In this document: one piece after another, positions 1 to 64,000 of the stretch
Position numbering within the stretch: the first letter of the stretch is position 1
How the letters are laid out: each line of letters opens with the position of its first letter
DNA from: a virus
Lineage: Duplodnaviria > Caudoviricetes
IMG/VR virus record: IMGVR_UViG_3300037067_007193
Location: 11,589-75,588 of that record
DNA: 64,000 nucleotides
Strand: one strand, 5' to 3'
Made by a program: the position numbers and the translations under genes
The notes under the pieces: model-generated
What the model was told of the DNA's origin: nothing
What the model saw: the letters and a program-made list of their open reading frames with translations, nothing else
The model's database searches: none

Positions 1-159
1 GCCGCTCATCGTCTCGTTTTGAAACTCCTTGATTTCTTCCGGCGGCACTTCTGCTCGGCGCAGGGCTTCGGAAACCCGTCCGATGATAGAAAAAACATTT
101 CCGTCTTCTCTTGAAAGTTGTACGTCAACATCAGGATACTTGCATCTTTCTGTTTCCAT
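1..159 (-). CDS. small phage hypothetical protein, runs off window edge
   Basis: Not in ORF track. ATG at 159 after GGGGAG; METERCKYPDVDVQLSREDGNVFSIIGRVSEALRRAEVPPEEIKEFQNETMSG, open to the edge. Confidence 0.6.
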   Translation of the reverse strand, partial: METERCKYPDVDVQLSREDGNVFSIIGRVSEALRRAEVPPEEIKEFQNETMSG

Positions 160-295
160 TTGCTCCCCCTGTGTTTTGTCCGGACTTGAGACCGGGCTTG
201 TGGTTTACAGGGCTTGCGCCCTGCTCTCGCCTTGTGTTGGCGGCGGGTCTCTGTTTTTGTTCATGTGCATCCTCGGCATGTAGCCGGGTTAAGGG

Positions 296-487
296 TTAGC
301 CGTTGTATTCTTCGCCGAAAATTTCCTCACAGTGTGCTATCCAGTCGTTATTCAGTTCTTCAAGGCAGAGTTCCATAACGCCTGGAACGGCTAAAATTGT
401 TGCCACTTCAAGGCCAGCTATCCAGCCCGTGAATTTGTCATTGTCGTTGACCATTTCGCGGAGTTCTTTTTGCTTGTCTGGCTTCAT
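296..487 (-). CDS. hypothetical protein
   Basis: 63-aa ORF in a tightly packed leftward run. Confidence 0.55.
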   Translation of the reverse strand: MKPDKQKELREMVNDNDKFTGWIAGLEVATILAVPGVMELCLEELNNDWIAHCEEIFGEEYNG

Positions 488-490
488 CTT

Positions 491-703
491 TCACCCCTCC
501 ACGCGGGCAGAGCCGCAGACGTTACCGTTGATGTCGCGCAAGGTGTCACAGAAAAGCGGTACGCCCTTTAAAACATTTTCAAAATCTACATTTTCTAAAC
601 TGCGGTATTCTTTCGCTGATCTTTCAAGTATCCGCGCAACCTCGGTTCCGGCGTAAGGATCAAACGCCTCGCCCTTCATGTCAATCTCAATCACCAGCTT
701 CAT
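491..703 (-). CDS. hypothetical protein
   Basis: Start moved to MKLVIE (GGAGG RBS). Confidence 0.6.
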   Translation of the reverse strand: MKLVIEIDMKGEAFDPYAGTEVARILERSAKEYRSLENVDFENVLKGVPLFCDTLRDINGNVCGSARVEG

Positions 704-784
704 TTGATGCCTCCTGAGAGTTAGGTTTGGTTTATCCATCGACGGGCTTGCGCCCGTTTCGGCCTATGCCTCGTCAGGATGGAG

Positions 785-1204
785 TTAGTTTCCTTCTGAA
801 AAGTCCGGGGCAAGGATAACATATCCGCCCCAATCCTTATAAATCCCGGTCAGTTTTTCACTCGGTCCCGTATGCAGCTTGAGCGCATACCCGCGAGGGT
901 CACGGTTGATTTTTATATCCCCGGCGCGTTGCTTGCCGATAATCGCCGCCACCTTGTCGCGCAAGGCATCCGTCCAGGTGTCGAGTTTATCACCATCAAT
1001 CCGACCGTCTGTACCTTCAAGATCAGGATAAGGGGCCGGATTGGCGTTGCAGTATGCCAGCATAACACGCTCGGCTTTTGCTTCCAGCCGCCGCAGCTTG
1101 CGGCACAGGTCAAACGGGTCTGTTTCCGGCGGTAAGCCGAAAACGCGCTTTAAATTCTCGCCGTGCGCCTCGATTGCCTTGTACATCCTTTCTTTCTTGT
1201 TCAT
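785..1204 (-). CDS. hypothetical protein
   Basis: 139 aa, GAGGG RBS, downstream of a consensus promoter. Confidence 0.65.
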   Translation of the reverse strand: MNKKERMYKAIEAHGENLKRVFGLPPETDPFDLCRKLRRLEAKAERVMLAYCNANPAPYPDLEGTDGRIDGDKLDTWTDALRDKVAAIIGKQRAGDIKINRDPRGYALKLHTGPSEKLTGIYKDWGGYVILAPDFSEGN

Positions 1205-1361
1205 GGTTTCCCTCACGCGAAAAGATACGCCAATTCGAGCAAAAGCCCGAACAGGACAATGAGAAAAACTATAAAGTGGACAGTCTCAGAAATAGTAAAG
1301 CTTGGTCTGTGCTGCATTTGAAACCCTCGTGACAGGGTTAGGAGGTTGCGACTCGTGTATC

Positions 1362-1390
1362 ATTATAATAATAACAACAAAACTTGTCAA
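1362..1390 (-). promoter_or_regulatory. sigma70-type promoter
   Basis: TTGACA-17 bp-TATAAT, perfect consensus. Confidence 0.8.
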
Positions 1391-1539
1391 GAGTTTGGGA
1401 GAGATTTTTTTACAAGGCGGTCAATTATCATCCCGATTGACTCCCCTGTCCGCTCCCGCTCCAGCTCCAGGCGCTTAACCGTGTCAGGCAAAACGCTTGT
1501 TTGAACCATCCTAACTTTGTTGCTTTTTGGTCTGGCCAT
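1387..1539 (-). CDS. ribbon-helix-helix-like small DNA-binding protein (50 aa)
   Basis: Not in ORF track. MARPKSNKVRMVQTSVLPDTVKRLELERERTGESIGMIIDRLVKKSLPNS; GGGGG RBS; strand-helix-helix pattern. Confidence 0.55.
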   Translation of the reverse strand: MARPKSNKVRMVQTSVLPDTVKRLELERERTGESIGMIIDRLVKKSLPNS

Positions 1540-1553
1540 TCAATCCCCCTGAG

Positions 1554-1736
1554 TTACCAGCCGCAGATAAAAGATACTTCACGGAAAGTTAAATCCGGGT
1601 TAGTTTCCCGCAAACCGGCATCCATGTTGTTAATTTCGTCATAGGCGTCAGACTTGTTTTCCGCTGCCAGCTTGACAACTTCCAGGATCAGGCCGGTTTT
1701 TACCTCTTGCTTGACTGCAAAAAATTGTCTGGTCAT
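1554..1736 (-). CDS. hypothetical protein
   Basis: 60 aa, AGGGG RBS. Confidence 0.55.
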   Translation of the reverse strand: MTRQFFAVKQEVKTGLILEVVKLAAENKSDAYDEINNMDAGLRETNPDLTFREVSFICGW

Positions 1737-1754
1737 CTTTTCCCCCTGAAAAGG

Positions 1755-2081
1755 TTAGGACTGAAAAACAGCCGCGCAAGCGCCATACATTTCGCTATAT
1801 GTCAACGGGTCAAAGCCAAGATATTTTTCTGCGGTGCTTGTTAGCGCGTGCATGTACCTTACTTGCCCGGCATAGTTATACGCCGAAACAACAAAGGCCT
1901 CGGTCTGCTTATTAGGGCTTTTGATAAAAGCAAAAAGCTCGTGCTGTAAATTAAATAGTCGTATTCCTCCCCCTGTGCGCTCGTAAAAGCCGTTTGCAGT
2001 CCTTCCGTTGATCGGATGAAAAAGCGATTCGGTAAATTCCTTATCGTTCTGGCAATATGCCCGGTCGTTGAAAATAAGCAT
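1755..2081 (-). CDS. hypothetical protein
   Basis: 108 aa, GGAG RBS, first gene after the promoter at 2134-2162. Confidence 0.6.
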   Translation of the reverse strand: MLIFNDRAYCQNDKEFTESLFHPINGRTANGFYERTGGGIRLFNLQHELFAFIKSPNKQTEAFVVSAYNYAGQVRYMHALTSTAEKYLGFDPLTYSEMYGACAAVFQS

Positions 2082-2133
2082 TTCCGCTCCGTGACAAGGT
2101 TTGAAAAGGATTTGAATTGTTTGCTACACTTAT

Positions 2134-2162
2134 ATCATAATCATAATACAAGGGTTTGTCAA
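2134..2162 (-). promoter_or_regulatory. sigma70-type promoter
   Basis: TTGACA-17 bp-TATGAT. Confidence 0.7.
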
Positions 2163-2414
2163 GGGCTTTTTCAAGAAATTTTCAAGCGCAAGGGCCAAGG
2201 GAAGGCTTTCTATGCGGTTAAAGCGCCAACTATCACACAAGATTATAATAATAACAAAACAAGTTAAGATTTATAAAATGCATTTTTATTGCCCTTTTAC
2301 TTGACTTTTTTAATCGCATTTTTTATATTAAAGTGGATACAGAATAATAATAAAAACAAAAGTTACGCCAGGAGCCGCAATCCTGTTTTAAAAAACGCAC
2401 CACGCCCAAGCCAA

Positions 2415-2735
2415 TATAAAGCATTTAAAGCTTTATATATTATATATACCCTAAGATATATAAGGTTTTTAAAAGCCTTTAAGTCTTTAAAGCCTTTAAA
2501 AGCCTTTATATATATACCTACTCTTAGAATATTATAAGCCTTTGTTCTTTGTCTTTAATAAAGAAAGACTTTATTATGATTAATAAACTTACAAGAAATA
2601 CCATTAATAAAGACAATGGTCTTTTAAATAATAAAGAGGATATTAAAGAAAAGAATAAGAATATTAATACTCTTAATAAAGATAATAATATTAATATTAC
2701 TAAAGAGAATAAGAATATTAATGTTGTTAAAGAGA
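2415..2735. repeat. AT-rich short-repeat region upstream of and inside terS
   Basis: AAGCCTTT at 2473, 2490, 2500, 2536 plus variants; GAATAAGAATATTAAT at 2653 and 2707. Confidence 0.7.
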
Positions 2736-3364
2736 ATAATAAAGTTATTGGTACGCCTTTAAATAATCCGTTCTATGAAGCCTTCTGTTTAATATATTCT
2801 AAGACTCTTAATAAAACCAGTTCTTATCTTCAAGCAAGAAAAGCAATTAAAGGCGATTCCATTACCGATGAAAGCGCATGTACTTCTGCTATCCGATTGT
2901 TAGAAGATGAAAGTATAAGAACAAGGCTTGCAGAACTGTTTGACCATACAGCAAATAGCTTGCAGATAAACAAGACTGAAATCCTGGAAGGTATACAACA
3001 CGAATTAGAGCTTGATCCGGCGACGGTGTTGGAATGGCAAGGCGATGCGCTGAAAATAAAAAGCCTTGAATCGATCCCGCTGCATATCCGGCGCACGATC
3101 AAGAGTATGAAACAGGCTAAGGACGGCAGTATTGAAGTGCAGTTCTACGACAAGCAGCGCGCCCGTGAACAGCTTATGCGCTTCTTGGGCATGTTATCCG
3201 ACAAGCTGGACATTAATGTGACGCATGACATCGGAAATACCTTGGCGGAGGCTCATACACGCTATTTGAGGACTGCCAGAAGCGGCGAGGTTCAGGCCCC
3301 CGAAGGTATTCAGGACGTAGAATATACAGAAATCAAGCCAGACGGCGGGAATGGAACGCATTAG
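2576..3364 (+). CDS. terS: terminase small subunit with Asn/Lys-rich N-terminal extension
   Basis: FCLIY..LNKTSSY..A...SAIRLLED.SIRTRL helical pattern and IEVQFYDKQRAREQLMRFLGM C-terminus, both typical of TerS. Confidence 0.75.
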   Translation: MINKLTRNTINKDNGLLNNKEDIKEKNKNINTLNKDNNINITKENKNINVVKENNKVIGTPLNNPFYEAFCLIYSKTLNKTSSYLQARKAIKGDSITDESACTSAIRLLEDESIRTRLAELFDHTANSLQINKTEILEGIQHELELDPATVLEWQGDALKIKSLESIPLHIRRTIKSMKQAKDGSIEVQFYDKQRAREQLMRFLGMLSDKLDINVTHDIGNTLAEAHTRYLRTARSGEVQAPEGIQDVEYTEIKPDGGNGTH

Positions 3365-3443
3365 AAGCCCGTACAGCAACGATCTAAGGCTTGTGCATAG
3401 TCCAGCATGGCGGAAAACGGCTCTTTGACAGGTGCAAGGCAAT

Positions 3444-3466
3444 AAAAAAGCCCGCCGGAGCGGGCT
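3444..3466 (-). terminator. intrinsic terminator
   Basis: GCCCGC-4 nt-GCGGGC stem followed by T6 on the minus strand. Confidence 0.7.
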
Positions 3467-3484
3467 GGAAAGCGGAGCGGTCTG

Positions 3485-3667
3485 TTATTCAGGGCACTTG
3501 CGGAACGCCGGAGGCTGTAGGGATTCGCGGTACTGGCTCCACCGTCCCGTCTGGCGCTCGATCAGGTCACACCGCGAACAGGTAACACGCTCCGGGCGCA
3601 TGGTCTGGTCATCGCCGTGGTTAATCTCTCCGCAGAGCGGGCCGTCATGCATAGCAAGGTGCGTCAT
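3485..3667 (-). CDS. small His/Cys-containing protein
   Basis: 60 aa with its own promoter, AGGGG RBS and terminator; H..C..CSRC. Confidence 0.5.
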   Translation of the reverse strand: MTHLAMHDGPLCGEINHGDDQTMRPERVTCSRCDLIERQTGRWSQYRESLQPPAFRKCPE

Positions 3668-3708
3668 GTTGTCCCCTGTGACAGGTTAAAGGTTAGATGC
3701 GACAATTA

Positions 3709-3737
3709 ATCATATCATCCAGACCTGGAAAAGTCAA
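3709..3737 (-). promoter_or_regulatory. sigma70-type promoter
   Basis: TTGACT-17 bp-TATGAT. Confidence 0.6.
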
Positions 3738-4099
3738 GTTTTCCCTGCCATGCTGACAGTTCAGACCTGATTTTTCAGGTGCAAGACAGGGCAAAACACA
3801 TAAGGCAGTACATAGCAACAAGATACAAGGCTTATCAATTCCCGATTATGTATATAAACGGGAATTGAGACAGGATAAGGGCATGTACTGGACACCTGAA
3901 AAGATCATGCTGTATGCACAGCACTGGATACAAACGGGCGACAGATTCGACATTGAGGCGGGGAAAGATACTGGCCGAAAAAGAATGCTTCCCGGCGGGC
4001 ATCGAGCGAAAATTGACCCCGGAGGGGGGCAAGTCGGCCCGGATGGAACCATAAGGGAACCCATCTCTCTTGTCATTTCTTTGAGCGGGGTGTTTTTAG

Positions 4100-4432
4100 A
4101 TGACCGACAAATTGAAGCATGTTTGTTTTTACTGTGGCGAACGGGTCGATTGGTTGAGTGATGGTTTTGTGGTTCTTGGGGCGAAGGTTCCATGGATGCC
4201 AAGGCCGTGTAGTAGATGTGAGTTGATACTGATTAAGGGTTTTGTGGCGCATGATGGCATGGGTCATATTGCGGAAGAGGCCAATCATCCGTCGAGAGTT
4301 TTGGTATGTGATAAATGCGGATGCTCGGTGAGTTATGATTTTAACATTCGTATCGGCTGTGGCTGTAGGGGTGAGGATGGGTACGGCATTTCGGGTCGGA
4401 TCATAGAGCGGGCGCGGGGCCGGAGATATTAG
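4100..4432 (+). CDS. Cys-rich putative zinc-binding protein
   Basis: CFYC, CSRC, CDKC motifs. Confidence 0.5.
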   Translation: MTDKLKHVCFYCGERVDWLSDGFVVLGAKVPWMPRPCSRCELILIKGFVAHDGMGHIAEEANHPSRVLVCDKCGCSVSYDFNIRIGCGCRGEDGYGISGRIIERARGRRY

Positions 4433-4485
4433 GTGTCCTTTTCTCCTGTCGTTTATCCGAGACTTGCATTTTGGAGATTTGAGCA

Positions 4486-4734
4486 ATGAAACGTGAATCC
4501 ATATTGGGGTTTTTGGGTGAATTGACGGAACTAACCAAGAAGTACCGGATAGCCGTTTCTTCTTCTCCGGATAGTGACTATCCCCTTTTGGTGGACCCGA
4601 CTGACGAGGAGACGTTGTGGGCCATAGACATGGATACGTTTAGGTGTGCGAAGTACGTTATTGCCAATGGGGATGATGTTGATGTGGAGGATCAATGGTT
4701 GATTAGGTTCCGTCTTGCGGCTGACGAAGAGTAA
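4486..4734 (+). CDS. hypothetical protein
   Basis: 82 aa, GGAG RBS. Confidence 0.55.
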   Translation: MKRESILGFLGELTELTKKYRIAVSSSPDSDYPLLVDPTDEETLWAIDMDTFRCAKYVIANGDDVDVEDQWLIRFRLAADEE

Positions 4735-4745
4735 GGAGTTTTGCC

Positions 4746-4910
4746 ATGCCAAGGAGCTTTAGATTGTACCGGTGTGGCACGCCGAAGGGGTTTCGGGATC
4801 GGATGGCTACATGGATAAGGATAACCAGAAACGCCATCCGCTCTGGTCTGGCTGATGAGGGCGGTTTGTTAATGCTAAGAATCGTCGCTTCATCCATTCC
4901 GGGGAAGTAG
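4746..4910 (+). CDS. hypothetical protein (54 aa)
   Basis: Not in ORF track. AAGGAG RBS, MPRSFRLYRCGTPKG... Confidence 0.4.
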   Translation: MPRSFRLYRCGTPKGFRDRMATWIRITRNAIRSGLADEGGLLMLRIVASSIPGK

Positions 4911-5138
4911 ATGGGTGATTTTAACTTTCAAACAGGACAAGAGGATGCCTTTATCTCTTTATAGGAGGCTCGTGGCTGAACGATCTTTGTTCGGGCAGGA
5001 AAAGATACGTGATTTTAGAGATCGTTGCCCAGAATTGAGCTAATGCGTTCAGGTGTTCAGAAACTTTTGCATTGTAGTGGGAAGGAAGAGGGTATTTAAT
5101 CTTCAGCCTCAGTTTGGGATAGTGTTGAGGGGTAATAT

Positions 5139-5156
5139 TTGTATATTTTGATACAA
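5139..5156. promoter_or_regulatory. dyad, candidate enhancer for a sigma54 activator
   Basis: TTGTAT-N6-ATACAA (contains TGT-N10-ACA), about 65 bp upstream of the -24 box. Confidence 0.4.
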
Positions 5157-5218
5157 TATCTGCGAATTGTGATGGTGGGTGTGTTTTGAAATGAACAAAT
5201 AAGCGCAATGGCGTCTTC

Positions 5219-5234
5219 TGGCACGTTAAATGCT
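5219..5234 (+). promoter_or_regulatory. sigma54 (-24/-12) promoter
   Basis: TGGCACG-TTAA-ATGCT; GG-N10-GC spacing exact; one mismatch to TGGCACG-N4-TTGCW. Confidence 0.65.
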
Positions 5235-5355
5235 TGGGTATAAGCGGGGTTTTATACCTTTCTGCGTTTAAAACGTGAAAACCGGGGGATGCTTATGGGA
5301 AAATAAACCTGGACATTCTTGGTTTTTAGTTAAAGACAACGCGGGAGATGTAGAA

Positions 5356-6012
5356 ATGGCTGGACATCCAGGGAATCGCGGATTTACGCTGATAGAGATT
5401 ATCGTTGCGGTGGCGCTGGTGGCGATATTATCGGCGGCTGTGGCTCCGGGTGTGTTAAATAACATAGCCCAGGGGCGGTTTGCGAGGGCGCAGAGTGATG
5501 TTCAGATATTGGCGAGTGCGATAATGCGGTTCAAGTCGGATACGGGGGTATTCCCCCGGTGTGCGAAGGCGGCAAACCCCGATACTGCGGGGAACAAGTT
5601 TGATTTTCTGGCAAGCCGGGGCGGTGATTTCCCAAAGATGGGGTCCGGAAGCGACTGGTCCAGCGCGGCTTTCACCAATGGGACGGTGGCTCCTGGAAGT
5701 GTGGAGGATTTCACCAACCACCTGATTAACGGATCGAGCCGCACCACGACATCGGACAGTCTGTATACAAGAGCGCCACAGGTCGAAGACCCCGGCAGTT
5801 TTGGTTTCCGTGGCGGGATTGTCAGTTCCGACCCTCCCGATCCGTGGGGCCACAAGTACATCTGCAACGTGGCGGCATTGGGGGAACCGGGTCAAGCGGT
5901 ATGGGTTATCTCTGCCGGGCCGGATGGAGTAATAAGCACGCCGGTGGCTGACACCGGATTCGGCGCATCGGATGTACTTGGGAGTGACGATATAGGTTTC
6001 AGAATTCAGTAG
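5356..6012 (+). CDS. type IV pilin / GspG-like major pseudopilin
   Basis: MAGHPGNRG/FTLIEIIVAVALVAILSAAVAP class III signal with Glu+5; C-terminal DPWGHKY...VISAGPDG as in GspG-type pseudopilins. Confidence 0.85.
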   Translation: MAGHPGNRGFTLIEIIVAVALVAILSAAVAPGVLNNIAQGRFARAQSDVQILASAIMRFKSDTGVFPRCAKAANPDTAGNKFDFLASRGGDFPKMGSGSDWSSAAFTNGTVAPGSVEDFTNHLINGSSRTTTSDSLYTRAPQVEDPGSFGFRGGIVSSDPPDPWGHKYICNVAALGEPGQAVWVISAGPDGVISTPVADTGFGASDVLGSDDIGFRIQ

Positions 6013-6047
6013 TGTGTGATATGACACATGGATGTGTGTGAAATAAC

Positions 6048-6082
6048 CCACGTTCCCCGTCTTTATCGGGCGGGGAACGTGG
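6048..6082. terminator. strong hairpin after the pilin gene (possible terminator)
   Basis: CCACGTTCCCCG/CGGGGAACGTGG perfect 12-bp stem; no clear U tract. Confidence 0.5.
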
Positions 6083-6377
6083 AATAAAAAGACAAACAGA
6101 TGCTTTTATCCTGATAGCGGGACGCTTAGGTGGTGAAGATAGATAGGCAAAAACGTGACGATTGTGGCTTACGGGCTATGCGCCTGTACTTCAAGATGAG
6201 GGAAGAATTTTTGATGATGATTTTTCCGGTTATCCAAGAGATGAATACGAGAGAGACTTGAATGAATTGGGGCGTCTGTGTGGAACAGTAAGGAAGGCGA
6301 TGAAGAAAAAACGATCCGCATGATTTTATCCGGATACAAGGGCGATAAAACAAAGAGACGCGGGGTTACACTTCACA

Positions 6378-6731
6378 ATGGAACGCATGAAGTGGCTGTT
6401 GAAAGAGATTGACGACCTGTACAAGAGCAAGCCGAACGGCGATTACACTGAGTCTGAGTTGCGCCGGGTGGTAGCCTTGGTGATGAAGATGCTACGCCGC
6501 AACGAGTATAAGCGGCTGATTTTCATACGTGGTGAGCGCGGGGATCGCGCCGAGACGAGATATATGTTTTGTTGTGAACTTGGTAGCAAGTTGGGCTGGC
6601 TGGAAGCCAAGATGCGAGAGAAGGGCATCACCAGCACGAAAAAGGATGCTTACGCGGAGAAGAATTTCAGGCGGTTCATGGCTTACGGAGAAGCCTACCG
6701 TCAAAAATCGGGTGGTCAACCCACCATATAG
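6378..6731 (+). CDS. hypothetical protein
   Basis: 117-aa ORF in the rightward run. Confidence 0.55.
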   Translation: MERMKWLLKEIDDLYKSKPNGDYTESELRRVVALVMKMLRRNEYKRLIFIRGERGDRAETRYMFCCELGSKLGWLEAKMREKGITSTKKDAYAEKNFRRFMAYGEAYRQKSGGQPTI

Positions 6732-6746
6732 CAGGGGAGCGAACCG

Positions 6747-7127
6747 ATGTGGCAGAAGCTTGAAGAGCCGGTGGTGTTTTTCAGGAAGCCGAATGGCGGT
6801 CACAGAACCGAAGCGATGATGAGTTTCGGGGATGAAGCGGGTAACTTCTGTCATCTGGCGCTGGAAGATGGGAAGGTTTCGTTGTGGCGTGGTGCGGAAT
6901 ACCGATACGAGCGGATGGTGGAGTGGCCGAGAGAGATACTGACAGCATTTGTTGATTGCCGACTTGATACGGTCATGTATGACGCAAGGCGGGAATTGGG
7001 CGGCATGGAAATAGAATTGAAGCACCTACAGGATGGAAAGAAAGAAAGGACTGCGGGAAACAAGCCTGCACAGCCAGACAAGTATGAGTCGCACAAGCCC
7101 AAGAAGGTCAAGAATGCCAAGCACTGA
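6747..7127 (+). CDS. hypothetical protein
   Basis: 126 aa, GGGGAG RBS. Confidence 0.6.
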   Translation: MWQKLEEPVVFFRKPNGGHRTEAMMSFGDEAGNFCHLALEDGKVSLWRGAEYRYERMVEWPREILTAFVDCRLDTVMYDARRELGGMEIELKHLQDGKKERTAGNKPAQPDKYESHKPKKVKNAKH

Positions 7128-7358
7128 ATTGGACGGGAAGATACAGGAGATTTCCGACAAGTTACTTTCGGTGGACAACTTGGCGTTTCCGCTTTTCCCC
7201 TGCCCGTGGATGGCAGAAGAGTGGCTGGCGGAACGGACAATGGAATTTGAGAAGTTAAGGGATGGGTCCGATGCTTAGACTTCCTAAAGAGCATGTTCTG
7301 AGCTTGCGGGGACGGTTTTGAAGCTCCTGAAGGCGAACGGTTACAAGGAGAACAAGGA

Positions 7359-7580
7359 ATGAAAAAGATTACTGCCGTTCCGGACGGAATGTTGGATTTC
7401 AGGAAGAAGCCAGTAGTTATACAGGCTATCCAGATAACCGAGACGTCTGAAGTCGATACCCTGGAAGGAACAATGCGGGGTAGTGTTGGTGACTTTTTGA
7501 TTCGGGGGGTCAAGGGAGAACTGTATTTCTGCAAGCCGGATATTTTTAAATCCACCTACGAGCCGGTTGAAAAACAATGA
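7359..7580 (+). CDS. PGDYG-like small phage protein
   Basis: FRKKPVVIQA...TLEGTMRGSVGDFLIRGVKGELYFCKPDIFKSTYE pattern. Confidence 0.75.
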   Translation: MKKITAVPDGMLDFRKKPVVIQAIQITETSEVDTLEGTMRGSVGDFLIRGVKGELYFCKPDIFKSTYEPVEKQ

Positions 7581-7813
7581 GAACTTGTCCAGTAGATGGA
7601 TGCACCACACAGATAAAAGACAACGTGCTTTTCTGTCGGGATCACTGGTTCAGACTTCCGCGCTCCACTCGACGGCAGATATGCGGGCACGAAAGAGACC
7701 CCTTTCCGAAGACGCTGTTGGTATTAAAGGCCGCAATGCGCGGGACACCGCTCGAAACGGTTTTGATTGAGAACACACCGGATGGGCCACGACAGGTGAT
7801 GGCAGGAAGTTGA
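7577..7813 (+). CDS. small zinc-binding protein
   Basis: CPVDGC...FCRDHW; ATGA overlap with the upstream gene. Confidence 0.6.
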   Translation: MRTCPVDGCTTQIKDNVLFCRDHWFRLPRSTRRQICGHERDPFPKTLLVLKAAMRGTPLETVLIENTPDGPRQVMAGS

Positions 7814-7840
7814 TTTCAACGGTTACAAGACGGAGAAAGA

Positions 7841-8053
7841 ATGAAAGTTAAACTTGAAACTGCGGCGATTGTGACGATTAAGAATGCCAGCGATATGACT
7901 CCTGAAGGTAGGGTTGCTATCGCGCAATGGTTGCGAGAACAGGCAAACTACTTAATCGAACACGGTTCTGAGTACAGCAAAAAGTGTATATTCCGGTATC
8001 AATATAGCCCATATTCGCTTGATATGGACGTTCCGCCTTTTGGGAAAATATGA
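7841..8053 (+). CDS. hypothetical protein
   Basis: 70 aa, GGAG RBS. Confidence 0.55.
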   Translation: MKVKLETAAIVTIKNASDMTPEGRVAIAQWLREQANYLIEHGSEYSKKCIFRYQYSPYSLDMDVPPFGKI

Positions 8054-8080
8054 ATCCATCTGGAGAAAGTTGGCTAAATA

Positions 8081-8614
8081 ATGACAGCGATAGTGGGCAT
8101 AGCGAAAGATGGCAAGGTCTGGATGGGCGCGGATAGCCAAATAAACTACGGCAATCTAAAAATGCCGCTGGCGGAAAACAAGATTTTTCTGAATGGGCCA
8201 GTTCTTTGTGGATGTGCCGGGGATTACAGATTTACAAACATCGTTCAACACAACTTCAAAGCCCCTATAATTAATAAGTTTGAAGACGCATTTGAATACA
8301 TGGTTAAAATATTTATACCGGTATTGAGAGAAACAATAAAAGAAAGCGGTTGGATGAAGATTGAAAACAACAGAGAAGAGGCTGGACATCTTTTGGTTGG
8401 TGTAAAAGGGCGACTGTTTGAGATTTGTGACGATTTTTCCGTCACTGAAGTGTTATGTGAATATAACGCCATCGGCTCTGGTAGTAATTATATGTTAGGC
8501 TCTTTGTACAACTCCGCCGCAGAAGAACCGGAACAAAGAATTTTGCGTGCGCTTGCAACGGCGGCAGCCTTTGATTCCAATTCCGCCCCGCCTTTTGTGG
8601 TGAAGTCGATATGA
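8081..8614 (+). CDS. Ntn-hydrolase, HslV/proteasome beta-like peptidase
   Basis: M-T-AIVG start (Thr nucleophile), GADSQ, KIF, G.AGD, AIGSGS motifs. Confidence 0.8.
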   Translation: MTAIVGIAKDGKVWMGADSQINYGNLKMPLAENKIFLNGPVLCGCAGDYRFTNIVQHNFKAPIINKFEDAFEYMVKIFIPVLRETIKESGWMKIENNREEAGHLLVGVKGRLFEICDDFSVTEVLCEYNAIGSGSNYMLGSLYNSAAEEPEQRILRALATAAAFDSNSAPPFVVKSI

Positions 8615-8808
8615 AGGTTAAATATTCAATCTCCGCGACAAGGCGAGGCATGTGGGGAGTCAGAAAACACGGATGTTGCAGATGCTCTAAAATCTTTTTT
8701 GACTACAAGGATGCAATTGAATATGCCAGAAAGATGTGTTCTAAGCACGGCGGCGCTATCTACATTCATCGCCGCGATGGAAGCGTTGAAAGCCGGGAGG
8801 AATTTTAA
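8611..8808 (+). CDS. DUF2188-like protein, copy 1
   Basis: WGVRK...AIEYAR...IYIHRRDG. Confidence 0.7.
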   Translation: MKVKYSISATRRGMWGVRKHGCCRCSKIFFDYKDAIEYARKMCSKHGGAIYIHRRDGSVESREEF

Positions 8809-9036
8809 ATGCGTTACTCAGACGAGGAACTTCACTTGGTACGGAGAATCCGGGATGGCCGTAGCGGGTGGGGAGTTCGCAAGGCTGGCGAGGACAGATG
8901 TATCCGGGTGTTTCCCTTCTGGCGTCAGGCGCTGAATTTCGGGCGGGTTCTGGCGCGTGGTTTCGGGTGTCAGTTGTACATACACCGTAGAGATGGGATA
9001 GTGGGGCGAAAGGAGAACTACAAGGATGTCTCATAA
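8809..9036 (+). CDS. DUF2188-like protein, copy 2
   Basis: WGVRK...ALNFGR...LYIHRRDG. Confidence 0.7.
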   Translation: MRYSDEELHLVRRIRDGRSGWGVRKAGEDRCIRVFPFWRQALNFGRVLARGFGCQLYIHRRDGIVGRKENYKDVS

Positions 9037-9147
9037 CATTTTAAAGTCTGTCATCGACAACAGCATAGATGGCGACTACTGGCGAGAGTTGGGTTGGCGA
9101 CCAGAGAAAAAGACTTCTGTTCCGGAACTTCCCCCTAACCAGTACGA

Positions 9148-9378
9148 GTGGAGCGAATGATGCTTAGAAAGCTTTCTTTGCGTGGTGGACTGACGTATCT
9201 ACGGGATAGTCCGGTTAAGGGGCTGACTTGGAAACAGTACAAGGCGGCACGGTTCTGGATTAAAAAGCACAAGAGAGAGTTGAACGGGATGTCTATATCC
9301 AGAACGATGGAGTTCATGCCGCGTGTCATTCGGTTGGCTTCTATTCTTTCGCCGCGTAAACACGGGTGGGATATATGA
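9148..9378 (+). CDS. hypothetical protein
   Basis: 76 aa, basic. Confidence 0.45.
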   Translation: MERMMLRKLSLRGGLTYLRDSPVKGLTWKQYKAARFWIKKHKRELNGMSISRTMEFMPRVIRLASILSPRKHGWDI

Positions 9379-9533
9379 CGGACAGTATCAGGGAGGTATG
9401 CCCCGTGGACTTTTGTAAAATCTGCCACGGCATCATCAAGCATGGTGTGTGTTTGCAGTGTGGTCGAGACGATGACACTCCTGATTTTTGGGATGAGTCT
9501 GAACCAATAAACATGGAGAACGTGGGGCCGTAA
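9375..9533 (+). CDS. small zinc-finger protein (52 aa)
   Basis: Not in ORF track. ATGA overlap; CKIC...CLQC. Confidence 0.5.
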   Translation: MTDSIREVCPVDFCKICHGIIKHGVCLQCGRDDDTPDFWDESEPINMENVGP

Positions 9534-9534
9534 G

Positions 9535-9729
9535 ATGATGCAGATAGAAGTTGAAGAATGTATTTGTTGTCCGTTTAGTACATTTGATTATTGTGAATAT
9601 CCGATGTGCGCCATTACGAATAAACACCTTGAACATAAAGACGATTTTACCTCAGATTGTCCTCTTATTGGCAATGTGATAAGAGTATCAAGAAGGATAG
9701 ATGAATTAAACAAACAGGGTGGTGAATAA
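9535..9729 (+). CDS. Cys-rich hypothetical protein
   Basis: CICCP...C..CPL pattern. Confidence 0.55.
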   Translation: MMQIEVEECICCPFSTFDYCEYPMCAITNKHLEHKDDFTSDCPLIGNVIRVSRRIDELNKQGGE

Positions 9730-9917
9730 TGATGGCACTACACCCAAAACAAAACGATGATGATATTCCATTGCCTTTTATGGGTTTCCCAACCGATAGA
9801 ACGCCATTAAGGTGGGATGGAAAACACTATAGAACAACACGCGCAATAAAGGCTGGTGAGACATTTGAATTTCAACTTAATGGTGAACTTATCGCTAAAA
9901 GCGGTGGTGAACAATGA
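9729..9917 (+). CDS. hypothetical protein
   Basis: Stop/start overlaps on both sides. Confidence 0.5.
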   Translation: MMALHPKQNDDDIPLPFMGFPTDRTPLRWDGKHYRTTRAIKAGETFEFQLNGELIAKSGGEQ

Positions 9918-10105
9918 TTATCCGCGATGAAGATGTGCGATTGGAAACACTGCCAGATGAAGTGCAAGGATTGTTTGTTATAGAGATAAAAGAACTGGAT
10001 TATTTCGATCCGGAATGGGTTTCAAGAAATGCTTTTTTGTTAAACAAGCATCAAGTATTGCAGTTAATGGAAGAGTTGCGCGAGTGGATGAAGAATAACG
10101 CATGA
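9914..10105 (+). CDS. hypothetical protein
   Basis: ATGA overlap. Confidence 0.55.
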   Translation: MIIRDEDVRLETLPDEVQGLFVIEIKELDYFDPEWVSRNAFLLNKHQVLQLMEELREWMKNNA

Positions 10106-10201
10106 ATAAACTATTAAATCTGTGGTATGGATGTGTAATAATATTCTGGTTGTGCGTGTTAATTGTGTATGCGGGATGTGAATTTCTACAATGGAGGAAA
10201 G

Positions 10202-10489
10202 ATGGTTGCGAATCCGAATGCGTGCGTTACAGCTGAAGTTCCCTTTACTCCGGCCTTCGCCTTGTGCGAACGGGTTGACCGCGTTTCGTCTCTCCGCGAC
10301 AGGGCGCAGTCAATTTCAGCCCTATGTGATTCGGTGGTGGACAAAATTCGAGGGTGCGAACCTTGTGTAACTGGCGCTCCCGAATGTACCACTCCCGCCC
10401 CCTGTTTTCTTTTGGGCCGTCTTGATATTGATTGTGACGATATAGAACACTGTCTCGGCGCGATTGAGAAACAACTTCGCAGATTGTAA
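10202..10489 (+). CDS. hypothetical protein
   Basis: GGAGG RBS before ATG 10202. Confidence 0.55.
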   Translation: MVANPNACVTAEVPFTPAFALCERVDRVSSLRDRAQSISALCDSVVDKIRGCEPCVTGAPECTTPAPCFLLGRLDIDCDDIEHCLGAIEKQLRRL

Positions 10490-10494
10490 GACAT

Positions 10495-10626
10495 GGCTTC
10501 GGCGGCGTGGCGAGAAGGCGGGGGTTGCTCCCTGTAGGTGAAGCCCGTACAGAAAGAGGAACGCTATCCTCTGTAACCGTTGATTAGCGTGGCGGTCCTT
10601 GCCGGTTCAAATCCGGCCCGAAGCCA
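10495..10626 (+). ncRNA. tRNA-like structured RNA (132 nt)
   Basis: GGCTTCGG/CCGAAGCC closing stem stacked on T-arm GCCGG-TTCAAAT-CCGGC; the interior is not a canonical D/anticodon arm. Confidence 0.55.
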
Positions 10627-10865
10627 ACAGAATTGCTCCACTACCATGCGTAGCAGGAGTTACGAAGCCGTTTCTTTTCGGGCGGCTTCAGCCTTAAAAC
10701 AACAGCCGGGGCGCTTAGGCGATACAAGAGGTGGACTTGCTTTACCGCTAAATGACCGGAAGGCCAATCCCCCGGCAACCCATTAAAACAAGCCCTTTGA
10801 CTCAGAGCGCGGTTCTACCCCGCAAGGGCTATTTGAATTTTTCTTCCCTTGTCACGGAGGGACAG

Positions 10866-12071
10866 TTGACAGACAAGTATGCAGACACGAACGCACGTTT
10901 GGCAGACCTGAAACAGATGTACAGTTTGTCTTCCCGCAAGATGGCTACCATGTGCGGGTCGGATGAGCGCAGCATCAGGCGGTATCTGAAAGGTTCCCGC
11001 ACCTGTCCGGCAGAAGTAATCTCCGCGCTGGAAAACAATCTCCGGCCGTCCGCGATCAAGGCTTCCCCGGACTCAGAACTGAAGCAGAAAGTGATGTCGC
11101 TTGCGCAGGTCGGCGCGGTGTCGGTCGGCGAGATTTCCCGCCAGCTTGACCGAAGCAAGGAAACAGTTGTCCGGCTGATAGACGAACTCCACCAGGAAGG
11201 ATACGAGATAGAGATAGACGAAGGCACGCGGCAGGTTGAATTGCGCCGGGAAACTAAGCGCGATTTCTCGTGGATAAATGTCAGCGACTTGTTCAAGAAC
11301 CAACTCAAGTTCCTGATGGTTTCGGACTCGCATTTCGGAAGTAAGTACCAGCAGCCCACCCTACTCCATACCGCGTATCATATCGCCGCAGAAGAAGGCT
11401 GTGCGTTCGGGATGCACGGTGGCGATTTGTCAGACGGACACCCCTCGATGCACAAAGGCATGATTTACGAACAGTGGTACAACGCCAACACCGATGATCT
11501 GGTTGACTACATCACAGATGTCTACCCGCAAGCCCCGTTCAAGACGTACATCCTGGACGCCGGAACGCACGACACGATCTTTGTCAAGATGTTCGGCTAC
11601 AACCTCGTGCGGAATGTCTGCCAACGCAGACACGATCTTGTCCAGCGCAAGGGCGACGAAGCGGTATTCGGGCATGACGGGCAGATACATTGCCGGTTGA
11701 GACACCCGACTGGCGGGGTGGCCTATGCCCGTAGTTACCACATCCAGAAGTACAACACGGCACTGATGGAACATGCCATGCACCTGATAGATGCTGGCGG
11801 CGCGGGAGAAGAATACAACCCGCGTGCCGTGTACCCGCATGTTGTGGCGGTCGGGCATTATCACCTTTCCATGTACATGCCGATGGCCGGGAGTCATGTG
11901 TTCGGACTCCCCTGTTTCCAGAGCCAGACGCCGTATCTCCGGGACAAGGGACTGTTCCCGCAGGTGGGTTTCTGGATAGTGACCCTGCACTTTGACTGCG
12001 ATGGCCGGGTAAGCAAGGTGGAGCCGCAGGCTTACCAGTGGACGCATCTGGTCAGGGAGAACGACTACTGA
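10866..12071 (+). CDS. HTH-HTH-calcineurin-like metallophosphoesterase
   Basis: TTG start after GGAGG; two HTH-like segments, then DSHFG, GDLSDG, GTHD, GHYH motifs. Confidence 0.8.
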   Translation: MTDKYADTNARLADLKQMYSLSSRKMATMCGSDERSIRRYLKGSRTCPAEVISALENNLRPSAIKASPDSELKQKVMSLAQVGAVSVGEISRQLDRSKETVVRLIDELHQEGYEIEIDEGTRQVELRRETKRDFSWINVSDLFKNQLKFLMVSDSHFGSKYQQPTLLHTAYHIAAEEGCAFGMHGGDLSDGHPSMHKGMIYEQWYNANTDDLVDYITDVYPQAPFKTYILDAGTHDTIFVKMFGYNLVRNVCQRRHDLVQRKGDEAVFGHDGQIHCRLRHPTGGVAYARSYHIQKYNTALMEHAMHLIDAGGAGEEYNPRAVYPHVVAVGHYHLSMYMPMAGSHVFGLPCFQSQTPYLRDKGLFPQVGFWIVTLHFDCDGRVSKVEPQAYQWTHLVRENDY

Positions 12072-12151
12072 TGAAGACCACGGCCCTGTTGCTTTTTCTG
12101 CTACTCTGGTTTGTGGCGCCGTAAGACAGCATTCTCAAGGAGAAAAAATAG

Positions 12152-13369
12152 ATGTCTGACTATACCGGCAGACCGCTTGTGTGTGTGGATTTTGACGGCA
12201 CAATAGCCAAGTATGACGGTTGGAAGGGCGTTGACAACTTCGGAGAACCAATTCCCGGAGCGCGTGAAGGATTGAACTGGCTGCGGGATAAAGGTTTCCA
12301 GATATGCGTCTGGACAACGCGGGGGAACAAGGACAAGATATGGGACTGGTTGGAAGACAATCAAATGCCCTTTGACTATATCAATGATGCCCCCGTGTTC
12401 GATCACCAGAACCCCGGCAAGCCACCGGCCAAGTATTTCATAGACGACCGGGCCGTCAGGTTTGAGGGGAGTTGGCTGCGCGTTAGGCGACAGATTGAAG
12501 AACTGGAAGAGATAGAACACACGCGGAATGGGGCGGCATACCACAACGGCATCGGCAAATCTGCAATCGGAATGCAAGATAGCCCGGATTCTAAACCGGC
12601 GTATCATTTTGCCGACTCCAGCAAAATGATAAAACCGGAAAACCATTTCGTTGACGCCGACAAAAAGGTCAGGTGTCCATCATGTCTCGAACCAATCAAC
12701 CCCAAACCCGCAAGAGATCAAGTCGGAGTTTTGTCCGCAACGTGCCGTGATTGCAAGATAGAAATCAGGTTTGGCGGTGATGGTCATTCTGTTGACGCCA
12801 CCGATATGATCCCCAAGTTTCGCGGAGTCTGTTTGTCGGGCAAGGCCCGGTCTGGTAAAGACTTGATATGTAAGATGTTGATAGACCGTCTTGGTGGTGA
12901 CTGGCATAGAGAAGCTCTGGCCGATGCACTGAAGGTGACATATTTTGATCTGATGATGTCAGAAAACATTATCGGGAGAAGTATACCGGAATACCAAAAG
13001 GTCATTTTAATCGACGAGCAAAAATCGTTTAGTCCACAGATCAGGGACGCCCTCATTTCGCTTGGAAAACGGCATCGCTCGGAAGATAAGGACTACTGGA
13101 TAAAACGGCTTCCGAACAAAGACCATGCCATAGTAACTGATTGCAGGTTTTTAAACGAACTGCAATTTTTCAAGGATAACGGTTATCTGACCGTCCGCCT
13201 TGAATGTACGGCAGAGACTTTGATTGCGCGTGGTCAGCCGCCGATAAACGACCCGAGCGAGACGGAACTGGATGGTCGGGATGACTTCGATGTTGTCATG
13301 GCAAACAACGCTGGTCTCGCAGTGCTTGAGAAGGCCGTGGATGAGATAGTTACTGCGCTTCGCTCTTGA
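12152..13369 (+). CDS. HAD-family phosphatase - Zn ribbon - dNMP-kinase-like fusion
   Basis: DFDGT and K..A.YFIDDRA (HAD); CPSC/CRDC; SGKARSGKD P-loop, ADALK, TDCRFLNE, SETELD. Confidence 0.8.
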   Translation: MSDYTGRPLVCVDFDGTIAKYDGWKGVDNFGEPIPGAREGLNWLRDKGFQICVWTTRGNKDKIWDWLEDNQMPFDYINDAPVFDHQNPGKPPAKYFIDDRAVRFEGSWLRVRRQIEELEEIEHTRNGAAYHNGIGKSAIGMQDSPDSKPAYHFADSSKMIKPENHFVDADKKVRCPSCLEPINPKPARDQVGVLSATCRDCKIEIRFGGDGHSVDATDMIPKFRGVCLSGKARSGKDLICKMLIDRLGGDWHREALADALKVTYFDLMMSENIIGRSIPEYQKVILIDEQKSFSPQIRDALISLGKRHRSEDKDYWIKRLPNKDHAIVTDCRFLNELQFFKDNGYLTVRLECTAETLIARGQPPINDPSETELDGRDDFDVVMANNAGLAVLEKAVDEIVTALRS

Positions 13370-13529
13370 CATTGATTTTCAATTCAGACGTGCAGAAGGG
13401 GCAGATAACGGTCTGAGGAAAAGCGCGGATAATTTCATTTTGAAGGTTTATTGTGTTTTTAAGCGCCTCGATTTCCTGAATAAGTTTCAGCGAAGGTCTT
13501 GATTTTGAACGCTTTGTCTGTGTTTCCAT
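13350..13529 (-). CDS. small coiled-coil/CxxC protein
   Basis: GGGGG RBS; own promoter TTGACA-17-TATTGT at 13565-13593. Confidence 0.5.
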   Translation of the reverse strand: METQTKRSKSRPSLKLIQEIEALKNTINLQNEIIRAFPQTVICPFCTSELKINVKSEAQ

Positions 13530-13629
13530 ATCGAACCCCCTGAAATGCGAAGCGTTTTGAATTAACAATATAGAGGTTTTGGTGGTTTGTCAAGAGGTGG
13601 GATAAAATTTCTGACATCGGGATATTAAA

Positions 13630-14628
13630 ATGAGGAAGACGTTTGTGGTGGTTTTGGTTTTGTGGTTCTGTTCCGGTCTATTGGCACAGGTAACAACGAC
13701 GGCATGGGTAACATTTTCTACCCTGGATGATACTCTTGTTATAGGCAATCCCGTTAGGTCGATAACTGCGGATTTGACCGGACGTGTCTGGTGGGGAACG
13801 GCGCATGGATTATATAAACAGAGTGGTGACTCATGCCTGAGATATATTTATGATGATTCAAGTTTTGCTCAGAAGTCCAGAAATAACATTCTTTCTGTGG
13901 TGACAACGGTTGCTGGTGATCTGTTTAGTGCTTCTCCTGTCGGCTTAACTCAACACTCCGGTTTCAGTTTTACGTCCGATTCGCTGATTACATATCCGAT
14001 TTTACCAGATAGTGAAGTTACTATGTTGTGTCCCGACTCATCCGAAGATGGATTGATCTGGGGAGCTGGTGAGCAATGCTTGTGGCTGTGGGCCGACACG
14101 GTAGAAGCTAAATTGACTACCACGAGTGGTCTGGCTGGATATAAGGTCTACGATATGGTTCATGATTCTACACATTCATTCTGGATAGCCACCAATGGTG
14201 GTGTTAGTCGTCTAATAGATAACCATTGGATAACTTATACTACTGTCAATAGCGGATTGAATGGTAATGTTTGTTATACCATTGCCGTATCCGGGCGAGA
14301 TTCAAGTATCTGGTTCGGCGGGGATGACGGACTTGTCCAGTTTGATGGCGACACCACATGGACGGACTGGACGGATAGCCTTCCGAATCACCGGGTAAAA
14401 GATTTGGCCTTCTGCGCGGAAGATACGACCATGTGGGTGGCAACAGACAGTGGACTCGCAGCGTACAAGCCGAACCGCCCCTACCCTATCAGCACATGGA
14501 GAAAGTATTTCCCTGAAACCACCGGGGACAGCCTTCCGCAGTACCGGATTTTCTGTGTGTATCCCGACAGCGGTAAGTGCGTGTGGATCGGGCATTCGAC
14601 CGGGGTTACAAGGCTGAAGGAGAACTGA
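13630..14628 (+). CDS. secreted beta-propeller protein (two-component regulator propeller-like repeats)
   Basis: Signal peptide MRKTFVVVLVLWFCSGLLAQ; repeats such as D.TGRVWWGT..GL, DSTHSFWIATNGGV, MWVATDSGL. Confidence 0.8.
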   Translation: MRKTFVVVLVLWFCSGLLAQVTTTAWVTFSTLDDTLVIGNPVRSITADLTGRVWWGTAHGLYKQSGDSCLRYIYDDSSFAQKSRNNILSVVTTVAGDLFSASPVGLTQHSGFSFTSDSLITYPILPDSEVTMLCPDSSEDGLIWGAGEQCLWLWADTVEAKLTTTSGLAGYKVYDMVHDSTHSFWIATNGGVSRLIDNHWITYTTVNSGLNGNVCYTIAVSGRDSSIWFGGDDGLVQFDGDTTWTDWTDSLPNHRVKDLAFCAEDTTMWVATDSGLAAYKPNRPYPISTWRKYFPETTGDSLPQYRIFCVYPDSGKCVWIGHSTGVTRLKEN

Positions 14629-14834
14629 TGATGAATGGGTTCGGCGCAATGAGGATTTGGGCATTTCAAAGGCAAAAAGAAACAAGCAAGCGAGGTGTGG
14701 CGTGGTTTAACGACCAAGTGGGTCGCTTTGAAAAGGGCAAATACGATGCCCTGGAATTTGTTTTTATTAAAATGCTTTTGCAAATGTATCGCGATGAATT
14801 GTTTCAGGAAGAATGGAACGAAGACGATGTGTGA
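14628..14834 (+). CDS. hypothetical protein
   Basis: TGATG overlap with the upstream gene. Confidence 0.5.
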   Translation: MMNGFGAMRIWAFQRQKETSKRGVAWFNDQVGRFEKGKYDALEFVFIKMLLQMYRDELFQEEWNEDDV

Positions 14835-14866
14835 ATTTTTTTAGCCGCCAATAACGGGAGCAGGAA

Positions 14867-15277
14867 ATGAATAGGTCTGGATTTTTTAAGAAGACGCTTA
14901 CGGTTGCTGCGGCTGTTCCGGTGTTTAATTTACAATCCGATCTCGAAACAAAGCAACAAAAATTAAATATTTTCCCCGGTAAACATCCGAGATCATACGC
15001 GCATTTTATTCAAGAATGGGATAATAACAATGTTGTTATAATCACCCCGGAACTACAGTTTGAGTCCGAAAGATTCATGCGCTATCATAAGAAAACATAT
15101 TTAGATAAAATAAAGTTGGGGTGTGACCCTACTATTTATTCTGGATGGGGTGTTTTCCACAACAACAATAAAGATGCAATAGATTTCTCATATAAATTCA
15201 AAGATTGGTGTGATAAAAATTTCAAAGAACAGGGGTTAAACGATATAAAAATATATATTGGTCCCTATCTTGTGTAA
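14867..15277 (+). CDS. hypothetical protein with a degenerate Tat-like leader
   Basis: MNRSGFFKKTLTVAAAVP; AT-rich ORF. Confidence 0.55.
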   Translation: MNRSGFFKKTLTVAAAVPVFNLQSDLETKQQKLNIFPGKHPRSYAHFIQEWDNNNVVIITPELQFESERFMRYHKKTYLDKIKLGCDPTIYSGWGVFHNNNKDAIDFSYKFKDWCDKNFKEQGLNDIKIYIGPYLV

Positions 15278-15316
15278 TTCTTAGCCACTTTTTAACGGAG
15301 GAATTATGAGCGCGAC

Positions 15317-16816
15317 ATGGCATTTCAGGCAACGAGAGCGGATGACGAACTCGTAAAGTATCTGGCTCAGTTCTGCGAAGACCCGCTTGGCTTTGTCATG
15401 GCTGTATATCCGTGGCAGAAACAAGGGACGCTATTAGAAAACGAAACCGGCCCCGATACGTGGCAGGCTGAATATCTGACAGAACTTGGGAAGCAAATCA
15501 AAGAATGTCACGAGGGCAAGCGCGAGATAGTTCAGATAGCCACCGCCAGCGGTCATGGGCCGGGCAAAACTTGTCTTGTGGCGTGGATAATTCATTGGTT
15601 TGAAAGCACTTACCCGGACGCCCACCTTAACGTTACCGCCAATACCCAAGCGCAGTTGTCCGACAAGACGTGGCGCGAGTTGGCAAAGTGGAAAGCCCTT
15701 GCGATAAATGGACACCATTTTGAATGGACGGCAACATCGTATCGGTTTCTTGGCAGAAAAGAAACTCAATATGCGATGGCGATTCCGTGGTCAGAGCATA
15801 ATTCCGAAGCCATAGCCGGTCTGCATGAGAAATATGTAGGGGTAATTTTCGATGAAGCGAGTGGAATTGCCAACATAATTTGGGAAGCTATATCCGGGGC
15901 GATGACCACTCCGGGCGCGATATGGCTGGTATTCGGCAACATGACCCGCGCATCAGGTAGATTTTTTGATTGCTTCCACAAAGAACGGCATCGCTGGAAG
16001 ACGTTCTCGGTTGATTCTCGTACCGCGAAAAAAGCCAACAAGAAACTATTCCAGCAGTGGATTGATGACTACGGGATTGACAGCGATTATGTCCGGGTGC
16101 GCGTTCGCGGACTTCCTCCAAAACAGGCTTCTCTACAGTTCATTGCGACAAACACAGTTGAAGATGCCCTCAGGCGAGAAATATCCCCCGACACCTACCG
16201 ACACGCGGCAAAAATTCTTTCGGTCGATGTGGCGCGGTACGGGGATGATTCCACCGTATTCACGCTGCGTCAGGGATTGAAACTGTTCTGGAAGAAGAAG
16301 TATCGCGGCCTGAACACGATGGAAGTGGCGCAACTGACGGCGAGATTTGAAGACGAGGAAGAGCCGGATGCTGTATTTGTTGATGTTGTCGGTATTGGCG
16401 CTGGTGTAGTTGATCGGGGTAGGCAACTCGGCAGGCAATGGCAAGAACACAACGGGGCGCACTCGTCATCGGATAAGCAGTTCGCAAATAAGAGGGCGCA
16501 GTGTTGGGGAGAAATGCGGTGGTGGCTCGAAAAGGCGGACATGAGTGCAATCCCGCAAGAACAGCGTCAGGAATTGATAGATGACCTCACCGGAATAGAA
16601 TATTCGTATGACCGCGTAGACAGACTCATCCTTGAGAAAAAAGAAGATATGAAGGCGCGTGGATTGGCCTCCCCCGACAACGCCGACTCTCTGGCCATCT
16701 CGTTTACACAGAAGGTTATTCCCCGCCAGATGATCCAAGACGAGTATGACTACCAAGAACATGAAAGGGCGACACGCAAGGCAGACTCTTCTCGTAACCC
16801 GATAACCGGATATTAA
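15317..16816 (+). CDS. terL: terminase large subunit
   Basis: Walker A SGHGPGKT, Walker B VIFDEAS, nuclease motifs DVARYGDD and SPDNADSL. Confidence 0.92.
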   Translation: MAFQATRADDELVKYLAQFCEDPLGFVMAVYPWQKQGTLLENETGPDTWQAEYLTELGKQIKECHEGKREIVQIATASGHGPGKTCLVAWIIHWFESTYPDAHLNVTANTQAQLSDKTWRELAKWKALAINGHHFEWTATSYRFLGRKETQYAMAIPWSEHNSEAIAGLHEKYVGVIFDEASGIANIIWEAISGAMTTPGAIWLVFGNMTRASGRFFDCFHKERHRWKTFSVDSRTAKKANKKLFQQWIDDYGIDSDYVRVRVRGLPPKQASLQFIATNTVEDALRREISPDTYRHAAKILSVDVARYGDDSTVFTLRQGLKLFWKKKYRGLNTMEVAQLTARFEDEEEPDAVFVDVVGIGAGVVDRGRQLGRQWQEHNGAHSSSDKQFANKRAQCWGEMRWWLEKADMSAIPQEQRQELIDDLTGIEYSYDRVDRLILEKKEDMKARGLASPDNADSLAISFTQKVIPRQMIQDEYDYQEHERATRKADSSRNPITGY

Positions 16817-16846
16817 TGTCTTCTTATAGACAACTCTTCTTATGCA

Positions 16847-18886
16847 GTGGAGATTTACGCAATGGCAATGGAAGTTGCAAATCCCGAAAAAGTAAAACGC
16901 AACAAGGGTGTAAAGAAACTTCTCGATTTCATCGGTGAACTGAACATAGCCGACAAGTTCAACGATGTAGACGGGCAGCGCGAGTTGGATGAGATCGGGC
17001 ATCTTGTCTGTGACGAGTTCAAGATAGACAAGGAAAGCCGCAAGGATTGGGAAACTCAGATGGAAATAGCGGACAAACTTGTCCGTCTGTTGGCTGAGAG
17101 AAAGACTTTCCCGTGGGACGGGGCCAGCAATGCCATCTATCCCCTAATGGCACAGGCGGCGATACAGTTCAACTCCCGCAGCCTGCCCCTGATGACAAAA
17201 GCGCAACGCGCTACGAAGTGCCGTGTCAACGGTCCCGACCCACAAGGCATCAAGGCAAAAATAGCCGATCTTGTTGGTGAACACATGAGTTGGCAGTTAC
17301 TTGACGAGATGGATGACTGGCTTGGCGAACAGGACTCCATGCTTCTGGCGCTGCCGATCATGGGTTGCGCCTTCAAGAAGGTGTACCGCGACATCCCGAA
17401 CCAGCGCAATGCCTCTGAATACTATTCCCCGATGGACATAGTAATAAACTACAAAGCCCGGAACATGCAGTCGGCAAAGCGTATCACGCACGTGTTCGAG
17501 TTGTCCAAGCGCGAGATAGTGGAGCGCCAGCGTGCGGGGATTTTCCTTGAGATAGACTTGGGGCATGGAGACCAGAAGGCCGAGACGGGTGACATCAAAG
17601 AACAAGACCCGTCATTCGTTCTTCTGGAACAGCACCGTTGGCTTGACTTGGATGATGACGGTCTGGATGAGCCATACATCGTGACCGTTCACCAGGATTC
17701 TGAAAAGGTTCTGCGCATCCGCCCGCGCTATGATGAGCGCGGAATCGTCCTGACAGCGGATGAGAAGCGCATAGCCAGAATAAAGCCAATTCAGTTTTTC
17801 GTGCGGTATCTGTTTATGCCATCCCCGGACAGGAACATCTATGGCTACGGCTTCGGGCAACTACTTCTGCATCCGAGCGTCCTGATTAACAGTATCATCA
17901 ACCAGACGATAGATGCCGGGACGTGGTACAACACGAACGCCGGATTCGTGTCGCGTGATTTAGGGGCCGGGCGCGGTTTGGTGACATTCCAGCCGAATGA
18001 GAAGAAAGTAGTCGATTCGGTCGATGACATCAACAAGAAGATATTCATGCTTCCGGCCCGCGAACCGAGTCAGACTTTGTTCAGTGTTCTTGGGCTTCTG
18101 CTTGAGGCGTCTGAGCGGCTTGGAAACAGCGTGGATGTCCTGACCGGAGAACACAGCACATCCAACCAGCCCGCCAGCACGACACTCGCCCTGATCGAAC
18201 AGGGGTTAAAGTTCTACAAGGCGGCGATCGGAAGACTGTTCAAGGGCTTGAAAGACGAGTTCAAGTTGCTGTTCGACCTGAATGCCCGGTATATGTCCGC
18301 GACCGAGGAACAGTTCTTCCGCTTGTTTGAGACGGAGGACAGAACCATATCCGGCGCGGCGTACAACACCGAATCGCTGGACGTGGTTCCGGTGAGTGCG
18401 AACGAGGAAGTAACTGTTGTCGAGAAACTGATAAAGGCGGAACAGTTGCAGCAGTGGTCGGCGCAGCGCGGCTTCCCGTGGCAAGTTCAGAGGAACATAG
18501 ACCTCCGCTATCTTGAGGCGTTGGGACAGGAAGACATTGACGCAATACTTCCTCCACCCGATTGGCAACCACCGACAGACCCGAAGGTTGAACTGGACAG
18601 AATGAAACTTGAACTGGATGCCAAGAAGTTGAAGAACGAAGACATGAAGATGGGTATGGAGTTGCAGAAGCTTCCTCTGGAACTGATGAAACTGAAACTT
18701 GAGTTGCTGGAAAAGAAGGAAGGCATCAAGGACAAGGCACTCAAGGCGCAGGTGGATGCCGCAGCGAAAATCGCGGATTCGGACACAAAGAGAAAGAAGG
18801 TTGAAGTTCAGGATAAGATGGCAGATAACCAGGTCAAGATTGCGGCAAGCAAGCCGAAACCCAAAGCGACGGGAGCGAAGAAATGA
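16847..18886 (+). CDS. portal protein
   Basis: 679 aa directly after TerL, helical, coiled-coil C-terminal barrel as in P22/N4-type portals. Confidence 0.8.
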   Translation: MEIYAMAMEVANPEKVKRNKGVKKLLDFIGELNIADKFNDVDGQRELDEIGHLVCDEFKIDKESRKDWETQMEIADKLVRLLAERKTFPWDGASNAIYPLMAQAAIQFNSRSLPLMTKAQRATKCRVNGPDPQGIKAKIADLVGEHMSWQLLDEMDDWLGEQDSMLLALPIMGCAFKKVYRDIPNQRNASEYYSPMDIVINYKARNMQSAKRITHVFELSKREIVERQRAGIFLEIDLGHGDQKAETGDIKEQDPSFVLLEQHRWLDLDDDGLDEPYIVTVHQDSEKVLRIRPRYDERGIVLTADEKRIARIKPIQFFVRYLFMPSPDRNIYGYGFGQLLLHPSVLINSIINQTIDAGTWYNTNAGFVSRDLGAGRGLVTFQPNEKKVVDSVDDINKKIFMLPAREPSQTLFSVLGLLLEASERLGNSVDVLTGEHSTSNQPASTTLALIEQGLKFYKAAIGRLFKGLKDEFKLLFDLNARYMSATEEQFFRLFETEDRTISGAAYNTESLDVVPVSANEEVTVVEKLIKAEQLQQWSAQRGFPWQVQRNIDLRYLEALGQEDIDAILPPPDWQPPTDPKVELDRMKLELDAKKLKNEDMKMGMELQKLPLELMKLKLELLEKKEGIKDKALKAQVDAAAKIADSDTKRKKVEVQDKMADNQVKIAASKPKPKATGAKK

Positions 18887-19137
18887 TTCTGGTGGAAGGC
18901 ATCAGCAAGGAAGATTTTGAGGCGTGGAAGTCGGCTATCCTGACGCAGCATATCTTAGCGTCAGTCCGAAAAGCCCGCGATGAGAAAGGCGATTACATGC
19001 GGCGCGGTCAAACTCTGGACGCAAACAGCGCAGAACGCACGCAAGCCTTGACAGCAGAGGCTTTTGGATATTGTGCCGCCCTGAACGATGTCCTAACGAT
19101 GGAAGCCGATGAAAAAATAAATCCCGTTATCTCTTGA
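18883..19137 (+). CDS. hypothetical protein
   Basis: ATGA overlap with portal. Confidence 0.6.
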   Translation: MILVEGISKEDFEAWKSAILTQHILASVRKARDEKGDYMRRGQTLDANSAERTQALTAEAFGYCAALNDVLTMEADEKINPVIS

Positions 19138-19162
19138 CAAAAAGGTCTTTTTATATTATATT
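19134..19162 (+). promoter_or_regulatory. sigma70-type promoter
   Basis: TTGACA-17 bp-TATATT. Confidence 0.7.
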
Positions 19163-19176
19163 GGAGATGAGAGAAT

Positions 19177-19362
19177 ATGGAACGTTCTCAACTTTTCCGT
19201 TTGATACAGGAAAAGATTGATGCGGAGATAGGAAACAAGCTGAACGGGCGTGTGGTTTTTACCGTAAGTCTTGGAGATGGTGGTATCCGGTTGTGCGAGT
19301 GCCAGACGACCGAGATTCTTCAGATACAGAAAAAGCCCGAACTGAAGGTGATAGCAAAGTAA
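19177..19362 (+). CDS. hypothetical protein
   Basis: 61 aa, GGAG RBS. Confidence 0.55.
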   Translation: MERSQLFRLIQEKIDAEIGNKLNGRVVFTVSLGDGGIRLCECQTTEILQIQKKPELKVIAK

Positions 19363-19495
19363 ATTACGCGGCGGGCTTTGTCCCGCACCCCCCCCGTTGC
19401 GACTCTTTAGCGTTGTGGGAGCCGCCCGCCGCGTGAACATATTGTAGTAAAGATTCGGCACTAAGAATCTCGCCCCAAAGGGCGACCATTCGATA

Positions 19496-19545
19496 GCCCG
19501 GATGGAAGAGGATAAAACCTCTCCTGTCCGGGCCTTTTTTATTTT
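19496..19545 (+). terminator. intrinsic terminator-like hairpin
   Basis: GCCCGGA...TCCGGGC stem followed by CTTTTTTATTTT. Confidence 0.6.
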
Positions 19546-19569
19546 ACCCCTATCCAGAAGGCGACAGCC

Positions 19570-19938
19570 ATGCAGAAAACCCCTCTACTCACCCGCGAAA
19601 CAATGAAAACCCGCACTGAGGACTGCCCTCCCGGAAGACCGGCAGGACACCGACTCCTTGTGCGAGTTGAAACCAAAGAAGAAAAAGTCGGAAGCATTAT
19701 TATTCCCGAACAACACGGAGAGGCCTGTGAACGGGCCAAGGTGTTGTGCGTGGGAGAAAACGCTTTTATGGGATACGGCGACAGCCATCCGTGGTGCGAA
19801 GCTGGCGACATAATTCATTTCGTGCGCTATGCTGGTAAGGAAGTCGTGTTTTTAGGCGACACCAGCAAATACCGGGTGATTAATGACGAGGATGTCTATT
19901 GGGTTTGCGACAAGGAAGCGGGGGTGACTCGTGGCTGA
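19570..19938 (+). CDS. groES: GroES/Cpn10-like co-chaperonin
   Basis: RPAGHRLLVR...GSIIIP...AKVLCVG...GDIIHFVRYAG...YRVINDEDV. Confidence 0.85.
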   Translation: MQKTPLLTRETMKTRTEDCPPGRPAGHRLLVRVETKEEKVGSIIIPEQHGEACERAKVLCVGENAFMGYGDSHPWCEAGDIIHFVRYAGKEVVFLGDTSKYRVINDEDVYWVCDKEAGVTRG

Positions 19939-20854
19939 TGAAAAGAAACCCCTCGAAGTTGGAGATCGGATTTTCCCGCCGGAAGATGGGGGAGATGCCA
20001 AGGACGGCGACAATACAGAAGATTATGGCGGATATACACCCGACAGTGATGTAGTGAAACTGGCATCTTCGCATGGTTGGAAGCCCAAGAACGAACACAA
20101 GGGCGACCGTGAATGGGTTGACCCGTACAAGTTTGTGGATGCTCAGTGGATTATCAACGGGGCTACCAAGAACGCGAATAAAAATCTTGAACGGCAGGTT
20201 GACCAGTTGACGCAGAAACTCAATCAGGTCACGCAGCATTTCGATGAAATGAACCGCCGGGAACAGGATAAGGTTCACTCCGAACTCAAGGCCATGAAGG
20301 TAGAGGCCATCAAAGAGGGCGATGCTGACAAGGTTGAAGAAATAGATGCGAAGATAAGCGAACTCAAGGAAACCGCGCCCTCGCGTGGCAATGCGGCTGA
20401 CCCCGCTATCTCGCAGTGGTTGACCGACAACCCGTGGTACAGGCCAGAAGGCCAAGGTGCTGATGCGGATGTCTCGGACGTGATTGAACTCGTTGAAGAA
20501 CTCAACACGCAGTACAAAGACCTCTCACCCAAGTTCCGCCTTGCCAAAATCGACCGCGAAGTTGCCGACTACATCGAGTTGCGCCGTCCGGAACTGAAAG
20601 AGAAGTACAAGTTCGCCGGGATACGGCAGGCCAATACCGCCGCTCCGAAAGATGATGATGCCGGTGAACGCAAGGAACGCAAGGCCATCTCGGATGTTGA
20701 GGGCAACGCAGTCGGCGGCAGTCGGCGTGGTAAGGACATCACCTATTCCCAACTCACCCCGGAAGAGAAAGCCGCCTGTGACTCTACGGTAGCTGAAGTC
20801 CAGGGAATGACCCGCGAAAAGTGGCTTGCCGGTTACAGCAAGCTGAGAGGATAA
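19931..20854 (+). CDS. probable head scaffolding protein
   Basis: Acidic coiled-coil protein between portal and capsid genes. Confidence 0.6.
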   Translation: MADEKKPLEVGDRIFPPEDGGDAKDGDNTEDYGGYTPDSDVVKLASSHGWKPKNEHKGDREWVDPYKFVDAQWIINGATKNANKNLERQVDQLTQKLNQVTQHFDEMNRREQDKVHSELKAMKVEAIKEGDADKVEEIDAKISELKETAPSRGNAADPAISQWLTDNPWYRPEGQGADADVSDVIELVEELNTQYKDLSPKFRLAKIDREVADYIELRRPELKEKYKFAGIRQANTAAPKDDDAGERKERKAISDVEGNAVGGSRRGKDITYSQLTPEEKAACDSTVAEVQGMTREKWLAGYSKLRG

Positions 20855-20858
20855 CCCC

Positions 20859-21698
20859 ATGTCCATAGACATTTGCAAAACCTACGCACTGTCCTTCAAG
20901 GGCGGTCTGTACGTCAAGGCGGATGGCAACCCGATAGACACGCGGTATGCCAACATAGTCCGCTCCAAAATGGAAAAAGACGGACTCAAGGTGGTCATCA
21001 TGCCCTTGAATCCCTTAGACCCCAAGAAAGTTGGAATAAAAGTGCATGACCCAAGCAAGGCTACAGAGCCTACCCCCGAAACGGCAGTAACAGAAGCGCC
21101 CAAGAAACCCGCAGAGGGTGAAGAAAAATCCATAGAGGATTTGCGCAAGGAAGTGGCTGAGTTGAAGGAACGCCGGGAGTTGGAACGCGAACTGGCAGAC
21201 CTGAAAGGTGAGGACGCTCCCACTCAGGAATTGTCACGCGGCAACGCTCCAAGCGGCAGACCGAGACGCAAGCCCTTCAAAAGAGATGTTCTTGATTTAC
21301 CCTCGACTCCTGGGTTTGAACGCAGATGGGTGAATGACGTACAGGACGGGATGCGCATTGCTGGATTAAAAGAAGAGGGATGGGAAGTTGACCCCGATCA
21401 GACAGCCACACTGGATGTCGATGGGGACGTAAACCGTCCGAGTCAGTTTGGTTCAGCTACATCCCGGCATGTCGGCGTAAAAACCGATGGCAGTGCCATG
21501 AAGGCCGTCCTGATGCGCAAGCGCAAGGACTGGTACGATGAGGACCGCGCCGAAGGACAGAAGGAAGAGGACAGGAAGATGGCTAATCTTGTCGCTCCTC
21601 CGAAAGGTCTTCGCGGCATCAAAGGTCCGGATGGCAATATCAGTCCGCTGGCGCTCCAGGTCGAGGGTTACGAATCGGAAGTTGAAAGACGCATTTAA
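20859..21698 (+). CDS. head-module protein
   Basis: RRWVND...GWEV...AVLMRKRKDWYDED motif; position in head module. Confidence 0.55.
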   Translation: MSIDICKTYALSFKGGLYVKADGNPIDTRYANIVRSKMEKDGLKVVIMPLNPLDPKKVGIKVHDPSKATEPTPETAVTEAPKKPAEGEEKSIEDLRKEVAELKERRELERELADLKGEDAPTQELSRGNAPSGRPRRKPFKRDVLDLPSTPGFERRWVNDVQDGMRIAGLKEEGWEVDPDQTATLDVDGDVNRPSQFGSATSRHVGVKTDGSAMKAVLMRKRKDWYDEDRAEGQKEEDRKMANLVAPPKGLRGIKGPDGNISPLALQVEGYESEVERRI

Positions 21699-21719
21699 TC
21701 GTAACCTGGAGTTTTTAAA

Positions 21720-22364
21720 GTGGCAAATACTGATCGAGTCAATGGGTTTAGGCCCGTTGGCACTCTTGGTGGAGGGCTTGGCAATCTCGGCTTCATCCAG
21801 AAATGCCTTGTGGATGAGGACGATTCCACCGCCCTTGCTGTGAATGATGTTGTAAAACTGGCTTCCGGCAACGAAAGTCTCGGCCTCGCTACCGTGACCG
21901 CCGCTGCCGCTGGCAACACGCCCTACGGTGTTGTTGTCGGTTTCGAGAATTGGGACGGTTCGGACAGTTCGGTGACTCAGACCCTTGAGAAACCGCGTAT
22001 CCGTTCTGCCTCTGTTCGTGGTTATGCCCTCGTTGCAATCGCCCCCGACCTGATTATGGAAACTCAGATTTCCACGGGTGGCGATCTCGAAGACGGCGAC
22101 ATCGGTGCTAAGGCCGATCTGACTGCCGCTGGTGCTGACACCACGGCGCAGACCTCCGGTATGGAACTCGACTACAGCACGATGGCCGCTACCGCTACTC
22201 TGATGTTCCACATCCTTCAGATGGTTGAGCGTGCGGATAACGCCCTTGGCGCTCATGCGAAGGTGTGGGTGACGTTCAACGCCCACGAACTCGGACGCGG
22301 CTGCTACTACTTAGACACTGGTGGATCGGCTGACGTGGCTGGACAAGTTGGTGTTCACGCTTAA
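21720..22364 (+). CDS. capsid cement/decoration-type protein
   Basis: MANTDRVNGFRPVG start, Ala/Gly/Thr-rich, immediately upstream of the capsid gene. Confidence 0.6.
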   Translation: MANTDRVNGFRPVGTLGGGLGNLGFIQKCLVDEDDSTALAVNDVVKLASGNESLGLATVTAAAAGNTPYGVVVGFENWDGSDSSVTQTLEKPRIRSASVRGYALVAIAPDLIMETQISTGGDLEDGDIGAKADLTAAGADTTAQTSGMELDYSTMAATATLMFHILQMVERADNALGAHAKVWVTFNAHELGRGCYYLDTGGSADVAGQVGVHA

Positions 22365-22387
22365 TCCCTGGCTAATGGAGAATTGAA

Positions 22388-23305
22388 ATGGCTATTACTC
22401 GCGGTTCTTTGAGTAAGATGCTCGTACAGGGACTGAACGCCATCTATGAACAGTCCTACAACGAGTACGCACCGATTTACCCCAAAGTGTTCATGTACAA
22501 CAAGTCCTCGAAGGCTTACGAAGAGGACGCTGGCATTGTCGGAACCGGTCTGGCCCCAATAATCACCGAGGGTGCGCCGGTTTCGATGGACACGATCACT
22601 CAGGGCTTCATTCAGCGGTATACCCACACCAAGTACGGCTTGGGCTTTACCGTGACGATGGAAGCATACGAGGACAATCAGTATCGGCTTACGCAGCAGA
22701 TGCTCCGCAGTCCCCGCGCTCTTGGCCGTTCCATCCGCGTGACGCAGGAAACGATTGCGCACAACGTATTCAACCGCGCCTTCAACAGTTCCTACAAGGG
22801 TGCTGATGGCAAGGAAATGTGCGCGACCGACCACCCGAACGCTGGTGGTGCTGGCGGAACGTACCAGAACGAACCTACCACTCCCGCCGACCTGAGCGAA
22901 GCGGCTCTTGAACAGGCCAAGATCACGATTTCCCGGTGGACTGACTCTCGTGGTCTGCCCGTGAATGCACGTATCAAGACCCTGTTTGTCCCGTCCGACC
23001 TGTCGTTTGAGGCGTACAGGATAACCAAGAGCGTGCTGCGCACCGGCTCTGCCGAGAATGACCCGAACGCTCTTCGCGCTATGGGCATCATTCCGGAAGT
23101 AATCGAAAGCCCGTACCTGACAGATACGGATGCGTGGTTCCTCATCACCGACGTACCTGACGGCCTGAAGTATTTCGAGCGTCTGGCCCCGAAGTTTGAC
23201 GAGGACAACGATTTCTTGACGGACAACGCGATGTACAAAGCGGTGTTCCGTGCCTGTTGGGGATGGACCGATCCCAAAGGAATATGGGGAAGTCCGGGAA
23301 AATAG
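22388..23305 (+). CDS. major capsid protein (Mu gpT-like HK97 fold)
   Basis: 305 aa; S.KAYEED, PYLTDTDAWFL, WGWTDPKGIWGSPG. Confidence 0.8.
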   Translation: MAITRGSLSKMLVQGLNAIYEQSYNEYAPIYPKVFMYNKSSKAYEEDAGIVGTGLAPIITEGAPVSMDTITQGFIQRYTHTKYGLGFTVTMEAYEDNQYRLTQQMLRSPRALGRSIRVTQETIAHNVFNRAFNSSYKGADGKEMCATDHPNAGGAGGTYQNEPTTPADLSEAALEQAKITISRWTDSRGLPVNARIKTLFVPSDLSFEAYRITKSVLRTGSAENDPNALRAMGIIPEVIESPYLTDTDAWFLITDVPDGLKYFERLAPKFDEDNDFLTDNAMYKAVFRACWGWTDPKGIWGSPGK

Positions 23306-23381
23306 GCAATTCGTTGCATTGGATGATGAAGGTGCGGAGGTCTGTGCGTACTCCGCACCGAGTCTTACAGGACACGAGACA

Positions 23382-24098
23382 ATGAAAATACGCCACACGT
23401 GCAGTATGCCCGGATGCAACAAGCGGGTTGTTTCAAACGGACTATGCGATACACACAGGAAACGAGTAGAACGGCATGGATCGACCGAACAGACTCGTGC
23501 CGCTGATTGGGGCAAGCGAGAAAAGCATCCATTATATCACGCTTGGTTGTGGTATGTACACTTTCGCAAATCATTGCTTTGTGAAAGGTGGCACGACTTC
23601 TGGAATTTTGTAGAGGACGCAGGAGAAAGACCATCTCCCGATTACAAGTTACGCCGAATTGATGAAAACAAAAACTATTGTAAGGAAAATTGTGAATGGG
23701 TTGAGTGTGTCAAAGGGTCCGGTTCCGACGGTGAGTACAGGCGTGAATACGCAAAATTGTGGAGAACTAAAAACCAAGATAAAACAAAAGCCATAAACGT
23801 ACGGAAGTTGGGATTGTCAATACTGCAATATAACCTCTTGGAAAAAGGTCAGCATGGACTATGTGCGATTTGTGGCAAACAAGAACACGTAATGGTTAAG
23901 AGTACAGGCAAACCTCGCGCCCTTGCCGTAGACCATAACCACGAGACGGGGGATATTCGCGGACTGCTTTGCACGAATTGCAATAAGGCACTTGGTCATT
24001 TTAAAGACAACGTTGAACTCTTGGCAAAGGCGATTGTCTATCTACAAAAAGAACCCGCGATACCGTTTTCAAAGACCTCGTTGAAAGTAGTTAATTAA
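23382..24098 (+). CDS. HNH / Endonuclease VII-like homing-type endonuclease
   Basis: CAICG...LAVDHNHETGDIRGLLCTNCNKALGHFKDN; N-terminal CSMPGC..CDTH. Confidence 0.85.
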   Translation: MKIRHTCSMPGCNKRVVSNGLCDTHRKRVERHGSTEQTRAADWGKREKHPLYHAWLWYVHFRKSLLCERWHDFWNFVEDAGERPSPDYKLRRIDENKNYCKENCEWVECVKGSGSDGEYRREYAKLWRTKNQDKTKAINVRKLGLSILQYNLLEKGQHGLCAICGKQEHVMVKSTGKPRALAVDHNHETGDIRGLLCTNCNKALGHFKDNVELLAKAIVYLQKEPAIPFSKTSLKVVN

Positions 24099-24158
24099 AA
24101 AATATCCGAACTACGGGTATTCCACAATGACGGCATGTCCGTCCGTAGGAGAGAATAA

Positions 24159-25073
24159 ATGGCAGGATCGAATTTTAATCATGGGTTCAGTGGCGGGTTG
24201 GTGGTGCAGAACCTTCCGGTTCAGCCGCTCGTGAATCCATATAACAAAGTATACTGGGTCGATGCGAACGCCGCACAGAACAGCGACGGTTCGTACAAGA
24301 AGCCCTTTGGTGCGATAGCGGATGCGCTGAGTGTGGCTATCACTGGCGATGTGATTTATGTCGCTGCGGGACATACCGAAAGTCTGTCCGGAGCGACAAT
24401 CTTTGCCATGTCCACTGAGGGCGTTACGGTAATCGGACTTGGTGAGGGTCAGCGGGTTCCGACTTTCACGACTACCGCTACTGATGGCGCGGTGATGGTG
24501 ACTGCGGCCAACTGCACGCTGAAGAACCTGAAGTTCGTGGCTGGTATCGACAACACCGTTCAGGCCATAGACCTTTCGGCTGCTGCTGACGGCGCGAGAA
24601 TCAGCGGATGCGTGTTCCGTGATACTGCCGCCGATCAGGAATTTCTGAAACACATTGACATTGCCACGACAATCGCTGATGTGATTATCGAGGACTGCGA
24701 TTTCTCGTGCGTAGCCGGTGGCGGGATGACGAGTTCGATTTTCTTCACCGGTACAAGTTCGGATGTGGTTATCCGCAACAACGTGTTCTATGTCGATTGC
24801 TCTGCGTCTGTCATCGACCATCTGGCTGACATTCCGACCAACATCCTGATACACGACAACCGTATCGTGAATCTGGATGACACCGGCACTCTCGGACTTG
24901 GCCTGAAATCGGATGGAGCCGGGACCGGGCAGGTGTTTGATAACTACGTCTGGTGCAACGAAGCGGCTTCGGCCATCTTCGCCGTCACCAACGACTTCTT
25001 CGTCTGCGAGAACTACTGCGCTAACAACATCAACGCCAGCGGCGTTCTGAATCCCGCTGCCGATACCATCTAA
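24159..25073 (+). CDS. right-handed beta-helix virion protein, paralog 1
   Basis: GDVIYVAAGHTE and repeated I.NN/DC.F rungs. Confidence 0.7.
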   Translation: MAGSNFNHGFSGGLVVQNLPVQPLVNPYNKVYWVDANAAQNSDGSYKKPFGAIADALSVAITGDVIYVAAGHTESLSGATIFAMSTEGVTVIGLGEGQRVPTFTTTATDGAVMVTAANCTLKNLKFVAGIDNTVQAIDLSAAADGARISGCVFRDTAADQEFLKHIDIATTIADVIIEDCDFSCVAGGGMTSSIFFTGTSSDVVIRNNVFYVDCSASVIDHLADIPTNILIHDNRIVNLDDTGTLGLGLKSDGAGTGQVFDNYVWCNEAASAIFAVTNDFFVCENYCANNINASGVLNPAADTI

Positions 25074-25089
25074 CCCCTGACAACGGGAG

Positions 25090-26007
25090 ATGAAAATGGC
25101 TGGATTTGCAAGCGGTTCAATCAGTCCCATTGTCGAGGGACTTGATCTGGTGAATTATCCGCCAGTAAGCAACAAAGCGATATGGGTTGACTCCAATGGT
25201 ATCGGCAGGGCCGATGGCACGCGGAATACCCCGTACACTACGATAGCTGCGGCTCTGGCTAAGGCGGCTACCGGTGACACTATTCTTATCGCCGCCGGGC
25301 ATACGGAAAACCTGTCTGCGGCTACCACGTTCGCTATTTCCACGGCTGGTATCACGATCATCGGACTTGGGACTGGCAACCGCATTCCTACGTTCAGCGC
25401 CACGGCTGATGTCGGGGCCGTGATGATTACGGCGGCCAATTCGGTGCTACAGAACCTCAAGTTCGTAGCCAACGTGACTGACGGCGCTGTTCAGGCGATT
25501 GACCTGTCTGCCGCCGCAGACGGAACGATTATCCGCAACTGTGTGTTCAGGGATACTACGGCCACGAAAGAGTGGCTGAAGCATATCGACATCGCCACCA
25601 CGATAGCCAACGTGGTTATTGAGGGTTGCGATTTCACGACTGCCGCCGGTTCAATGACCAGTTCCATCTTTTTCACCGGGACGAGCGACCATTGCACTAT
25701 CCGCAATAACAGGTGGCAGGTAGATGCTTCCGCTTCTGTGATAGATCACCTGACTGGTGTTGCCACGCGCCTGATGATTTACGGCAACCGTATCGTGAAT
25801 ATCGACACGGACGCCGGGCTGGTTGTGGGCGTGAAGTCCGATTCCACCTCCACTGGAATCATCTACGACAACTATATCCAGTCACCGAAGGCTGGTGCGG
25901 CTGTTCTTGCGGCTACAAACGATTTCTTTGTGGCTCAGAACTTCGCCAGTAACAACATCAACACCAGTGGCGTGCTTGACCCCGGTGCTGATACTTACGC
26001 GACTTAA
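25090..26007 (+). CDS. right-handed beta-helix virion protein, paralog 2
   Basis: Aligns end to end with paralog 1 (AVQAIDLSAAADG, LKHIDIATTIA, SSIFFTGTS). Confidence 0.7.
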   Translation: MKMAGFASGSISPIVEGLDLVNYPPVSNKAIWVDSNGIGRADGTRNTPYTTIAAALAKAATGDTILIAAGHTENLSAATTFAISTAGITIIGLGTGNRIPTFSATADVGAVMITAANSVLQNLKFVANVTDGAVQAIDLSAAADGTIIRNCVFRDTTATKEWLKHIDIATTIANVVIEGCDFTTAAGSMTSSIFFTGTSDHCTIRNNRWQVDASASVIDHLTGVATRLMIYGNRIVNIDTDAGLVVGVKSDSTSTGIIYDNYIQSPKAGAAVLAATNDFFVAQNFASNNINTSGVLDPGADTYAT

Positions 26008-26070
26008 TCCCATTCTGCCCGTGATGCCGGGGCTTAACCGCCCCGGCTCATTCAAATTGGAGGAAAACAC

Positions 26071-27324
26071 ATGAGGCCAGTAAGCATTACAATCGGCCTA
26101 TCTCCGGCGGATGCGGATGGGATATGCGCGGCTCAGACTGTTGCCGCTGCCGGTGAGTTGAGTTTAAGCAGCGGGGCGTTGTCGTCTGCGGTTGGTGTCG
26201 CCCGAATGGTAACTGCCACGAAGATTACGATTACATGCGCGGCTGACGAGAGTGCAAGGAAGTTTACCGTCACCGGGAAAGACGCATACGGAAGGCAGAT
26301 TGTAGAAAAGATCACCGGAGTGAGTGGGACTGCCGCCACCAGTGGCCTGTACTACACGGAAGTGTCACGCATCGAGATTGACGGTGCTACAACCGGAAAC
26401 GTGAGCGCTGGAGTGTCGGGTGATGCCGATGCCATCCTGACGGTGGCAACGCTTTCCGCCGCTGCTGCGTTCACGCTGAACGGAATATTCACCTATGAAT
26501 CCACGATGCGCGGCATTGCCGATAACCATGCCCCCGTAGCCATAAAGATCACGTCTGCCGGTGATGACAGCGGGATCACCTTCACGGTGTACGGCCAGGA
26601 CGGGAATTACGATGACTGCACCGAGGTTATCACCGGCGCGAATGCGGGTGTGGCTTCCGGGACAACGACATTCCAGAAGGTCTACGCAATCTACGCAAGC
26701 GGCGCTGCTGCCGGTGCCGTGTACGCCGGATGGCCGAACGATCTTGACGGCATAGCGGCTTCGCAGTCCGTGTCTGGCGGTGCTGGTTATCTGGTGATGA
26801 ACGGTGCCTATTGCGACCCGCAGCCCCGCCATATCAGCATCACATCCGCCAGTGACGACGAGAGCGGAAAGACTTTCACCATCACGGGTACAGACTGGCG
26901 GGATGAAGCTCTGACCGAAACGCTGGCCGGGCCGGGTGCGGGTCTGACGGTGAATGGTGACAAGAACTTCAAGACCGTCCGGGCCGTCTATTGCAGCGCG
27001 GCGTTGGCTGGAAACGTCACTGTCGGTTCCGCTGATGAGTGCGAAAGCCAGCCGATTGTCATTGACCATCGCTACAACGAATCCACAGTGGCGATTGACC
27101 ACTCCGCCGATTCAGACCTGAACCATCGCTTTTTATACACGATGGATGACCTTCTTGCCGGGCCGCGATACGAGAACAATGCAAGATGGCACGTCAAGAC
27201 AGAGGAAAAGGGCGCATCGGAACTCATTGCAGACCTTGAGGCTTGCAAGGCTGTACGCCTTGAAGTGGCTGGTCATGTACGCGGCGTTGTGGATTTGACG
27301 CTGACATTCCCGACGGGATACTGA
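26071..27324 (+). CDS. virion protein with three tandem ~100-aa beta-rich repeats
   Basis: D.DGI...I.ITS..D.SG.TFT(V/I).G.D...E...G three times. Confidence 0.65.
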   Translation: MRPVSITIGLSPADADGICAAQTVAAAGELSLSSGALSSAVGVARMVTATKITITCAADESARKFTVTGKDAYGRQIVEKITGVSGTAATSGLYYTEVSRIEIDGATTGNVSAGVSGDADAILTVATLSAAAAFTLNGIFTYESTMRGIADNHAPVAIKITSAGDDSGITFTVYGQDGNYDDCTEVITGANAGVASGTTTFQKVYAIYASGAAAGAVYAGWPNDLDGIAASQSVSGGAGYLVMNGAYCDPQPRHISITSASDDESGKTFTITGTDWRDEALTETLAGPGAGLTVNGDKNFKTVRAVYCSAALAGNVTVGSADECESQPIVIDHRYNESTVAIDHSADSDLNHRFLYTMDDLLAGPRYENNARWHVKTEEKGASELIADLEACKAVRLEVAGHVRGVVDLTLTFPTGY

Positions 27325-27328
27325 ACAC

Positions 27329-27607
27329 ATGGGACGCAGGGGTAAATACAGGCCGGGCGACCATCTGGTGATGTGCGAACTTTGCGCGATCAACTACTAT
27401 CGCTCGGAGTGCCGCAAGAACTGGAAGGGCCAGATAGTGTGCGAGGACTGTTGGGAACCCCGGCATCCGCAGGATTTCGTGAAGGTGAAGCCCGACATAG
27501 CCAAGCCCAGGGATGTGCGCCCGGATGGTAACGTTACGTTGAGTCAGACTTCATGCGGCAATGTCACAGCCGCAGACCTGCACGAGTATGACGGCGATCC
27601 GCTGTAA
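27329..27607 (+). CDS. zinc-finger phage protein
   Basis: CELC...CEDCWEPRHPQDF. Confidence 0.65.
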   Translation: MGRRGKYRPGDHLVMCELCAINYYRSECRKNWKGQIVCEDCWEPRHPQDFVKVKPDIAKPRDVRPDGNVTLSQTSCGNVTAADLHEYDGDPL

Positions 27608-27618
27608 TTGAGGTTGCA

Positions 27619-27792
27619 ATGCCGCACCCGAAGAAAGGCGAGAAGCGCGGTGATTACGTGGGCCGCGCTATCCCGATCATCAAGTCAGAACATCCCGAAC
27701 TTTCGCAGCGTGCGGTAGTGGGACGCGCATACGGGATGTTTGACTTTTACAAGAAAAAGAAGCGCCACCGCAAGCCTTTGACTGAAGGATAA
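27619..27792 (+). CDS. small basic protein (57 aa)
   Basis: Not in ORF track. GAGG RBS; MPHPKKGEKRGDYVGRAIP... Confidence 0.55.
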   Translation: MPHPKKGEKRGDYVGRAIPIIKSEHPELSQRAVVGRAYGMFDFYKKKKRHRKPLTEG

Positions 27793-27795
27793 TCC

Positions 27796-28743
27796 GTGGC
27801 TACAAGCGGAGTGGTTACAGTAAGCACCAGCCAGGATGCGCTTATGCGCCGGGCTTTCAGGCTTCTTGGGATGATAAAAGTCAGTGGAACGCGCCCCGGC
27901 GAAGAGATGGATAATGCCGCCGAAGCCCTGAATGCCATGCTCAAGGAGTGGGATGCTCATGGTGTAGGACTTTGGCTTACCAAGCCTGTTACGCTTTATC
28001 CTCAGATGTCCACGGCTTCTTTCAGTCTTGGGCCTTCAGGGGATAATGCAACGCTGTCCGGTGTCAGCACCGAGACCGCCGCAGCCGCTTCAAGCGGCGA
28101 CAGCACAATCACCGTGGATAGTGCAACTGGAATCAGCGACGGATACTACATCGGTGTTGAACTGGACAGCGGTTCTTTCCAATGGACTACCGTGAACGGC
28201 ACACCCGCAAGTACGACCGTGACATTGACGGCTGCACTTACCGATGATGTGGATGATGCCGCCACGGTGGTCTGCTATGAAACAAAGATCAACCGTCCGT
28301 TAAGGGTCAAAAATGTCCGTTATAAGGACTCAAGTGGTTACGAGCGTCCGGTGGATATATGGGACCGCAGCACGTATTTCAACATCACGAACAAGACTAC
28401 CGAATCCGATGGTCCCGTTGCCGTGTACTATGATCCGCAGTTGACCGATGGCAAGTTGTATATCTGGCCTTGCTGCAACGGCGTGGACGGCGAAATCCTG
28501 TTAGACGCTCAGATGCCGATGGAGATACTGAACGCACGCACTGATGAGCCGCTGTTCGCAAACGAGTGGCAGAATACTATTGCCCTGAACCTTGCGGCGC
28601 TTATCGGCATGGAATACCCGCGAGAGGTAGACAAGCAGCATCTCATGTGGATTAAACGCGAGGCGCTGGAAGCGTATTCCAAGCTCCGCAATTTTGACAA
28701 CGAAGACACGAGCGTATCCTGGGGTGTGCGTACCAGTTTTTAA
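27796..28743 (+). CDS. head-tail adaptor (P22 gp4-like), paralog 1
   Basis: RAFRLLG...AAEALNAML.EW, YYDP...LYIWP, NLAALIGMEY. Confidence 0.65.
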   Translation: MATSGVVTVSTSQDALMRRAFRLLGMIKVSGTRPGEEMDNAAEALNAMLKEWDAHGVGLWLTKPVTLYPQMSTASFSLGPSGDNATLSGVSTETAAAASSGDSTITVDSATGISDGYYIGVELDSGSFQWTTVNGTPASTTVTLTAALTDDVDDAATVVCYETKINRPLRVKNVRYKDSSGYERPVDIWDRSTYFNITNKTTESDGPVAVYYDPQLTDGKLYIWPCCNGVDGEILLDAQMPMEILNARTDEPLFANEWQNTIALNLAALIGMEYPREVDKQHLMWIKREALEAYSKLRNFDNEDTSVSWGVRTSF

Positions 28744-28789
28744 ACTAATTTAAGACATTCTCATCTGTATATGCTTTTGGAGATTTAGC

Positions 28790-29836
28790 ATGACACCACG
28801 CAGCTTGATTAATTCATCTCTGAGGGCCATTGGCGCGATACAGGCCAACGAGGTTCCAACGAATGACATGTTTGAAGACGCCCGTGAATTGCTGAATATG
28901 CTGATGGATTCATGGAGCGCCGAAGAACTTTTGCCGCACGATTACATCCAGGAGTCTTACACGCTCTCTTCCGGGGTCGCCAACTATACCATCGGTAGCG
29001 GGGTGGCTACAGGAGCCACTACGGGGATCGTAGCCGCTGCGGCGGCATCCGGAACAACCCCCATGACAATCAATGCCGCGAGTGTTGCCGACCCGGTGAT
29101 TGTTGCCAGCGGAGTAGCCACGTTAGACATTCCGCGTCATGTTGTAATGACTGTAAGTGCGGCGTCAAACAGCGCCGGTATAACACTCACCGTTGCCGGA
29201 ACAAACACCTACGGAGATGTCATAAGCGAATCGTTCGCGGTTCCCACGTCCGGCGGTGGAACTATTCACGGAACCAAACAGTTTAAAACCGTAACTTCTG
29301 TTACGCCTTCGGCTACAACCACCAGTACCATAGCCTTTGGCGTAGACGCCATCATTAACATCCGCCGCCCGATAAAAATAGTGGATGCTTTTGTCCGGTC
29401 GTCTACTACGGATACTCCGGTTTATGCCGCCGCCCGCGAACGCTATAATGAATTATCCGCGAAAAGCACGACCGGAACGCCCACGAGATTTTATTACGAC
29501 CGCCTGTATCCGAGTGGGGAGATATATCTATATCCCGTTCCGGCGGTGGCAACGCTGACACTGTATCTCGACTTGTGGCTTCCTTTTGTTACTATCGCCT
29601 CGACAGCCCTTGACACTGCCATAAACCTGCCGGGAGAATACATTCTGGCTTTCCGCTGGAATCTGGCCGCTGAACTGGCCCCTGAATACGGCAAGGAAGT
29701 AAAAGAGTTTGTGTTTGTCCGTGCACAGGAAACCAAGAACACCATTCGCAAGCTGAACAGTTTGCCGCCCAAACCGCTTAACCTCAAGACACCGATGGCC
29801 GTTATTGATGGTCAGCCAGCAGCCAATTCCAATTAA
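28790..29836 (+). CDS. head-tail adaptor (P22 gp4-like), paralog 2
   Basis: SSLRAIG...ARELLNMLMDSW, YYDR...IYLYP, NLAAELAPEYG. Confidence 0.65.
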   Translation: MTPRSLINSSLRAIGAIQANEVPTNDMFEDARELLNMLMDSWSAEELLPHDYIQESYTLSSGVANYTIGSGVATGATTGIVAAAAASGTTPMTINAASVADPVIVASGVATLDIPRHVVMTVSAASNSAGITLTVAGTNTYGDVISESFAVPTSGGGTIHGTKQFKTVTSVTPSATTTSTIAFGVDAIINIRRPIKIVDAFVRSSTTDTPVYAAARERYNELSAKSTTGTPTRFYYDRLYPSGEIYLYPVPAVATLTLYLDLWLPFVTIASTALDTAINLPGEYILAFRWNLAAELAPEYGKEVKEFVFVRAQETKNTIRKLNSLPPKPLNLKTPMAVIDGQPAANSN

Positions 29837-29850
29837 ACGGTGTCTGATCC

Positions 29851-32800
29851 ATGCCAAGAGTTCCCTTCCCCATAGTCGGCGGCTCGTATAGCGGCGTATC
29901 CAAAGACGCCAATCCGCAACGTTCGATCAACCTGTATCCTGAATATGACAAGACGGGAGGTCGTAATATTCTGCGCGGCACTCCCGGACTTGTCGAGTAC
30001 AAGGACATGAAGACCGAATCGTTGGCCGATGAACAGATAACCAACGGAGATTTTGCGGACACGGATACGGCGTGGACCCTGGATGAGACATGGGCGGTTA
30101 CTGGTGAACAACTGGTAAAGAGTGCGCCGGAATCGGTTGATTTCGAGGGCGGTGAATCCACTTCAACCGTTCTCGGCTCCGAAATGATAACCAATGGAGC
30201 CTTTGCCAGTGACGCTACCAGTTGGACACTTGGGGATAAGTGGGAATACGACTCGGATGGCGACCGCCTTTCGTATGTCGGCACTACGGGTGAGACAGAT
30301 ACTTCTCCCGCCAGTCCTGAGTGCCTGACCAATGGAGATTTTGCCACCGGTTCTACGAAATGGTACGTCAACTCCAACCGTGGGGCCGCACCGAACCTTC
30401 CACCATCTCCCACCACCAATACCAAGTGGACATTCACTGGTGGCAATCTTGTGTTTCAGGATACAGCCACGACCGATCCGTGGAACCAGATGCGCGGCAC
30501 GGATGGAGAGGAGCATGTCTGGCAAAAACTCAGCGACATGGCCGTTCCGATAAGGGACGGTGTTCCCTACCAGATAGAAATAACACTTGCCGCCGGAGCC
30601 GATCTGAAAGGTGGACGACTGGAGGTGTCTCTTGGCAAGATGTTCAACGAGGCGCACAAAGATATAAAGACGGTCTACAGACGAGTTTTGCGGGAAGAAT
30701 GTGCCGCGTTGCAGATTGATATTGGAGAGTGGGAAGCCGATCAGAATACTTCGCCGGGAAAATTCTGGACCTACGCCCCCGCCACTACCCCCACAAACAA
30801 CTACAGATTTACCGATCCGTATTTATCGACTGAAACCGGATGGTCGTGGGGTATGGTTATCCCACAATCCTTTATGGTGGATGGCAGTACATCGGGCGAT
30901 GTCGTGGGAACGTTCCGCGAAACATGTACACCCCGCCGCAGTTCCGATATGTGGTGCTATCGTCCTGATGGTTTGATGCCCTGCGATGACGCCGACTCCG
31001 GACTGAGATTAGCCTTTGTGCGCGGAACGGAATCCGGATACGCCAGCTTCACGATTACGGGCATAAGCGTCAAGGAAATAGCGGTTGCCGCACCCGGAGC
31101 AGCGGTGGTGGCGGAAGCGGCATCTCAGGCAGTTGCCGACATGGTGGCAACTCCCGCAGAAGGCACAAATTACCTTCTTGAATACACCGTGACCGCAACC
31201 AGCGGTTCGGTTACTCCCTATCTCAGTGGTAATGCCGGAACCGCAAGATCGGTCAGCGAGACCTACACTGAATCCATCAACTGCGGTTCGGATGGGACGG
31301 GATTGGAATTTGTTCCGAGTTCTGATTTTGTTGGAACGATTGACACCGTAAGCATGAAAGAGTTCCCCCGCACGGTGACTACTTACACCCATCTTCCTGC
31401 TCCTGTTCTTGGTTCTGAGATGATAACCAACGGGACGTTCACGGATGGAAGTGACGGTTGGGAACGTGATTTCTATTGGAAGTGGACTCCCGATGAACTC
31501 TATTTTGAGGTAAGTAACGATGCGGGTTTGCTTAATGGGACATTCGATACCGATACGTCCCATTGGATAAAGCTTGGGAGTACGGGAGATGCTTATGCGT
31601 CAGTGTCTGACGGGGTTCTTATGCTGGCTGCGGGAGGGTACGTGGCCGGGGGAATAGTTCTATATCAAGATTTCACGACAATCCCTGGTGGTGTCTACAC
31701 GGTAACTTGGACGTTTGTTGATAAAGGATCGGAATACGGTAATCCTGTTTCGTATCCGGGGTTCGCTTTCGGGTTCGAGGTAGCGGGCTTTGAGTATTGG
31801 TATTATGTCGCTGGAACTCATTCTATAGTATTCACGGCCACAGAAACTAAGTATAGAATAAATATATGCTGCTACAATTATTCGTATATAAAATTCGATA
31901 ATATTATAGTTACTGCCGATGTAGAGGGGATACAGAACACACTGACACAAAAAAACGCCAGCCTGACCAAAGATTTCGCGCCAGAAAACAAATACTATAT
32001 GTCGTTTGATATTTCGGATTGTACTGCGGGGATGCTGACCGTAGCCGTTGGAGATGACAAACGCAATAAAAAGGTGTTTACGACAAACGGCACACGGGAA
32101 ATGTATCTTGAAAATGTCGCTGCCGGTTCGGATGTCGTGTTTTCGGCCAGTGCGGACTTTGATGGACATCTTGATAACGTCTCTCTTTGCGAAGCCATAA
32201 CCAGTTCCTCTCCTGCCCTTGCCCGCCAGTACAACGCCGATATGGTGACTCCGGTTGTAAAAGACCATCTCTACCGGGTGGATTTTACGGTGGAATCCAT
32301 ATCCGATGGAAAGGTCACTGTAACTCTCGGTGGAACACAGTACACGTATCCAATAGTTTCCGCCGATGACTACTCCCTTGACATCGCCGCAGCGGAAGAC
32401 AGTGGACTTGTTTTCACCGCTGACTACACGACAGAAGTTACGCTCGATGATGTCAGCGTCAAAGAGATCACCTACCCACCTTATCAGGTGCGTGGCCTTC
32501 TGCCTATCGGGACTGACCTGTACATCCTGTACGGCCCGTACCTGTCAAAGTTGACCAGCGCCGGGGATTTCTCTGTCCTCAACGAAGATTCCCCGATGGC
32601 AAGCAAGTCAGGACTTGTCACGATGGCGCATATCAAGTACGGCGCTGGCTACCAGATAATGATATGCGATGGTTCGGACAAGGTAGCCTATCTGTACGAC
32701 ACCACTACAAGTCTGTTCACCGTGTTGACCGAAGGCGAACACGAGTTCCAGGGCGGCGGGACGGTCTGTGCGATAGATGGATATTTCCTGTCGAATCAGG

Positions 32801-33771
32801 TCAACGGTGACAGGATATACTATTCCGAAACCACCGATGGCCTTTCTTGGGACGCCTCCGATGACACGCGGGCATGGATAAAGACATCCAACATCCAGCG
32901 GGTGTTCGCGCATTCGCAACTCGTGTGGGCGTTCAAGGAAGACAGCATTGAATTATTCTACAACACCGGGGAACCGGGTGACGCCACGCCGACATTCGGG
33001 CGTGTCCAGGGTGGTGCGTTCAATATTGGATTGCTGGCTGATTGGAGCGTTGCCGCAATAAAAGAACGTCTATTCTGGCTGGCATCCGACAAGACGGTTC
33101 AGATGGCCGTCGGCCAGTCTATCAATACAGTCAGCACCCCGCAACTGAGTTACCAGATAGAGCAGATGACAACTGCGAGTGATGCAGTGGCGTACTGCTA
33201 CACGGAAGAAGGGCATGACTTCTATGTCATTTCCTTCCCCACCGCTGATGTAACCTATGTGTACGATGTCTCAACCGGAGAGTGGCATGAACGACAGTCA
33301 TACGATTCCGACCGTGGCGTGGATGGAAGACACCGTAGTAACTGCTATGCCTATTTTCGGGACAAGCATGTCGTCGGTGACTTCTCCAACACAAAACTGT
33401 ATGAACTTGACACTGCGGTATATACCGATGACGGAAACAGAATAATCCGTCGCCGCGTGACACAGAACGTCAATGAGCAAAACCTGATGTGTTTCTTCAA
33501 TGAGTTTGAGGTTCGGTTTGAAGGTGGAGTTGGCGTGTTAAGCGGTCAGGGTTCAAGCCCGAAGGCCATCCTGAGAATAAGCAAGGACGGTGGACACACA
33601 TGGAGTTCTCCCGTTGAAGCGACAATGGGAAGCCGTGGTGGATACGGTGTTCGTTCGGTCTGGCGCAGACTCGGAAGCGGGCGGGATTTCGCTGCGGAAG
33701 TGAGTGTTTCCGATCCGGTAAAGGTAGTGGCTGTTGACGGACATCTGACCTACGAACAGGGGTATGCGTGA
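29851..33771 (+). CDS. P22 gp10-like tail hub with ~810-aa insert of CBM-like domains
   Basis: N-terminal QRSINLYPE..GTPGL and C-terminal SKDGGHTWS..WRRLGSGRD..SDPVKV; insert residues 61-873. Confidence 0.75.
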   Translation: MPRVPFPIVGGSYSGVSKDANPQRSINLYPEYDKTGGRNILRGTPGLVEYKDMKTESLADEQITNGDFADTDTAWTLDETWAVTGEQLVKSAPESVDFEGGESTSTVLGSEMITNGAFASDATSWTLGDKWEYDSDGDRLSYVGTTGETDTSPASPECLTNGDFATGSTKWYVNSNRGAAPNLPPSPTTNTKWTFTGGNLVFQDTATTDPWNQMRGTDGEEHVWQKLSDMAVPIRDGVPYQIEITLAAGADLKGGRLEVSLGKMFNEAHKDIKTVYRRVLREECAALQIDIGEWEADQNTSPGKFWTYAPATTPTNNYRFTDPYLSTETGWSWGMVIPQSFMVDGSTSGDVVGTFRETCTPRRSSDMWCYRPDGLMPCDDADSGLRLAFVRGTESGYASFTITGISVKEIAVAAPGAAVVAEAASQAVADMVATPAEGTNYLLEYTVTATSGSVTPYLSGNAGTARSVSETYTESINCGSDGTGLEFVPSSDFVGTIDTVSMKEFPRTVTTYTHLPAPVLGSEMITNGTFTDGSDGWERDFYWKWTPDELYFEVSNDAGLLNGTFDTDTSHWIKLGSTGDAYASVSDGVLMLAAGGYVAGGIVLYQDFTTIPGGVYTVTWTFVDKGSEYGNPVSYPGFAFGFEVAGFEYWYYVAGTHSIVFTATETKYRINICCYNYSYIKFDNIIVTADVEGIQNTLTQKNASLTKDFAPENKYYMSFDISDCTAGMLTVAVGDDKRNKKVFTTNGTREMYLENVAAGSDVVFSASADFDGHLDNVSLCEAITSSSPALARQYNADMVTPVVKDHLYRVDFTVESISDGKVTVTLGGTQYTYPIVSADDYSLDIAAAEDSGLVFTADYTTEVTLDDVSVKEITYPPYQVRGLLPIGTDLYILYGPYLSKLTSAGDFSVLNEDSPMASKSGLVTMAHIKYGAGYQIMICDGSDKVAYLYDTTTSLFTVLTEGEHEFQGGGTVCAIDGYFLSNQVNGDRIYYSETTDGLSWDASDDTRAWIKTSNIQRVFAHSQLVWAFKEDSIELFYNTGEPGDATPTFGRVQGGAFNIGLLADWSVAAIKERLFWLASDKTVQMAVGQSINTVSTPQLSYQIEQMTTASDAVAYCYTEEGHDFYVISFPTADVTYVYDVSTGEWHERQSYDSDRGVDGRHRSNCYAYFRDKHVVGDFSNTKLYELDTAVYTDDGNRIIRRRVTQNVNEQNLMCFFNEFEVRFEGGVGVLSGQGSSPKAILRISKDGGHTWSSPVEATMGSRGGYGVRSVWRRLGSGRDFAAEVSVSDPVKVVAVDGHLTYEQGYA

Positions 33772-33772
33772 T

Positions 33773-34108
33773 ATGGCAACGATAAACGTCCGCGCCCCGA
33801 TGGAAACACCGATGTTCGATGGCAACGACAAGATGGCCGTGGCATGGCAGCGGTATTTCAGCACGCTTGGGGATAAACTCTCGACCGCCTTTGGCAGCAT
33901 AACAGAAAGCACCCTTACGACAGTGACCATTGGTTCGGATGCCGTGGATGTAACAACCCCCGTGGCTGTAACCGGTACGGACAGCGTTGACCTGACCGCG
34001 CTCAACGTGACACTTGCGACTCTGGCGACTGAAATAAATGCGATAGTGACTGTACTAAACGCACTGAATGACAAACTGGTTCAAACCAACCTGATGACAG
34101 AATTGTAA
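33773..34108 (+). CDS. small tail protein with C-terminal coiled coil (tail needle-like position)
   Basis: Heptad-rich C-terminus; follows the gp10-like gene. Confidence 0.45.
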   Translation: MATINVRAPMETPMFDGNDKMAVAWQRYFSTLGDKLSTAFGSITESTLTTVTIGSDAVDVTTPVAVTGTDSVDLTALNVTLATLATEINAIVTVLNALNDKLVQTNLMTEL

Positions 34109-34142
34109 AAAGACACAGTTTTCTTTTGTTGCAGGAGCAAAG

Positions 34143-34805
34143 ATGTTCGGGATAGACGATTTGATAGGTGGGACGGTGGGTGCGGTAGGAAGTATCGTTG
34201 GGGCGGTTGGTGGTTACAAGGCGCAGAAGCGGGCGATAAACGACGCCATTGCCACAGAGAAAGAGTCACTGGCCGATCTTGAGCCGTGGCAGGTGGCCGG
34301 TGAAGAAGCCCTTGGCGCGTGGAAAGAAAAGGTGATGGCTGGCCCCGGAGAGTTCACGGAAAGCGAAGGCTATAAATGGACTCTTGGCGAGGGCGAGAAG
34401 GCAATCAAGCGGGCGTCTTCCACCAGCGCCGGGTTTGGAACCGGGGCGATGGGTAAAAGTCTTATACGCCACGCCCAGGGACTCGCCTCCAATGAATATG
34501 ATAAGTTCCAGGACAGGTATTTGAAAAGCATTACGCCCTATTCTCAGTTGGCCGGTGTGGGACAGTGGGCTATCGGAAACCAAATTGGCGTGCGTGACAG
34601 GATAGCAGACCTGACCGTAGACAAGGGGATGGCTAAGGCGAACGCATGGGCAACCGGAGCCAATGCAATCCGTGGTGGGATACAGGATGCGGTGTCCCTG
34701 AGTGAGTTGAGCGGCAACCGCACACCGATAAATACAGGTGGCTTTACAACTGCATCCAGCCAGCCGTTATGGGATTATTCCAAAGTCGGCCAGTTCGCCC
34801 GTTAA
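34143..34805 (+). CDS. DNA ejection / internal virion protein
   Basis: Gly/Ala-rich amphipathic N-terminus; position after tail genes. Confidence 0.6.
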   Translation: MFGIDDLIGGTVGAVGSIVGAVGGYKAQKRAINDAIATEKESLADLEPWQVAGEEALGAWKEKVMAGPGEFTESEGYKWTLGEGEKAIKRASSTSAGFGTGAMGKSLIRHAQGLASNEYDKFQDRYLKSITPYSQLAGVGQWAIGNQIGVRDRIADLTVDKGMAKANAWATGANAIRGGIQDAVSLSELSGNRTPINTGGFTTASSQPLWDYSKVGQFAR

Positions 34806-34817
34806 GGAGAAAGATAA

Positions 34818-35669
34818 ATGTCTCGCATTCCGTTGATACCAGTAGAGACCGGCCCGATCATCGCTCCGGCCTTGCAGGTTGCGAACCAGATAAGAGAAGG
34901 CAGGGCGCGGGTATCCATGCTGGAAACGGAAGCCAAAGGCTACCCCGAAGAAGTTGCTATACGGCGTTCTATGCTGGGGGAACAGTTAAAATCTGCCCCA
35001 GTGGATAGAAGGAAAAAGGAACTGGATATTGAACACGCGGGGACACAAGAAGCCCGTGCCGCATCTCAAGAAGAACGAACCGCAAAACAGGATAAGCGGC
35101 AGCAATGGGCCGATGCTAACAAGATGTATGAGACTGCACTCCCACGAATGAGAGATGCGCGTTCTCACAATGTCGCCGTGCGGAGCATAGCAGAACGGAC
35201 TGGAGTTCCCGTTGAAGAGTTAGGTGGATTGCTTGAGGAAAATATGAAACAAGAAGATTTCGTTAAGCACATGGAAAAAATGATACCTACCTTCTACGAG
35301 GCCCAATACAAGCACGGTTTAGAGATGGAGGAAATCGAGGCCCGGAATAAAGGGCAGGAAAAGGTAGCTAATGTCTATGCCAAGAGTCGTGCTGACGAAG
35401 CTGCTGAAAATAGAGAAGCAGATAGATTAAAGAATCAAGGCATAGATAACGCAACTATAAGAGGTATATTGCAAGATTCTCGTACAGAGTATGGTGCTGA
35501 GAACTATAAGAACGTGGGGACCGAAGAAAATCCGATATGGGAGAAACTACCCACTGCTATCTCGTATGAAAAATGGTTGCCTAAGTATATCAAAAGGGCG
35601 GTTAGTGCTTATTCTCAAGCGAAGCAACTCGGCAACCCTTCCAACAAACGTGAACCCTTGGAATACTAA
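34818..35669 (+). CDS. probable internal virion protein
   Basis: Helical, charged; between the two ejection-type genes. Confidence 0.5.
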   Translation: MSRIPLIPVETGPIIAPALQVANQIREGRARVSMLETEAKGYPEEVAIRRSMLGEQLKSAPVDRRKKELDIEHAGTQEARAASQEERTAKQDKRQQWADANKMYETALPRMRDARSHNVAVRSIAERTGVPVEELGGLLEENMKQEDFVKHMEKMIPTFYEAQYKHGLEMEEIEARNKGQEKVANVYAKSRADEAAENREADRLKNQGIDNATIRGILQDSRTEYGAENYKNVGTEENPIWEKLPTAISYEKWLPKYIKRAVSAYSQAKQLGNPSNKREPLEY

Positions 35670-38600
35670 TGCCATCGAGCATTGAAAAACTCTATACTGC
35701 CGGAAGCAAGTATTACGACTTGGGCGGATTTGATGTCTTCTCTACCAAGATGACGAATCCTGAAAGTCGGCAGAAGGTATATGATGCTCTGTCCGCACAT
35801 TATGACCTTGGGGATTACGATACCTTTGATAGCAAGGTTACGGGGGGATTGCGTCCGGTTGGTCCGATAGAAGAAGCGCCTATCCAACAGGCCGAAGCGC
35901 AGCCACAGACACCATTCGGGATGGTCAACCGTTTTGTACAGGATAGCGTTGCGAATGACCCTGACCTTGCGGGGCTTGACGCTGAACTGAATAATGACCT
36001 GTTCGGGCCGGAAGTTGGCAGGCCGCAATTAGCGACTTCTCCGGATACTGGTGGCGTTGGTGTTGAGCTGGAAGAAGCGCCAGCCGTCCAAGATGACGGA
36101 CGCAGTTATCCTGAAAAAGTGAAAGAGTCCTTCCGCCGTGGTATGGTTTCGGCTGATCTGGATGAAGAAGGATTCGATCTATACATGAAACAGGGATTTG
36201 GTGGAGATGTAGAAGAAGCAACCCAAGACTGGCTTAGACGCCGTGCCGATTTCCAGAGGCAGCAACAGGAAGACCCAGTTACGAGTGGTAATCCTTTGAG
36301 CAAGGCTTTCCTGTCAGCCGTAGAAATGACAGGCCCAATGGCGAAAGGCACGCTTGAAGGACTGATATTCGGTGGTATAGCCGCTGGAACCACTGGGCCA
36401 GCGGCCGTTGCTACTGCCCCAATCGCTACCATGATCGGTGCAGGACAATATTGGACACGGCAAGGCTTCGGTTCCATGTATGCCGCGAATCTGGAAAAGG
36501 GTATAGACCCCAAGGTGGCTGGTGCTATTGCCGGTGGGATGGCCCCGATATATGCGGCGATAGAGTTTTCTCAGGTAAGCAAGATTGCACCCGGACTCGA
36601 AAAGGCTATGGTGCGTAAACTCTCTGACAGTGCCACTAAGATAGTCGCCAAAGCTGCCGCGAAATATGGTGCTGACATATTCACTGAATCCGGTGAAGAG
36701 GTGTTGCAGGAAGTGACACAGATGGCAGCGGAAGAAGGCGCGATTGCAATCAACAACCTGATGCACGACACACCAGAAATAAAACACACATCCGCGCAAC
36801 AGGCGTGGGACAGGGTTTACGAAACGTTTAAGAGTACGCTTGCACCTATGGCTATTCTGCTTGGCCCGAAGCGCATACATGGGACGGCTGCTGATGTCAA
36901 GGCCCGCAAGGAACTGGAAAAGGAAGTCCAGAATCTTGATGCTGACCAACTCAAGTCTCTTGGCCTGACCGAAGAAAAACTGAAAACGGATTTCGGAATT
37001 GACCTGAAAGGCAAACCGACCGAGGCGCAACAGAAACGCACTGATGAATATATGTCTGGCGCAGAAGAAAGTATAAAGCGTCAAGTTTCTGAAGCTATGA
37101 AGCCCAAGGACGAAGTTACTCAACCCTTCACCAAGGAACTTTCTCCTGAAGCCGAAGCCGTAATCAAGGAAGCGGAAGCAGAAAAGGCTCCGGCTGTAGA
37201 AACTGACAAAGAGGTCGAGGACATCCTTTCGGGATTCGCCGAGGATGAATCTGAACAAGTAACACAGCCCGTTTCTGAGACTAAAACGACTGAGGCTATA
37301 TCCGAGGTTGCCCAAGAAGAGAAAGCGCCTAAAGTTGTCCCTACGGCTTCACCAGAGGCTCAAGGCGAAACGATCTCTACTCGGCCTACCTCCGGTATAC
37401 CCCAAGAGGAAAAACCGACAGAGACGGAGCGTAAATTTGTCGCCGCGTTAGACGAAGAGGAAAGATTACAAGCCGAAGCGGAAGCCGTCGAAGAAGAAAG
37501 ATTGGTGGCAGAATACAAGGCAGAGCAGCAACCAACTATTAAGGAAAATTTAATAGTTGACCCAGTTGTTGCAGAAAAAGCAACAACTGGGTCTACTGCC
37601 GATGTTTCTGCTGCACCGGTAACAGAAAAACCACTCGGTAACATTGAAGATGTTAAAGCGCAAAAAGAACCGTGGGAAATGACGGCAAAAGAGTTTGATG
37701 CTGAGTTCATGTTTCATGGCAAAGGTGAGAGCCATCCGCTATTTGGAAAAGAAAAAATCACCGGTGGGGCAACTAAGCATTATTCTTTAGCCTCTGGATA
37801 TGCAACAGGAAGCACTACACAACCAGGGAAAGGAGAAGTTCATCTTGTCCGCCGGTCCGAACTACCCGTAGGCGCTATCCAGGAGATGAAAGATACTGGT
37901 AGGGTGGACGTAATATCAGGAATGGGTGTCGTTCCTGCAAAGTCGGCCGGAATTATACCTACTGGGTTAGAAAATCCGCACCAATATATAATAGAAAAGG
38001 CTCTTTCCGAAGGCCGTCCCGTTTCGCCTGAAGTGCTGAAGGATTATCCTGACCTTGCGGCGAAGTACGGGAAGACTGCGCCCTCTTCGGAAACACCTTC
38101 TCTCGTCTTCGCCACTTCTGGCCGTCCTTTCAAGACTGAAAAGGCCGCGCTGAACTATGCCAGACACAAGGGTTCTGGCTATACCGCAGTCCCGGTTGAA
38201 GGTGGATTTGCAGTAAAAGAACCTGAAGTTACCGCTGCGCCCAAGTCGGAAGGCAAGGTCATATCCCAAGCAGAAGCCGACAAGATAGTTGAAAGAGAAC
38301 TCAACCGGCTGGAAAAAGAAAATCTGTCTTGGGAACAAGATGTGAAGTTCTCGGCAAGGCCAGTTTCTACTGCTACCGCACAGCCTTTAGGCATGGGTGT
38401 CATCCAGGTTGAACGCATTCTCCGTCCGCTCAAGGGCAAGCTGAATATCCCTGTCCGTGTCATCGGCTCCATTGAGGACATAGAAGACCTGAAGAACCGT
38501 GCCGCCGCTATCTACGAACAGCGCAAGGACAACGTGGTATCCGGGTACTATGACGAAAAAAGCAACGAGATAGTAGTTATTGCTGATGGTGTTCACAGCG

Positions 38601-41600
38601 AGAAGGAACTTATCTATGACTTAATGAACCATGAAATAATGCACTATGGCACGGCGGGTCTACTTGGTGAAAAAGGCTATGCCGGTTTCCTGTCTGACTT
38701 ACAGAAGGACAAGGTTATCGGCCCGCAGATAAAGAAACTGGCAGAAGATTATGGATGGGGGTCTGAATACGCCGCCTCCGAGTGGTGGGCGATGCAGAGC
38801 GAAGGCAGAGACATTGAAAAACTGCCGACAAATATCATCAACCGCATCCTGTTCTACATCCGCAAGTGGCTGAGAGAGAGATTCGGCGCTGACCGCGTAG
38901 GCTTCACCCGTAATGAACTTCTCGACCTGATGCGCCAGTCGTATGCGTATGCATTAGGTGGTGAAGCAACAGCCAAAACAGCCGAAGGTGAAACCGCTTT
39001 CCGCGTTCAGGAAAGCGCCGCTACTGTGTTGCGTCAACTCAAGGAAGTCTACTCTGCAATTGAGACGCTTCCACCTGTCAGGAGTGGACAGTCTACTTCC
39101 GGTATCCGCCAGAGGCTTGAAGCCAAAGCGCAAGAACTTGAGAATAGGATTCAAAGCGGTGAAGTAAGGTTCCGTTCTCAGCCTTCCGGACCGCGTCTGG
39201 AAAAAATAGTGCAGGGGATGGAACGCGCCTTAGCGGAAAGGTTCGCTGAAAGCGTCAAGCAGGGATTGGCAGGAGAAGGTTCCAAGAAAGATTACATAAA
39301 GAAACACTATTCTGATCTTATCCGTGAACGTATCAAGGCCATAAAGCAGGGGCATCTTATCGGCGGGCGGGGCTTGAAGGAATCCCTGGATGAAGTCAAG
39401 CGGTTTATTCTGAACTACGCCCGCGAGTACCTGCCGAAAGAAGGTATCACCCGTGGTCAGGTGAAGCCCCTGTTGACTGCCGTTGCCACTGCCGAAAATG
39501 CCGATGACATGCTGGTTGCCTATGACCGTGTGGACAAAATTACCAGAACCGTGACGGAAAAGGAATTGCGTGGCGACATTTCCAAACTGGTGAAAAAATA
39601 CAAAACGGTAAGGAAAGACAACAGACTCAAAGGCAAGTTGGTGGCGGATGAGCAACACAGGGTTGATGACATCAACGCTATTATCCGCATGAAGCCCGAT
39701 CAGGTTAAGGCCGAGATGGAGAAAATTTTCGAGGCCATGAACAACCGGGCGAAAGATCAGAACAATCCCGATGCCGGTGAAGCGACCGCCTTAGAAAATG
39801 AAATGCTTTACCGGCTGGACAAATTTGGTGATTTGCGGCACAAGACGGTGGGGCAGTTGCGGGCGGCGAAAGCCGAACTGGAAGAGATTATCGCCACTGG
39901 CAAGAGCAAGCGTCAAGCCAAAGACGAGGCCCGCAGGGAAAAGATGAATCAGTTTGTGGGCGGACAGCTTGAGTTGCTGACCAGCCACAAGGGTATTCTG
40001 AGCGAAGAGCAGGTTGCCGCGCTCGGCAAGCAGAAGAAAGAGGGCATAATCACTCTCGGCCTTCAGGGACAGTTCAGTTTCGAGTACCTGCTGGATGAAC
40101 TGAACAAGGCACAGAAGGATGCCAAACCCCTGCACACCGCACTGAACAACTTCTTCATGCCGAAGATTCACACGGCGCGGAACTCAGAAACCAAGGGCAT
40201 CCGCGAAACCATGAAGATGGTTCAGGAGAAGATGGCCGAGATTTACGGAACCAAGAGCGCCAACGAACTCCTGAAACTCGCCACCAAGAACACCGTCCCG
40301 GAAGACACTGGTGTCAAGGTGAAGCAGGGTGAAACCGAAGTCCCGCTGATTCTCAGCCAGGAACAGGCGTACAAACTCTGGCAGGAGTGGCAAGACCCCA
40401 CACTTGCCGAGACGTTTGAAAAGATGGGCTATACTCAGGAAACGATAAACGGGCTTGAGAAATTCATCACTCCTGAAAACATGAAGTGGGCCAAGTGGCA
40501 ACTCGATGAGTTCTACCCGCAATACTATGAAAGCGTAAACAAGGTATTCCGCGAACGCTATGACGTTGACCTGCCGTTCAACCCGGTCTATTCCCCTATC
40601 GCCCGCAGATACAACCGGAACGATGCGGAAGATGACCTGATGTTGAACGAGAATAAGTCGTACTTCTCCGGGGTGTACAGTCGCCACCTGATGTCGAGAG
40701 TGAACAATACACGCGGGCTGAAGTTGCTTGGCGGGGATACCACGTTGATAAACCATATCCTTGAGATGGAGCATTTCAAGGCGTGGGCGGAACCGATGCG
40801 GGAGATGCGTTCGTTCTTCTCCAATGAGAAGGTGCGCACGGCGATAAAGCAGAACTTCGGGCCGCACACGATGCGCAAGGTCGATGATTTCCTGAACGAT
40901 ATGGCGCGTGGAAAGCTCGATCCCCGTGGTGTAGACCACTTCCTTGATGCCATGCGCCGGAACTTTACCACTGCCGTGCTTGGGATAAACCTGACGCTGA
41001 TTCCGAAGCAGATGGCTTCCTTCCCGGCGTATTGGGCCGAGATACCGACAACCGACTTTTGGGGTGGATTCGTTGACTTCATGCGCAACCCGCGCAAGGC
41101 GATGGATGTGCTTGCCGAATCCGAAACCCTGAAGGCGCGGTATGGAGAAGGCTTTGACCGGGACATAATGCTGGCGTGGCATAAGACTTCACAGCATGAA
41201 CTTTCCGGCAAGCGCAGTTGGCGGGACATTGTAATGTTCCCGACTCTCGTTGGTGACAAGGTGGCTGTAGTCATGGGCGGGTGGTCTGTATACCGCTATC
41301 ACTACCGCAAGGCGCTTGGGGTCGGGATGTCAGAAGCCGATGCCAAGAAGAAAGCCATGTACGAATTTGAGATGTCCACGAACCGTTCACAACAGGCGGG
41401 CAATATCGAAGACCTGCCTTCCTTGATGCGCGGGAACTCGTGGGCGAAACTGTTCACCATGTTCCAGACTGCCCCGAACTCGTATTTCAGGATAGAAGCA
41501 TCCGCTATCCGGAACCTTGTGCGCGGTCGCGGCAACACAGCCGAGAACCTGAAGCGTCTTGCCGTCTCTCACTTTGTTCTCCCGATGCTGTTCCAGTTTG

Positions 41601-42505
41601 TAGCCAATGGTTTCAGATGGAAAGATGATGACCAGTTCCGGGCCGCCCTTCTTGGTTCTCTGAATGGGCTTCTGATTGTGGGTAACTGGTTGGAAGACAT
41701 TGCTCAGGCCGGTGTGTCCACCGCCATGAAACTCCCCTACTTCATTGGAGAGACGGGCGGGAACCCGGTCTTTGAGAACTTCACGCAACTGAAAGATGCC
41801 GTTATCCGCGCAGCAAAGGTAGCACGAGACGGTGATTATACATGGAAAGACATCACCTTTGTCATCGACAAGTCGGCTGACTTTATCGGCAAGGCTATCG
41901 GTGTCCCGGTAGGCGCTCCGCTGAGAATTGGCGAAGGCGCTTATCGTTTCATGGAGCGCGGGGAAATCAAGCCGCTGGAACTGCTTGGATATTCCCAATA
42001 CGCACTCGGAGAATCAAACCCGAAGCGTCAATTGCTCAACTCCCTGGAAGAATACTACGAAGTCCCGAAAGACGAACGCGACCCGCGCCAGTTGCAGCAG
42101 TTGAAGGCTGACATCGAGGAATACAACAAGAACGCATACAAGAACGAGTCGGCCCTGATCCGGGAGGAAGAAACCAAGCGCCTGTCCCGCGAACCAAAAC
42201 AAGTGGCGATGGAACTTCTGAGTTCCAGTTCCGAGCGGGTACTGAGCGACAATTCTGTGAAACTGTTCAGGCATAAACTGAATCTGGCCCTGGAACACGG
42301 CGCGATCACTCAGAAGCAGTACGACCGCTACTTGGGCGACTTCAACACGAACCAGGAAGCACAGAAGGCCTTGAAAGAGACGTACTACAAGTTGGGCGAA
42401 GAACCGCCGAAGAAATCAAACAGGGCGATACCGGGGCAACCGCGCCCGCCGCAGCCGCCAAGACAGAACAGAACCAACAGAACACCTTTGATATATACAC
42501 AGTAA
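35669..42505 (+). CDS. giant polyvalent-type internal virion protein (2278 aa)
   Basis: HEIMH zincin-like motif near 38630; FHG...HYSLASGYA ART-like segment near 37710; long helical C-terminal region. Confidence 0.7.
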   Translation: MPSSIEKLYTAGSKYYDLGGFDVFSTKMTNPESRQKVYDALSAHYDLGDYDTFDSKVTGGLRPVGPIEEAPIQQAEAQPQTPFGMVNRFVQDSVANDPDLAGLDAELNNDLFGPEVGRPQLATSPDTGGVGVELEEAPAVQDDGRSYPEKVKESFRRGMVSADLDEEGFDLYMKQGFGGDVEEATQDWLRRRADFQRQQQEDPVTSGNPLSKAFLSAVEMTGPMAKGTLEGLIFGGIAAGTTGPAAVATAPIATMIGAGQYWTRQGFGSMYAANLEKGIDPKVAGAIAGGMAPIYAAIEFSQVSKIAPGLEKAMVRKLSDSATKIVAKAAAKYGADIFTESGEEVLQEVTQMAAEEGAIAINNLMHDTPEIKHTSAQQAWDRVYETFKSTLAPMAILLGPKRIHGTAADVKARKELEKEVQNLDADQLKSLGLTEEKLKTDFGIDLKGKPTEAQQKRTDEYMSGAEESIKRQVSEAMKPKDEVTQPFTKELSPEAEAVIKEAEAEKAPAVETDKEVEDILSGFAEDESEQVTQPVSETKTTEAISEVAQEEKAPKVVPTASPEAQGETISTRPTSGIPQEEKPTETERKFVAALDEEERLQAEAEAVEEERLVAEYKAEQQPTIKENLIVDPVVAEKATTGSTADVSAAPVTEKPLGNIEDVKAQKEPWEMTAKEFDAEFMFHGKGESHPLFGKEKITGGATKHYSLASGYATGSTTQPGKGEVHLVRRSELPVGAIQEMKDTGRVDVISGMGVVPAKSAGIIPTGLENPHQYIIEKALSEGRPVSPEVLKDYPDLAAKYGKTAPSSETPSLVFATSGRPFKTEKAALNYARHKGSGYTAVPVEGGFAVKEPEVTAAPKSEGKVISQAEADKIVERELNRLEKENLSWEQDVKFSARPVSTATAQPLGMGVIQVERILRPLKGKLNIPVRVIGSIEDIEDLKNRAAAIYEQRKDNVVSGYYDEKSNEIVVIADGVHSEKELIYDLMNHEIMHYGTAGLLGEKGYAGFLSDLQKDKVIGPQIKKLAEDYGWGSEYAASEWWAMQSEGRDIEKLPTNIINRILFYIRKWLRERFGADRVGFTRNELLDLMRQSYAYALGGEATAKTAEGETAFRVQESAATVLRQLKEVYSAIETLPPVRSGQSTSGIRQRLEAKAQELENRIQSGEVRFRSQPSGPRLEKIVQGMERALAERFAESVKQGLAGEGSKKDYIKKHYSDLIRERIKAIKQGHLIGGRGLKESLDEVKRFILNYAREYLPKEGITRGQVKPLLTAVATAENADDMLVAYDRVDKITRTVTEKELRGDISKLVKKYKTVRKDNRLKGKLVADEQHRVDDINAIIRMKPDQVKAEMEKIFEAMNNRAKDQNNPDAGEATALENEMLYRLDKFGDLRHKTVGQLRAAKAELEEIIATGKSKRQAKDEARREKMNQFVGGQLELLTSHKGILSEEQVAALGKQKKEGIITLGLQGQFSFEYLLDELNKAQKDAKPLHTALNNFFMPKIHTARNSETKGIRETMKMVQEKMAEIYGTKSANELLKLATKNTVPEDTGVKVKQGETEVPLILSQEQAYKLWQEWQDPTLAETFEKMGYTQETINGLEKFITPENMKWAKWQLDEFYPQYYESVNKVFRERYDVDLPFNPVYSPIARRYNRNDAEDDLMLNENKSYFSGVYSRHLMSRVNNTRGLKLLGGDTTLINHILEMEHFKAWAEPMREMRSFFSNEKVRTAIKQNFGPHTMRKVDDFLNDMARGKLDPRGVDHFLDAMRRNFTTAVLGINLTLIPKQMASFPAYWAEIPTTDFWGGFVDFMRNPRKAMDVLAESETLKARYGEGFDRDIMLAWHKTSQHELSGKRSWRDIVMFPTLVGDKVAVVMGGWSVYRYHYRKALGVGMSEADAKKKAMYEFEMSTNRSQQAGNIEDLPSLMRGNSWAKLFTMFQTAPNSYFRIEASAIRNLVRGRGNTAENLKRLAVSHFVLPMLFQFVANGFRWKDDDQFRAALLGSLNGLLIVGNWLEDIAQAGVSTAMKLPYFIGETGGNPVFENFTQLKDAVIRAAKVARDGDYTWKDITFVIDKSADFIGKAIGVPVGAPLRIGEGAYRFMERGEIKPLELLGYSQYALGESNPKRQLLNSLEEYYEVPKDERDPRQLQQLKADIEEYNKNAYKNESALIREEETKRLSREPKQVAMELLSSSSERVLSDNSVKLFRHKLNLALEHGAITQKQYDRYLGDFNTNQEAQKALKETYYKLGEEPPKKSNRAIPGQPRPPQPPRQNRTNRTPLIYTQ

Positions 42506-42517
42506 GGAGCAGTTGTT

Positions 42518-43738
42518 ATGGCAGACCGCGCTTTAATGGTTCTCGCGCCACGGTACAAAAGCTGGAAAAACGACGGCACGGTTAATTCCGGTGGCAAGGT
42601 GTATTTTTATGAGGCTGGAACCACCACGCTTAAAGACACTTATGAGGATGCCGAATGCACCACGGAGAATGCCAACCCGGTGGTTCTGGACAGTCGGGGT
42701 GAAGCCGCTATTTACGGACGCGGGGCGTACAAGATCGTCGAGTACGACAGCAGCGATAACCAACTTGGCGATGCAATGGATGGGATATTACTTCCCGACA
42801 TGACTGCCGCTGCGCTTGGATTTCTGAACGATGCCACTACAACCGCGATGCGCACCACGCTTGGGCTTGGGACTGCGGCGACAAAAGATACCGGAACATC
42901 TGCGGGGAATGTGGTGGTGCTGGATGACGAAGGTGCGCTACCTGCTGTCAGTGGCAAGAATCTGACCGAGATTGCCGCCGGAGCCGTCGCCCTGCCCCGT
43001 GGATACTTGAGTGGATTTACACTTTCCCGTTCTGCCGTTACAACCCTTGGCATTGCAGCCGGATCGTGTGCAGACAGTACGAACGGGGCCAACATGAGCC
43101 TGAGTTCCGCGTACACCAAGACACTGGCATCATGGGCTGTCGGAACCGGAAAGGGTTCGCTGGATTCTGGTTCGATAGCTATAAGTACTTGGTATAGCGT
43201 ATTTTGCGTCTATAATGCAACATCTACGACAACGGATATTCTTATATCCAAAAGCGCCACCAGCCCGACCATGCCGAGTGGATATGGGTATTCCCGCAGA
43301 ATAGGTTCGTTCAAGACGGACAGTTCGGCACAGATAACCAATTTTAGTCAGTATGGGGATGAGTTTCTATGGTTGGACGGCCCGGAAGACCTGAATCAAG
43401 CGGGCGATGGCTACCTTGACGCCAGCGCAACCAATGTTACACTGACTGTTCCAACCGGTGTGAAAGTGTGGGCAATAATCAACGCAACAGCAGGGAACAG
43501 CGGTTCTGCAACCAACGTGTATTTCAGTTCGCCGGACGTTGACGATGAAGGCCCAAGTTCCTACACTACCCCGCCGTTTGGACAACTCAACGTGGCGACA
43601 ACGAGTTTGCGTTATTCAAGCGGGCAGATGAGGATACGCACCAACACCAGTGCGCAGATTCGGGTGCGTCCAGACCAAGATGACACGGCGGTTGATATTT
43701 TCACCGCCGGTTGGATTGATCTGAGAGGGAAAGATTAG
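42518..43738 (+). CDS. tail fibre / tailspike-type protein
   Basis: N-terminal GGKVYFYEAGTTT..TY...NANPVVLDSRG head-binding-like motif; GLGTAATKDTGT linker. Confidence 0.7.
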   Translation: MADRALMVLAPRYKSWKNDGTVNSGGKVYFYEAGTTTLKDTYEDAECTTENANPVVLDSRGEAAIYGRGAYKIVEYDSSDNQLGDAMDGILLPDMTAAALGFLNDATTTAMRTTLGLGTAATKDTGTSAGNVVVLDDEGALPAVSGKNLTEIAAGAVALPRGYLSGFTLSRSAVTTLGIAAGSCADSTNGANMSLSSAYTKTLASWAVGTGKGSLDSGSIAISTWYSVFCVYNATSTTTDILISKSATSPTMPSGYGYSRRIGSFKTDSSAQITNFSQYGDEFLWLDGPEDLNQAGDGYLDASATNVTLTVPTGVKVWAIINATAGNSGSATNVYFSSPDVDDEGPSSYTTPPFGQLNVATTSLRYSSGQMRIRTNTSAQIRVRPDQDDTAVDIFTAGWIDLRGKD

Positions 43739-43789
43739 TCCTGAATTTAAGACATTCTTGTATTGATATAATTTTATCAGGAGGACACG

Positions 43790-44776
43790 ATGGGAAAACT
43801 CAGAGACTATAGAAATGTTCTTTTTAAAATCTTCAATCGAGGATCGGAAATGTTAGTCCGCAGATGTGTATTGATCTTTCTTGTACCATTGCTGCTGGTG
43901 GGCGCTCCCCTACTGGCACAGAATACAAATTCTTCCTCTACCGACCTTGACATCGTGAGTCCGTTGAGCGGAGATGACAACTTGCGCGTGGAAGTACCGG
44001 CTTATCTGATGGCGGACAACCGCGTGGGTTCTCTGGTGTCCGCATGGAGTACAGGGGCTACGGTTGACTCGATACTTTCCTATGCGGATGGACAGGAAAT
44101 GTATTGGGTGGTTTCGGTGGAATCTTTTTCAGCGGATTCCATTGCGATTCTGAAGATTGAGGAACTGCGACCCGGCTCTTCAAAGGTGCTGAAGGTTTAC
44201 CGCGAAACGGTGGATTGGGGAGCCAGATCAACAGCGCACCGCGAGGATAGTTTGGGAAGCGCCCCGATGGGCTTGAATATAACGGTGTGTGCGGCTTCCG
44301 CCATTGCACCCTTGAGCCAGACCGTACGTTCCTCCTGGCGTTGGTATTTGTACCTGAGCAAGACTAAAACCATTGATGGTTCAAGGGACGGTGCGGTTGC
44401 CACATGGTCTAAGCCTATGCTGGATACGTTGACCATTTCGGGCAGAGACACACTGGCTGAAGGTTCTTTAGGGGACACGCTGTTTACCAAAGCCATTCCA
44501 GGTAGCTTCGGATATGTCACTCTATTTATTCAGGGTGACAGCGCGGCGGCGGTCAATATCTCGTCTCAGGTGAAGTACAACGGTGGGGATTGGGCTGGCC
44601 CACTGGATACCACGTTCGCATTCTTTTCCATCTTGGACAACGTAGTAGTCAGTTCAACGGGGCCAAAAGCCTACTGGACATCCGGAACCCCATCCGACTC
44701 CACGCGCTTTGTGATTATAAACAAGATGGATGGCCGTGGACTCATCCAGTTCATTAAAGCCCTGTGGAGGGACTAA
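43790..44776 (+). CDS. putative secreted protein
   Basis: Hydrophobic segment ending LLAQ (alternative start 43850). Confidence 0.55.
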   Translation: MGKLRDYRNVLFKIFNRGSEMLVRRCVLIFLVPLLLVGAPLLAQNTNSSSTDLDIVSPLSGDDNLRVEVPAYLMADNRVGSLVSAWSTGATVDSILSYADGQEMYWVVSVESFSADSIAILKIEELRPGSSKVLKVYRETVDWGARSTAHREDSLGSAPMGLNITVCAASAIAPLSQTVRSSWRWYLYLSKTKTIDGSRDGAVATWSKPMLDTLTISGRDTLAEGSLGDTLFTKAIPGSFGYVTLFIQGDSAAAVNISSQVKYNGGDWAGPLDTTFAFFSILDNVVVSSTGPKAYWTSGTPSDSTRFVIINKMDGRGLIQFIKALWRD

Positions 44777-46428
44777 TGCGAAAACTGATCCTGTTCCTCT
44801 TGCTTCCCGGCCTGCTGTTGGCACAGACCGAAAAAAAAGTCGGTAACTTGTTGACCGTGAAACAGGTTCAGACGGCGAAAGCCGAGACTCCGCCGCACAT
44901 GGTCAAGCGCATGGGCAAGCAGACAGACTGTGTCACTGTGTATCAGGACTCCGCGCACTTTGCCCGCAAGGAGTATGACAAAGGGCGGTTCAAGGCGGAA
45001 ATATCATCTGTCCCGATACGCTGGAACGACGCCGGGACGTTGAAAGACTTTGACCTCGCGCCAGTGAAATCCAGCCGTGCGGGATACGATCAGCGGGTGC
45101 GCATGGGCAAAACCACGGTCGATATCGATTCCACCGGACGGGTGTACTACGAGAAAGGCGGGCAAGGTTTTGAGATTATCCCGAACGCGGCGACCGCGGA
45201 AATCAGGAAAGAGGTCGAGTTTTCCACAACCCGGATGAAAGAGTTGCTGATCGTGGGCGCAAAAGACCCGCGTCACTTGGGTTGGAGGATAAACGGCGAC
45301 ATTGAAATCGCCAGGCGGAAGATCGAGCCGTTCACAGCCTGGGACAGGAAAGGCAAACCCGTGGAGGTGTCAGGAAAATGGATGGGCGACAGCCTGACCG
45401 TGGACCTGCCCGCGGGGGAAATCTGGCTCGATCCAACTGTAAACGATACCATTATCAGTGCAAGCAGCGGCGGGTTTGAGTCTTACGTTAATGCGACATT
45501 CGCAGAAAACAGAGACGATCCGTCAGCATCTATGACTGCTCAACAGTGGGGTTCAGTGGGACAGTTACTCCGTACGGGCGGGGGGGATGCGAAAACTGTT
45601 TGTCGTGTCTTTATGACAATTAAAGTGCCCACAATAGTTGGGGTGATAATCGATTCTGGGAGAGTGCATATCCGTGTCGGTAACGGCAACCAGATGGTTG
45701 ATAGTCTATCTGTTTTCGGTGTGTGGGGAACATGGACAGGAGGGGTGTTATCCATCACATGGTGGAATAAGTTTCAGGGGCAGCAGACGGGAGCGCCACA
45801 TACGAGTGTTAACCCGTTTTCTGATCTGATACATGTGTCTAAGCTGGGAGATTTTGAGGATAGTCTCGCGTGGAAAAGCGCCCTGTTTACAGCCGCAGCA
45901 CTGGACACGATAGCAGCCAAAATGGATGGTGTGGGTGACGATTCGGTGAGAATCGCCCTGATTGGACGTGCAGATATGTATAATAGTGGGGCGGTGGGGC
46001 AAGCGACATGGGAGCCGATGAGTTATCCGTATATTTCGCTTTTCTATCACATAGGATCGGCTCCTGGCCTATCAACACTGGCCGACAGCGCACGCGCTTC
46101 CGCTATCCTGGTTGGGAAAATAGACTCCACGGGCGGGCTAAACTGCACGTCGCGGGGCTTCGAGTGGTGGATTGACGCCGACACTACCGAGATGAGCAAG
46201 AGTGGATCATTCACCGCCGGGGCGTTCCAGGATACAATCGAGGTATTGCCGATTGGAGTGACAGTCAGCTACCGTTGTTTTGCTGAAAATCCGAAAGGAA
46301 AGACCTATGGGGATGTAAAGACATTCACCACCGGCGCGGGCGGGGGGGGGGATGCTGATACTATTTACATCAACACCAGGGCTACATCGACAGGACGCGG
46401 ACCACGTAGGTTTGAAGGAAAGAGATGA
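44776..46428 (+). CDS. putative secreted multi-domain protein
   Basis: MRKLILFLLLPGLLLAQ signal peptide; LDPT linker; C-terminal Fn3-like segment. Confidence 0.6.
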   Translation: MRKLILFLLLPGLLLAQTEKKVGNLLTVKQVQTAKAETPPHMVKRMGKQTDCVTVYQDSAHFARKEYDKGRFKAEISSVPIRWNDAGTLKDFDLAPVKSSRAGYDQRVRMGKTTVDIDSTGRVYYEKGGQGFEIIPNAATAEIRKEVEFSTTRMKELLIVGAKDPRHLGWRINGDIEIARRKIEPFTAWDRKGKPVEVSGKWMGDSLTVDLPAGEIWLDPTVNDTIISASSGGFESYVNATFAENRDDPSASMTAQQWGSVGQLLRTGGGDAKTVCRVFMTIKVPTIVGVIIDSGRVHIRVGNGNQMVDSLSVFGVWGTWTGGVLSITWWNKFQGQQTGAPHTSVNPFSDLIHVSKLGDFEDSLAWKSALFTAAALDTIAAKMDGVGDDSVRIALIGRADMYNSGAVGQATWEPMSYPYISLFYHIGSAPGLSTLADSARASAILVGKIDSTGGLNCTSRGFEWWIDADTTEMSKSGSFTAGAFQDTIEVLPIGVTVSYRCFAENPKGKTYGDVKTFTTGAGGGGDADTIYINTRATSTGRGPRRFEGKR

Positions 46429-46471
46429 ATGTTTTTAGCCTCTTAAAACTCCCAAGGCAGGAAACCATGTA

Positions 46472-46822
46472 ATGACAGCCGCCAGAGGAAAGCCGGGCCT
46501 ACCAGAAACCGTAGCCGCACTTGAGGCTAAGGTTGAAAACGGCGCAAGGCGCGATGATGAAGCGCGTGAGAAGTTTACAAAACTGTTTGACCGCGTTGAG
46601 AGTATAGACCACAACATTGCCACTACGCGGGAAGAGATGAAGGAAACCTTTGGGGAAATAAAGACTGCGATAGCCACTGAGTTTGGAACATTGCGGAGCG
46701 ATCTTACCGGTCTGAAGGAACGATACAGCCGTGATGCCAAGTGGGTTGCAATGAAGTGGTCTGCCGCGATAACGCTGGTTGTGGGTTTTATTCTTCTTTG
46801 GGCCGACAAGGTTTGGCCGTGA
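46472..46822 (+). CDS. coiled-coil protein with C-terminal TM helix (holin-like)
   Basis: One TM helix; directly before the endolysin. Confidence 0.55.
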   Translation: MTAARGKPGLPETVAALEAKVENGARRDDEAREKFTKLFDRVESIDHNIATTREEMKETFGEIKTAIATEFGTLRSDLTGLKERYSRDAKWVAMKWSAAITLVVGFILLWADKVWP

Positions 46823-46832
46823 TGAGGTGTGA

Positions 46833-47240
46833 ATGAAACTGACGGAGCATTTCACGCTTGAAGAATTTCGCTGCCGTTGCGGGTGCGGGTGTGAAAAAGA
46901 CTGGATAGATGAGTGCCGCAAGACGGCAGAGATATTAGAAGAACTCCGCACTGTTATAGGGAACAAGCCCATCACGATCACTTGTGGAGTTAGGTGTCCC
47001 AAACACAATGCCAACGTGGGGGGTAAACCTCATAGCAAGCATTTGTCAACTGATTACCAGGGTGCGGCGGATACGTTTGTTCCTGATATGCCCGCTGAGA
47101 TTTGGGCGCGTGCCGCATTCAGGAAGTTTCCGGGCTGCATTTTGTATACCAAGAAACATTTCGTTCACGTTGACCGTCGCCGCAACGAGAGTTACTACGC
47201 CATAGACGGGAAAAACGTGGACAACTTTGAGGAGGCTTGA
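46833..47240 (+). CDS. endolysin, peptidase M15A family
   Basis: HFTLEEFRCRCG, GVRC..HN..VGG..HSKH...AAD, VHVD. Confidence 0.88.
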   Translation: MKLTEHFTLEEFRCRCGCGCEKDWIDECRKTAEILEELRTVIGNKPITITCGVRCPKHNANVGGKPHSKHLSTDYQGAADTFVPDMPAEIWARAAFRKFPGCILYTKKHFVHVDRRRNESYYAIDGKNVDNFEEA

Positions 47241-47506
47241 AGATGGATGGTATTCTCGCTGTGTTTCAAAACAACTGGTATGAAATTCTTACCACCGTGT
47301 TGAGCTTAGGGTTTTTCCTGAAGTACGTGGTAGTTCGCAGGGTTGTCGGTGAGTTCGCGGACTTCCTGAAGGTTAAGGTAGAGGCCCGGCGCAACGGTCA
47401 GATAACCGATGCTGAGTACGCGCTTATCGGCAAGAAGGCCGTGGCGCTGACCGATACGCTTTGGGGTGTTATCGTTGGTCTATTCCCGAACAAGAGCAAA
47501 CTGTGA
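47237..47506 (+). CDS. small membrane protein (holin candidate)
   Basis: Hydrophobic helices, follows the endolysin. Confidence 0.5.
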   Translation: MKMDGILAVFQNNWYEILTTVLSLGFFLKYVVVRRVVGEFADFLKVKVEARRNGQITDAEYALIGKKAVALTDTLWGVIVGLFPNKSKL

Positions 47507-47513
47507 GGTTGTT

Positions 47514-47675
47514 ATGGCTTGGAAAGGTTTTGGATGGTTTAGGGCAATACTGTGCGCCCTCAAGATAGTAGCCCCCCTGACCAAGGGAAACGGTGATGAC
47601 AAGGTGGCAGATGCCGGTGAAAAGATAGTGACCGCCGCTGAACAGATTGAGAAAGAAATTCGCGGTGAAAAATGA
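47514..47675 (+). CDS. small hypothetical protein
   Basis: GAGG RBS; MAWKGFGW... Confidence 0.5.
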   Translation: MAWKGFGWFRAILCALKIVAPLTKGNGDDKVADAGEKIVTAAEQIEKEIRGEK

Positions 47676-47821
47676 TCGTTATCCTCATCTGCCGCTGCGG
47701 TGCGCGGAATGAGTTTGACAGATGGGGATTGCCGTGTCTCAAGTGCGGTCTGGTGACTAAACCGTCGTGGGAGATAGAAGAAACCATGTGCAGGAAAAAG
47801 GGCGGCAAAGGCAGGAAATAA
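47672..47821 (+). CDS. small zinc-ribbon protein (49 aa)
   Basis: Not in ORF track. ATGA overlap; CRCG...CLKC. Confidence 0.45.
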   Translation: MIVILICRCGARNEFDRWGLPCLKCGLVTKPSWEIEETMCRKKGGKGRK

Positions 47822-47824
47822 ACA

Positions 47825-47849
47825 AAGCCCCGGCGATGAACCGGGGCTT
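47825..47849. terminator. hairpin between convergent gene blocks
   Basis: AAGCCCCGG/CCGGGGCTT 9-bp stem at the strand switch. Confidence 0.7.
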
Positions 47850-47868
47850 CTTGCCGCTGGTACTGCTA

Positions 47869-48040
47869 TCATTGGGCCTTGGCAGATTTTTCCTTTAGTC
47901 TGTTAGAAAAAGATTCTTTTACTGAGTGCCGCCGACCAGAAAGACTTTGCCACGGGTATTCAGTAATGCGTGCCCGAACAACGCTTCCTCTTGACCATCC
48001 AAAATCAGAAAGTGCTTGTTGTTCTGCTGTTACAAAATTT
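47869..48040 (-). pseudogene. 3' part of a 77-aa gene split by the IS element
   Basis: Joins in frame to 52219-52288 when the element and one target copy are removed. Confidence 0.7.
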
Positions 48041-48055
48041 GGTAGTGTCCTAATT

Positions 48056-48868
48056 TCAATCCAATAGATCATAAATATTCCAAAATCTATTTGTAATGCC
48101 CGCAGCCATAGCGGGTGTCACGCTAAGGCTTTTATGGGCGCGAACAAAGTTATAATGCGCGAAATGCAACGCGACTGCGGCGCGAAGATTTTCAATCTTC
48201 TTACTAAACGCATTAGTAAGTCTTGTAAATCGCCTCATGCTCATTCGCATCGTGAGATTCTGGCGCTCAACGTAACTTGTCGAAATGCGTGCTATTTCTG
48301 GATGTCCACTAACAGCACCACGCGCCGCACTCACAACTTTGGGTGGGCTGTAGCGGCCAGGGCCGATTGCTTCGGCTTCATATGTTTTGACTAATTGACC
48401 ATAATCCACATTGCAACCAAATGCAGTTTCTATAGCTTCGGCGTATGCACTAAGGGCATCAGATGAAATCTGTACTCTATTTGCAAGACGTTCGGAAAGA
48501 TCAACCATAAATTTCGTAGCAGTCTCAAGATTTCTTTTGCCTACGATATGAGAAGGAACAAGTTTTGAGTCTGCATCAATCGCTACAAAAGTCCACTGAT
48601 CCCCAACACGCTCAGGATTGTCAGTAAGGGTTACGTGCCTCTGTTTTTTCTGAACATAAGTCCATATTTCATCTACCTGAATGTGACCGCAAGGAAGATT
48701 TCGCAATGTTTCATTCATAATATTTGCGCAGTTCTCTCCCGTAGAGACCGCCAGTCGCATGATGGTATCCCTGTGTACGCCGGTCATGCGCTCTGTAGAT
48801 CGAATGGAATTGCCTTCAATCAGGCAACTTATTACCTGCACCCTTTTATCTTTCTTTAGTTTATTCAT
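48056..48868 (-). CDS. IS1-family DDE transposase (HTH + DDE, no Zn finger)
   Basis: N-terminal HTH SIRSTERMTGVHRDTI; QVDEIW, SSDAL, VERQN. Confidence 0.85.
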   Translation of the reverse strand: MNKLKKDKRVQVISCLIEGNSIRSTERMTGVHRDTIMRLAVSTGENCANIMNETLRNLPCGHIQVDEIWTYVQKKQRHVTLTDNPERVGDQWTFVAIDADSKLVPSHIVGKRNLETATKFMVDLSERLANRVQISSDALSAYAEAIETAFGCNVDYGQLVKTYEAEAIGPGRYSPPKVVSAARGAVSGHPEIARISTSYVERQNLTMRMSMRRFTRLTNAFSKKIENLRAAVALHFAHYNFVRAHKSLSVTPAMAAGITNRFWNIYDLLD

Positions 48869-48891
48869 GGTTGTATCCCCCCTTTACTATA

Positions 48892-48920
48892 AATGTAGCA
48901 ACAAAAAGCCCACATGTCAA
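48892..48920 (-). promoter_or_regulatory. transposase promoter
   Basis: TTGACA-17 bp-TACATT. Confidence 0.65.
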
Positions 48921-48929
48921 GTTATTGTC

Positions 48930-48999
48930 TTGATTTGTAGTCACAAAAGTGCTACATTATAAATGAGGGTTGACTTGTAGTCACAAAAGGGATACATTA
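48930..48999 (+). repeat. two 30-bp direct repeats, each a promoter with an internal dyad
   Basis: TTGATTTGTAGTCACAAAAGTGCTACATTA and TTGACTTGTAGTCACAAAAGGGATACATTA, 40 bp apart. Confidence 0.75.
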
Positions 49000-49016
49000 A
49001 CTAACACGGAGGAAAG

Positions 49017-49211
49017 ATGGAAAAAACAGAATCCATAAGAATCAGGCTTGAAGCAGAAGAAAAAAAGGCGTTTCAACAAGCGGCGGATTTATCAGGTCTT
49101 GGATTATCAACATGGGCAAGGGAGCGCTTGCGGCGCTCGGCTATAAAAGAATTGGAAGAAGCCGCAATCCCCATAAAGTTTCTATTGCCAATAGAGCGGG
49201 AGGAAACATAA
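49017..49211 (+). CDS. RHH / DUF1778-like regulator
   Basis: SIRIRLEAEEKKAFQQAADLSGLGLSTWARERL; GGAGG RBS. Confidence 0.75.
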   Translation: MEKTESIRIRLEAEEKKAFQQAADLSGLGLSTWARERLRRSAIKELEEAAIPIKFLLPIEREET

Positions 49212-50915
49212 ATGGCCCAATTGCCCGAATCAATTGAATTTGAGATTAAGGGAATCGGAGAAGTACTGGCACAGAATCGCTTGGCTGTGCCTCTTAATCA
49301 AAGGGAATATTCGTGGGAAGAAGAACATATCAATGATTTATACACCGACTATGCCAATGCCATAGCAAAAGGACAAGGAAGTTATTTTTTAGGAACCATA
49401 GTTCTTACGCGGGGCGAAGGTGATGTTCCAGAAGTATCTGATGGGCAGCAGCGCCTTGCAACGTCCACAATCTTATTGGCGGCTATACGAGATTATTTTT
49501 TTAATAACGGCGATAATGTTAGAGCCACATCAATTGAACAAGAATATTTATTAAAAACTGACATAACAACCACAGATATTGTTCCTCAACTCCGGCTAAA
49601 TGTCGATGATAATGAATTTTTTAGCAAATCCATTCTATCATCTCCGAGCAGTCCAGACAGGAATATAAAAGCCACCAAACTGTCTCATGAACGAATAGAG
49701 CTTGCCGCTAAAACAGCGGCTGACCATATCGGAAATATAGTCAAACCCTTTGAAACAAAACCAAATCTCAAGACTGATCGCCTTCTTGAGTTGATAAAAT
49801 TTATACGCAGGGGCGCACAAGTTATTCTACTTCGCGTTCCTACCCATCTTAATGCTTTTCTAATGTTTGAAACCCTTAATGATCGAGGATTAAAAATATC
49901 TCAAGCCGATTTATTAAAGAATCATCTTTTTAGTTTTGCTGGTGACAGAATGAGAGAAGCGCAACACAAATGGTCAAAAATGTCTGGAATATTAGAATCT
50001 TTGGGAAAGGAAGATATCACTGTTACATTCCTCCATCATCTTTTAATCACAAAATACGGCCCCACAAAAGAAAGAGAAGTTTTTGATAAGGTCAGGCAGT
50101 TAGTTACCAGCCAGAATCGCTCAATTGAATTTTTGGAGGAGTTGGCCGATTCGGCGAACGACTACGCTGCGCTTTTTAATCCAGACCACAAGAAATGGAA
50201 TGAATATGGAACGACAACAAGAAAGAATATCTCTACAATAAACCGTGACTTGCGCATCGAACAGATTCGCCCGCTTATGTTTTCGGTGGCACGCCATTTT
50301 TCTGTTGAAGAAGGCAAGGCGGCTTTTCGCCTCTTCGTTTTTTGGTCTGTAAGAATTCTTGTTTATGGCACTCGTGGCGGATTTTTAGATCGTAATTATA
50401 GTATGCGGGCACAAGATATCGCAGATAGGAAGATTACCACGGCGGATGGCCTGAGAGAATCATTAACCGATGTTATACCTACAGATGCAATGTTTGAATC
50501 TGCTTTCGCGGAAGCACGCACTTCGCATCCTTATCTTGCGAGATATTATCTTCGGGCTTTGGAATTAAAACGCAAAGGTGATCCCGAACCTGAATTTGTT
50601 CCCTCGGATGAGGAACAATCAATCAACCTGGAACATGTTCTTCCAGAAAATCCAACCCCCGCCGAATGGTCAGATATTGATGCAGACACGGCGAAGGCTT
50701 TTTATTCAAAAATTGGGAATATGGTTATCTTACAGGCTAAAAAGAATACTTTGATAGGTAATAGCCGCTTCGACATTAAGAAGCCCGTTTTGAGAGAGTC
50801 TGCCTATATACTCACACAGCAGGTGGCAGAATATTCAAAATGGGGAATAGATGAGATTAAAGACAGGCAGAAAAAGCTGGCCGCATTGGCAGTGCAAACA
50901 TGGCCGTTAACATAG
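49212..50915 (+). CDS. DUF262-DUF1524 (GmrSD-like) restriction-type protein
   Basis: QREYSW, DGQQRL, FETLNDRG (DUF262); LEHVLP...GNMVIL...N...N (DUF1524 HNH). Confidence 0.88.
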   Translation: MAQLPESIEFEIKGIGEVLAQNRLAVPLNQREYSWEEEHINDLYTDYANAIAKGQGSYFLGTIVLTRGEGDVPEVSDGQQRLATSTILLAAIRDYFFNNGDNVRATSIEQEYLLKTDITTTDIVPQLRLNVDDNEFFSKSILSSPSSPDRNIKATKLSHERIELAAKTAADHIGNIVKPFETKPNLKTDRLLELIKFIRRGAQVILLRVPTHLNAFLMFETLNDRGLKISQADLLKNHLFSFAGDRMREAQHKWSKMSGILESLGKEDITVTFLHHLLITKYGPTKEREVFDKVRQLVTSQNRSIEFLEELADSANDYAALFNPDHKKWNEYGTTTRKNISTINRDLRIEQIRPLMFSVARHFSVEEGKAAFRLFVFWSVRILVYGTRGGFLDRNYSMRAQDIADRKITTADGLRESLTDVIPTDAMFESAFAEARTSHPYLARYYLRALELKRKGDPEPEFVPSDEEQSINLEHVLPENPTPAEWSDIDADTAKAFYSKIGNMVILQAKKNTLIGNSRFDIKKPVLRESAYILTQQVAEYSKWGIDEIKDRQKKLAALAVQTWPLT

Positions 50916-50940
50916 AATGATAAGCAAGGGAATTAACCCA

Positions 50941-51246
50941 ATGGAAGAAAACGTTGACGAATTGCAAAAAGGGATTGAGCAACTACAAAAATGCAAAGCC
51001 AATCTTTTGGAATCCGCTCCTATATCAGAGACATTTCAGGATAAGACCGTTTGGCAGGGAATTGTTTATGTGTTTTCTCTGATTGGACATCCGACAGCAA
51101 CAAAATGTTATGCGTGGTCTTCGCCGATAGAGGGTAGTAAAAAACGGCGAATCTATACGGTTTTGAATGTGCCGCCCGTGGACTCACCAGAAAAAGCTGT
51201 CCGTGCCGCTATTGTTTCTGATTATAAATCAGGACAATTGAAATAG
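50941..51246 (+). CDS. hypothetical passenger protein
   Basis: 101 aa, VWQGIVYVFSLIGHPTATKCYAWS. Confidence 0.65.
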   Translation: MEENVDELQKGIEQLQKCKANLLESAPISETFQDKTVWQGIVYVFSLIGHPTATKCYAWSSPIEGSKKRRIYTVLNVPPVDSPEKAVRAAIVSDYKSGQLK

Positions 51247-51338
51247 ATCATACATGACCGGAATTATCCCTTTCCAAACCCTAAAATTTTTTTTGCTCTA
51301 TCTCTTGACAAAAGGATACGAATATCTTATATTGAAGT

Positions 51339-51408
51339 GTAGAGGAATTTTCTCTACTTTTATTCACTTGGGGCTGTGCGGAGCCGCGCCTTCGCATAGC
51401 CCTTTTTT
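51339..51408 (+). ncRNA. candidate ~70-nt small RNA
   Basis: TTGACA-17-TATATT at 51305-51333; 5' hairpin GTAGAG/CTCTAC; 13-bp terminator stem 51371-51402 plus T6. Confidence 0.55.
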
Positions 51409-51471
51409 GTTTGTATAGCACATCATGTTTTGGACGAAAAATTTATGGAAAATCTAATTGCAATATCAATT

Positions 51472-52065
51472 TTATGCGGAGTCGTTGGGGCTTTGCCTGT
51501 TATTTTGTTTGAGATAATCTCTCAGCGTTGCAATGGCAATTTCGACATCTTTGTCAATATTTTTGTACGGATAAGAAACGGCTATATGTTTGTAAAAGGG
51601 AAACTCTGCTAACCGCTTAAGGGTGGAGGCTGACAATTTGTCGGCAGACATTTCACGTCTGGCTAACATTAATAAAAGTTTGTACAAGTTGATTTTATTC
51701 CAAAGGTCGTCAATCTGCTCTAAATTAATCGCCCGATTAACAGCCACTGCGAATCCACAACAAAGGCTTAAAACATCTCTTGGTGCAACGGCTGAATTTG
51801 TGGTTACTACACATTGCAATCCAGAAGCCTTGTTTTGAACATTTTTGAGCTTGTTTTCTTTCTCGGATGAATCGCGGGCTACGATAAATTCGTTAAAGGC
51901 CGAAAATAATAAACGGAAAAATTCTAATTTGTCCTTGTATAAACATTGGCCGTACTGATGTTTTTGGGTTGAGCGCATAACCACATAAGTACATAGGCTG
52001 GCGATTAAGCTGCTTACAAGGGCGACCGCCAAGGAATTATATATTGATTCCAAACACACAGACAT
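51472..52065 (-). CDS. hypothetical passenger protein with N-terminal TM helix
   Basis: LAVALVSSLIASLCTYVV followed by a helical domain. Confidence 0.6.
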   Translation of the reverse strand: MSVCLESIYNSLAVALVSSLIASLCTYVVMRSTQKHQYGQCLYKDKLEFFRLLFSAFNEFIVARDSSEKENKLKNVQNKASGLQCVVTTNSAVAPRDVLSLCCGFAVAVNRAINLEQIDDLWNKINLYKLLLMLARREMSADKLSASTLKRLAEFPFYKHIAVSYPYKNIDKDVEIAIATLRDYLKQNNRQSPNDSA

Positions 52066-52218
52066 AGCCTTTCTTGAAATTAAAAAAGGACGGCTTTTGA
52101 CCGTCCCATTATCACACTCTGACAATCTGCTGTCAATCTATTTTTCTTTCCGATCCTTTCCCTTCTTCGGCGGCTTCGTCTCCAAATAAAAATCTCATTT
52201 TCAAATTAGGACACTACC

Positions 52219-52288
52219 CAAAATTTGGTGCTTGAAGCATTGCAGATGCTATCATGTATCCATCAGAGATGTCTATATCGTATTTCAA
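52219..52288 (-). pseudogene. 5' part of the IS-split gene
   Basis: TTG start overlapping the upstream TGA; MKYDIDISDGYMIASAMLQAPNF. Confidence 0.65.
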
Positions 52289-52431
52289 TCCCTCTCCTTT
52301 TTCTCGAAGTGGGGGCAGGCTTTGTCGTTAAACTTCGCATCCTTGCGGTATTCCGCCCAACTGTAACAATGAAGTCCCGAAAAATATTTGCACTTTCCGC
52401 ACGTTTTGGCATCGGCAAGATGTTCGCTCAT
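52285..52431 (-). CDS. small Cys-rich protein
   Basis: CGKCKYF...C...CPHF. Confidence 0.55.
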   Translation of the reverse strand: MSEHLADAKTCGKCKYFSGLHCYSWAEYRKDAKFNDKACPHFEKKERD

Positions 52432-52681
52432 GGCATCCCCCACATTCCCGCCAGCGTGCAGAGGGCCAGGATCGCCAGTAGAGATACCGTTAAGCGCATT
52501 TATTACTCCTCTGGTTCGTGCGGTCCTAAAATTATCAACCAAAACCACACAAAAAAGACAACACACGGCAACTTCCATCCCTGCACACTGACCGCTAAAC
52601 CGAACAAACGAGCATTAGAATCTACCCTACTTATTGAAAACAATGCAGCGGGTTGACCATTCAATGTGAAACGACCCAAGA

Positions 52682-52897
52682 TCATAATGCCTCCCTTTTC
52701 CTGTCGAGATACACCTGACGGAACGCTTCCGCAAGGCGCAGAAGTTCGGCGGGGGAGAGTAAGAAATAGACATCCGTATACTTCTTTTCTTCCCCGTAAT
52801 ACCAGTCAAATCCCTGAATGCGGACGCAGGTTAAATCTGAGGCATCTTCAAAAAAATCTACCCGTTCGCCGGGAGCCTGTACGAACTGGCGCATCAC
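52682..52897 (-). CDS. hypothetical protein
   Basis: ATGA overlaps. Confidence 0.5.
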   Translation of the reverse strand: MMRQFVQAPGERVDFFEDASDLTCVRIQGFDWYYGEEKKYTDVYFLLSPAELLRLAEAFRQVYLDRKREAL

Positions 52898-53193
52898 GCC
52901 TCCTTGTTTTTATCGAGCCACATCAGGGCTTCAGTCCATGCGGAAAGCTCGTCATAACTATCAAACAAATACACTGCAACAAAAAGAGGGTCGTCAGTAA
53001 GGGGTCGCCCGCAACCCATTAGTTCGAGTTTTATTGTTGTGGTAAACCATGTCATGCGAACAAACGGCCACCTTTTGCGCACGGCGGATTTAACGCGCTG
53101 AAGTTTTTTATCCGACGATAAATGCCGGTAAAGCATGGTTTCTGTTTCGTCCAACCCTAACGCCTTCGCAACTTCCGCGTCCTGGTAAGTCAT
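52894..53193 (-). CDS. hypothetical protein
   Basis: ATGA overlaps. Confidence 0.55.
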   Translation of the reverse strand: MTYQDAEVAKALGLDETETMLYRHLSSDKKLQRVKSAVRKRWPFVRMTWFTTTIKLELMGCGRPLTDDPLFVAVYLFDSYDELSAWTEALMWLDKNKEA

Positions 53194-53867
53194 CTCAGCC
53201 CCTCCGGGTACTCCTGCGGGCCGACACCCGCGTTGAATTTGATAAAGACGGGGATATCAACCCCATGTAGGGATTTAATCAGTTCTTCCATATCTTCTTT
53301 CGGTGGTTTTTTTTCCCCTTTGCCAGTCAATCCGCCGATAATTACCCATGCAATACTTTCTTCATCATAAGGCTTTGGCGCAAGGACTGATTCGCCGCCA
53401 GTCCAGGGTTCAAGCGAAACAAATAAGTGACCCAGCGGGGCAGACACAAACAGGGTGCTCAGGCGGTGCATTTCGCTTTCCGCGCCCGTCGTGCTTGTCC
53501 CGCACCAGCAGTTGCCCGGTATCTCAAACTCCGCGTACCGCGCCGGGTTTTTGGTCAGGAACAAGTATTTGTGTTTCGTGGCCCGGCACATTGACAGAAC
53601 TTCCTCTATCCATTCTCTCGGAACCCATTTGCCCCACATATCGCCAGTGTAACTCACGCCGATTATGTCAGGACGGGTCAAGCGGCAGGGTTCGCCAAGT
53701 CGTTTCGGGTGAAAAGCCGGTTCCATTGAGATGCCCGGCAGGTTACGGTGCGCCTGTCGTGCTGCGTAGCAGTACGGGCATCCATGCTTGCAGCCGGTGA
53801 TGGGATTCCACGTCCAGTCAAGATATTCTATCTTCCCCGGCCCCTGTTTATTCATATGCAACCTCAC
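53190..53867 (-). CDS. DUF5131 (phage Gp37/Gp68, radical-SAM-like) protein
   Basis: WNPITGCKHGCPYCYA, FLTKNPAR, FVSLEP, WVIIGG. Confidence 0.85.
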   Translation of the reverse strand: MRLHMNKQGPGKIEYLDWTWNPITGCKHGCPYCYAARQAHRNLPGISMEPAFHPKRLGEPCRLTRPDIIGVSYTGDMWGKWVPREWIEEVLSMCRATKHKYLFLTKNPARYAEFEIPGNCWCGTSTTGAESEMHRLSTLFVSAPLGHLFVSLEPWTGGESVLAPKPYDEESIAWVIIGGLTGKGEKKPPKEDMEELIKSLHGVDIPVFIKFNAGVGPQEYPEGLR

Positions 53868-54165
53868 AATTTTCCATCACCCACACGATTGCGGCGGCGA
53901 TGGCATTCTCGAAAGAGCCATATTTTGATGTTTGGCAAATCTCACAAACTTCACCATTATGTACCTCTACCTGTTTACACATCCTCGCAACCACCCTAAT
54001 GTCCCTCGTTTCACACACCCGGCACAGCGCGGGCCAGAGGTCGGATAGGGAGAGAACCGGGAATCCAGCCGATGAAAGCCACTCTTTCCCACGCCGCCAA
54101 CAAAACTGTTCCCGTTCCCACCCGCACGCGCTGAGCACCCGCGGGTCTTGCAGATGGTTGGTCAT
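53848..54165 (-). CDS. hypothetical protein
   Basis: GAGGTGG RBS; C-terminal NAIAAAIVWV helix. Confidence 0.55.
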   Translation of the reverse strand: MTNHLQDPRVLSACGWEREQFCWRRGKEWLSSAGFPVLSLSDLWPALCRVCETRDIRVVARMCKQVEVHNGEVCEICQTSKYGSFENAIAAAIVWVMENCEVAYE

Positions 54166-54292
54166 TTCCACCTCTTGCTTATCACCTGTATTTTCATGCA
54201 CTTAAAACAACGCCGCTCGATTACCTCAAGCGAAACGAGATGACAGAATTCATGCCACTCGTGGTGGCAAAAAAGCTGTCGTAGCCATTTGG

Positions 54293-55276
54293 TCATTTAT
54301 CCCCCTCCTCAATGGTATCTGCACCTTCTTGAAATCCCTCCAAGTCAGGGTCGTTTGCCATTTCGGCTTCAGATTGAGCAGCCTGTCTTAATTCCTGCGC
54401 CGTTAGAATTTCCAATGCCCTGTCTCTGGCCTGTTTCATGTCCTCTGTTTGCTTGGCAAGTTGAGCTTCAAGCTTCTGCACGCGCTCAGCCAAGGGATCC
54501 ATTGGTTCGGTGTAATCAGGATATTCAATATTTAAATAGCGAATTGGCTTGCCCTTTGAGGCCGCGTATTCGATTTCTGAGCGCGTTGACTGGCCTATAT
54601 ATCCGCCGACATCAAGCACCCATACCCAGTCGCACAGGTCGATTTTTCTCTTGTATAGGGCGTCGAGTTTTTGCTTGGTAGCCTCATCGGGAAATACCCT
54701 TTCATGATGCCCCCATAGACCCACTGCCAGTACGATATTACCTTCCCCTGTCAGTCTGGCGTTCTCGGAAATCCACGTCTGTTTAAAACGAGTAGAGCCA
54801 CACATGCACACTATTGGGGCGGTAAATCGAGCTTCCAGTTCCTTCACGCGGACCCCACAGGCTTCTTTTTCGCCGCTCAAGCTGTTAAACTTATCAGATA
54901 ACTCAGCAAACAGGTGGTTGCCGGTTTTTAGTTCCTCTTCCAAGCCCTTCATGTGGCCTTCCAAGCCGTCACGTTCAATGTTCCACAACAGTTTTTGTGT
55001 GTCGGGTTCCGCTTCCGCTCGTTCCTTTTCTTGTCGTTGAATGGCTAATTTGGTTTGAAATCCGATCAATAAATCCCCACCCTTCTGTCGTAATATTTCT
55101 TTGTTTTCCTCTTCCAGTTCCTGCACGCGGGCCTGTAACTGATTGATATTTTCGGGCCATCCATCAGCCCACCGGATAGGAATGGCGGGGTTATCTACGC
55201 CCTGCCACGGAGTTTGAGCAAAAATTTCACCCGTCGCGCCGTCATAGAGAAAACCGTGTTCATCCAGTTTTAACAT
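54293..55276 (-). CDS. coiled-coil protein with a DUF4406/nucleoside deoxyribosyltransferase-like domain
   Basis: IVCMCGSTRF...KIDLCD.V.VLDVGGYIGQSTRSEIEYA..GKPI flanked by RVxELE coils. Confidence 0.65.
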   Translation of the reverse strand: MLKLDEHGFLYDGATGEIFAQTPWQGVDNPAIPIRWADGWPENINQLQARVQELEEENKEILRQKGGDLLIGFQTKLAIQRQEKERAEAEPDTQKLLWNIERDGLEGHMKGLEEELKTGNHLFAELSDKFNSLSGEKEACGVRVKELEARFTAPIVCMCGSTRFKQTWISENARLTGEGNIVLAVGLWGHHERVFPDEATKQKLDALYKRKIDLCDWVWVLDVGGYIGQSTRSEIEYAASKGKPIRYLNIEYPDYTEPMDPLAERVQKLEAQLAKQTEDMKQARDRALEILTAQELRQAAQSEAEMANDPDLEGFQEGADTIEEGDK

Positions 55277-55546
55277 CACTTCTCCTTTTCCCGCGCCTCG
55301 ATTGCAGAACAAAGCTATTTCAAGAATGGACAGTTCCCTTGTTCGGGGTCATACAAAAAGCAATCCAGAAAAGAGCGAACCTTTAAACAATCCTCGTCGA
55401 AATCACGACATCTATCATCTACGCCTTTGTCGGTGGTCGCCTGTTCCCGGTTTAACTTTTCCATCTACCCCGCCTTTCTTTTGGGCCTTGTCCGGACTGT
55501 ATCCTCCGTGTTTTCGCGTAAGAAAAACAGGGGTGTTTTTCTTAAT

Positions 55547-55825
55547 TCACCACTCCGTTTTTACGGCGATAGGATGCTCCTTAAAGCCACGGAAGAAAAG
55601 CTCTTCTTCGACAAAGCGTTGAAGCTCCAAACAGTCTGGTGCGGCTTCTGAGATTGTAACTTGGATCGCATTTTCCCTGTCCGCGTCCGTGGTCAGCACC
55701 GCCTCGATACAACTCAAATCGGCCCAATTTATCGGCTCCGGGAAGTCGTCTTTGTGCTTCTCAGCTTCAGCGAGAATCTTGTCCGTTTCGGCCTGGACGG
55801 ACTCTAAAAGTGCTTTCAGGATCAT
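55547..55825 (-). CDS. hypothetical protein
   Basis: ATGA overlap, GGGAG RBS. Confidence 0.6.
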   Translation of the reverse strand: MILKALLESVQAETDKILAEAEKHKDDFPEPINWADLSCIEAVLTTDADRENAIQVTISEAAPDCLELQRFVEEELFFRGFKEHPIAVKTEW

Positions 55826-56031
55826 CCGTTCTCCCGTGGTGCCGTTGAAGTATAGCAAGCTGGGTTGTAATCGAGAGTGTTCATCAGACTGCGATAACCC
55901 CAAACGCACTGGCCCGCGACCGCCGCAAACAGAATAAAAGCGCCGTAGTGCGCCTGCATGAGTTCGTAAAACGCGATGAAACAGTGAGCCGCGCAAAGGA
56001 ATTTAAACATATCCAGCAGAAACTCTTTCAT
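55822..56031 (-). CDS. small membrane protein
   Basis: Two hydrophobic segments; ATGA overlap. Confidence 0.55.
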   Translation of the reverse strand: MKEFLLDMFKFLCAAHCFIAFYELMQAHYGAFILFAAVAGQCVWGYRSLMNTLDYNPACYTSTAPRENG

Positions 56032-56348
56032 CCGTTCTCCCGTGCCCGCAAAAGGGCGGATTGAACCATGTCCCGTTCTTCTTGTGTAAAATCTTCGGGA
56101 GTTAATTGACGCCATAGCATTTCCAGCGCCTTGACCAGCTCTTCACGCTGGCGGGTGAGTTTCCAGCACTCCGCGTAAAGCTCCGGCGCGGCGGCGATAA
56201 TTTCTTTGTTCGCCGACTGTTCTTCTTCCCAATCATCGTCTTTATCGAATGTGGCTATCTGCCTGAAATTTCCGTTGACATTGGCGTATAAATATCTGTC
56301 GGCGGCAATCCCCCACGGCCCCGGTGTGAACCCTTTTATCTCTTTCAT
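56028..56348 (-). CDS. phage protein of the TPGPW...IIAAAPEL type
   Basis: FTPGPW and ANKEIIAAAPELY motifs. Confidence 0.7.
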   Translation of the reverse strand: MKEIKGFTPGPWGIAADRYLYANVNGNFRQIATFDKDDDWEEEQSANKEIIAAAPELYAECWKLTRQREELVKALEMLWRQLTPEDFTQEERDMVQSALLRARENG

Positions 56349-56827
56349 TTTCCCCGCCTTTCTGCCAGCCAGAGAAGGGCTTGACGGTATCCTTCTACCG
56401 TGGTGTCTGTAACATAGATATTTTCCAGCTTGCCCTTGTGTATGTCGTCTGTTACCGTCATCGGCCCGCGAAAAATGAACGTGGTTCCTCCACCATACCT
56501 GCTGACTTCTAATTCATTCCCGCCCTCGTCGCACCATTCCTTTCCCACCTTCTCCTGAATCTTTATCTGCCATTCGGGAGTGGAAAAATCAGGCAATACA
56601 TCCACCTCCGGAAAGCCGCTGAAATATTTTCCGTCCAGTGTTTTTGAGTGTGCGTTACCGCCCTGTTCTCCAAACTCCGCAATACCGCGCTCAATGGCTC
56701 CAGGCAGAAACCAGCCGCTCGTTTTAAACCAGCGGTCATAGCCATCAAATGCGCGATATTCAACGCGCTCCCACCCAAATGCTTCCGCTATTTTCTTGGC
56801 CTTGATTATCTTCCCCGTGTCTGTCAT
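56345..56827 (-). CDS. hypothetical protein
   Basis: 160 aa, ATGA overlaps. Confidence 0.6.
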   Translation of the reverse strand: MTDTGKIIKAKKIAEAFGWERVEYRAFDGYDRWFKTSGWFLPGAIERGIAEFGEQGGNAHSKTLDGKYFSGFPEVDVLPDFSTPEWQIKIQEKVGKEWCDEGGNELEVSRYGGGTTFIFRGPMTVTDDIHKGKLENIYVTDTTVEGYRQALLWLAERRGK

Positions 56828-57024
56828 TGCTGCTCCATTGTTGTAACTACTATCCGCATCGGGGAATAGGGAAAGTAGAGTGTCTTGCCTTCTTGTAATT
56901 GCAGTACCGCAAGCGGCATCCCGTTTTCACGCTCAACCACCATGCGCGTTATGCTCTGGTTCGCCATAAAAAGCCGGTACAACACGCCAATTTCTTCTGA
57001 TGACATTGGGATTTCCTGTATCAT
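56824..57024 (-). CDS. hypothetical protein
   Basis: 66 aa in the leftward run. Confidence 0.45.
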   Translation of the reverse strand: MIQEIPMSSEEIGVLYRLFMANQSITRMVVERENGMPLAVLQLQEGKTLYFPYSPMRIVVTTMEQQ

Positions 57025-57063
57025 CTTTCCCTCTCGGACATTTTTGTCCTGTTTGAGAATTAT

Positions 57064-57402
57064 TTACCGTTTCCCCGCCTTGCTCATCCTGTCCAGATAT
57101 GGCAAATCTTCGGGATCGAATACTTGCTTGGCTTCCTCAAATGAGTCGTACACATCACCATCTAACCCGAACCAGATTTCTCCGTTATCAAGACGGATAA
57201 TCGCCAGTCTGCCAGTCTGCGTTGAACAATTATCGGGGTTTGAGACCAGACCGTTCCGCAGCCGTACCAGTGTATTAACTATGTCTGACCATTTTACCGG
57301 ATTAACCCACGTCCATTTTCTTTGCTGGTAGACCGGAGCAAGGGCAAAAGCGGCCTCTATCGGATCGGTGAAAACAACTTTCTGCTGTTCATGATTTATC
57401 AC
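57064..57402 (-). CDS. hypothetical protein
   Basis: 112 aa, overlap with upstream stop. Confidence 0.55.
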   Translation of the reverse strand: MINHEQQKVVFTDPIEAAFALAPVYQQRKWTWVNPVKWSDIVNTLVRLRNGLVSNPDNCSTQTGRLAIIRLDNGEIWFGLDGDVYDSFEEAKQVFDPEDLPYLDRMSKAGKR

Positions 57403-57734
57403 TTTTCCTCCATCTCCACGCCCACGAGGGCGCAGATTTTATTCAGCAGTCCCTTCCGGGCTTTCTTGGGTGTGTTGCTAAGATGCGAATAAATAGCTTC
57501 CAGCCACTCAAATGGCATAGTTTCCGGATCAAGCCAATCACTGCGTCCAGACTGTACTTCTATCGGAGCTTGCAATGGCATCTCAAGCCAAACCCATCCG
57601 TCTACCGGGCTACCCATGTCAGAAAGGGTGGTCTTATAGGCTCCCACGGCAAGCCAAAATTCCTTGCATTTTCCCTGTGTCACTTTTCCTCCTTTTCTTG
57701 TCCCTCGCCCTACAGTGACCACAATGCCCTTCAA
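57399..57734 (-). CDS. hypothetical protein
   Basis: 111 aa. Confidence 0.5.
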   Translation of the reverse strand: MKGIVVTVGRGTRKGGKVTQGKCKEFWLAVGAYKTTLSDMGSPVDGWVWLEMPLQAPIEVQSGRSDWLDPETMPFEWLEAIYSHLSNTPKKARKGLLNKICALVGVEMEEK

Positions 57735-57840
57735 ATCCGCATTTCTTCGTCAACGGATTGTTTCACATTTTTGCGCGTACTACTTGCGGGAAATGCGCTG
57801 TAGTAATAGATTTGGGGTAAGGAGAGGCAGGAACAACTCA

Positions 57841-57888
57841 TGACTCTGGATCAGGAGTCTCCAGGTTCGAGTCCTGGTCGGGCAACCA
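57841..57888 (+). other. 3' half of tRNA-Gln(CUG), probable attP core
   Basis: TGA-CTCTGGA-TCAGG, AGTCT, CCAGG-TTCGAGT-CCTGG, TCGGGCA-A-CCA; no upstream D-arm or acceptor partner. Confidence 0.75.
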
Positions 57889-57929
57889 TTTGACGCGGGT
57901 TTGCCGGTTCTTGGTCATGAGTGTTCGAC

Positions 57930-58196
57930 TCAGCCTTGCCCTACGTTGACCACCTTTACCTGCAAATCCTCAGAAGCCTCGGTTGTCTCCGCAGCCGGGG
58001 CTTCGCTTTTTAGTCTGTCTATGTGCCAGATACCCATTGCTAAAGCAATCATCGGGTCTCGCGTGCAAAGCCATTTCATAATCTCTGCGGCCTGTTCCGC
58101 ATCTCCTTTGGCCAAGCGCAAGGCTTCGTCCAACATCTCGTCAACCATCTCGGGGATATTTGGCGGATTAAGCAGCCTTGCCAGTCTATCTTTCAC
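57930..58196 (-). CDS. hypothetical protein
   Basis: GTGA overlap, GGAGG RBS. Confidence 0.55.
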   Translation of the reverse strand: MKDRLARLLNPPNIPEMVDEMLDEALRLAKGDAEQAAEIMKWLCTRDPMIALAMGIWHIDRLKSEAPAAETTEASEDLQVKVVNVGQG

Positions 58197-58411
58197 TCTT
58201 CCTCCTTTGCCTGGGCGGGGCTATCTATGACGGGCGAAAAAAGCAATCCGGTCGTATTGTGGTACGGCCCACGGGCGCGTATTGTAACCCCATCCTTGCA
58301 TAGTTTAGCATAGAACAATTTCCCCGACATCCTGTCTATCCAATCACGCTCAAAGTCGGTTTCTGACACAAGAGAAAATCCACTTTCAAGGGGGTTGTTT
58401 AAAGCTATCAT
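58193..58411 (-). CDS. hypothetical protein
   Basis: AAGGAGGAGTAGGATG junction. Confidence 0.55.
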   Translation of the reverse strand: MIALNNPLESGFSLVSETDFERDWIDRMSGKLFYAKLCKDGVTIRARGPYHNTTGLLFSPVIDSPAQAKEEE

Positions 58412-58412
58412 C

Positions 58413-58619
58413 CTACTCCTCCTTCTCTGCCGAAACTCTGTTTTCCGAACACTTGGGACAATAATAAAACATCTTCCCCTTGCCTCTTGCGGCTGTCCAT
58501 CCTTTCGATTTGGCCTTTGTGCGGGCATGAGAGGCAAGATACTTATTACTCCAAGGGCTCATTTGAAAAATCTGCCCGCAGCCATTGCAGTGCAAGGCCC
58601 TTTCATTCTTTAAATACAT
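58413..58619 (-). CDS. small zinc-binding protein
   Basis: CNGC...CPKC; AAGGAGGAATAGGATG junction. Confidence 0.6.
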   Translation of the reverse strand: MYLKNERALHCNGCGQIFQMSPWSNKYLASHARTKAKSKGWTAARGKGKMFYYCPKCSENRVSAEKEE

Positions 58620-58620
58620 C

Positions 58621-58983
58621 CTATTCCTCCTTCTGCACCGTTCCGGGAAGTATGTAGATACAATTCGCGGCGCGGGGTTGGAAAAACAATTCATGGTGTC
58701 CCGATATAGACAAAACAGGCCTGCCATCATCCTCTCTCAGCATAACTTCAATCTCTTGTTTGCCCTTTAACTTAAACGAATAACCACATTCTGGCACTGG
58801 CACTTCATATAGATCGTCCATGCCAATTTGCGCCATTACACGAGAACCAGCCTGGACGTTCTTGGCGGTAGCCGATTCGAGGGCTTGCTCTAAGTCGCGT
58901 TGGCGATTTTCCATGTCCTGAATATAACACCGCGTCCACCGGGGTAACTTCTTGATTTGTTCTTCTGCGGGTCTCTCTTCCAT
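58621..58983 (-). CDS. hypothetical protein
   Basis: AAGGAGGAGTAGGATG junction. Confidence 0.6.
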   Translation of the reverse strand: MEERPAEEQIKKLPRWTRCYIQDMENRQRDLEQALESATAKNVQAGSRVMAQIGMDDLYEVPVPECGYSFKLKGKQEIEVMLREDDGRPVLSISGHHELFFQPRAANCIYILPGTVQKEE

Positions 58984-58984
58984 C

Positions 58985-59182
58985 CTACTCCTCCTTTGCC
59001 TGGGCGGGAAAAGCATTCAACTCGGGGTGCTTCGAAATCGCTGCGCCCACCCACTGACCGACCTTGCTGTCTATCCACTCCTGTTTTACTTCTTCTGGTG
59101 GATTCAGCCAGAACCGCTTTGATTCAGCGCACCACAATTCCTCTGCCGCTTCTCGTAGCGCGGCTTCCATAAGAGTCTTCAT
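58985..59182 (-). CDS. hypothetical protein
   Basis: ATGA overlap with the integrase stop. Confidence 0.55.
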   Translation of the reverse strand: MKTLMEAALREAAEELWCAESKRFWLNPPEEVKQEWIDSKVGQWVGAAISKHPELNAFPAQAKEE

Positions 59183-60492
59183 CCTATCCTCGTTTGTCTC
59201 TCCGCTATCCCTCGGCAGTCACCTTGCGAGAGGTAGTGGTGTTGAGTAGTTGAAAAATCCTCGTGCCCCATTCCATTTTGTAGCTCAAGAGCATCTGCAC
59301 CCTCAGAGCGAATGTTTGCAGCATACACCCGGCGCAGATCGTGGAAACACATAGGAACTTTCTGTCCTGCTTGAATTGCTGTCAAGCCAAGAGCTTCAAC
59401 CGCAGCCTCGAAACCGGTCAACTTGGTATGCCCATCCAGGCGTTTCCCGAACCTGGACACGAACATCGGGCCTTCCTCTCTGTCCCCGATGTTTCTGACA
59501 AGTATCTCCGTTGCGTGCGGGCTGACTACCACAGTCTGATGCTTGCCCCCTTTTCTGCGGATAGTCACCCGGCTGAACACCCGGCACTGAATGTCCTTCG
59601 GAAGAACTTGAACATCCTCACAGCGCAGGCTGAATATCTCGTCCTTCCTCAGTCCGGTGTAGATGCCGAACATAACCATGTCCCGGTGCAGCTTGTTCCC
59701 GATTGCGTTCACGAGCGTCGTCTGTTCATCGCGGCTCAGGGATATTTCCCGCTTGTTGTCCTTCTTGGGCATGTCCATCTTGCCCTTGAGCGGATTAGTT
59801 TCGAGAAGCCCATCCTTGAGCGCTTGAGACAGCATTGCGCGGATCAGGTTTATCTCGGTGCAGATCGAGCTTGCGCTTGCCCCCTGCTGCTGCCGTCTGT
59901 AGACATAGGCGTCTATCGTGTACGGCTGGAGCAGTGACATTGGGCACCCTATCATTTCGGTGGACTCACCGATATGTTTCCAAGAGCATTCATAGCTGGC
60001 CCGCGTGTTCGTAGATACTTTTTTGCCGTGCCGGTCGAGGAACTTCAACCAGTACATCGAAAGCGTGACCGCCTGAGACTTAGCCTTCTCCTGCTTAACA
60101 AGTAATTCAAGTTTGGGATCGCGGCCCTCCTTTACACAACTCCACGTGAAATCGGAATGCTGTTTGGCTGCATCGTATCCGTCAAACTGTGCGCGCCTCC
60201 GCACGCCCATGAAGCGATAATCCACAACCCACTTTCCGTGTCTGTTCCGCTTTGGCTCCGGGTAACGCTCCATAACACCCTCCATGCCGCCGCGCACTTC
60301 CCGCGACTTCAACTTGTCACGGCGGCCTGAGAGTGTCAAGCATGACGCCTGATTTATTCGCCACTTGCGATATGTCCCGGACGGGTTTACATCCCGGCAT
60401 TCAAGCAAGCCATCCTGAACCATGCGGAAAAGTGACTGCTTCCCCACGCTCAGGGTTTCGCACGCCTGCTTGACTGTAAGCCAGTGAGACAT
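59179..60492 (-). CDS. int: tyrosine integrase with in-frame N-terminal excisionase-like HTH
   Basis: TGLRKDE, HDLRR, MGHEDFSTTQHHY; N-terminal WLTVKQACETLSVGKQSLFRMVQDG. Confidence 0.88.
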   Translation of the reverse strand: MSHWLTVKQACETLSVGKQSLFRMVQDGLLECRDVNPSGTYRKWRINQASCLTLSGRRDKLKSREVRGGMEGVMERYPEPKRNRHGKWVVDYRFMGVRRRAQFDGYDAAKQHSDFTWSCVKEGRDPKLELLVKQEKAKSQAVTLSMYWLKFLDRHGKKVSTNTRASYECSWKHIGESTEMIGCPMSLLQPYTIDAYVYRRQQQGASASSICTEINLIRAMLSQALKDGLLETNPLKGKMDMPKKDNKREISLSRDEQTTLVNAIGNKLHRDMVMFGIYTGLRKDEIFSLRCEDVQVLPKDIQCRVFSRVTIRRKGGKHQTVVVSPHATEILVRNIGDREEGPMFVSRFGKRLDGHTKLTGFEAAVEALGLTAIQAGQKVPMCFHDLRRVYAANIRSEGADALELQNGMGHEDFSTTQHHYLSQGDCRGIAERQTRIG

Positions 60493-60797
60493 TATTTATT
60501 CCTCTTGTCTATTCCGCACGCCTTGAGCGCACAGTAAAGAATGTCGTAAGGGCCTCGTTCGGTTCTTTGAAAACCCTCGATATGTCCAACCTCTACCAAG
60601 TCCATTGAGCCGTCCTGCAACTCTCCGCGTTTCCAGACCTGTTTCAACGTACCTGTCCACGGCGCAGACTTTTTCAGCGTGCAGAAGTAGTTGCCGCGCA
60701 CCTGATCGCCGCCCTTATTGGCTATTTCCACAATCCCGATAGGCCGTTTCTTAGACTCATCGCCGTGCGGTACAAGCTCTATGGTGCAACGCAGCAT
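60492..60797 (-). CDS. hypothetical phage protein
   Basis: GGAGG RBS; TAATG overlap with int. Confidence 0.65.
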   Translation of the reverse strand: MLRCTIELVPHGDESKKRPIGIVEIANKGGDQVRGNYFCTLKKSAPWTGTLKQVWKRGELQDGSMDLVEVGHIEGFQRTERGPYDILYCALKACGIDKRNK

Positions 60798-60897
60798 TTC
60801 TAAACCTCCACAGTTACTTGCACTTGCGAAGTTTTGTACAAAAACGCAACCAACTACGAACTTTTGGTAGCGATTCTATCCAGAACTTGTCCATTTA

Positions 60898-61098
60898 TTA
60901 ACTTTTTAACAATTCCGACTCACGCCTTTTTCTTAAATTGGGGGTGCGCTCGTATAAACTTGTTAAAAGCAAATACAATCTCGCCTCTTCCGCCATGAAG
61001 GGGTTGTCATCACGCCGAGACATTGTTTCATATATCCTAAACAAAGAATCATAAATATCTGAAAGTCGTCTTTCGTGTGTACGCCTGAGCATTATCAT
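60898..61098 (-). CDS. hypothetical protein
   Basis: 66 aa. Confidence 0.45.
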   Translation of the reverse strand: MIMLRRTHERRLSDIYDSLFRIYETMSRRDDNPFMAEEARLYLLLTSLYERTPNLRKRRESELLKS

Positions 61099-61099
61099 T

Positions 61100-61555
61100 C
61101 TATGCCCTTTCTAAAATAAACAGCCCTGTTTTGGTGTAACCGCAATGCTTCCATCCGGCGCATAAGAAACAATACCCTGGATTCCGAGATTGTATAGCCT
61201 CAGCGCGAACGTAAGTGTAGTGCCTCTCACCAGACCAGCAGAAATCAGCGATGGCGTCAGCCTCTCGGATAAGGTCAGACGACAGGTGTTGGCTTTCGTT
61301 GCGAAACACGGCACAGTTGATTCCGGTTTGTCCGCTGTCATCTTTAAACTTGCGCCAGACATACAATGCTTCTCTTTTGGGAAGTGTAAGGACTAATTTC
61401 TGCCCCGGCCCTACAAAAAGTTTCGGGGTTCTGCCATCCCTATACTTATATGCTGAGTAGTGCCGCTCATACATTGCCCTCAGTTCCAGTTCGCCGTCTT
61501 GCGCGATAATCCAATGCGGTCCATTCTGTCGGCACATCTGCTCAACTACCGACAT
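61100..61555 (-). CDS. putative Mom-like (GNAT-fold) protein
   Basis: RHYS...VGPG.KLVL...NCAVFRNE...TYV...S.NPGYCF..AGW..CG.TK. Confidence 0.5.
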   Translation of the reverse strand: MSVVEQMCRQNGPHWIIAQDGELELRAMYERHYSAYKYRDGRTPKLFVGPGQKLVLTLPKREALYVWRKFKDDSGQTGINCAVFRNESQHLSSDLIREADAIADFCWSGERHYTYVRAEAIQSRNPGYCFLCAGWKHCGYTKTGLFILERA

Positions 61556-61763
61556 TTTGGGTTCTATCCTTTTTCTGTTCAATCGAACGCTCCGGGCGCT
61601 CAAGGGTGGCGTCAATCATTTCAATAATTACCATATACCCGTATTCGTTTGTTGTGCGATACTTTATTTCGGCATAGCGTTTTATATCGCGCAGCGTTCT
61701 TTCGTATCTTCTCTCCGCGCCCTCGTCTACCTCGTAAGGGCGTCCGTTCAGGTCGTAGATCAT
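61542..61763 (-). CDS. hypothetical protein
   Basis: ATGA overlap. Confidence 0.5.
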   Translation of the reverse strand: MIYDLNGRPYEVDEGAERRYERTLRDIKRYAEIKYRTTNEYGYMVIIEMIDATLERPERSIEQKKDRTQNVGS

Positions 61764-62059
61764 TTGCCGGACTCCTGTAAGTAATTTTCTCTCGCTTCTT
61801 TAAGTTGTGTGATGTTCTCGTTTATTATCACGGCTTCTTCCCGATCTACAAACTGGCAACTCATAAACATTGGCTGCCCGTTTATTGCCATCGGTCCGGC
61901 TTTATCTAAATACTCAAATGCGTGACAGGCCCCAATAGGAGCGCCAGCCAAGCGCAGAATTAAAAAAGAATCAATAGCATGTTCTCCTAACCATGTCCCA
62001 AACACCCGGCCATTAAAAATATCTTCGGCCAAAATCTTTAACTCAGCTTCTGTTCTCAT
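61760..62059 (-). CDS. hypothetical protein
   Basis: ATGA overlap, AGGAG RBS. Confidence 0.6.
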   Translation of the reverse strand: MRTEAELKILAEDIFNGRVFGTWLGEHAIDSFLILRLAGAPIGACHAFEYLDKAGPMAINGQPMFMSCQFVDREEAVIINENITQLKEARENYLQESGK

Positions 62060-62424
62060 ATGCCGGACTCCTTCGCGGCCTTGAGCGCGGCGGTAAGGGC
62101 AGAAAGACGGGTATCCGCTTCAATTTTAACTTTGCGATATTTCCCACCCACATCTTCGTATACAAACTCAACTTTGAATCTTGCTTGACCAGACCACGAC
62201 CATATACGATGGATAAGGAAGGAAAACCATTTCCCATTCGAGAGGTTTTCCAGTTCCCGCATCAGCATCCCGACAAGCTCGTCCTCGGAAGGATGAGTGC
62301 ATTCCATCTCAGCCAGTGACTTCTTTCTACCATCTTCATGTTCCCATACCGGTGTGTTGTTTCCGTCACCGCCCCAATAGGTCCACCCCAGCACCTCCAG
62401 CGCGGCCTTGATTTCATCGGTCAT
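62056..62424 (-). CDS. hypothetical protein
   Basis: GGAGG RBS; C-terminal ADTRLSALTAAL. Confidence 0.6.
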   Translation of the reverse strand: MTDEIKAALEVLGWTYWGGDGNNTPVWEHEDGRKKSLAEMECTHPSEDELVGMLMRELENLSNGKWFSFLIHRIWSWSGQARFKVEFVYEDVGGKYRKVKIEADTRLSALTAALKAAKESGI

Positions 62425-62627
62425 TTTTCCTCCGACACTTCCGTAGCCAAAAGGATAGCGTGGGCAATCTCGCGGGCTTTTTTAGGCGTGAAATAGTGTT
62501 CATCAAATGCCGTGTTTACATCAATATCTACCCGTCTATCCTGAATACTGATACCGGCGCTTTCGCATCGCGGTATTTCGTATACATATCCATCGCGCAA
62601 AATCTTCTTTATCTTTTCGTCGGTCAT
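62421..62627 (-). CDS. hypothetical protein
   Basis: 68 aa. Confidence 0.55.
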   Translation of the reverse strand: MTDEKIKKILRDGYVYEIPRCESAGISIQDRRVDIDVNTAFDEHYFTPKKAREIAHAILLATEVSEEK

Positions 62628-62630
62628 GGT

Positions 62631-62873
62631 TCACCACCCGCCATAAGGTTTTGTTTCATCCCGCATATCTTTGAGTGTCATCCGCGCTGCCTCCTGGAGC
62701 TTTATAAGTTCCGTTCTATTCAGCGTGACTATGGCCTCTGCTTCGTTTCCGTCCGGGTCAACACCGCGCACCTTCATCTGGCAAACGGACGGATGTATCT
62801 TGTCAAAGTCCACACGCTCAAACCAGTCCACATGCCAATCGGAAACTACGCTACGCATCTTTTCCCCTTTCAT
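62631..62873 (-). CDS. hypothetical protein
   Basis: 80 aa. Confidence 0.55.
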   Translation of the reverse strand: MKGEKMRSVVSDWHVDWFERVDFDKIHPSVCQMKVRGVDPDGNEAEAIVTLNRTELIKLQEAARMTLKDMRDETKPYGGW

Positions 62874-62892
62874 TTAGCCGAGTACGAAAGTT

Positions 62893-63297
62893 TCAAACAG
62901 ACGCTATCCGAATGTTCAGCCCTTCTCGCATGGAGAAGCTATAATACTTCCGCACGGTCAACTGACACACTTGGCTGTCATCTTTGTAGGCTATGCCGTT
63001 CAATGAGTCGGCGCAGAGTTTTCCGACATTATCACAATCGGGAGTTACAGTGTGCCACCTACCGGATGCGATACTTTCGGCTATCCGCTTCTTGCTCCAC
63101 GATTTCGGGTACAGAAACTCGGCATCGACTTCCAGAATAACCGGCCCGTCTATCGGCCTGACGCCAGCGGCTTGTGCCGACAGTGCGATAAGCTTTTCCG
63201 CCGCTACCGTCTTAGCTGGCGTGTATGTATGCATCCCGCCGCGTGTCACTCTCGGACGGCCCTTGCCAATCGGCGTCATGGGAACGAAAAACTTCAT
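62893..63297 (-). CDS. rusA: RusA-family Holliday junction resolvase
   Basis: KGRPR, TPDCDNVGKLCADSLNGIAYKDDSQV. Confidence 0.9.
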   Translation of the reverse strand: MKFFVPMTPIGKGRPRVTRGGMHTYTPAKTVAAEKLIALSAQAAGVRPIDGPVILEVDAEFLYPKSWSKKRIAESIASGRWHTVTPDCDNVGKLCADSLNGIAYKDDSQVCQLTVRKYYSFSMREGLNIRIASV

Positions 63298-63542
63298 TTC
63301 GCGCTCCCCTGCAAGTACCTGTCTATCACGTTCAGGATAGCCCGGTTGACTGGCTTGTCATCACCCTGGTCCGCGCCGCTGAGTATCTGGTACAGCCGGT
63401 ATCTCTCTCCCATCAGGTCGAACGCTTGGGCGAACTGAGTCATGTCTTTAAACTCTTCGATGATTTTTTTCTTGACTGCGCGGCGTTCTTCTGCCACTTC
63501 TTGCGACCACGGCAGAGGCTCTTTTCTTGGGCTACGTCCCAT
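63294..63542 (-). CDS. hypothetical protein, possible HTH
   Basis: ATGA overlap with rusA; TQFAQAF...LYQILSG. Confidence 0.45.
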   Translation of the reverse strand: MGRSPRKEPLPWSQEVAEERRAVKKKIIEEFKDMTQFAQAFDLMGERYRLYQILSGADQGDDKPVNRAILNVIDRYLQGSAK

Positions 63543-63794
63543 GTGCGACTCCTGGGTTTAAGTTTAGTTGGCGGCGGCTTTCGCTGATGAACTTTAGGCA
63601 AACCGCTATAGTTGGCATTCATCAGCTACTCACCGCCGCCGTTCTGGAAGTGGCCCCTGATCGGGTCTATGGATGCCTTTAAATGCGGTGCACTCACGCA
63701 AGGCAACGCCGCTTCCATTCTGCTGGCGGGCCGGGATTCCACACAGGAGGATGATGTCCCAAACGAATCCCACGCTGCCCGCCATGTCAAAGAA

Positions 63795-64000
63795 CTATTC
63801 TCCTTTAGGAATAGATGAATTATGCCAGCCCGTAGCCTTTGCATTAGCTCTCATATATCTCTGCTTATGATGACAAGACAGAGTTGTAACGGCCTTTACA
63901 GAATCCCACGGAGGAGGCATGTCAATCGGGATAAACTTACGCTTACATACATTCGCATTTTCATACGACCAGCATTCCCCCGTTGTGCTGTTGCCACCGT
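63795..64000 (-). CDS. C-terminal part of a gene entering from beyond the window
   Basis: Open frame from the edge to TAG (GGNSTTGECWSYENANVCKRKF...IPKGE). Confidence 0.4.
   Translation of the reverse strand, partial: GGNSTTGECWSYENANVCKRKFIPIDMPPPWDSVKAVTTLSCHHKQRYMRANAKATGWHNSSIPKGE

Follow-up and report, generated by a model that had tools for sequence, protein, structure and literature searches.

A pilin gene of likely Glassbacteria origin in a tailed phage, with a predicted host-type sigma-54 promoter

Why a tailed phage should carry one pilin gene together with what appears to be its own regulatory DNA, from where this gene came, and under whose control and in whose filament its product would be used are the questions raised by the locus at positions 4911-6082 of the 64,000 nucleotides of DNA analysed here (the window; bases 11589-75588 of a record of 75,588 bp with a CheckV completeness of about 90%). 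The carrier is a tailed phage, represented by an IMG/VR virus record with genes for terminase small subunit (TerS), terminase large subunit (TerL), portal, head-closure and tail-fibre proteins. The pilin gene is located between TerS (2549-3364) and TerL (15317-16816; about 40% identity to annotated TerL proteins), the latter followed by the portal gene (16847-18886), and the cassette has the same orientation as the flanking phage genes. A tyrosine integrase of 437 aa, encoded on the minus strand (59179-60492), indicates that the phage is probably temperate. The pilin cassette displays the features of a moron: a predicted promoter (5219-5234), a hairpin (6048-6082) whose function as terminator is putative, and a GC content unlike that of its flanks (0.57 in the pilin gene, 0.41 in the gap upstream of it and 0.50 in the phage genome). 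The first-pass annotation, made from the sequence of the window, had remarked on the lack of further pilus genes; this holds for the whole 75.6-kb phage contig, in which no second N_methyl gene and no gene for T2SSE, T2SSF, prepilin peptidase (Peptidase_A24) or a sigma-54 activator (enhancer-binding protein, EBP) was detected.

The longest open reading frame at the locus (5275-6012) begins with GTG at 5275. Alignment with 45 relatives, together with the Shine-Dalgarno sequence GGGAG read from the sequence at 5343-5347, 8 nt before the ATG, places the true start at ATG 5356 and yields a prepilin gene of 218 aa (5356-6012) on the plus strand, which also bears the ribosome binding site and all promoter, dyad and hairpin elements described below. 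The prepilin begins with a leader of 9 aa, MAGHPGNRG (5356-5382), which is 3 aa longer than the leaders of its host relatives, and continues with FTLIEIIVAVALV; cleavage is predicted between G and FTLIE, and the features of a class III signal are all present. Profile searches exceeded the cut-offs for Pfam N_methyl (PF07963; 33 bits, cut-off 21.2), TIGR02532 (31.9 bits, cut-off 16.3) and Pfam T2SSG (30 bits, cut-off 21), and the score for the GspG equivalog TIGR01710 (54.3 bits) lay below its cut-off of 88.85. The G/FTLIE signal and the GspG-like C-terminus had both been noted in the first-pass annotation. Modelling with AlphaFold2 from the family alignment gave a pLDDT of 92.8. The globular domain of the model superimposed on the type II secretion system (T2SS) major pseudopilins EpsG, GspG and PulG (3fu1, 3g20, 3gn9, 1t92, 4lw9) with Z scores of 8.7-9.1 and an rmsd of 2.3-2.6 Å over about 102 of 112 residues, as compared with Z scores of only 3.5-4.3 for type IV pilins, and a GspG-type fold is thus predicted with confidence for the globular head. 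The phage pilin shares with the GspG proteins of T2SS (EpsG, PulG) this predicted fold, the T2SSG domain and the motif DPWG-x-x-Y. Unlike GspG, which has about 140 aa, it contains an insert of about 80 aa, the region in which members of the family vary.

From 5.8 billion proteins searched, about 48 relatives with 46-74% identity were retrieved. All named ones are labelled Candidatus Glassbacteria or Gemmatimonadota, the titles of the records reading Ca. Glassbacteria or Gemmatimonadales. In a maximum-likelihood tree, the phage pilin falls within a clade of cellular pilins supported by values of 98/97, on a branch of ordinary length (0.33 vs a median of 0.24). The proposal that the phage captured a host pilin is borne out by this placement, and descent of the gene from a host copy is supported by the sequence comparison. 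At the DNA level, identity to the closest known copy is at most 64.7%. GC at third codon positions amounts to 0.61, as compared with 0.73-0.82 in the nearest host genes, and has shifted towards the composition of the phage. At the same time, 76 of 78 conserved columns were retained (46 of the 47 that are invariant in the hosts and 30 of the 31 conserved at ≥90%), including G-1, F+1 and E+5; the two changed residues, S32G (host-invariant) and A51I, are both located in the assembly helix. Phage and host pilins agree at 44-48 of the 53 positions of the assembly helix; for the variable insert, the figure is 29-57 of 83. The differences are distributed as they are among the host pilins themselves. 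The drift in GC3, the low DNA identity and the intact features together point to an old capture that was kept intact, and suggest long residence in the phage with the reading frame maintained. Close and profile searches of GenBank phages and IMG/VR revealed no member of this pilin family in any other phage.

The pilin cassette is the sole basis on which the uncultured class Glassbacteria (Gemmatimonadota) is named as the likely host. A comparison of the portal protein and of 20 kb of phage DNA with 13 genomes of the class yielded neither prophage nor spacer; DNA matches were at chance level (26-48 nt) and had no CRISPR repeats nearby. The surroundings of the pilin were compared in seven looked-up contexts and seven reference-genome loci, all of them clearly cellular. 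In these hosts, the pilin is a stand-alone gene next to glycosyltransferase and polysaccharide genes. In several loci, an assembly cluster is located about 2.5 kb away, coding for a PilB/GspE-like ATPase with an MshE-type c-di-GMP domain, a GspF/PilC platform protein, a GspG-like pseudopilin of 586 aa and a PilM-like protein. This machine, situated in a glycan-synthesis cluster, scores between PilB and GspE and under both cut-offs, and the other proteins of the cluster likewise stay under their equivalog cut-offs. No secretin was found in the 10-kb flanks of the host pilins, and neither in the phage nor in the hosts does the pilin gene form part of a canonical Gsp operon (GspC-M plus secretin). 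Genes for RpoN and peptidase A24 are present in all five host genomes inspected for them, and one host genome contains 29 matches to the Sigma54_activat domain. Since the phage has no EBP, T2SSE, T2SSF or peptidase A24 of its own and the hosts possess rpoN and the peptidase, the phage pilin depends on host parts.

Upstream of the pilin gene extends a regulatory gap of 445 bp (4911-5355), in good agreement with the approximately 440 bp of non-coding DNA reported for this region by the first-pass annotation. The small open reading frames within it (42 aa on the plus strand, 85 and 42 aa on the minus strand) are all without support, and Rfam gave no match in 4700-6400, a range that includes the gap. 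The gap contains a predicted -24/-12 promoter, TGGCACGTTAAATGCT (5219-5234; GG at 5220-5221, GC at 5232-5233), 122 nt before the ATG, from which transcription is predicted to start at about 5245. This site agrees with the general consensus TGGCAC-N5-TTGCW in 11 of 12 specified positions and is the only match in the window with at most one mismatch. Given a chance expectation of 2.27 such sites per 64-kb window, the motif by itself is unremarkable; for this gap on this strand, the same figure translates arithmetically into about 0.008. No other credible GG-N10-GC site was detected on either strand between 4900 and 6700, and a scan for sigma-70 promoters found none on the plus strand of the gap.

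What marks 5219-5234 as a probable sigma-54 promoter is its conservation at orthologous host positions, rather than the motif alone. The element GGTAY-N5-TTGC is located 87-113 nt before the pilin ATG in all 11 readable host loci, where it aligns with TGGCAC-N5-ATGC of the phage; a twelfth locus is masked by Ns at the promoter position and was left out of this count. The element also recurs in most of the further metagenome pilin loci. In the phage, the 5' leader exceeds that of the hosts by about 25-45 nt; it has short stretches in common with one host locus (L002), a resemblance that speaks for common descent and against convergence. The TGGCACG-N4-ATGCT element annotated at the outset is thus there, and its reading as host-type is backed by the same element at the orthologous host genes, so that host-type sigma-54 control of the phage pilin is supported by comparison. 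A matrix scan had been proposed as a check of the site; on a matrix derived from the host -24/-12 elements only, it ranked 11th. This rank reflects that the hosts have GGTAC/TTGC and the phage GGCAC/ATGC. As the -12 GC is missing from the sites placed above it, the general consensus was preferred to the host-only ranking. A second, decayed promoter at about 6165-6182, some 146 bp past the dyads that follow the gene, was considered and rejected for its GG-GC spacing (14 instead of 12) and its poor alignment.

The host promoters are accompanied by a second conserved element. Host loci contain a single TGTG-N8-CACA dyad or two of them, often with a spacing of 32 bp; the dyad centres are found 114-200 bp ahead of the -24 GG, and within 171 kb of host loci every exact occurrence of the dyad sits at this distance upstream of the pilin promoter. 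All 13 genomes of the class were searched for the composite pattern of a dyad, 100-160 nt and GGTAY-N5-TTGC. It was found ten times in eight of the 13 genomes, with no match for the reversed control, and each time 250-300 bp before a pilin of this family and nowhere else. Given this restriction, the site appears to belong to a regulator dedicated to these pilins. Judged by position, the arrangement of the host dyads is that of a bacterial enhancer, and the putative binder is most likely an enhancer-binding protein; a protein of the CRP family is a less probable candidate, TGTG-N8-CACA resembling and overlapping the consensus of that family. The dyad has the NifA-like form TGT-N10-ACA. No EBP gene is present within 10 kb of the host pilins.

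A matrix derived from 17 host dyads was scored over 75,573 positions of the phage genome. Rank 1 went to TGTGTGATATGACACA (6013-6028; 25.0 bits), the only exact TGTG-N8-CACA in the window, which starts 1 nt after the stop codon of the pilin gene, equals the best host sites and aligns with the dyads of the host upstream activator sites (UAS). Rank 2 (6035-6050; 19.2 bits) follows 22 bp after the first dyad, has one core mismatch and overlaps the foot of the hairpin. Rank 3 (5451-5466; 17.2 bits) is intragenic and spans the codons V-L-N-N-I. The best three scores of the phage genome are accordingly all found in the cassette, inside 600 bp; random sequence of the same composition is expected to contain 0.05 sites of at least 17.2 bits per 75.6 kb. 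The codons equivalent to 5451-5466 score at most -4.8 bits in 12 host genes, and no position in any of these host coding sequences exceeds 4.1 bits. ATA and TTA codons are common in the ameliorated phage gene, and the intragenic site may therefore be partly fortuitous.

Relative to the phage promoter, the three host-type dyads lie at about +240, +800 and +820, and none of them occupies the canonical upstream position; so placed, they may have no part in activating this promoter. Upstream of the promoter, a perfect dyad TTGTAT-N6-ATACAA is indeed present at 5139-5156, as described in the first-pass annotation, which had proposed it as enhancer. In that role it did not hold as a host-type site: the TGT-N10-ACA frame is that of the host sites, but A/T symmetrically replaces G/C at the inner position, the score on the host matrix is 4.0 bits (rank 44 of 75,573), and the sequence of this dyad occurs in none of the fetched host loci. 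The host-type dyads are those at 5451-5466, 6013-6028 and 6035-6050. Derivation of the 3' dyads from a tandem donor was also considered, one host locus (L019) having two pilin genes, and was discarded as these are separated by a gap of 52 bp without a second UAS.

The cassette ends in a terminator-like hairpin (6048-6082; -38 kcal/mol, z -6.2), which comprises the 12 perfect pairs seen initially and 15 pairs in all. No U-tract follows this hairpin, and it is not listed by the terminator scan. The host pilin genes have canonical terminators of hairpin plus T-run within about 35 nt of the stop codon in all 12 cases examined. The pilA genes of Pseudomonas, Myxococcus and Geobacter are under sigma-54/PilR-type control, being monocistronic and equipped with a -24/-12 promoter, upstream activator sites and a terminator of their own. 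The pilin loci of the Glassbacteria hosts have exactly this layout; they differ from the pilA/PilR arrangement in that the activator gene does not adjoin the pilin, and the phage cassette differs in that its sites are located downstream of the promoter.

The cassette is probably a lysogenic-conversion moron, by which the phage would contribute a major (pseudo)pilin of host lineage, expressed from the sigma-54 switch of the host and assembled by the host. Observed here are the pilin gene and where it came from, the promoter conserved with the hosts, the host-type dyads and the reliance on host parts, whereas dependence on RpoN and an activator, assembly into the filament and a phenotype are inferred. 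Host sigma-54 RNA polymerase would bind the -24/-12 element at 5219-5234, and the pilin-specific activator of the host, probably an EBP, would bind the TGTG-N8-CACA dyads and fire the promoter by DNA looping. The prepilin would then be cut by the prepilin peptidase of the host and polymerised by its PilB/GspE-PilC/GspF-PilM-type machine. Each time the host produces its own pilin, the filament would thereby become mixed or re-coated.

Activation would in this case have to proceed from downstream dyads, at about +240, +800 and +820, in a manner similar to the rocG enhancer of Bacillus subtilis, which follows its gene at a distance of 1.5 kb from the sigma-54 promoter and has a proven function (Belitsky and Sonenshein 1999, as cited in PMC3844500). 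The phage cassette resembles rocG in having putative activator sites beyond the 3' end of the gene, and differs in its shorter distances of about 0.24 and 0.8 kb and in a function proposed on the grounds of sequence only.

As for the benefit to the phage, the likeliest one, by analogy, is masking of the filament as a receptor for other phages (superinfection exclusion), with altered adhesion of the lysogen as second possibility. The analogy is provided by two phage-encoded proteins. P-FimU is built into the pilus and thereby protects against pilus-binding phages, and P-PilA, about 50% identical to the host PilA, is encoded in Xylella prophages, according to Sztanko et al. (Cell Rep 2026, PMC12952977). 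By this precedent, a filament containing the phage variant may escape phages that use it as receptor. As with P-PilA and P-FimU in that account, the present protein is a phage-borne copy of a pilus-fibre protein of the host (up to 74% identical to cellular pilins) and needs the machine of the host. It differs in being of GspG type and, known here by sequence, in stemming from uncultured Glassbacteria with an uncharacterised type IV filament system, instead of being a PilA or FimU of proteobacterial type IVa pili (T4aP). A sigma-54 promoter combined with host-type sites, as in the Glassbacteria-type cassette, is not among the points that the accessible part of PMC12952977 discusses for P-PilA and P-FimU.

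The same dyads invite a more elaborate reading, in which the phage has rewired the pilin switch of the host. By moving activator sites into and behind the gene and keeping a stronger -24 element, it would capture the activator and starve the host promoter, so that the filament switches to the phage variant. The displaced dyads would soak up host activator, notably during phage replication; host pilin expression would drop and the phage promoter, being nearest to the bound activator, would stay on, the phage pilin thereby replacing that of the host. This is in line with the clustering of the top three sites of the genome within 600 bp, none of them canonically upstream, and with an intragenic site unique to the phage copy, and as the host activator appears to serve pilin genes only, titration would be specific. 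Three sites per genome, however, make a weak sponge in a single-copy prophage, the intragenic one may owe something to common ATA and TTA codons, and a rocG-like downstream enhancer is the simpler explanation, so that we regard such a decoy and pilin switch as unlikely. To our knowledge, enhancer hijacking combined with a decoy as a regulatory form of receptor replacement has not been described for any phage. That the dyads are instead sites for a CRP-family or other non-EBP protein, which repress or insulate in the phage and leave the cassette to be transcribed mainly from phage promoters during infection, is hardly probable at all. The overlap of TGTG-N8-CACA with a CRP-type consensus would accommodate it, as would the shared orientation of cassette and flanking genes. 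In the hosts, on the other hand, the dyads precede a sigma-54 promoter by 114-200 bp, often in pairs 32 bp apart, which is the usual geometry of enhancers and too far for classical activation by CRP, and the sigma-70 scan provides no plus-strand promoter in the gap.

The protein itself bears on the two remaining alternatives. The first-pass annotation had suggested that the phage pilin could change or poison the pilus, and the second half of this suggestion is the less likely one because 76 of the 78 conserved columns are kept. A dominant-negative pilin would enter the machine and block growth of the filament, and with it the phages that depend on the pilus. Truncated phage PilA proteins have been proposed to act in this way (PMC12952977), and the longer leader as well as S32G and A51I in the assembly helix could be taken as traces of such a role. 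The phage protein is, however, full-length, retains the residues G-1, F+1 and E+5, has a branch of ordinary length and is confidently predicted to adopt a GspG-like fold, which renders poisoning distinctly improbable. Conservation speaks likewise against a neutral passenger, i.e., a decaying capture that entered by illegitimate recombination with scrambled regulatory leftovers and brings no benefit to the phage. Compared with the hosts, the elements are in scrambled order, the dyads following the gene, and no other phage of IMG/VR or GenBank has this pilin family, as would suit a passenger. Still, despite 64.7% DNA identity and a codon shift towards the phage, the gene has kept its reading frame and its conserved residues, and with it persist the core of the promoter and three dyads close to the consensus; neutral DNA would lose such features, and this explanation is therefore very unlikely.

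Phage-borne pilins and sigma-54-dependent pilin promoters are each already known. New are the host lineage, the GspG-type subunit, the class-wide regulatory signature of the pilins and the placement of sites downstream of and within the gene. The cassette, read as a lysogenic-conversion moron, connects a phage, on the basis of sequence, with the uncultured class Glassbacteria, for which TGTG-N8-CACA dyads plus GGTAY-N5-TTGC represent a pilin-specific sigma-54 signature, and it would extend the re-coating of a receptor filament by phages from proteobacterial T4aP to a GspG-type filament in a different phylum. If functional, the downstream and intragenic activator sites would constitute a rare natural case of a downstream enhancer in bacteria, and a model, open to experiment, of the way in which a phage fits a stolen gene into the regulon of its host.

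The closest sister copy of the phage pilin (locus L020), 73% identical, is surrounded by tightly packed small open reading frames in DNA of low GC content; these neighbours had no match in PHROG or IMG/VR. It has neither the sigma-54 promoter nor the dyads and may represent a second mobile copy under different control, in which case mobile copies can do without sigma-54.

The composite signature of a TGTG-N8-CACA dyad followed after 100–160 nt by the sigma-54 promoter GGTAY-N5-TTGC was found only upstream of members of the pilin family to which the phage protein belongs, as judged from 13 genomes of the class Glassbacteria (G001–G013; loci L037–L046), and this restriction implies an activator dedicated to this pilin family. 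Genome G004 contains two pilin loci bearing the signature. Tandem pilin paralogues are present in some hosts, e.g., a pair of 235 and 242 aa separated by 52 bp (L019:2337–3825), which shares one upstream activating sequence and one sigma-54 promoter.

The perfect dyad noted by the first-pass annotation upstream of the phage pilin gene (window 5139–5156) differs from the host motif by a symmetric change in both half-sites (TGTGT/ACACA to TGTAT/ATACA). Since neutral decay would rarely yield such symmetric changes, the dyad may serve a different dimeric regulator, encoded by either phage or host. With 73 % identity, P0003 is the nearest sister to the phage pilin; it is encoded on a 2.55-kb contig (L020:1–2550; GC content 0.44) at position 1667–2311. 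Its gene is surrounded by small, tightly packed ORFs, none of which matched any family, and its start overlaps the preceding ORF. Neither a sigma-54 promoter nor dyads were detected at this pilin gene, which may be another copy borne by a phage or mobile element and controlled as part of an operon.

The host pilin resides in a glycan-synthesis cluster adjoining a type IV filament system (L005:7342–20642, L003:7400–20651 and L002:13271–18590). The latter comprises an ATPase that is intermediate between PilB and GspE and bears an MshE-type c-di-GMP domain, a GspF/PilC protein, a GspG-like pseudopilin (586 aa) with 'choice-of-anchor Z' repeats, a PilM-like protein (544 aa) and a TPR protein (787 aa) with a weak PrsT-like match.

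Two tyrosine-recombinase genes were identified on the phage contig, both on the minus strand: a short one (about 177–182 aa; contig 6106–6564) preceding the window and a 437-aa integrase (window 59179–60492). Among other phage genes on the plus strand, the 177-aa ORF at window 8081–8614 may code for an HslV/proteasome-like protease, judging from a borderline match to the Pfam Proteasome-subunit family (22.6 bits versus a cut-off of 22.4). The 405-aa ORF at 12152–13369 looks like a fusion of an N-terminal phosphoheptose-isomerase-like part (phrog_1238) and a C-terminal deoxynucleoside-monophosphate-kinase-like part (phrog_139). The terminase small subunit (2549–3364) is extended at its N-terminus by a low-complexity stretch of ~75 aa rich in N and K, which coincides with a local GC dip (0.41).

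Follow-up and report, generated by a model that had tools for sequence, protein, structure and literature searches.

Phage tRNA genes are commonly interpreted as aids to codon usage or as substitutes for tRNAs that host defences have cleaved. A 132-nt tRNA-like element in one phage genome raises the question of what a tRNA-shaped RNA might do for a phage when it has no anticodon loop with which to read a codon. The element lies at positions 10495-10626 on the + strand of the window, the 64,000-nt stretch of DNA that was analysed, which covers bases 11589-75588 of a 75.6-kb virus record (IMG/VR) estimated to be ~90% complete. It is surrounded by + strand genes. Upstream is an ORF of 108 aa (10163-10489) whose stop falls 5 nt before the element starts; a search for relatives of this ORF returned none, and it is an orphan. 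Downstream, the gene for a 439-aa HTH-metallophosphoesterase (10752-12071) starts 125 nt past the element and is followed by a HAD-phosphatase/P-loop-kinase fusion (12152-13369), a Reg_prop protein gene and the large terminase gene, TerL (15317-16816). The phage is probably temperate, since a tyrosine integrase is encoded on the - strand at 59179-60492, 49 kb from the element. The presence of a class-II tRNA-Tyr in a sister phage, L016, is an indirect sign of a bacterial host. Near the element, neither a sigma-70-type promoter consensus nor an intrinsic terminator consensus was found. A hairpin just downstream (10664-10689, + strand) has arms identical to the acceptor stem's outer 6 bp in swapped order; it has no U tract and received no terminator call.

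A first-pass annotation had described an 8-bp closing stem, a canonical T arm and a discriminator A without an encoded CCA, and each of these features is present. The acceptor-type stem joins 10495-10502 to 10618-10625 through 8 pairs, all Watson-Crick, with pair probabilities of 0.97-1.0. It is stacked on the T arm (10601-10617), in which 5 perfect pairs (10601-10605 / 10613-10617) close the loop UUCAAAU, a match to UUCRANY (TTCAAAT in the DNA). The 3' acceptor segment (10618-10626) ends in an unpaired A at 10626, after which the sequence continues with ACAG. Pair 3:70 is C-G and the G3.U70 alanine mark is absent, as had been noted.

The interior had been said to lack a normal D or anticodon arm. 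This holds as far as the loop is concerned, as no near-optimal fold of the element contains a 7-nt anticodon-type loop, but a 3-bp D-stem remnant and an anticodon-type stem are retained. The vestigial D arm (10506-10520) has outer pairs C-G, G-C and U.G (10506-10508 / 10518-10520) and a 9-nt GG-containing loop; the stem is assigned by comparison only, its pair probability in ViennaRNA being ~0. A 6-bp stem at the anticodon position (10523-10528 / 10573-10578) closes a 44-nt insert that replaces the anticodon loop. This stem is found in both the MFE and centroid folds with a pair probability of 0.5, and ARAGORN run with -i uses 5 of its pairs. The insert holds two hairpins. Hairpin A (10532-10552) forms either a 5-bp stem with an 11-nt loop or 7 bp with a 6-nt loop (pair probability 0.69). 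Hairpin B (10555-10572), the AGAGGA-ACGCTA-TCCTCT hairpin of the first-pass annotation, has a 6-bp stem and the loop ACGCUA at 10561-10566 (pair probability 0.84). The second hairpin reported there, ACCG/CGGT, is also present (10576-10579 / 10593-10596) and can be extended to 6 pairs including two G.U. In tRNA terms it would be an extra-arm (variable-arm-type) hairpin at 10576-10596, ACCG(UU)/(GG)CGGU, with a 9-13-nt loop that includes UAGCGU at 10585-10590. Its 5' strand makes 4-6 pairs only and overlaps the rival 6-bp stem, giving a pair probability of 0.2. The GGCGGUCCUU block (10591-10600) lies immediately 5' of the T arm and, together with the first G of the T stem, makes up the 11-mer GGCGGUCCUUG.

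Standard RNA models did not recognise this element. Given either the window or the complete genome, ARAGORN with default settings found 0 tRNA or tmRNA genes, and Rfam 15 gave nothing at the gathering score and nothing at E<=10 over 551 nt around the element. The reading as a tRNA-like RNA is supported, and it is not a tRNA by the usual tools. The two relatives that had been named were not supported. For tmRNA, ARAGORN in tmRNA mode (-m) made no call even at the lowered 70% threshold (-ps70), G3.U70 is missing and there is no tag ORF. The Y RNA relationship is not supported either, with no Y RNA match in Rfam and no Ro/TROVE gene among the neighbouring proteins scanned. The closest body plan is instead that of bacterial tRNA-Sec and the Sec-like irregular tRNAs (PMC5389517). 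The element is the sole tRNA-like gene of the 75.6-kb genome. A second T-arm-like hairpin, at window position 57861, was considered and rejected; it falls within a leader or an ORF of 17 codons and is without an acceptor partner.

The MFE fold (-56.0 kcal/mol) contains the acceptor stem, the T arm, both inner hairpins and the closing stem 10523-10528 / 10573-10578. The second hairpin (10576-10579 / 10593-10596) competes with that closing stem. In an alternative fold of -55.2 kcal/mol, it is formed with 6 pairs and both complementary hexamers are free. Since the two folds differ by just 0.8 kcal/mol, thermodynamics cannot choose between them. The whole-molecule folding z-score against shuffles was -1.85.

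The first-pass annotation had pointed out that the entire loop of hairpin B (10561-10566) is complementary to TAGCGT at 10585-10590, and this full complement is indeed there. A loop-loop duplex of these 6 bp would be worth ~-6.3 kcal/mol. In 12 of 400 shuffles of the interior, a hairpin loop had a perfect complement of 6 nt (p ~0.03), and the complementarity, taken alone, is suggestive and not significant. Compared with selC, the element carries two additions: 44 nt substitute for the anticodon loop, and the loop of the extra arm is longer by ~9 nt. Each addition contains one of the two complementary hexamers, which makes a designed contact somewhat more plausible. The 44-nt insert was found in none of the homologues, so neither the interior fold nor the loop-loop contact has covariation support. 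The contact is possible.

The acceptor and T-arm combination is no chance product. A scan for this combination over ~1.06 Mb of phage loci, on both strands, returned nothing but true tRNAs, the tRNA-likes described here and two obviously spurious matches.

The geometry of the outer part points to selenocysteine tRNA. With an 8-bp acceptor stem and a 5-bp T stem, the element has an 8/5, 13-bp acceptor domain. Among tRNA classes, the 8/5 acceptor domain is unique to bacterial tRNA-Sec (PMC7609411). We searched for GGCGGUCCUUG followed by a generic T loop in 185,579 species genomes, using one genome per species. In a T-arm context, 23 matches were found, and 20/23 were tRNA-SeC(UCA) genes according to ARAGORN. 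The selC genes matched belong to Competibacteraceae, Acetobacteraceae, Beijerinckia and others, and in them GGCGGUCCUUG covers the long extra arm's 3' strand and the spacer. The E. coli selC gene, which was fetched independently of the pattern, has GCGGUCC at the corresponding place. In an unbiased sample from Pseudomonadota, CGGUCC occurred in 5/12 selC genes and the remaining ones covary.

The resemblance extends to the 5' side of the body. After the acceptor strand the element reads GGCGU-7 nt-AGGCGG, and Competibacter selC reads GGCGU-9 nt-AGGCGG. These GGCGU...AGGCGG flanks and three outer D-stem pairs (C-G, G-C and U.G) are common to the element and the Competibacter and E. coli selC genes, whereas the inner three pairs of the 6-bp Sec D stem are lost. 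The element has neither the 6-bp D stem with 4-nt loop nor the UCA anticodon of tRNA-Sec, and its discriminator is A where tRNA-Sec has G73. Covariance models for tRNA-Sec did not recognise the element. RF01852 scored 9.1 bits, from the T arm as the sole part matched, against a 47-bit cut-off, and model R2, built from the 12 unbiased selC genes, gave no + strand match at E<=10 with filters off. In a global alignment to 92 tRNAs, Sec genes ranked 2nd, 3rd, 7th and 9th and a 90-nt irregular phage 'tRNA-Gln' ranked first, a ranking that offers weak support for the Sec link. We conclude that the body of the element is of Sec type, a link made by geometry and short blocks and not by model score. 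The element is not a tRNA-Sec, since it is without the UCA loop, G73 and a D stem of 6 bp.

Homologues were sought at several levels. The exact 22-23-nt 3' end was absent from viral contigs and from the 185,579 species genomes, and blastn of the element against GenBank phages gave no match. The downstream phosphoesterase has 113 relatives, and the contexts inspected (L008-L015) showed no such RNA upstream of it. TerL relatives were found at 80 metagenome loci, and an element was present only in the L016 lineage. The nearest TerL relatives compared (68-77% identical; L023 and L051) have no element within 10 kb upstream of TerL. L016 (identical to L017 and L020) has a TerL that is 60% identical, with syntenic kinase, Reg_prop and TerL genes. 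Its homologue of the element is 74 nt long (L016:2474-2547), with an 8-bp acceptor stem, an identical T stem and GGCGGCCC before the T arm. ACCG lies upstream of GGCGGCCC, and ACCG...GGCGG is common to both elements; the L016 form, with only 27 nt in between, has no anticodon arm. Between the two phages, 4/8 acceptor pairs are changed on both sides and all stay Watson-Crick. Since the L016 homologue keeps its 8 pairs through four double changes, this comparison argues that the acceptor/T module is under selection.

To look beyond this lineage, a viral pattern was drawn from the window and L016 elements: GGCGGNCC, 2-6 nt and a GCCGG T arm. The motif by which the viral collection was gathered thus came from the element itself. 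Four further viral contigs matched, none of them a tRNA by ARAGORN or Rfam. One of these viruses, G005, has three copies of 62-69 nt, each 8-9 nt past the stop of an unrelated gene. When the three G005 copies were aligned with the L016 homologue, all 48 cells paired and 5/12 pairs were changed on both sides. The covariation score of this alignment was reached by no shuffle, and slid controls collapsed. Model R1, built from the three small copies, did not find the window element because of its large insert.

When the T stem in the pattern was left free, 81 viral matches were obtained, which is about the chance expectation. A perfect T stem was present in 29 of these 81, compared with ~4 expected, and just two of them were canonical tRNAs (L158 Val and L181 Arg). 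At least 9 of the perfect-T-stem matches are small closed acceptor/T elements of 45-75 nt that no tool names, and several are longer irregular tRNA-likes, some within tRNA arrays. Non-tRNA acceptor/T elements are far commoner than canonical tRNAs among viral matches to GGCGGNCC plus a T arm. We also considered GGCGGNCC as one conserved structural motif and rejected this, since its context varies between matches: it can be the loop and 3' strand of a GGRC-GGCG-GYCC hairpin or the 3' strand of longer hairpins. The viral GGCGGNCC matches were treated as a loose collection and not one family. The at least 9 unnamed small acceptor/T elements elsewhere mean that the class may reach beyond one phage.

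What could such an RNA do? At something below even confidence, we propose that the phage has a gene for a non-decoding, Sec-type tRNA-like RNA that acts as a mimic in trans. We infer transcription, processing, stability and a partner for this RNA as follows. The element would be co-transcribed with the flanking + strand genes, host RNase P would cut at its 5' end, and host 3' processing together with the CCA-adding enzyme would complete its 3' end. The product would be a stable RNA of ~135 nt that is unable to read a codon. Once excised, it may occupy host proteins that recognise the face formed by the acceptor, T arm and extra arm and need no anticodon, or it may be acted on by such proteins. 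Candidate partners would be seryl-tRNA synthetase (SerRS) first and then SelA/SelB or a defence enzyme directed at tRNA. Provided that the RNA takes up the fold described, the upstream message would also be severed 5 nt past its stop, as a certain side effect. Minihelices of the acceptor/T type are substrates for RNase P and for the CCA-adding enzyme, and for this reason the element, if transcribed and folded, should be excised and tailed.

The choice of partner follows from the parts that are kept. SerRS recognises its tRNAs by the long extra arm and the discriminator and makes no use of the anticodon (PMC5389517, PMC7609411), and the 13-bp helix is what Sec-specific proteins measure (PMC7609411). 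Both homologous phages have kept the acceptor helix, T arm and extra-arm strand. A trans-acting mimic is favoured because these retained parts are the face that SerRS reads without an anticodon. The earlier suggestion of a decoy against anticodon nucleases is unlikely, given that no fold provides an anticodon-type loop of 7 nt. A decoy aimed at proteins that recognise the acceptor, T arm and extra arm may still be envisaged.

Some features of the element bear on its possible partners. The discriminator is A and not the G73 preferred by SerRS, and the element no longer has the 6-bp D stem that SelA uses, both of which count against the mimic. Dedicated partners were looked for in the phage itself, and PSTK/KTI12, SelA, a class-II synthetase core and a CCA enzyme are all not encoded. 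The tRNA-like RNA, the phosphoesterase and the HAD/kinase fusion were also considered as a module for RNA repair. This idea is not supported, because kinase and phosphoesterase homologues occur in relatives without the RNA and because the genome lacks the four proteins just named.

A wider and rather unlikely version of the proposal, offered as speculation, is that phages have an undescribed class of anticodon-less acceptor/extra-arm/T-arm RNAs derived from Sec/Ser-type tRNAs. The class would range from operon-punctuating forms of 45-75 nt to the 132-nt form, and its members would capture, or be charged by, SerRS, the Sec machinery or a tRNA-directed defence enzyme. In the 132-nt form, the complementary insertions would lock a shape that binds and cannot enter the ribosome.

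One alternative is that the element is RNA punctuation. Its sole selected role would be as a cutting site for RNase P (plus RNase Z or E), and the excised RNA would be functionless. The cut would part the message of the upstream ORF from the phosphoesterase/kinase message and so set their stabilities. The position of the element, 5 nt past a stop and 125 nt before the next start with no promoter or terminator consensus nearby, is what this role calls for, as is the position of the three G005 copies, each of which follows the stop of a different, unrelated gene by 8-9 nt. Punctuation also needs no anticodon. It needs no more than the acceptor/T helix, however, which leaves the Sec-type extra-arm strand, the 8th pair and the 100-nt structured interior unexplained, and the L016 copy is preceded by ~270 nt of non-coding DNA instead of a stop codon. 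We consider punctuation as the only role to be a fairly improbable account.

Another possible explanation is a decaying pseudogene, a once-functional phage tRNA on a Sec-like or allo-tRNA scaffold that lost its anticodon loop to an insertion. A D stem reduced to 3 pairs, the missing anticodon loop and a discriminator other than G would all fit decay, as would the nearest relatives being without the element. Inactive allo-tRNA(UAU) genes with disrupted stems have been documented (PMC5389517). Decay does not fit the 13 consecutive perfect acceptor/T pairs or the perfect stems of both insert hairpins, nor does it fit the maintenance of the helix in L016 through four double changes or two insertions that are mutually complementary (p ~0.03). 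A pseudogene seems about as improbable as punctuation alone.

The element may also be read as a tRNA after all. An intron-containing tRNA is what ARAGORN formally returns when introns are allowed (-i), but the model is weak and was rejected. The call is a tRNA-Arg(CCU) that has 8 acceptor pairs, an extended variable region and an intron of 37 nt, removal of which would give a 95-nt long-armed tRNA reading AGG. Intron-mode calls are scarce, with 2 'genes' in 30 shuffled 75.6-kb genomes compared with 1 in the real genome, and the 37-nt 'intron' base-pairs with the would-be anticodon. Of the arginine codons in 19 late genes, 12% are AGG, and with AGG moderately used by the phage the tRNA-Arg reading keeps some weight. 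Against it, 37 nt is far below the size of a group I intron, whose ribozyme core is ~200 nt or more, and Rfam found no group I match. Neither splice site has a bulge-helix-bulge; the sites are a junction and the edge of a hairpin loop. An intron at 32/33 leaves C37 and one at 37/38 leaves C33, a pyrimidine either way, and the D stem in this model has 2 pairs plus a G:G. The reading needs splicing in a host that is bacterial on indirect signs, and bacteria are not known to have a tRNA-splicing endonuclease. In addition, when ARAGORN fits a relaxed cloverleaf to the L016 homologue, the GGCGG block falls in the anticodon loop and not in the extra arm, so the two forced ARAGORN models contradict each other. 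Together, this makes a tRNA-Arg very improbable.

Equally hard to credit is a DNA remnant of integration into the host selC (an attP core or captured fragment) that is not an RNA gene: the phage does have a tyrosine integrase, selC is a classic integration target and the 3' third of the element is its most Sec-like part, but the integrase is 49 kb distant, the 22-nt 3' end was matched in none of the 185,579 species genomes, a matching 5' acceptor strand is present that an attP core would not need, and the discriminator is A in place of the G of selC. Whatever weight is left after the mimic and these rivals goes to chance or to something unforeseen.

The non-decoding mimic is the reading we carry forward. 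Two further observations touch on it, and they count against it: the element is absent from the closest TerL relatives, and the fold is only modestly more stable than shuffles. Sec-like irregular tRNAs, including translation-inactive ones, are already known (PMC5389517). A full-text literature search for phage tRNA-like decoys gave nothing specific. Within a limited literature search, we found no description of an 8/5 Sec-type body with a replaced anticodon loop, nor of the 45-75-nt acceptor/hairpin/T forms. Standard annotation overlooks the element, or its intron mode mislabels it as tRNA-Arg. A non-decoding tRNA shape that keeps the parts recognised in processing and by SerRS or the Sec machinery would be a different use of tRNA mimicry by phages. 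The element is a concrete and cheap test object, with 132 nt and one gene on each side.

Several known RNAs share part of this design. The stable RNAs species 1 and 2 of phage T4 (rnaC and rnaD) are phage-encoded RNAs of ~120-140 nt that have no known function and are processed with tRNAs; unlike the element, they lie within a tRNA cluster. Like the element, YrlA is non-coding and imitates the elbow of a tRNA, and it is found in some phages. The ends of YrlA form a Ro-binding stem and not an acceptor end, and its gene adjoins rsr. The ends of the element, in contrast, form an acceptor stem, and no Ro/TROVE gene is found among its scanned neighbours. Like the element, the tRNA-like domain of tmRNA has the acceptor/T helix, carries a long helix where a tRNA has its anticodon arm, and does not decode by an anticodon. 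It differs in having G3.U70, a tag reading frame, a series of pseudoknots and an acceptor of 7 pairs compared with 8.

Bacterial tRNA-Sec (selC, RF01852) shares with the element the 8-bp acceptor and 5-bp T stem, the GCGGUCC extra-arm strand with a 2-3-nt spacer to the T arm, the outer D pairs C-G, G-C and U.G, and a long stem at the anticodon position. It has a UCA 7-nt loop where the element has the 44-nt insert, a D stem of 6 pairs compared with 3 (and a 9-nt loop) in the element, an extra-arm loop of 4-5 nt compared with 9-13 nt, and a discriminator G compared with A; the CCA of the element is not encoded.

The remaining comparison is with the sequences from phages and soil described by Mukai et al. 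(2017; PMC5389517), who reported allo-tRNAs, irregular phage (8/4) tRNAs and 'polycistrons of irregular tRNAs'. Some of these irregular Sec-like tRNAs are translation-inactive and were suggested to be regulatory RNAs, and some were drawn as five-stem junctions (PMC5389517). The allo-tRNAs have a 12-bp branch (8/4 or 9/3), unlike the 13 bp (8/5) of the element. All have an anticodon loop, and none is described with that loop replaced (PMC5389517). Like the element, the allo-tRNAs and irregular tRNAs are Sec-like bodies found outside selenoprotein synthesis, in phages and metagenomes (PMC5389517).

Three small elements built from an acceptor stem, a hairpin and a T arm were found in the virus designated G005 (IMGVR_UViG_3300018933_000004). 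Each is 62-69 nt long, and they lie at L109 59-120 (G005:C1:65902-65963), 752-815 (G005:C1:66595-66658) and 1501-1569 (G005:C1:67344-67412), L109 being the locus taken from this virus. One acceptor sequence is common to all three, while their T stems and central hairpins covary. Each element sits 8-9 nt 3' of a stop codon, and the three upstream genes are unrelated to one another.

On the 3' side of the 132-nt tRNA-like element of the window phage, a hairpin occupies positions 10664-10689 on the plus strand, beginning 38 nt downstream of the element. Its arms reproduce the outer 6 bp of the element's acceptor stem, with the order swapped. The hairpin has no U tract and no counterpart at the element's 74-nt homologue in the sister phage locus L016. 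It could permit alternative pairing with either acceptor strand of the element, or it could be the footprint of a duplication.

The gene that follows the element encodes an HTH-metallophosphoesterase (10752-12071, plus strand), whose N terminus is about 40-100 residues longer than in its 113 relatives. Alignments with these relatives start near residue 102-112. Due to this N-terminal excess, the true start may be further downstream, and the non-coding gap between the element and the gene may be longer than 125 nt. In L016, the 74-nt homologue is surrounded by a 570-nt non-coding stretch (2201-2777) with several long hairpins. An ordinary tRNA cluster, with Ser(CGA), Ser(GCU) and a class-II Tyr(GUA), is located behind the portal region of the same locus (14441-14708).

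Elsewhere in the window, the minus strand at 180-231 holds a Type-P5 twister ribozyme match that scores 49 bits with Rfam, exceeding the gathering threshold of 37.6 (E 3.8e-7). At 2549-3364 on the plus strand, 12 kb 5' of the gene for the large terminase, an ORF contains a Terminase_2 (small terminase) domain. The right third of the record holds a fragment of an IS1-type transposase, a restriction endonuclease of the GmrSD family and a tyrosine integrase (48056-50915 and 59179-60492), a gene set that resembles the cargo of a temperate phage or neighbouring host DNA.

Other irregular tRNA-like sequences were present in further viral loci. At L025 1336-1406, in a phage with a related TerL (60% identical), ARAGORN reported a "tRNA-???" of 71 nt whose anticodon has 2 nt; this tRNA-like appears normal in the D and T arms but not in the anticodon arm. 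A long-armed, 100-nt tRNA-like on the minus strand of L120 (ending near 4640) has a loop that contains UCA and an extra arm of 9 bp; ARAGORN did not call it at default settings. Closed elements of 134 and 147 nt, with 7-8-bp closing stems and three T-arm-like hairpins each, were located at L167 8043-8176 (the same in L175) and on the minus strand of L122 around 5150-5300. The latter is embedded in an array of 35 tRNAs and is possibly debris. Finally, phage tRNA arrays contain 86-88-nt tRNA-likes at L110 3881-3968 (the same in L125 and L183) and L173 6559-6644, which ARAGORN did not call. Their acceptor stem has 7-8 bp, and their anticodon hairpin carries CUUAUAA (UAU). These tRNA-likes lack a D arm, a 5' strand instead pairing into the extra region, and are possibly allo-tRNA(UAU)-like.

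What the first reader, a model, noticed from the sequence alone, without database searches (positions are those of the whole stretch)
30031..32469. Five CBM-like jelly-roll domains nested inside one another in the tail hub protein
Seen: the insert has five domain-start motifs (ITNGDF res 61, ITNGAF 111, LTNGDF 157, ITNGTF 523, LLNGTF 560) and five domain-end motifs (GISVKEI 410, DTVSMKE 504, DNIIVT 688, DNVSLCE 781, DDVSVKEI 873). The order is start-start-start-end-end-start-start-end-end-end, which balances like parentheses. Each outer domain breaks just after its N-terminal W..W strands and resumes at an xQ...Y.(V/L)xF strand. Inference: domain 1 holds two nested pairs (2 containing 3, 4 containing 5), all inserted at the same loop, giving a branched receptor-binding appendage on a gp10-like hub. 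Domain 5 ends in visibly AT-richer DNA, which suggests a later swap.
Basis: partly seen in the sequence, partly recalled or inferred. Interest (0 to 1): 0.8.

Follow-up and report, generated by a model that had tools for sequence, protein, structure and literature searches.

The report
Nested sugar-binding-like domains in phage hub
A phage tail-hub protein carries an 820-residue loop insert made of five related sugar-binding-like domains, three of them split open to hold the others, which is an unusually deep case of one domain family inserting into itself.

Summary
The ORF at 29851-33771 (1306 aa) is a P22 gp10-type tail hub of a podophage. It carries an insert of about 820 aa between its N-terminal extension and the first propeller blade.

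The insert is built from one module of about 125 aa, which is normally contiguous (184 contiguous copies in other proteins). Here three copies are split into an N piece of about 35-45 aa and a C piece of about 90 aa. The order is N1 N2 [D3] C2 N4 [D5] C4 C1. The split pieces cover complementary parts of the module profile, and all three break at the same loop.

AlphaFold models searched against the PDB show that N2+C2 and N4+C4 each close into one complete CBM4/16/22/61-like jelly roll (Z 12-13), around D3 and D5 respectively. Closure of N1+C1 has only weak support from a complex prediction.

A syntenic relative has the same hub with only two nested modules at the same site. Other virion proteins carry two- and three-deep nests of this module.

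Not shown: the folds of D3 and D5 taken alone, sugar binding, and any receptor role. The GC dip is real, but it covers the whole N4-D5-C4 unit rather than only the end of D5.

Recursive nesting is already known for RNA polymerase Si3, so this is a new variant of a known kind.

The parts
29851..33771 (+). Tail hub gene (P22 gp10 / Hc3 type), 1306 aa plus stop.
   Evidence: ORF listed and translated. phrog_578 E 2e-87. PDB 9vyg_M E 1e-16 and 7eeq_1 E 2e-13. Lies after an Ad3-like adaptor gene and before a DNA-ejection gene.
29851..30012 (+). Hub N-terminal extension, aa 1-54. By homology it is part of the apical adaptor-binding domain.
   Evidence: Aligns with the N termini of insert-free hubs of Rhodoferax phage P26218 and phage DSL-LC05. 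53% identical to P0012 aa 4-79. Domain role taken from Sf6 gp8 and Pa223 gp59.
30013..30165 (+). N1: N-terminal piece of the outermost module D1 (aa 55-105).
   Evidence: Matches module profile positions 3-45, iE 4e-10. Similar to N2 and N4 at z 8-9.
30166..30306 (+). N2: N-terminal piece of module D2 (aa 106-152).
   Evidence: Profile positions 6-36, iE 4.5e-11. pLDDT 86-95 in the model. Aligned together with C2 to whole CBM chains.
30307..31086 (+). D3: contiguous, divergent module (aa 153-412), with an unmatched extra segment at about aa 262-385.
   Evidence: Profile positions 6-52, iE 6e-6, plus a weak match of its end. hhalign probability 70%, E 4e-5, running across the loop that is split in D1, D2 and D4. 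Nearest Atlas clusters are CBM_4_9, score 0.93. Low pLDDT.
31087..31374 (+). C2: C-terminal piece of module D2 (aa 413-508).
   Evidence: Profile positions 37-127, iE 1.4e-28. pLDDT 94-98. VIA-align model range 54..452 with about 121 residues aligned to whole CBMs.
31393..31515 (+). N4: N-terminal piece of module D4 (aa 515-555).
   Evidence: Profile positions 6-37, iE 1.8e-7. pLDDT 86-88 in the 271-aa model. Aligned together with C4 to whole CBMs.
31516..31920 (+). D5: contiguous, divergent module (aa 556-690).
   Evidence: Profile positions 14-67, iE 6e-7. hhalign probability 84%, E 8e-6. Nearest Atlas clusters are viral or CBM_4_9, score 0.91-0.94. Beta-rich but pLDDT 35-73. No close relatives found.
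31921..32205 (+). C4: C-terminal piece of module D4 (aa 691-785).
   Evidence: Profile positions 44-126, iE 1.2e-17. pLDDT 87-94. VIA-align model range 5..268 with 123-125 residues aligned.
32206..32481 (+). C1: C-terminal piece of the outermost module D1 (aa 786-877).
   Evidence: Profile positions 52-126, iE 3.9e-17. Collinear with the outer C piece plus hub of P0012. Complex prediction with N1 gave weak support.
32482..33768 (+). Hub beta-propeller and C-terminal extension (aa 878-1306).
   Evidence: phrog_578 profile positions 59-472 of 486. 31-38% identity to phage hubs annotated gp10 or stabilization protein.
31393..32205 (+). Low-GC block that coincides with the nested unit N4-D5-C4.
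   Evidence: GC 0.455 against 0.534 in the rest of the gene, p 7e-5. 1.7th percentile of the structural region.

Best explanation
The gene encodes the hexameric tail hub of a P22-like podophage.

**Insertion site.** The loop that joins the hub's N-terminal extension to the first propeller blade has been opened. It now holds a tree of five related beta-jelly-roll modules with a CBM4/16/22/61-like fold.

**Architecture.** The modules are nested as D1( D2(D3) D4(D5) ). D1, D2 and D4 are each interrupted at one loop, about 35-45 residues into the module, and they close around their guests. D3 and D5 are uninterrupted.

**Shown here.**
- Homology to tail hubs and the position of the insert.
- The split pieces are complementary to a contiguous family profile.
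- The contiguous form is the norm in other proteins.
- Predicted closure of D2 and of D4 into complete jelly rolls.
- Relatives with two- and three-module nests, one of them in a syntenic hub at the same site.

**Inferred.**
- D1 closes in the same way.
- Six hub subunits display 30 modules around the tail, acting as glycan-binding adhesins or accessory receptor binders.
- Nesting is favoured because both hub termini are used for the adaptor-binding domain. Extra modules can therefore only be added in a loop, and a guest whose own ends lie side by side fits there.
- The tree grew by acquisition of ready-made nested cassettes: D2(D3) resembles the whole insert of relative P0012, and D4(D5) has deviant GC.
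For: **Hub and insertion site.**
- phrog_578 E 2e-87 on aa 879-1304. PDB 9vyg_M and 7eeq_1 match.
- Insert-free hubs align on either side of aa ~55-877.
- The gene follows an Ad3-like adaptor gene and precedes an ejection-protein gene.

**One module.**
- In 194 N-to-C neighbour pairs in other proteins the median gap is -6 aa, so N and C abut.
- Architectures among the hits: NC in 74 proteins, NCNC in 31.

**Complementarity.**
- N1/C1 cover profile positions 3-45 / 52-126; N2/C2 cover 6-36 / 37-127; N4/C4 cover 6-37 / 44-126.
- Joined halves give single hits over positions 7-126 at E 1e-27 to 1e-37.

**Structure.**
- Model of aa 55-880: N2 and C2 have pLDDT 86-98. Matches over model range 54..452 are 8xmz_B (Z 12.5, rmsd 2.6, 121 of 137 residues) and CBM16 2zew_A (Z 12.1).
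- Model of aa 515-785, pLDDT 70: TmCBM61 2xom_A (Z 12.9, 125 of 145 residues, range 7..268) and 2zew_A (Z 12.8).
- N1 with C1 as two chains: weak support. Score 0.56, best of 3 controls 0.00. That mark was reached by 58 of 80 solved complexes and 2 of 110 mismatched pairs. Scores of 0.60 or under came from only 7 of those 80 solved complexes and from both mismatches that passed. Partner pLDDT at least 79; the runs agree in at least 98% of contacts. My own alignments were used, and the pass may reflect likeness to solved CBMs.

**Relatives.**
- Hubs P0012, P0151 and P0152 (42-46% identity) have outer N, an inner module and outer C at the same site.
- The P0152 locus is syntenic with the window.
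- P0002 is nested three deep; P0018 and P0022 are nested two deep.

**Pairing.** The outer N of P0012 is closest to N2 and its outer C is closest to C2. For P0151 and P0152 the closest pieces are N1 and C1.

**Not an assembly artefact.** Only 15-36 nt degenerate DNA repeats occur in the gene.
Against: - The two AlphaFold models were guided by alignments in which contiguous relatives were laid across the gap. Confidence follows alignment coverage, so they are homology models rather than independent proof.
- No coordinates or contact maps were available. Closure is read from alignment ranges only.
- D3 and D5 have low pLDDT and match only the first half of the profile.
- The D1 pairing has only a weak complex score.
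- Every N/C combination scores alike against the profile. A family-wide test of N/C co-affinity was not significant (chi-square p 0.11).
- No Pfam CBM family reaches its cut-off, and no sugar-binding residues were identified.
Confidence: 0.8

Rival explanations
1. Ordinary beads on a string. The N pieces (about 40 aa) and C pieces (about 90 aa) are separate small domains that fold on their own, arranged in tandem and not nested.
For: A few database proteins show C-only or NCC patterns with my short profiles, which could mean that C pieces can stand alone. Much of the whole-insert model has low confidence.
Against: N abuts C in 194 neighbour pairs elsewhere, median gap -6 aa. The pieces match complementary and non-overlapping parts of one 130-position profile. 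Whole CBM chains align across N2+C2 and N4+C4 with about 121-125 residues. The C-only cases can be explained by the low sensitivity of the 37-position N profile.
Confidence: 0.05
2. The halves do reunite, but not as balanced parentheses within one chain. Either they pair crosswise (for example N1 with C4), or they swap between neighbouring subunits of the hexamer, tying the appendages together.
For: Every N/C combination scores alike against the profile. In the whole-insert model N1 and C4 are confident while N4 and C1 are not. The hub is hexameric by homology, so swapping is geometrically conceivable.
Against: The confidence pattern simply follows alignment coverage. The 271-aa model closes N4 with C4. 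Relatives show matched affinities: P0012 with N2 and C2, P0151 and P0152 with N1 and C1. Stepwise insertion of whole units produces only the balanced pairing. Relatives with two or three modules are also balanced.
Confidence: 0.08
3. The nested architecture is real, but the modules are not receptor binders. They could be a structural collar, a scaffold for fibres, or a shield of the tail tip, with the CBM-like fold used only as a sturdy building block.
For: No Pfam CBM family passes its cut-off. The same fold occurs in MAM, ephrin-receptor and reelin domains that bind proteins. The phage also has a separate candidate fibre gene at 42518-43738.
Against: The top structural matches are all sugar-binding modules: porphyran-binding CBM, CBM16, CBM61, CBM4, CBM22. 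The language-model neighbours of D3 and D5 are CBM_4_9 clusters. Copy number and inner modules vary between close relatives, which is the pattern expected of host-range parts.
Confidence: 0.3

Closest known systems
Tail hubs of P22-like podophages: P22 gp10, Sf6 gp8 (PMC9728967), Pa223 gp59 (bioRxiv 10.1101/2025.06.11.659172), and PDB 9vyg_M and 7eeq_1.
   Same: Sequence homology over the six-bladed propeller and the C-terminal extension. Same gene position. The N- and C-terminal extensions are expected to form the adaptor-binding apical domain.
   Different: Those hubs have about 440-515 aa. This one has 1306 aa, with about 820 aa inserted between the N-terminal extension and blade 1. In the papers read here, the described outward feature is a short fibre-attachment loop, not a domain tree.
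'Evolved' Dit and Tal proteins of siphophages of lactic acid bacteria, in which CBMs are inserted into loops of a structural tail protein (PMC7533335, PMC8540738, PMC9437275).
   Same: Sugar-binding-like jelly rolls are added to an oligomeric tail structural protein by loop insertion, giving a multivalent adhesion device.
   Different: The host protein is different (Dit galectin domain against podophage hub), and so is the phage type. From my reading of the search output, those are single-level insertions. No recursive self-nesting turned up in my searches.
Si3 insertion of cyanobacterial RNA polymerase beta', with up to six levels of nested domains (PMC13114784).
   Same: Recursive insertion of domains into domains inside one loop of a large structural protein. 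This shows that deep nesting is a known architecture.
   Different: Here the tree is also branched, with two guests side by side in D1. The hosts (about 125 aa) are much smaller than their guests, the reverse of the general rule reported in that paper (hosts median 199 aa, inserts 115 aa).
CBM families 4, 9, 16, 22 and 61, and a porphyran-binding CBM (PDB 1gui, 2zew, 4xuo, 2xom, 8xmz).
   Same: Beta-jelly-roll fold. 121-127 residues align at rmsd 2.5-3.0 and Z 11.5-12.9 over nearly the whole CBM chain.
   Different: Sequence identity is only 10-20%. No Pfam CBM profile reaches its cut-off. Ligand binding is unknown.

Membership tests
P22 gp10-type tail hub (PHROG 578 'head closure Hc3'; Pfam PF11134 Phage_stabilise) | Sequence match to the family profile over the propeller and C-terminal extension. 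| tested here: met
   phrog_578 E 2e-87, aa 879-1304 on profile positions 59-472 of 486. PDB 9vyg_M 'stabilization protein' E 1e-16. PF11134 is listed as a precomputed hit. The Pfam scan run here did not list PF11134, so Pfam's own cut-off was not confirmed.
P22 gp10-type tail hub | Gene sits between the head-to-tail adaptor (gp4/Ad3) gene and the ejection-protein genes. | tested here: met
   28790-29836 has an Ad3 N terminus plus phrog_12985. 34143-34805 matches phrog_598 'DNA ejection'. Same gene order as in Rhodoferax phage P26218 and phage DSL-LC05.
P22 gp10-type tail hub | Forms a hexamer that binds the adaptor ring and closes on a needle or plug. | not testable with these tools
   Known for Sf6 gp8 and Pa223 gp59. 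Needs cryo-EM of this virion.
CBM4/9/16/22/61-like beta-jelly roll (galactose-binding-domain-like superfamily) | Complete jelly-roll fold. | tested here: met
   Met for D2 (N2+C2) and D4 (N4+C4): Z 12.1-12.9, rmsd 2.6-3.0, 121-125 residues over whole CBM chains. The models were guided by alignments. D1, D3 and D5 were not tested by structure.
Pfam CBM_4_9 (PF02018) | Score above Pfam's curated cut-off. | tested here: not met
   No hit at E < 1 on the protein or on D3 and D5. Among 29 contiguous relatives, 3 give sub-threshold hits, best E 0.012. The relative P0152 has a weak precomputed PF02018 hit.
Carbohydrate-binding module (functional sense) | Binds a carbohydrate. | not testable with these tools
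   Fold resemblance only. Needs glycan arrays or host-cell binding assays.
Nested (recursive) domain insertion, A1-B1-C-B2-A2 type | The host domain's sequence is interrupted, and the two parts are complementary to a contiguous homologue. | tested here: met
   Profile coordinates of N and C pieces are complementary for D1, D2 and D4. Joined halves give single full-length hits. Contiguous homologues are the norm.
Nested (recursive) domain insertion | The two parts of the host domain reunite in three dimensions. | tested here: inconclusive
   Predicted for D2 and D4. For D1 there is only a weak complex score, 0.56 against a best control of 0.00. No coordinates and no experiment.

The most novel reading that the evidence does not exclude
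This roughly 125-aa phage module family may be a self-nesting building block. One loop, at about profile positions 36-52, accepts whole copies or whole nested cassettes of the same family. Phages would then grow branched, multivalent receptor-binding trees from a single loop of virion proteins whose termini are buried, such as the hub and adaptor paralogues. Exchanging cassettes would retune host range. The five-module, three-level, branched tree seen here would be the deepest example found here.
Probability: 0.45. Interest if true: 0.7.

Novelty: new variant of a known kind. Interest (0 to 1): 0.6.

Why it matters
- **Protein evolution and design.** It gives a clear natural example of recursive, same-family domain insertion outside RNA polymerase. 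Small hosts (about 125 aa) carry guests of up to about 690 aa at one permissive loop.
- **Phage biology.** It points to the tail hub itself, and in relatives an adaptor paralogue, as a carrier of variable adhesin modules in a group of uncultured podophages. At least 237 hub homologues of 718-2286 aa, long enough to carry large extra segments, exist in the sequence databases.
- **Host range.** If the modules bind host glycans, the hub would be a host-range determinant that annotation pipelines currently label only as 'stabilization protein'.

Tried and rejected
- **BLASTP of the insert against itself** returned only the identity alignment. I replaced it with piecewise Smith-Waterman comparisons against shuffles.
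- **Close relatives in viral contigs:** none found with the whole protein as query.
- **Phage GenBank records:** none match the insert, only the hub part.
- **D5 relatives by the word-index search** (longer proteins): only the protein itself was found, so D5 had no alignment for folding.
- **Foldseek on the 826-aa model:** only weak, whole-model matches with TM about 0.08, although they were to CBM-containing proteins. The VIA-align search was the informative one.
- **Profile of 29 contiguous modules against PDB sequences:** nothing below E 0.08.
- **Family-wide test of N/C co-affinity.** I asked whether modules closest to a given N piece are also closest to its proposed C partner. Across 184 modules the result was not significant (chi-square p 0.11) and the correlations were mixed. 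Only the three hub relatives were informative.
- **Other copies in the window:** the module occurs nowhere else in the six-frame translation.
- **Assembly artefact** was rejected. The gene contains only 15-36 nt degenerate direct repeats.
- **Literature searches** for nested jelly-roll or CBM insertions in phages found nothing specific.
Full report
**Gene and context**

The finding lies inside one ORF, 29851-33771 on the + strand, 1306 aa. The window is part of a 75.6-kb IMG/VR virus record estimated to be about 90% complete.

PHROG profiles place the gene in a podophage neck and tail block:
- a portal gene at 16847-18886;
- two adaptor-like genes at 27796-28743 and 28790-29836 (both phrog_12985, the second with an Ad3 N terminus);
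- this gene;
- a 'DNA ejection' gene at 34143-34805.

The protein matches phrog_578, 'head closure Hc3' (the P22 gp10 class), at E 2e-87. Residues 879-1304 fall on profile positions 59-472 of 486. It also matches the solved hub-type chains 9vyg_M and 7eeq_1 at E 1e-16 and 2e-13. Forty-six phage records match only residues ~880-1280 and never the insert.

Alignment with the insert-free hubs of Rhodoferax phage P26218 and phage DSL-LC05 places the extra ~820 residues between '...GTPGLVEYKDM' and 'PYQVRGLLPIG'. In Sf6 gp8 and Pa223 gp59 the first ~46-50 residues and the C-terminal extension together form the apical, adaptor-binding domain, and the propeller follows. By homology, the insert therefore sits at the junction between that N-terminal extension and blade 1.

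**The observation**

Cutting the insert at the proposed borders and comparing the pieces against shuffles gave clear results:
- The three N pieces (55-105, 106-152, 515-555) resemble one another at z 8-10.
- The three C pieces (413-506, 691-783, 784-875) resemble one another at z 8.5-9.
- N pieces do not resemble C pieces.

**Is N plus C one domain?**

A phmmer search of residues 55-880 against 1.84 billion representative proteins gave 314 hits at E <= 1e-3.

Small hits of 125-150 aa carry an N-type segment directly followed by a C-type segment. With profiles built for N and for C, the commonest architectures among the 150 best hits are NC (74 proteins) and NCNC (31 proteins). In 194 N-to-C neighbour pairs the median gap is -6 residues, so the two profiles abut.

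A 130-position profile built from 184 such contiguous modules matches the window's protein in complementary parts:

| Piece | Profile positions |
|---|---|
| N1 | 3-45 |
| C1 | 52-126 |
| N2 | 6-36 |
| C2 | 37-127 |
| N4 | 6-37 |
| C4 | 44-126 |
| D3 | 6-52, plus a weak match of its last strand |
| D5 | 14-67 |

Joining the halves in a script gives one full-length hit each (positions 7-126) at E 1e-27 to 1e-37. All three interruptions fall in the same loop.

hhalign shows that D3 and D5 run uninterrupted across that loop (probability 70% and 84%). The insert therefore has three split modules and two contiguous, divergent ones, in the order N1 N2 [D3] C2 N4 [D5] C4 C1.

**Structure**

AlphaFold2 on residues 55-880 gave mean pLDDT 55. 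Confidence was high only where the alignment had coverage, namely N1, N2, C2 and C4.

A search of 48,161 PDB chains with VIA-align returned carbohydrate-binding modules as the best matches:
- the porphyran-binding CBM 8xmz_B (Z 12.5, rmsd 2.6, 121 of 137 residues);
- CBM16 2zew_A (Z 12.1);
- further down, CBM61, CBM4-2 and CBM22.

All align to model range ~54..452 with only ~121-124 aligned residues. So N2 and C2 together make one complete jelly roll around the ~280 residues of D3.

A second model, of residues 515-785, had pLDDT 70. It gave the same picture for N4 and C4 around D5: TmCBM61 2xom_A at Z 12.9 with 125 of 145 residues over range 7..268, and CBM16 at Z 12.8.

These models were guided by alignments in which contiguous relatives span the gap, so they amount to homology modelling. 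No coordinates were available to me.

For the outermost pair I folded N1 and C1 as two chains. The verdict was weak support:
- score 0.56, best of 3 controls 0.00;
- that mark was reached by 58 of 80 solved complexes and 2 of 110 mismatched pairs;
- scores of 0.60 or under came from only 7 of those 80 solved complexes and from both mismatches that passed;
- partner pLDDT at least 79, and the runs agree in at least 98% of contacts;
- my own alignments were used, and the pass may reflect likeness to solved CBMs.

**Relatives with fewer copies**

A search for long hub homologues (718-2286 aa) found 237 at E <= 1e-5. Hubs of this size, with room for large extra segments, are therefore common in metagenomes. 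In the rows I inspected, many resume hub homology only after residue ~330-800.

Only the three closest (P0012, P0151 and P0152, 42-46% identical) carry this module. In each, an outer N piece (profile ~4-45), an inner whole module and an outer C piece (profile ~44-127) occupy the same hub site, aa ~50-330.

The P0152 locus is syntenic with the window: adaptor of 345 aa, hub, a 47-aa gene, then genes of 222 aa, 306 aa and more than 2000 aa.

Other proteins nest the same module at the same loop:
- P0018 and P0022 are nested two deep.
- P0002 is nested three deep (N N [whole module] C C).

P0002 is a phrog_12985 adaptor-like protein encoded just upstream of a 603-aa hub.

**Which N goes with which C?**

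Profile scores do not discriminate between pairings, and a family-wide association test was not significant.

The hub relatives do help:
- The outer N of P0012 is closest to N2 (113 against 67 and 65), and its outer C is closest to C2 (156 against 94 and 83).
- For P0151 and P0152 the closest pieces are N1 and C1.
- The inner module of P0012 resembles D3 (z 6.6). Its whole insert therefore looks like the D2(D3) cassette, while its flanks are collinear with N1 and C1.

Together with the fact that stepwise insertion of whole units can only give balanced pairings, I take the parenthesis pairing as by far the most likely.

**Composition**

The N4-D5-C4 unit has GC 0.455 against 0.534 for the rest of the gene (p 7e-5). 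It lies in the lowest 1.7% of equal-sized windows of the structural region. This fits later acquisition of the nested pair as one cassette. That remains an inference.

The gene contains only short, degenerate DNA repeats. The architecture is therefore old and is not an assembly artefact.

**Comparison with what is known**

- No Pfam family reaches its cut-off on the module. CBM_4_9, DUF642 and GalBD_like appear only below threshold. PHROG 30593 (unknown function) matches its first half.
- CBM insertion into tail structural proteins is known from the 'evolved' Dit proteins of siphophages.
- Recursive nesting up to six levels is known from the Si3 insertion of cyanobacterial RNA polymerase. The same survey reports that inserts are usually smaller than their hosts (PMC13114784). 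The reverse holds here.
- I found no description of a podophage hub with such an insert, or of self-nested CBM-like modules.

**Verdict**

I file it as a new variant of a known kind. Sugar or receptor binding remains untested.

Noticed in passing
window 27796-28743 and 28790-29836 (+): Two adjacent adaptor-like genes both match phrog_12985, and the second also has an Ad3 (gp4-like) N terminus. In a related contig a third paralogue of this family (P0002, 747 aa) carries a three-deep nest of the same module just upstream of a 603-aa hub. Two adaptor rings encoded by two genes are reported for phage GP4.
   Followed up: partly
P0153-P0268 (hub homologues): At least 237 PF11134 hub homologues have 718-2286 aa. 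Most lack this module. In many, hub homology resumes only after residue ~330-800, and some carry precomputed SPRY, Laminin_G_3, CBM_4_9 or SGL-type hits. This suggests that this loop is a general hot spot for decorations.
   Followed up: partly
window ~30634-31005 (aa ~262-385 of the hub, inside D3): D3 holds an extra segment of about 80-120 aa with several cysteines (the '...CTPRRSSDMWCYRPDGLMPCDD...' region). It matches nothing in the module profile and is modelled with very low confidence. It may be a further loop elaboration at a second site.
   Followed up: no
window ~2000-2700: Sharp GC trough, down to 0.23 in 450-nt windows against a window mean of 0.50.
   Followed up: no
window 35669-42505 (+): A 2278-aa ORF follows the ejection genes. 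The syntenic relative L004 has a product of more than 2099 aa in the same position.
   Followed up: no
window 30169-30197 and 31405-31433: The peptide VLGSEMITNG that opens N2 and N4 is encoded by 29-nt stretches that are 83% identical. This is the longest DNA similarity between modules and a possible recombination point for cassette exchange.
   Followed up: no
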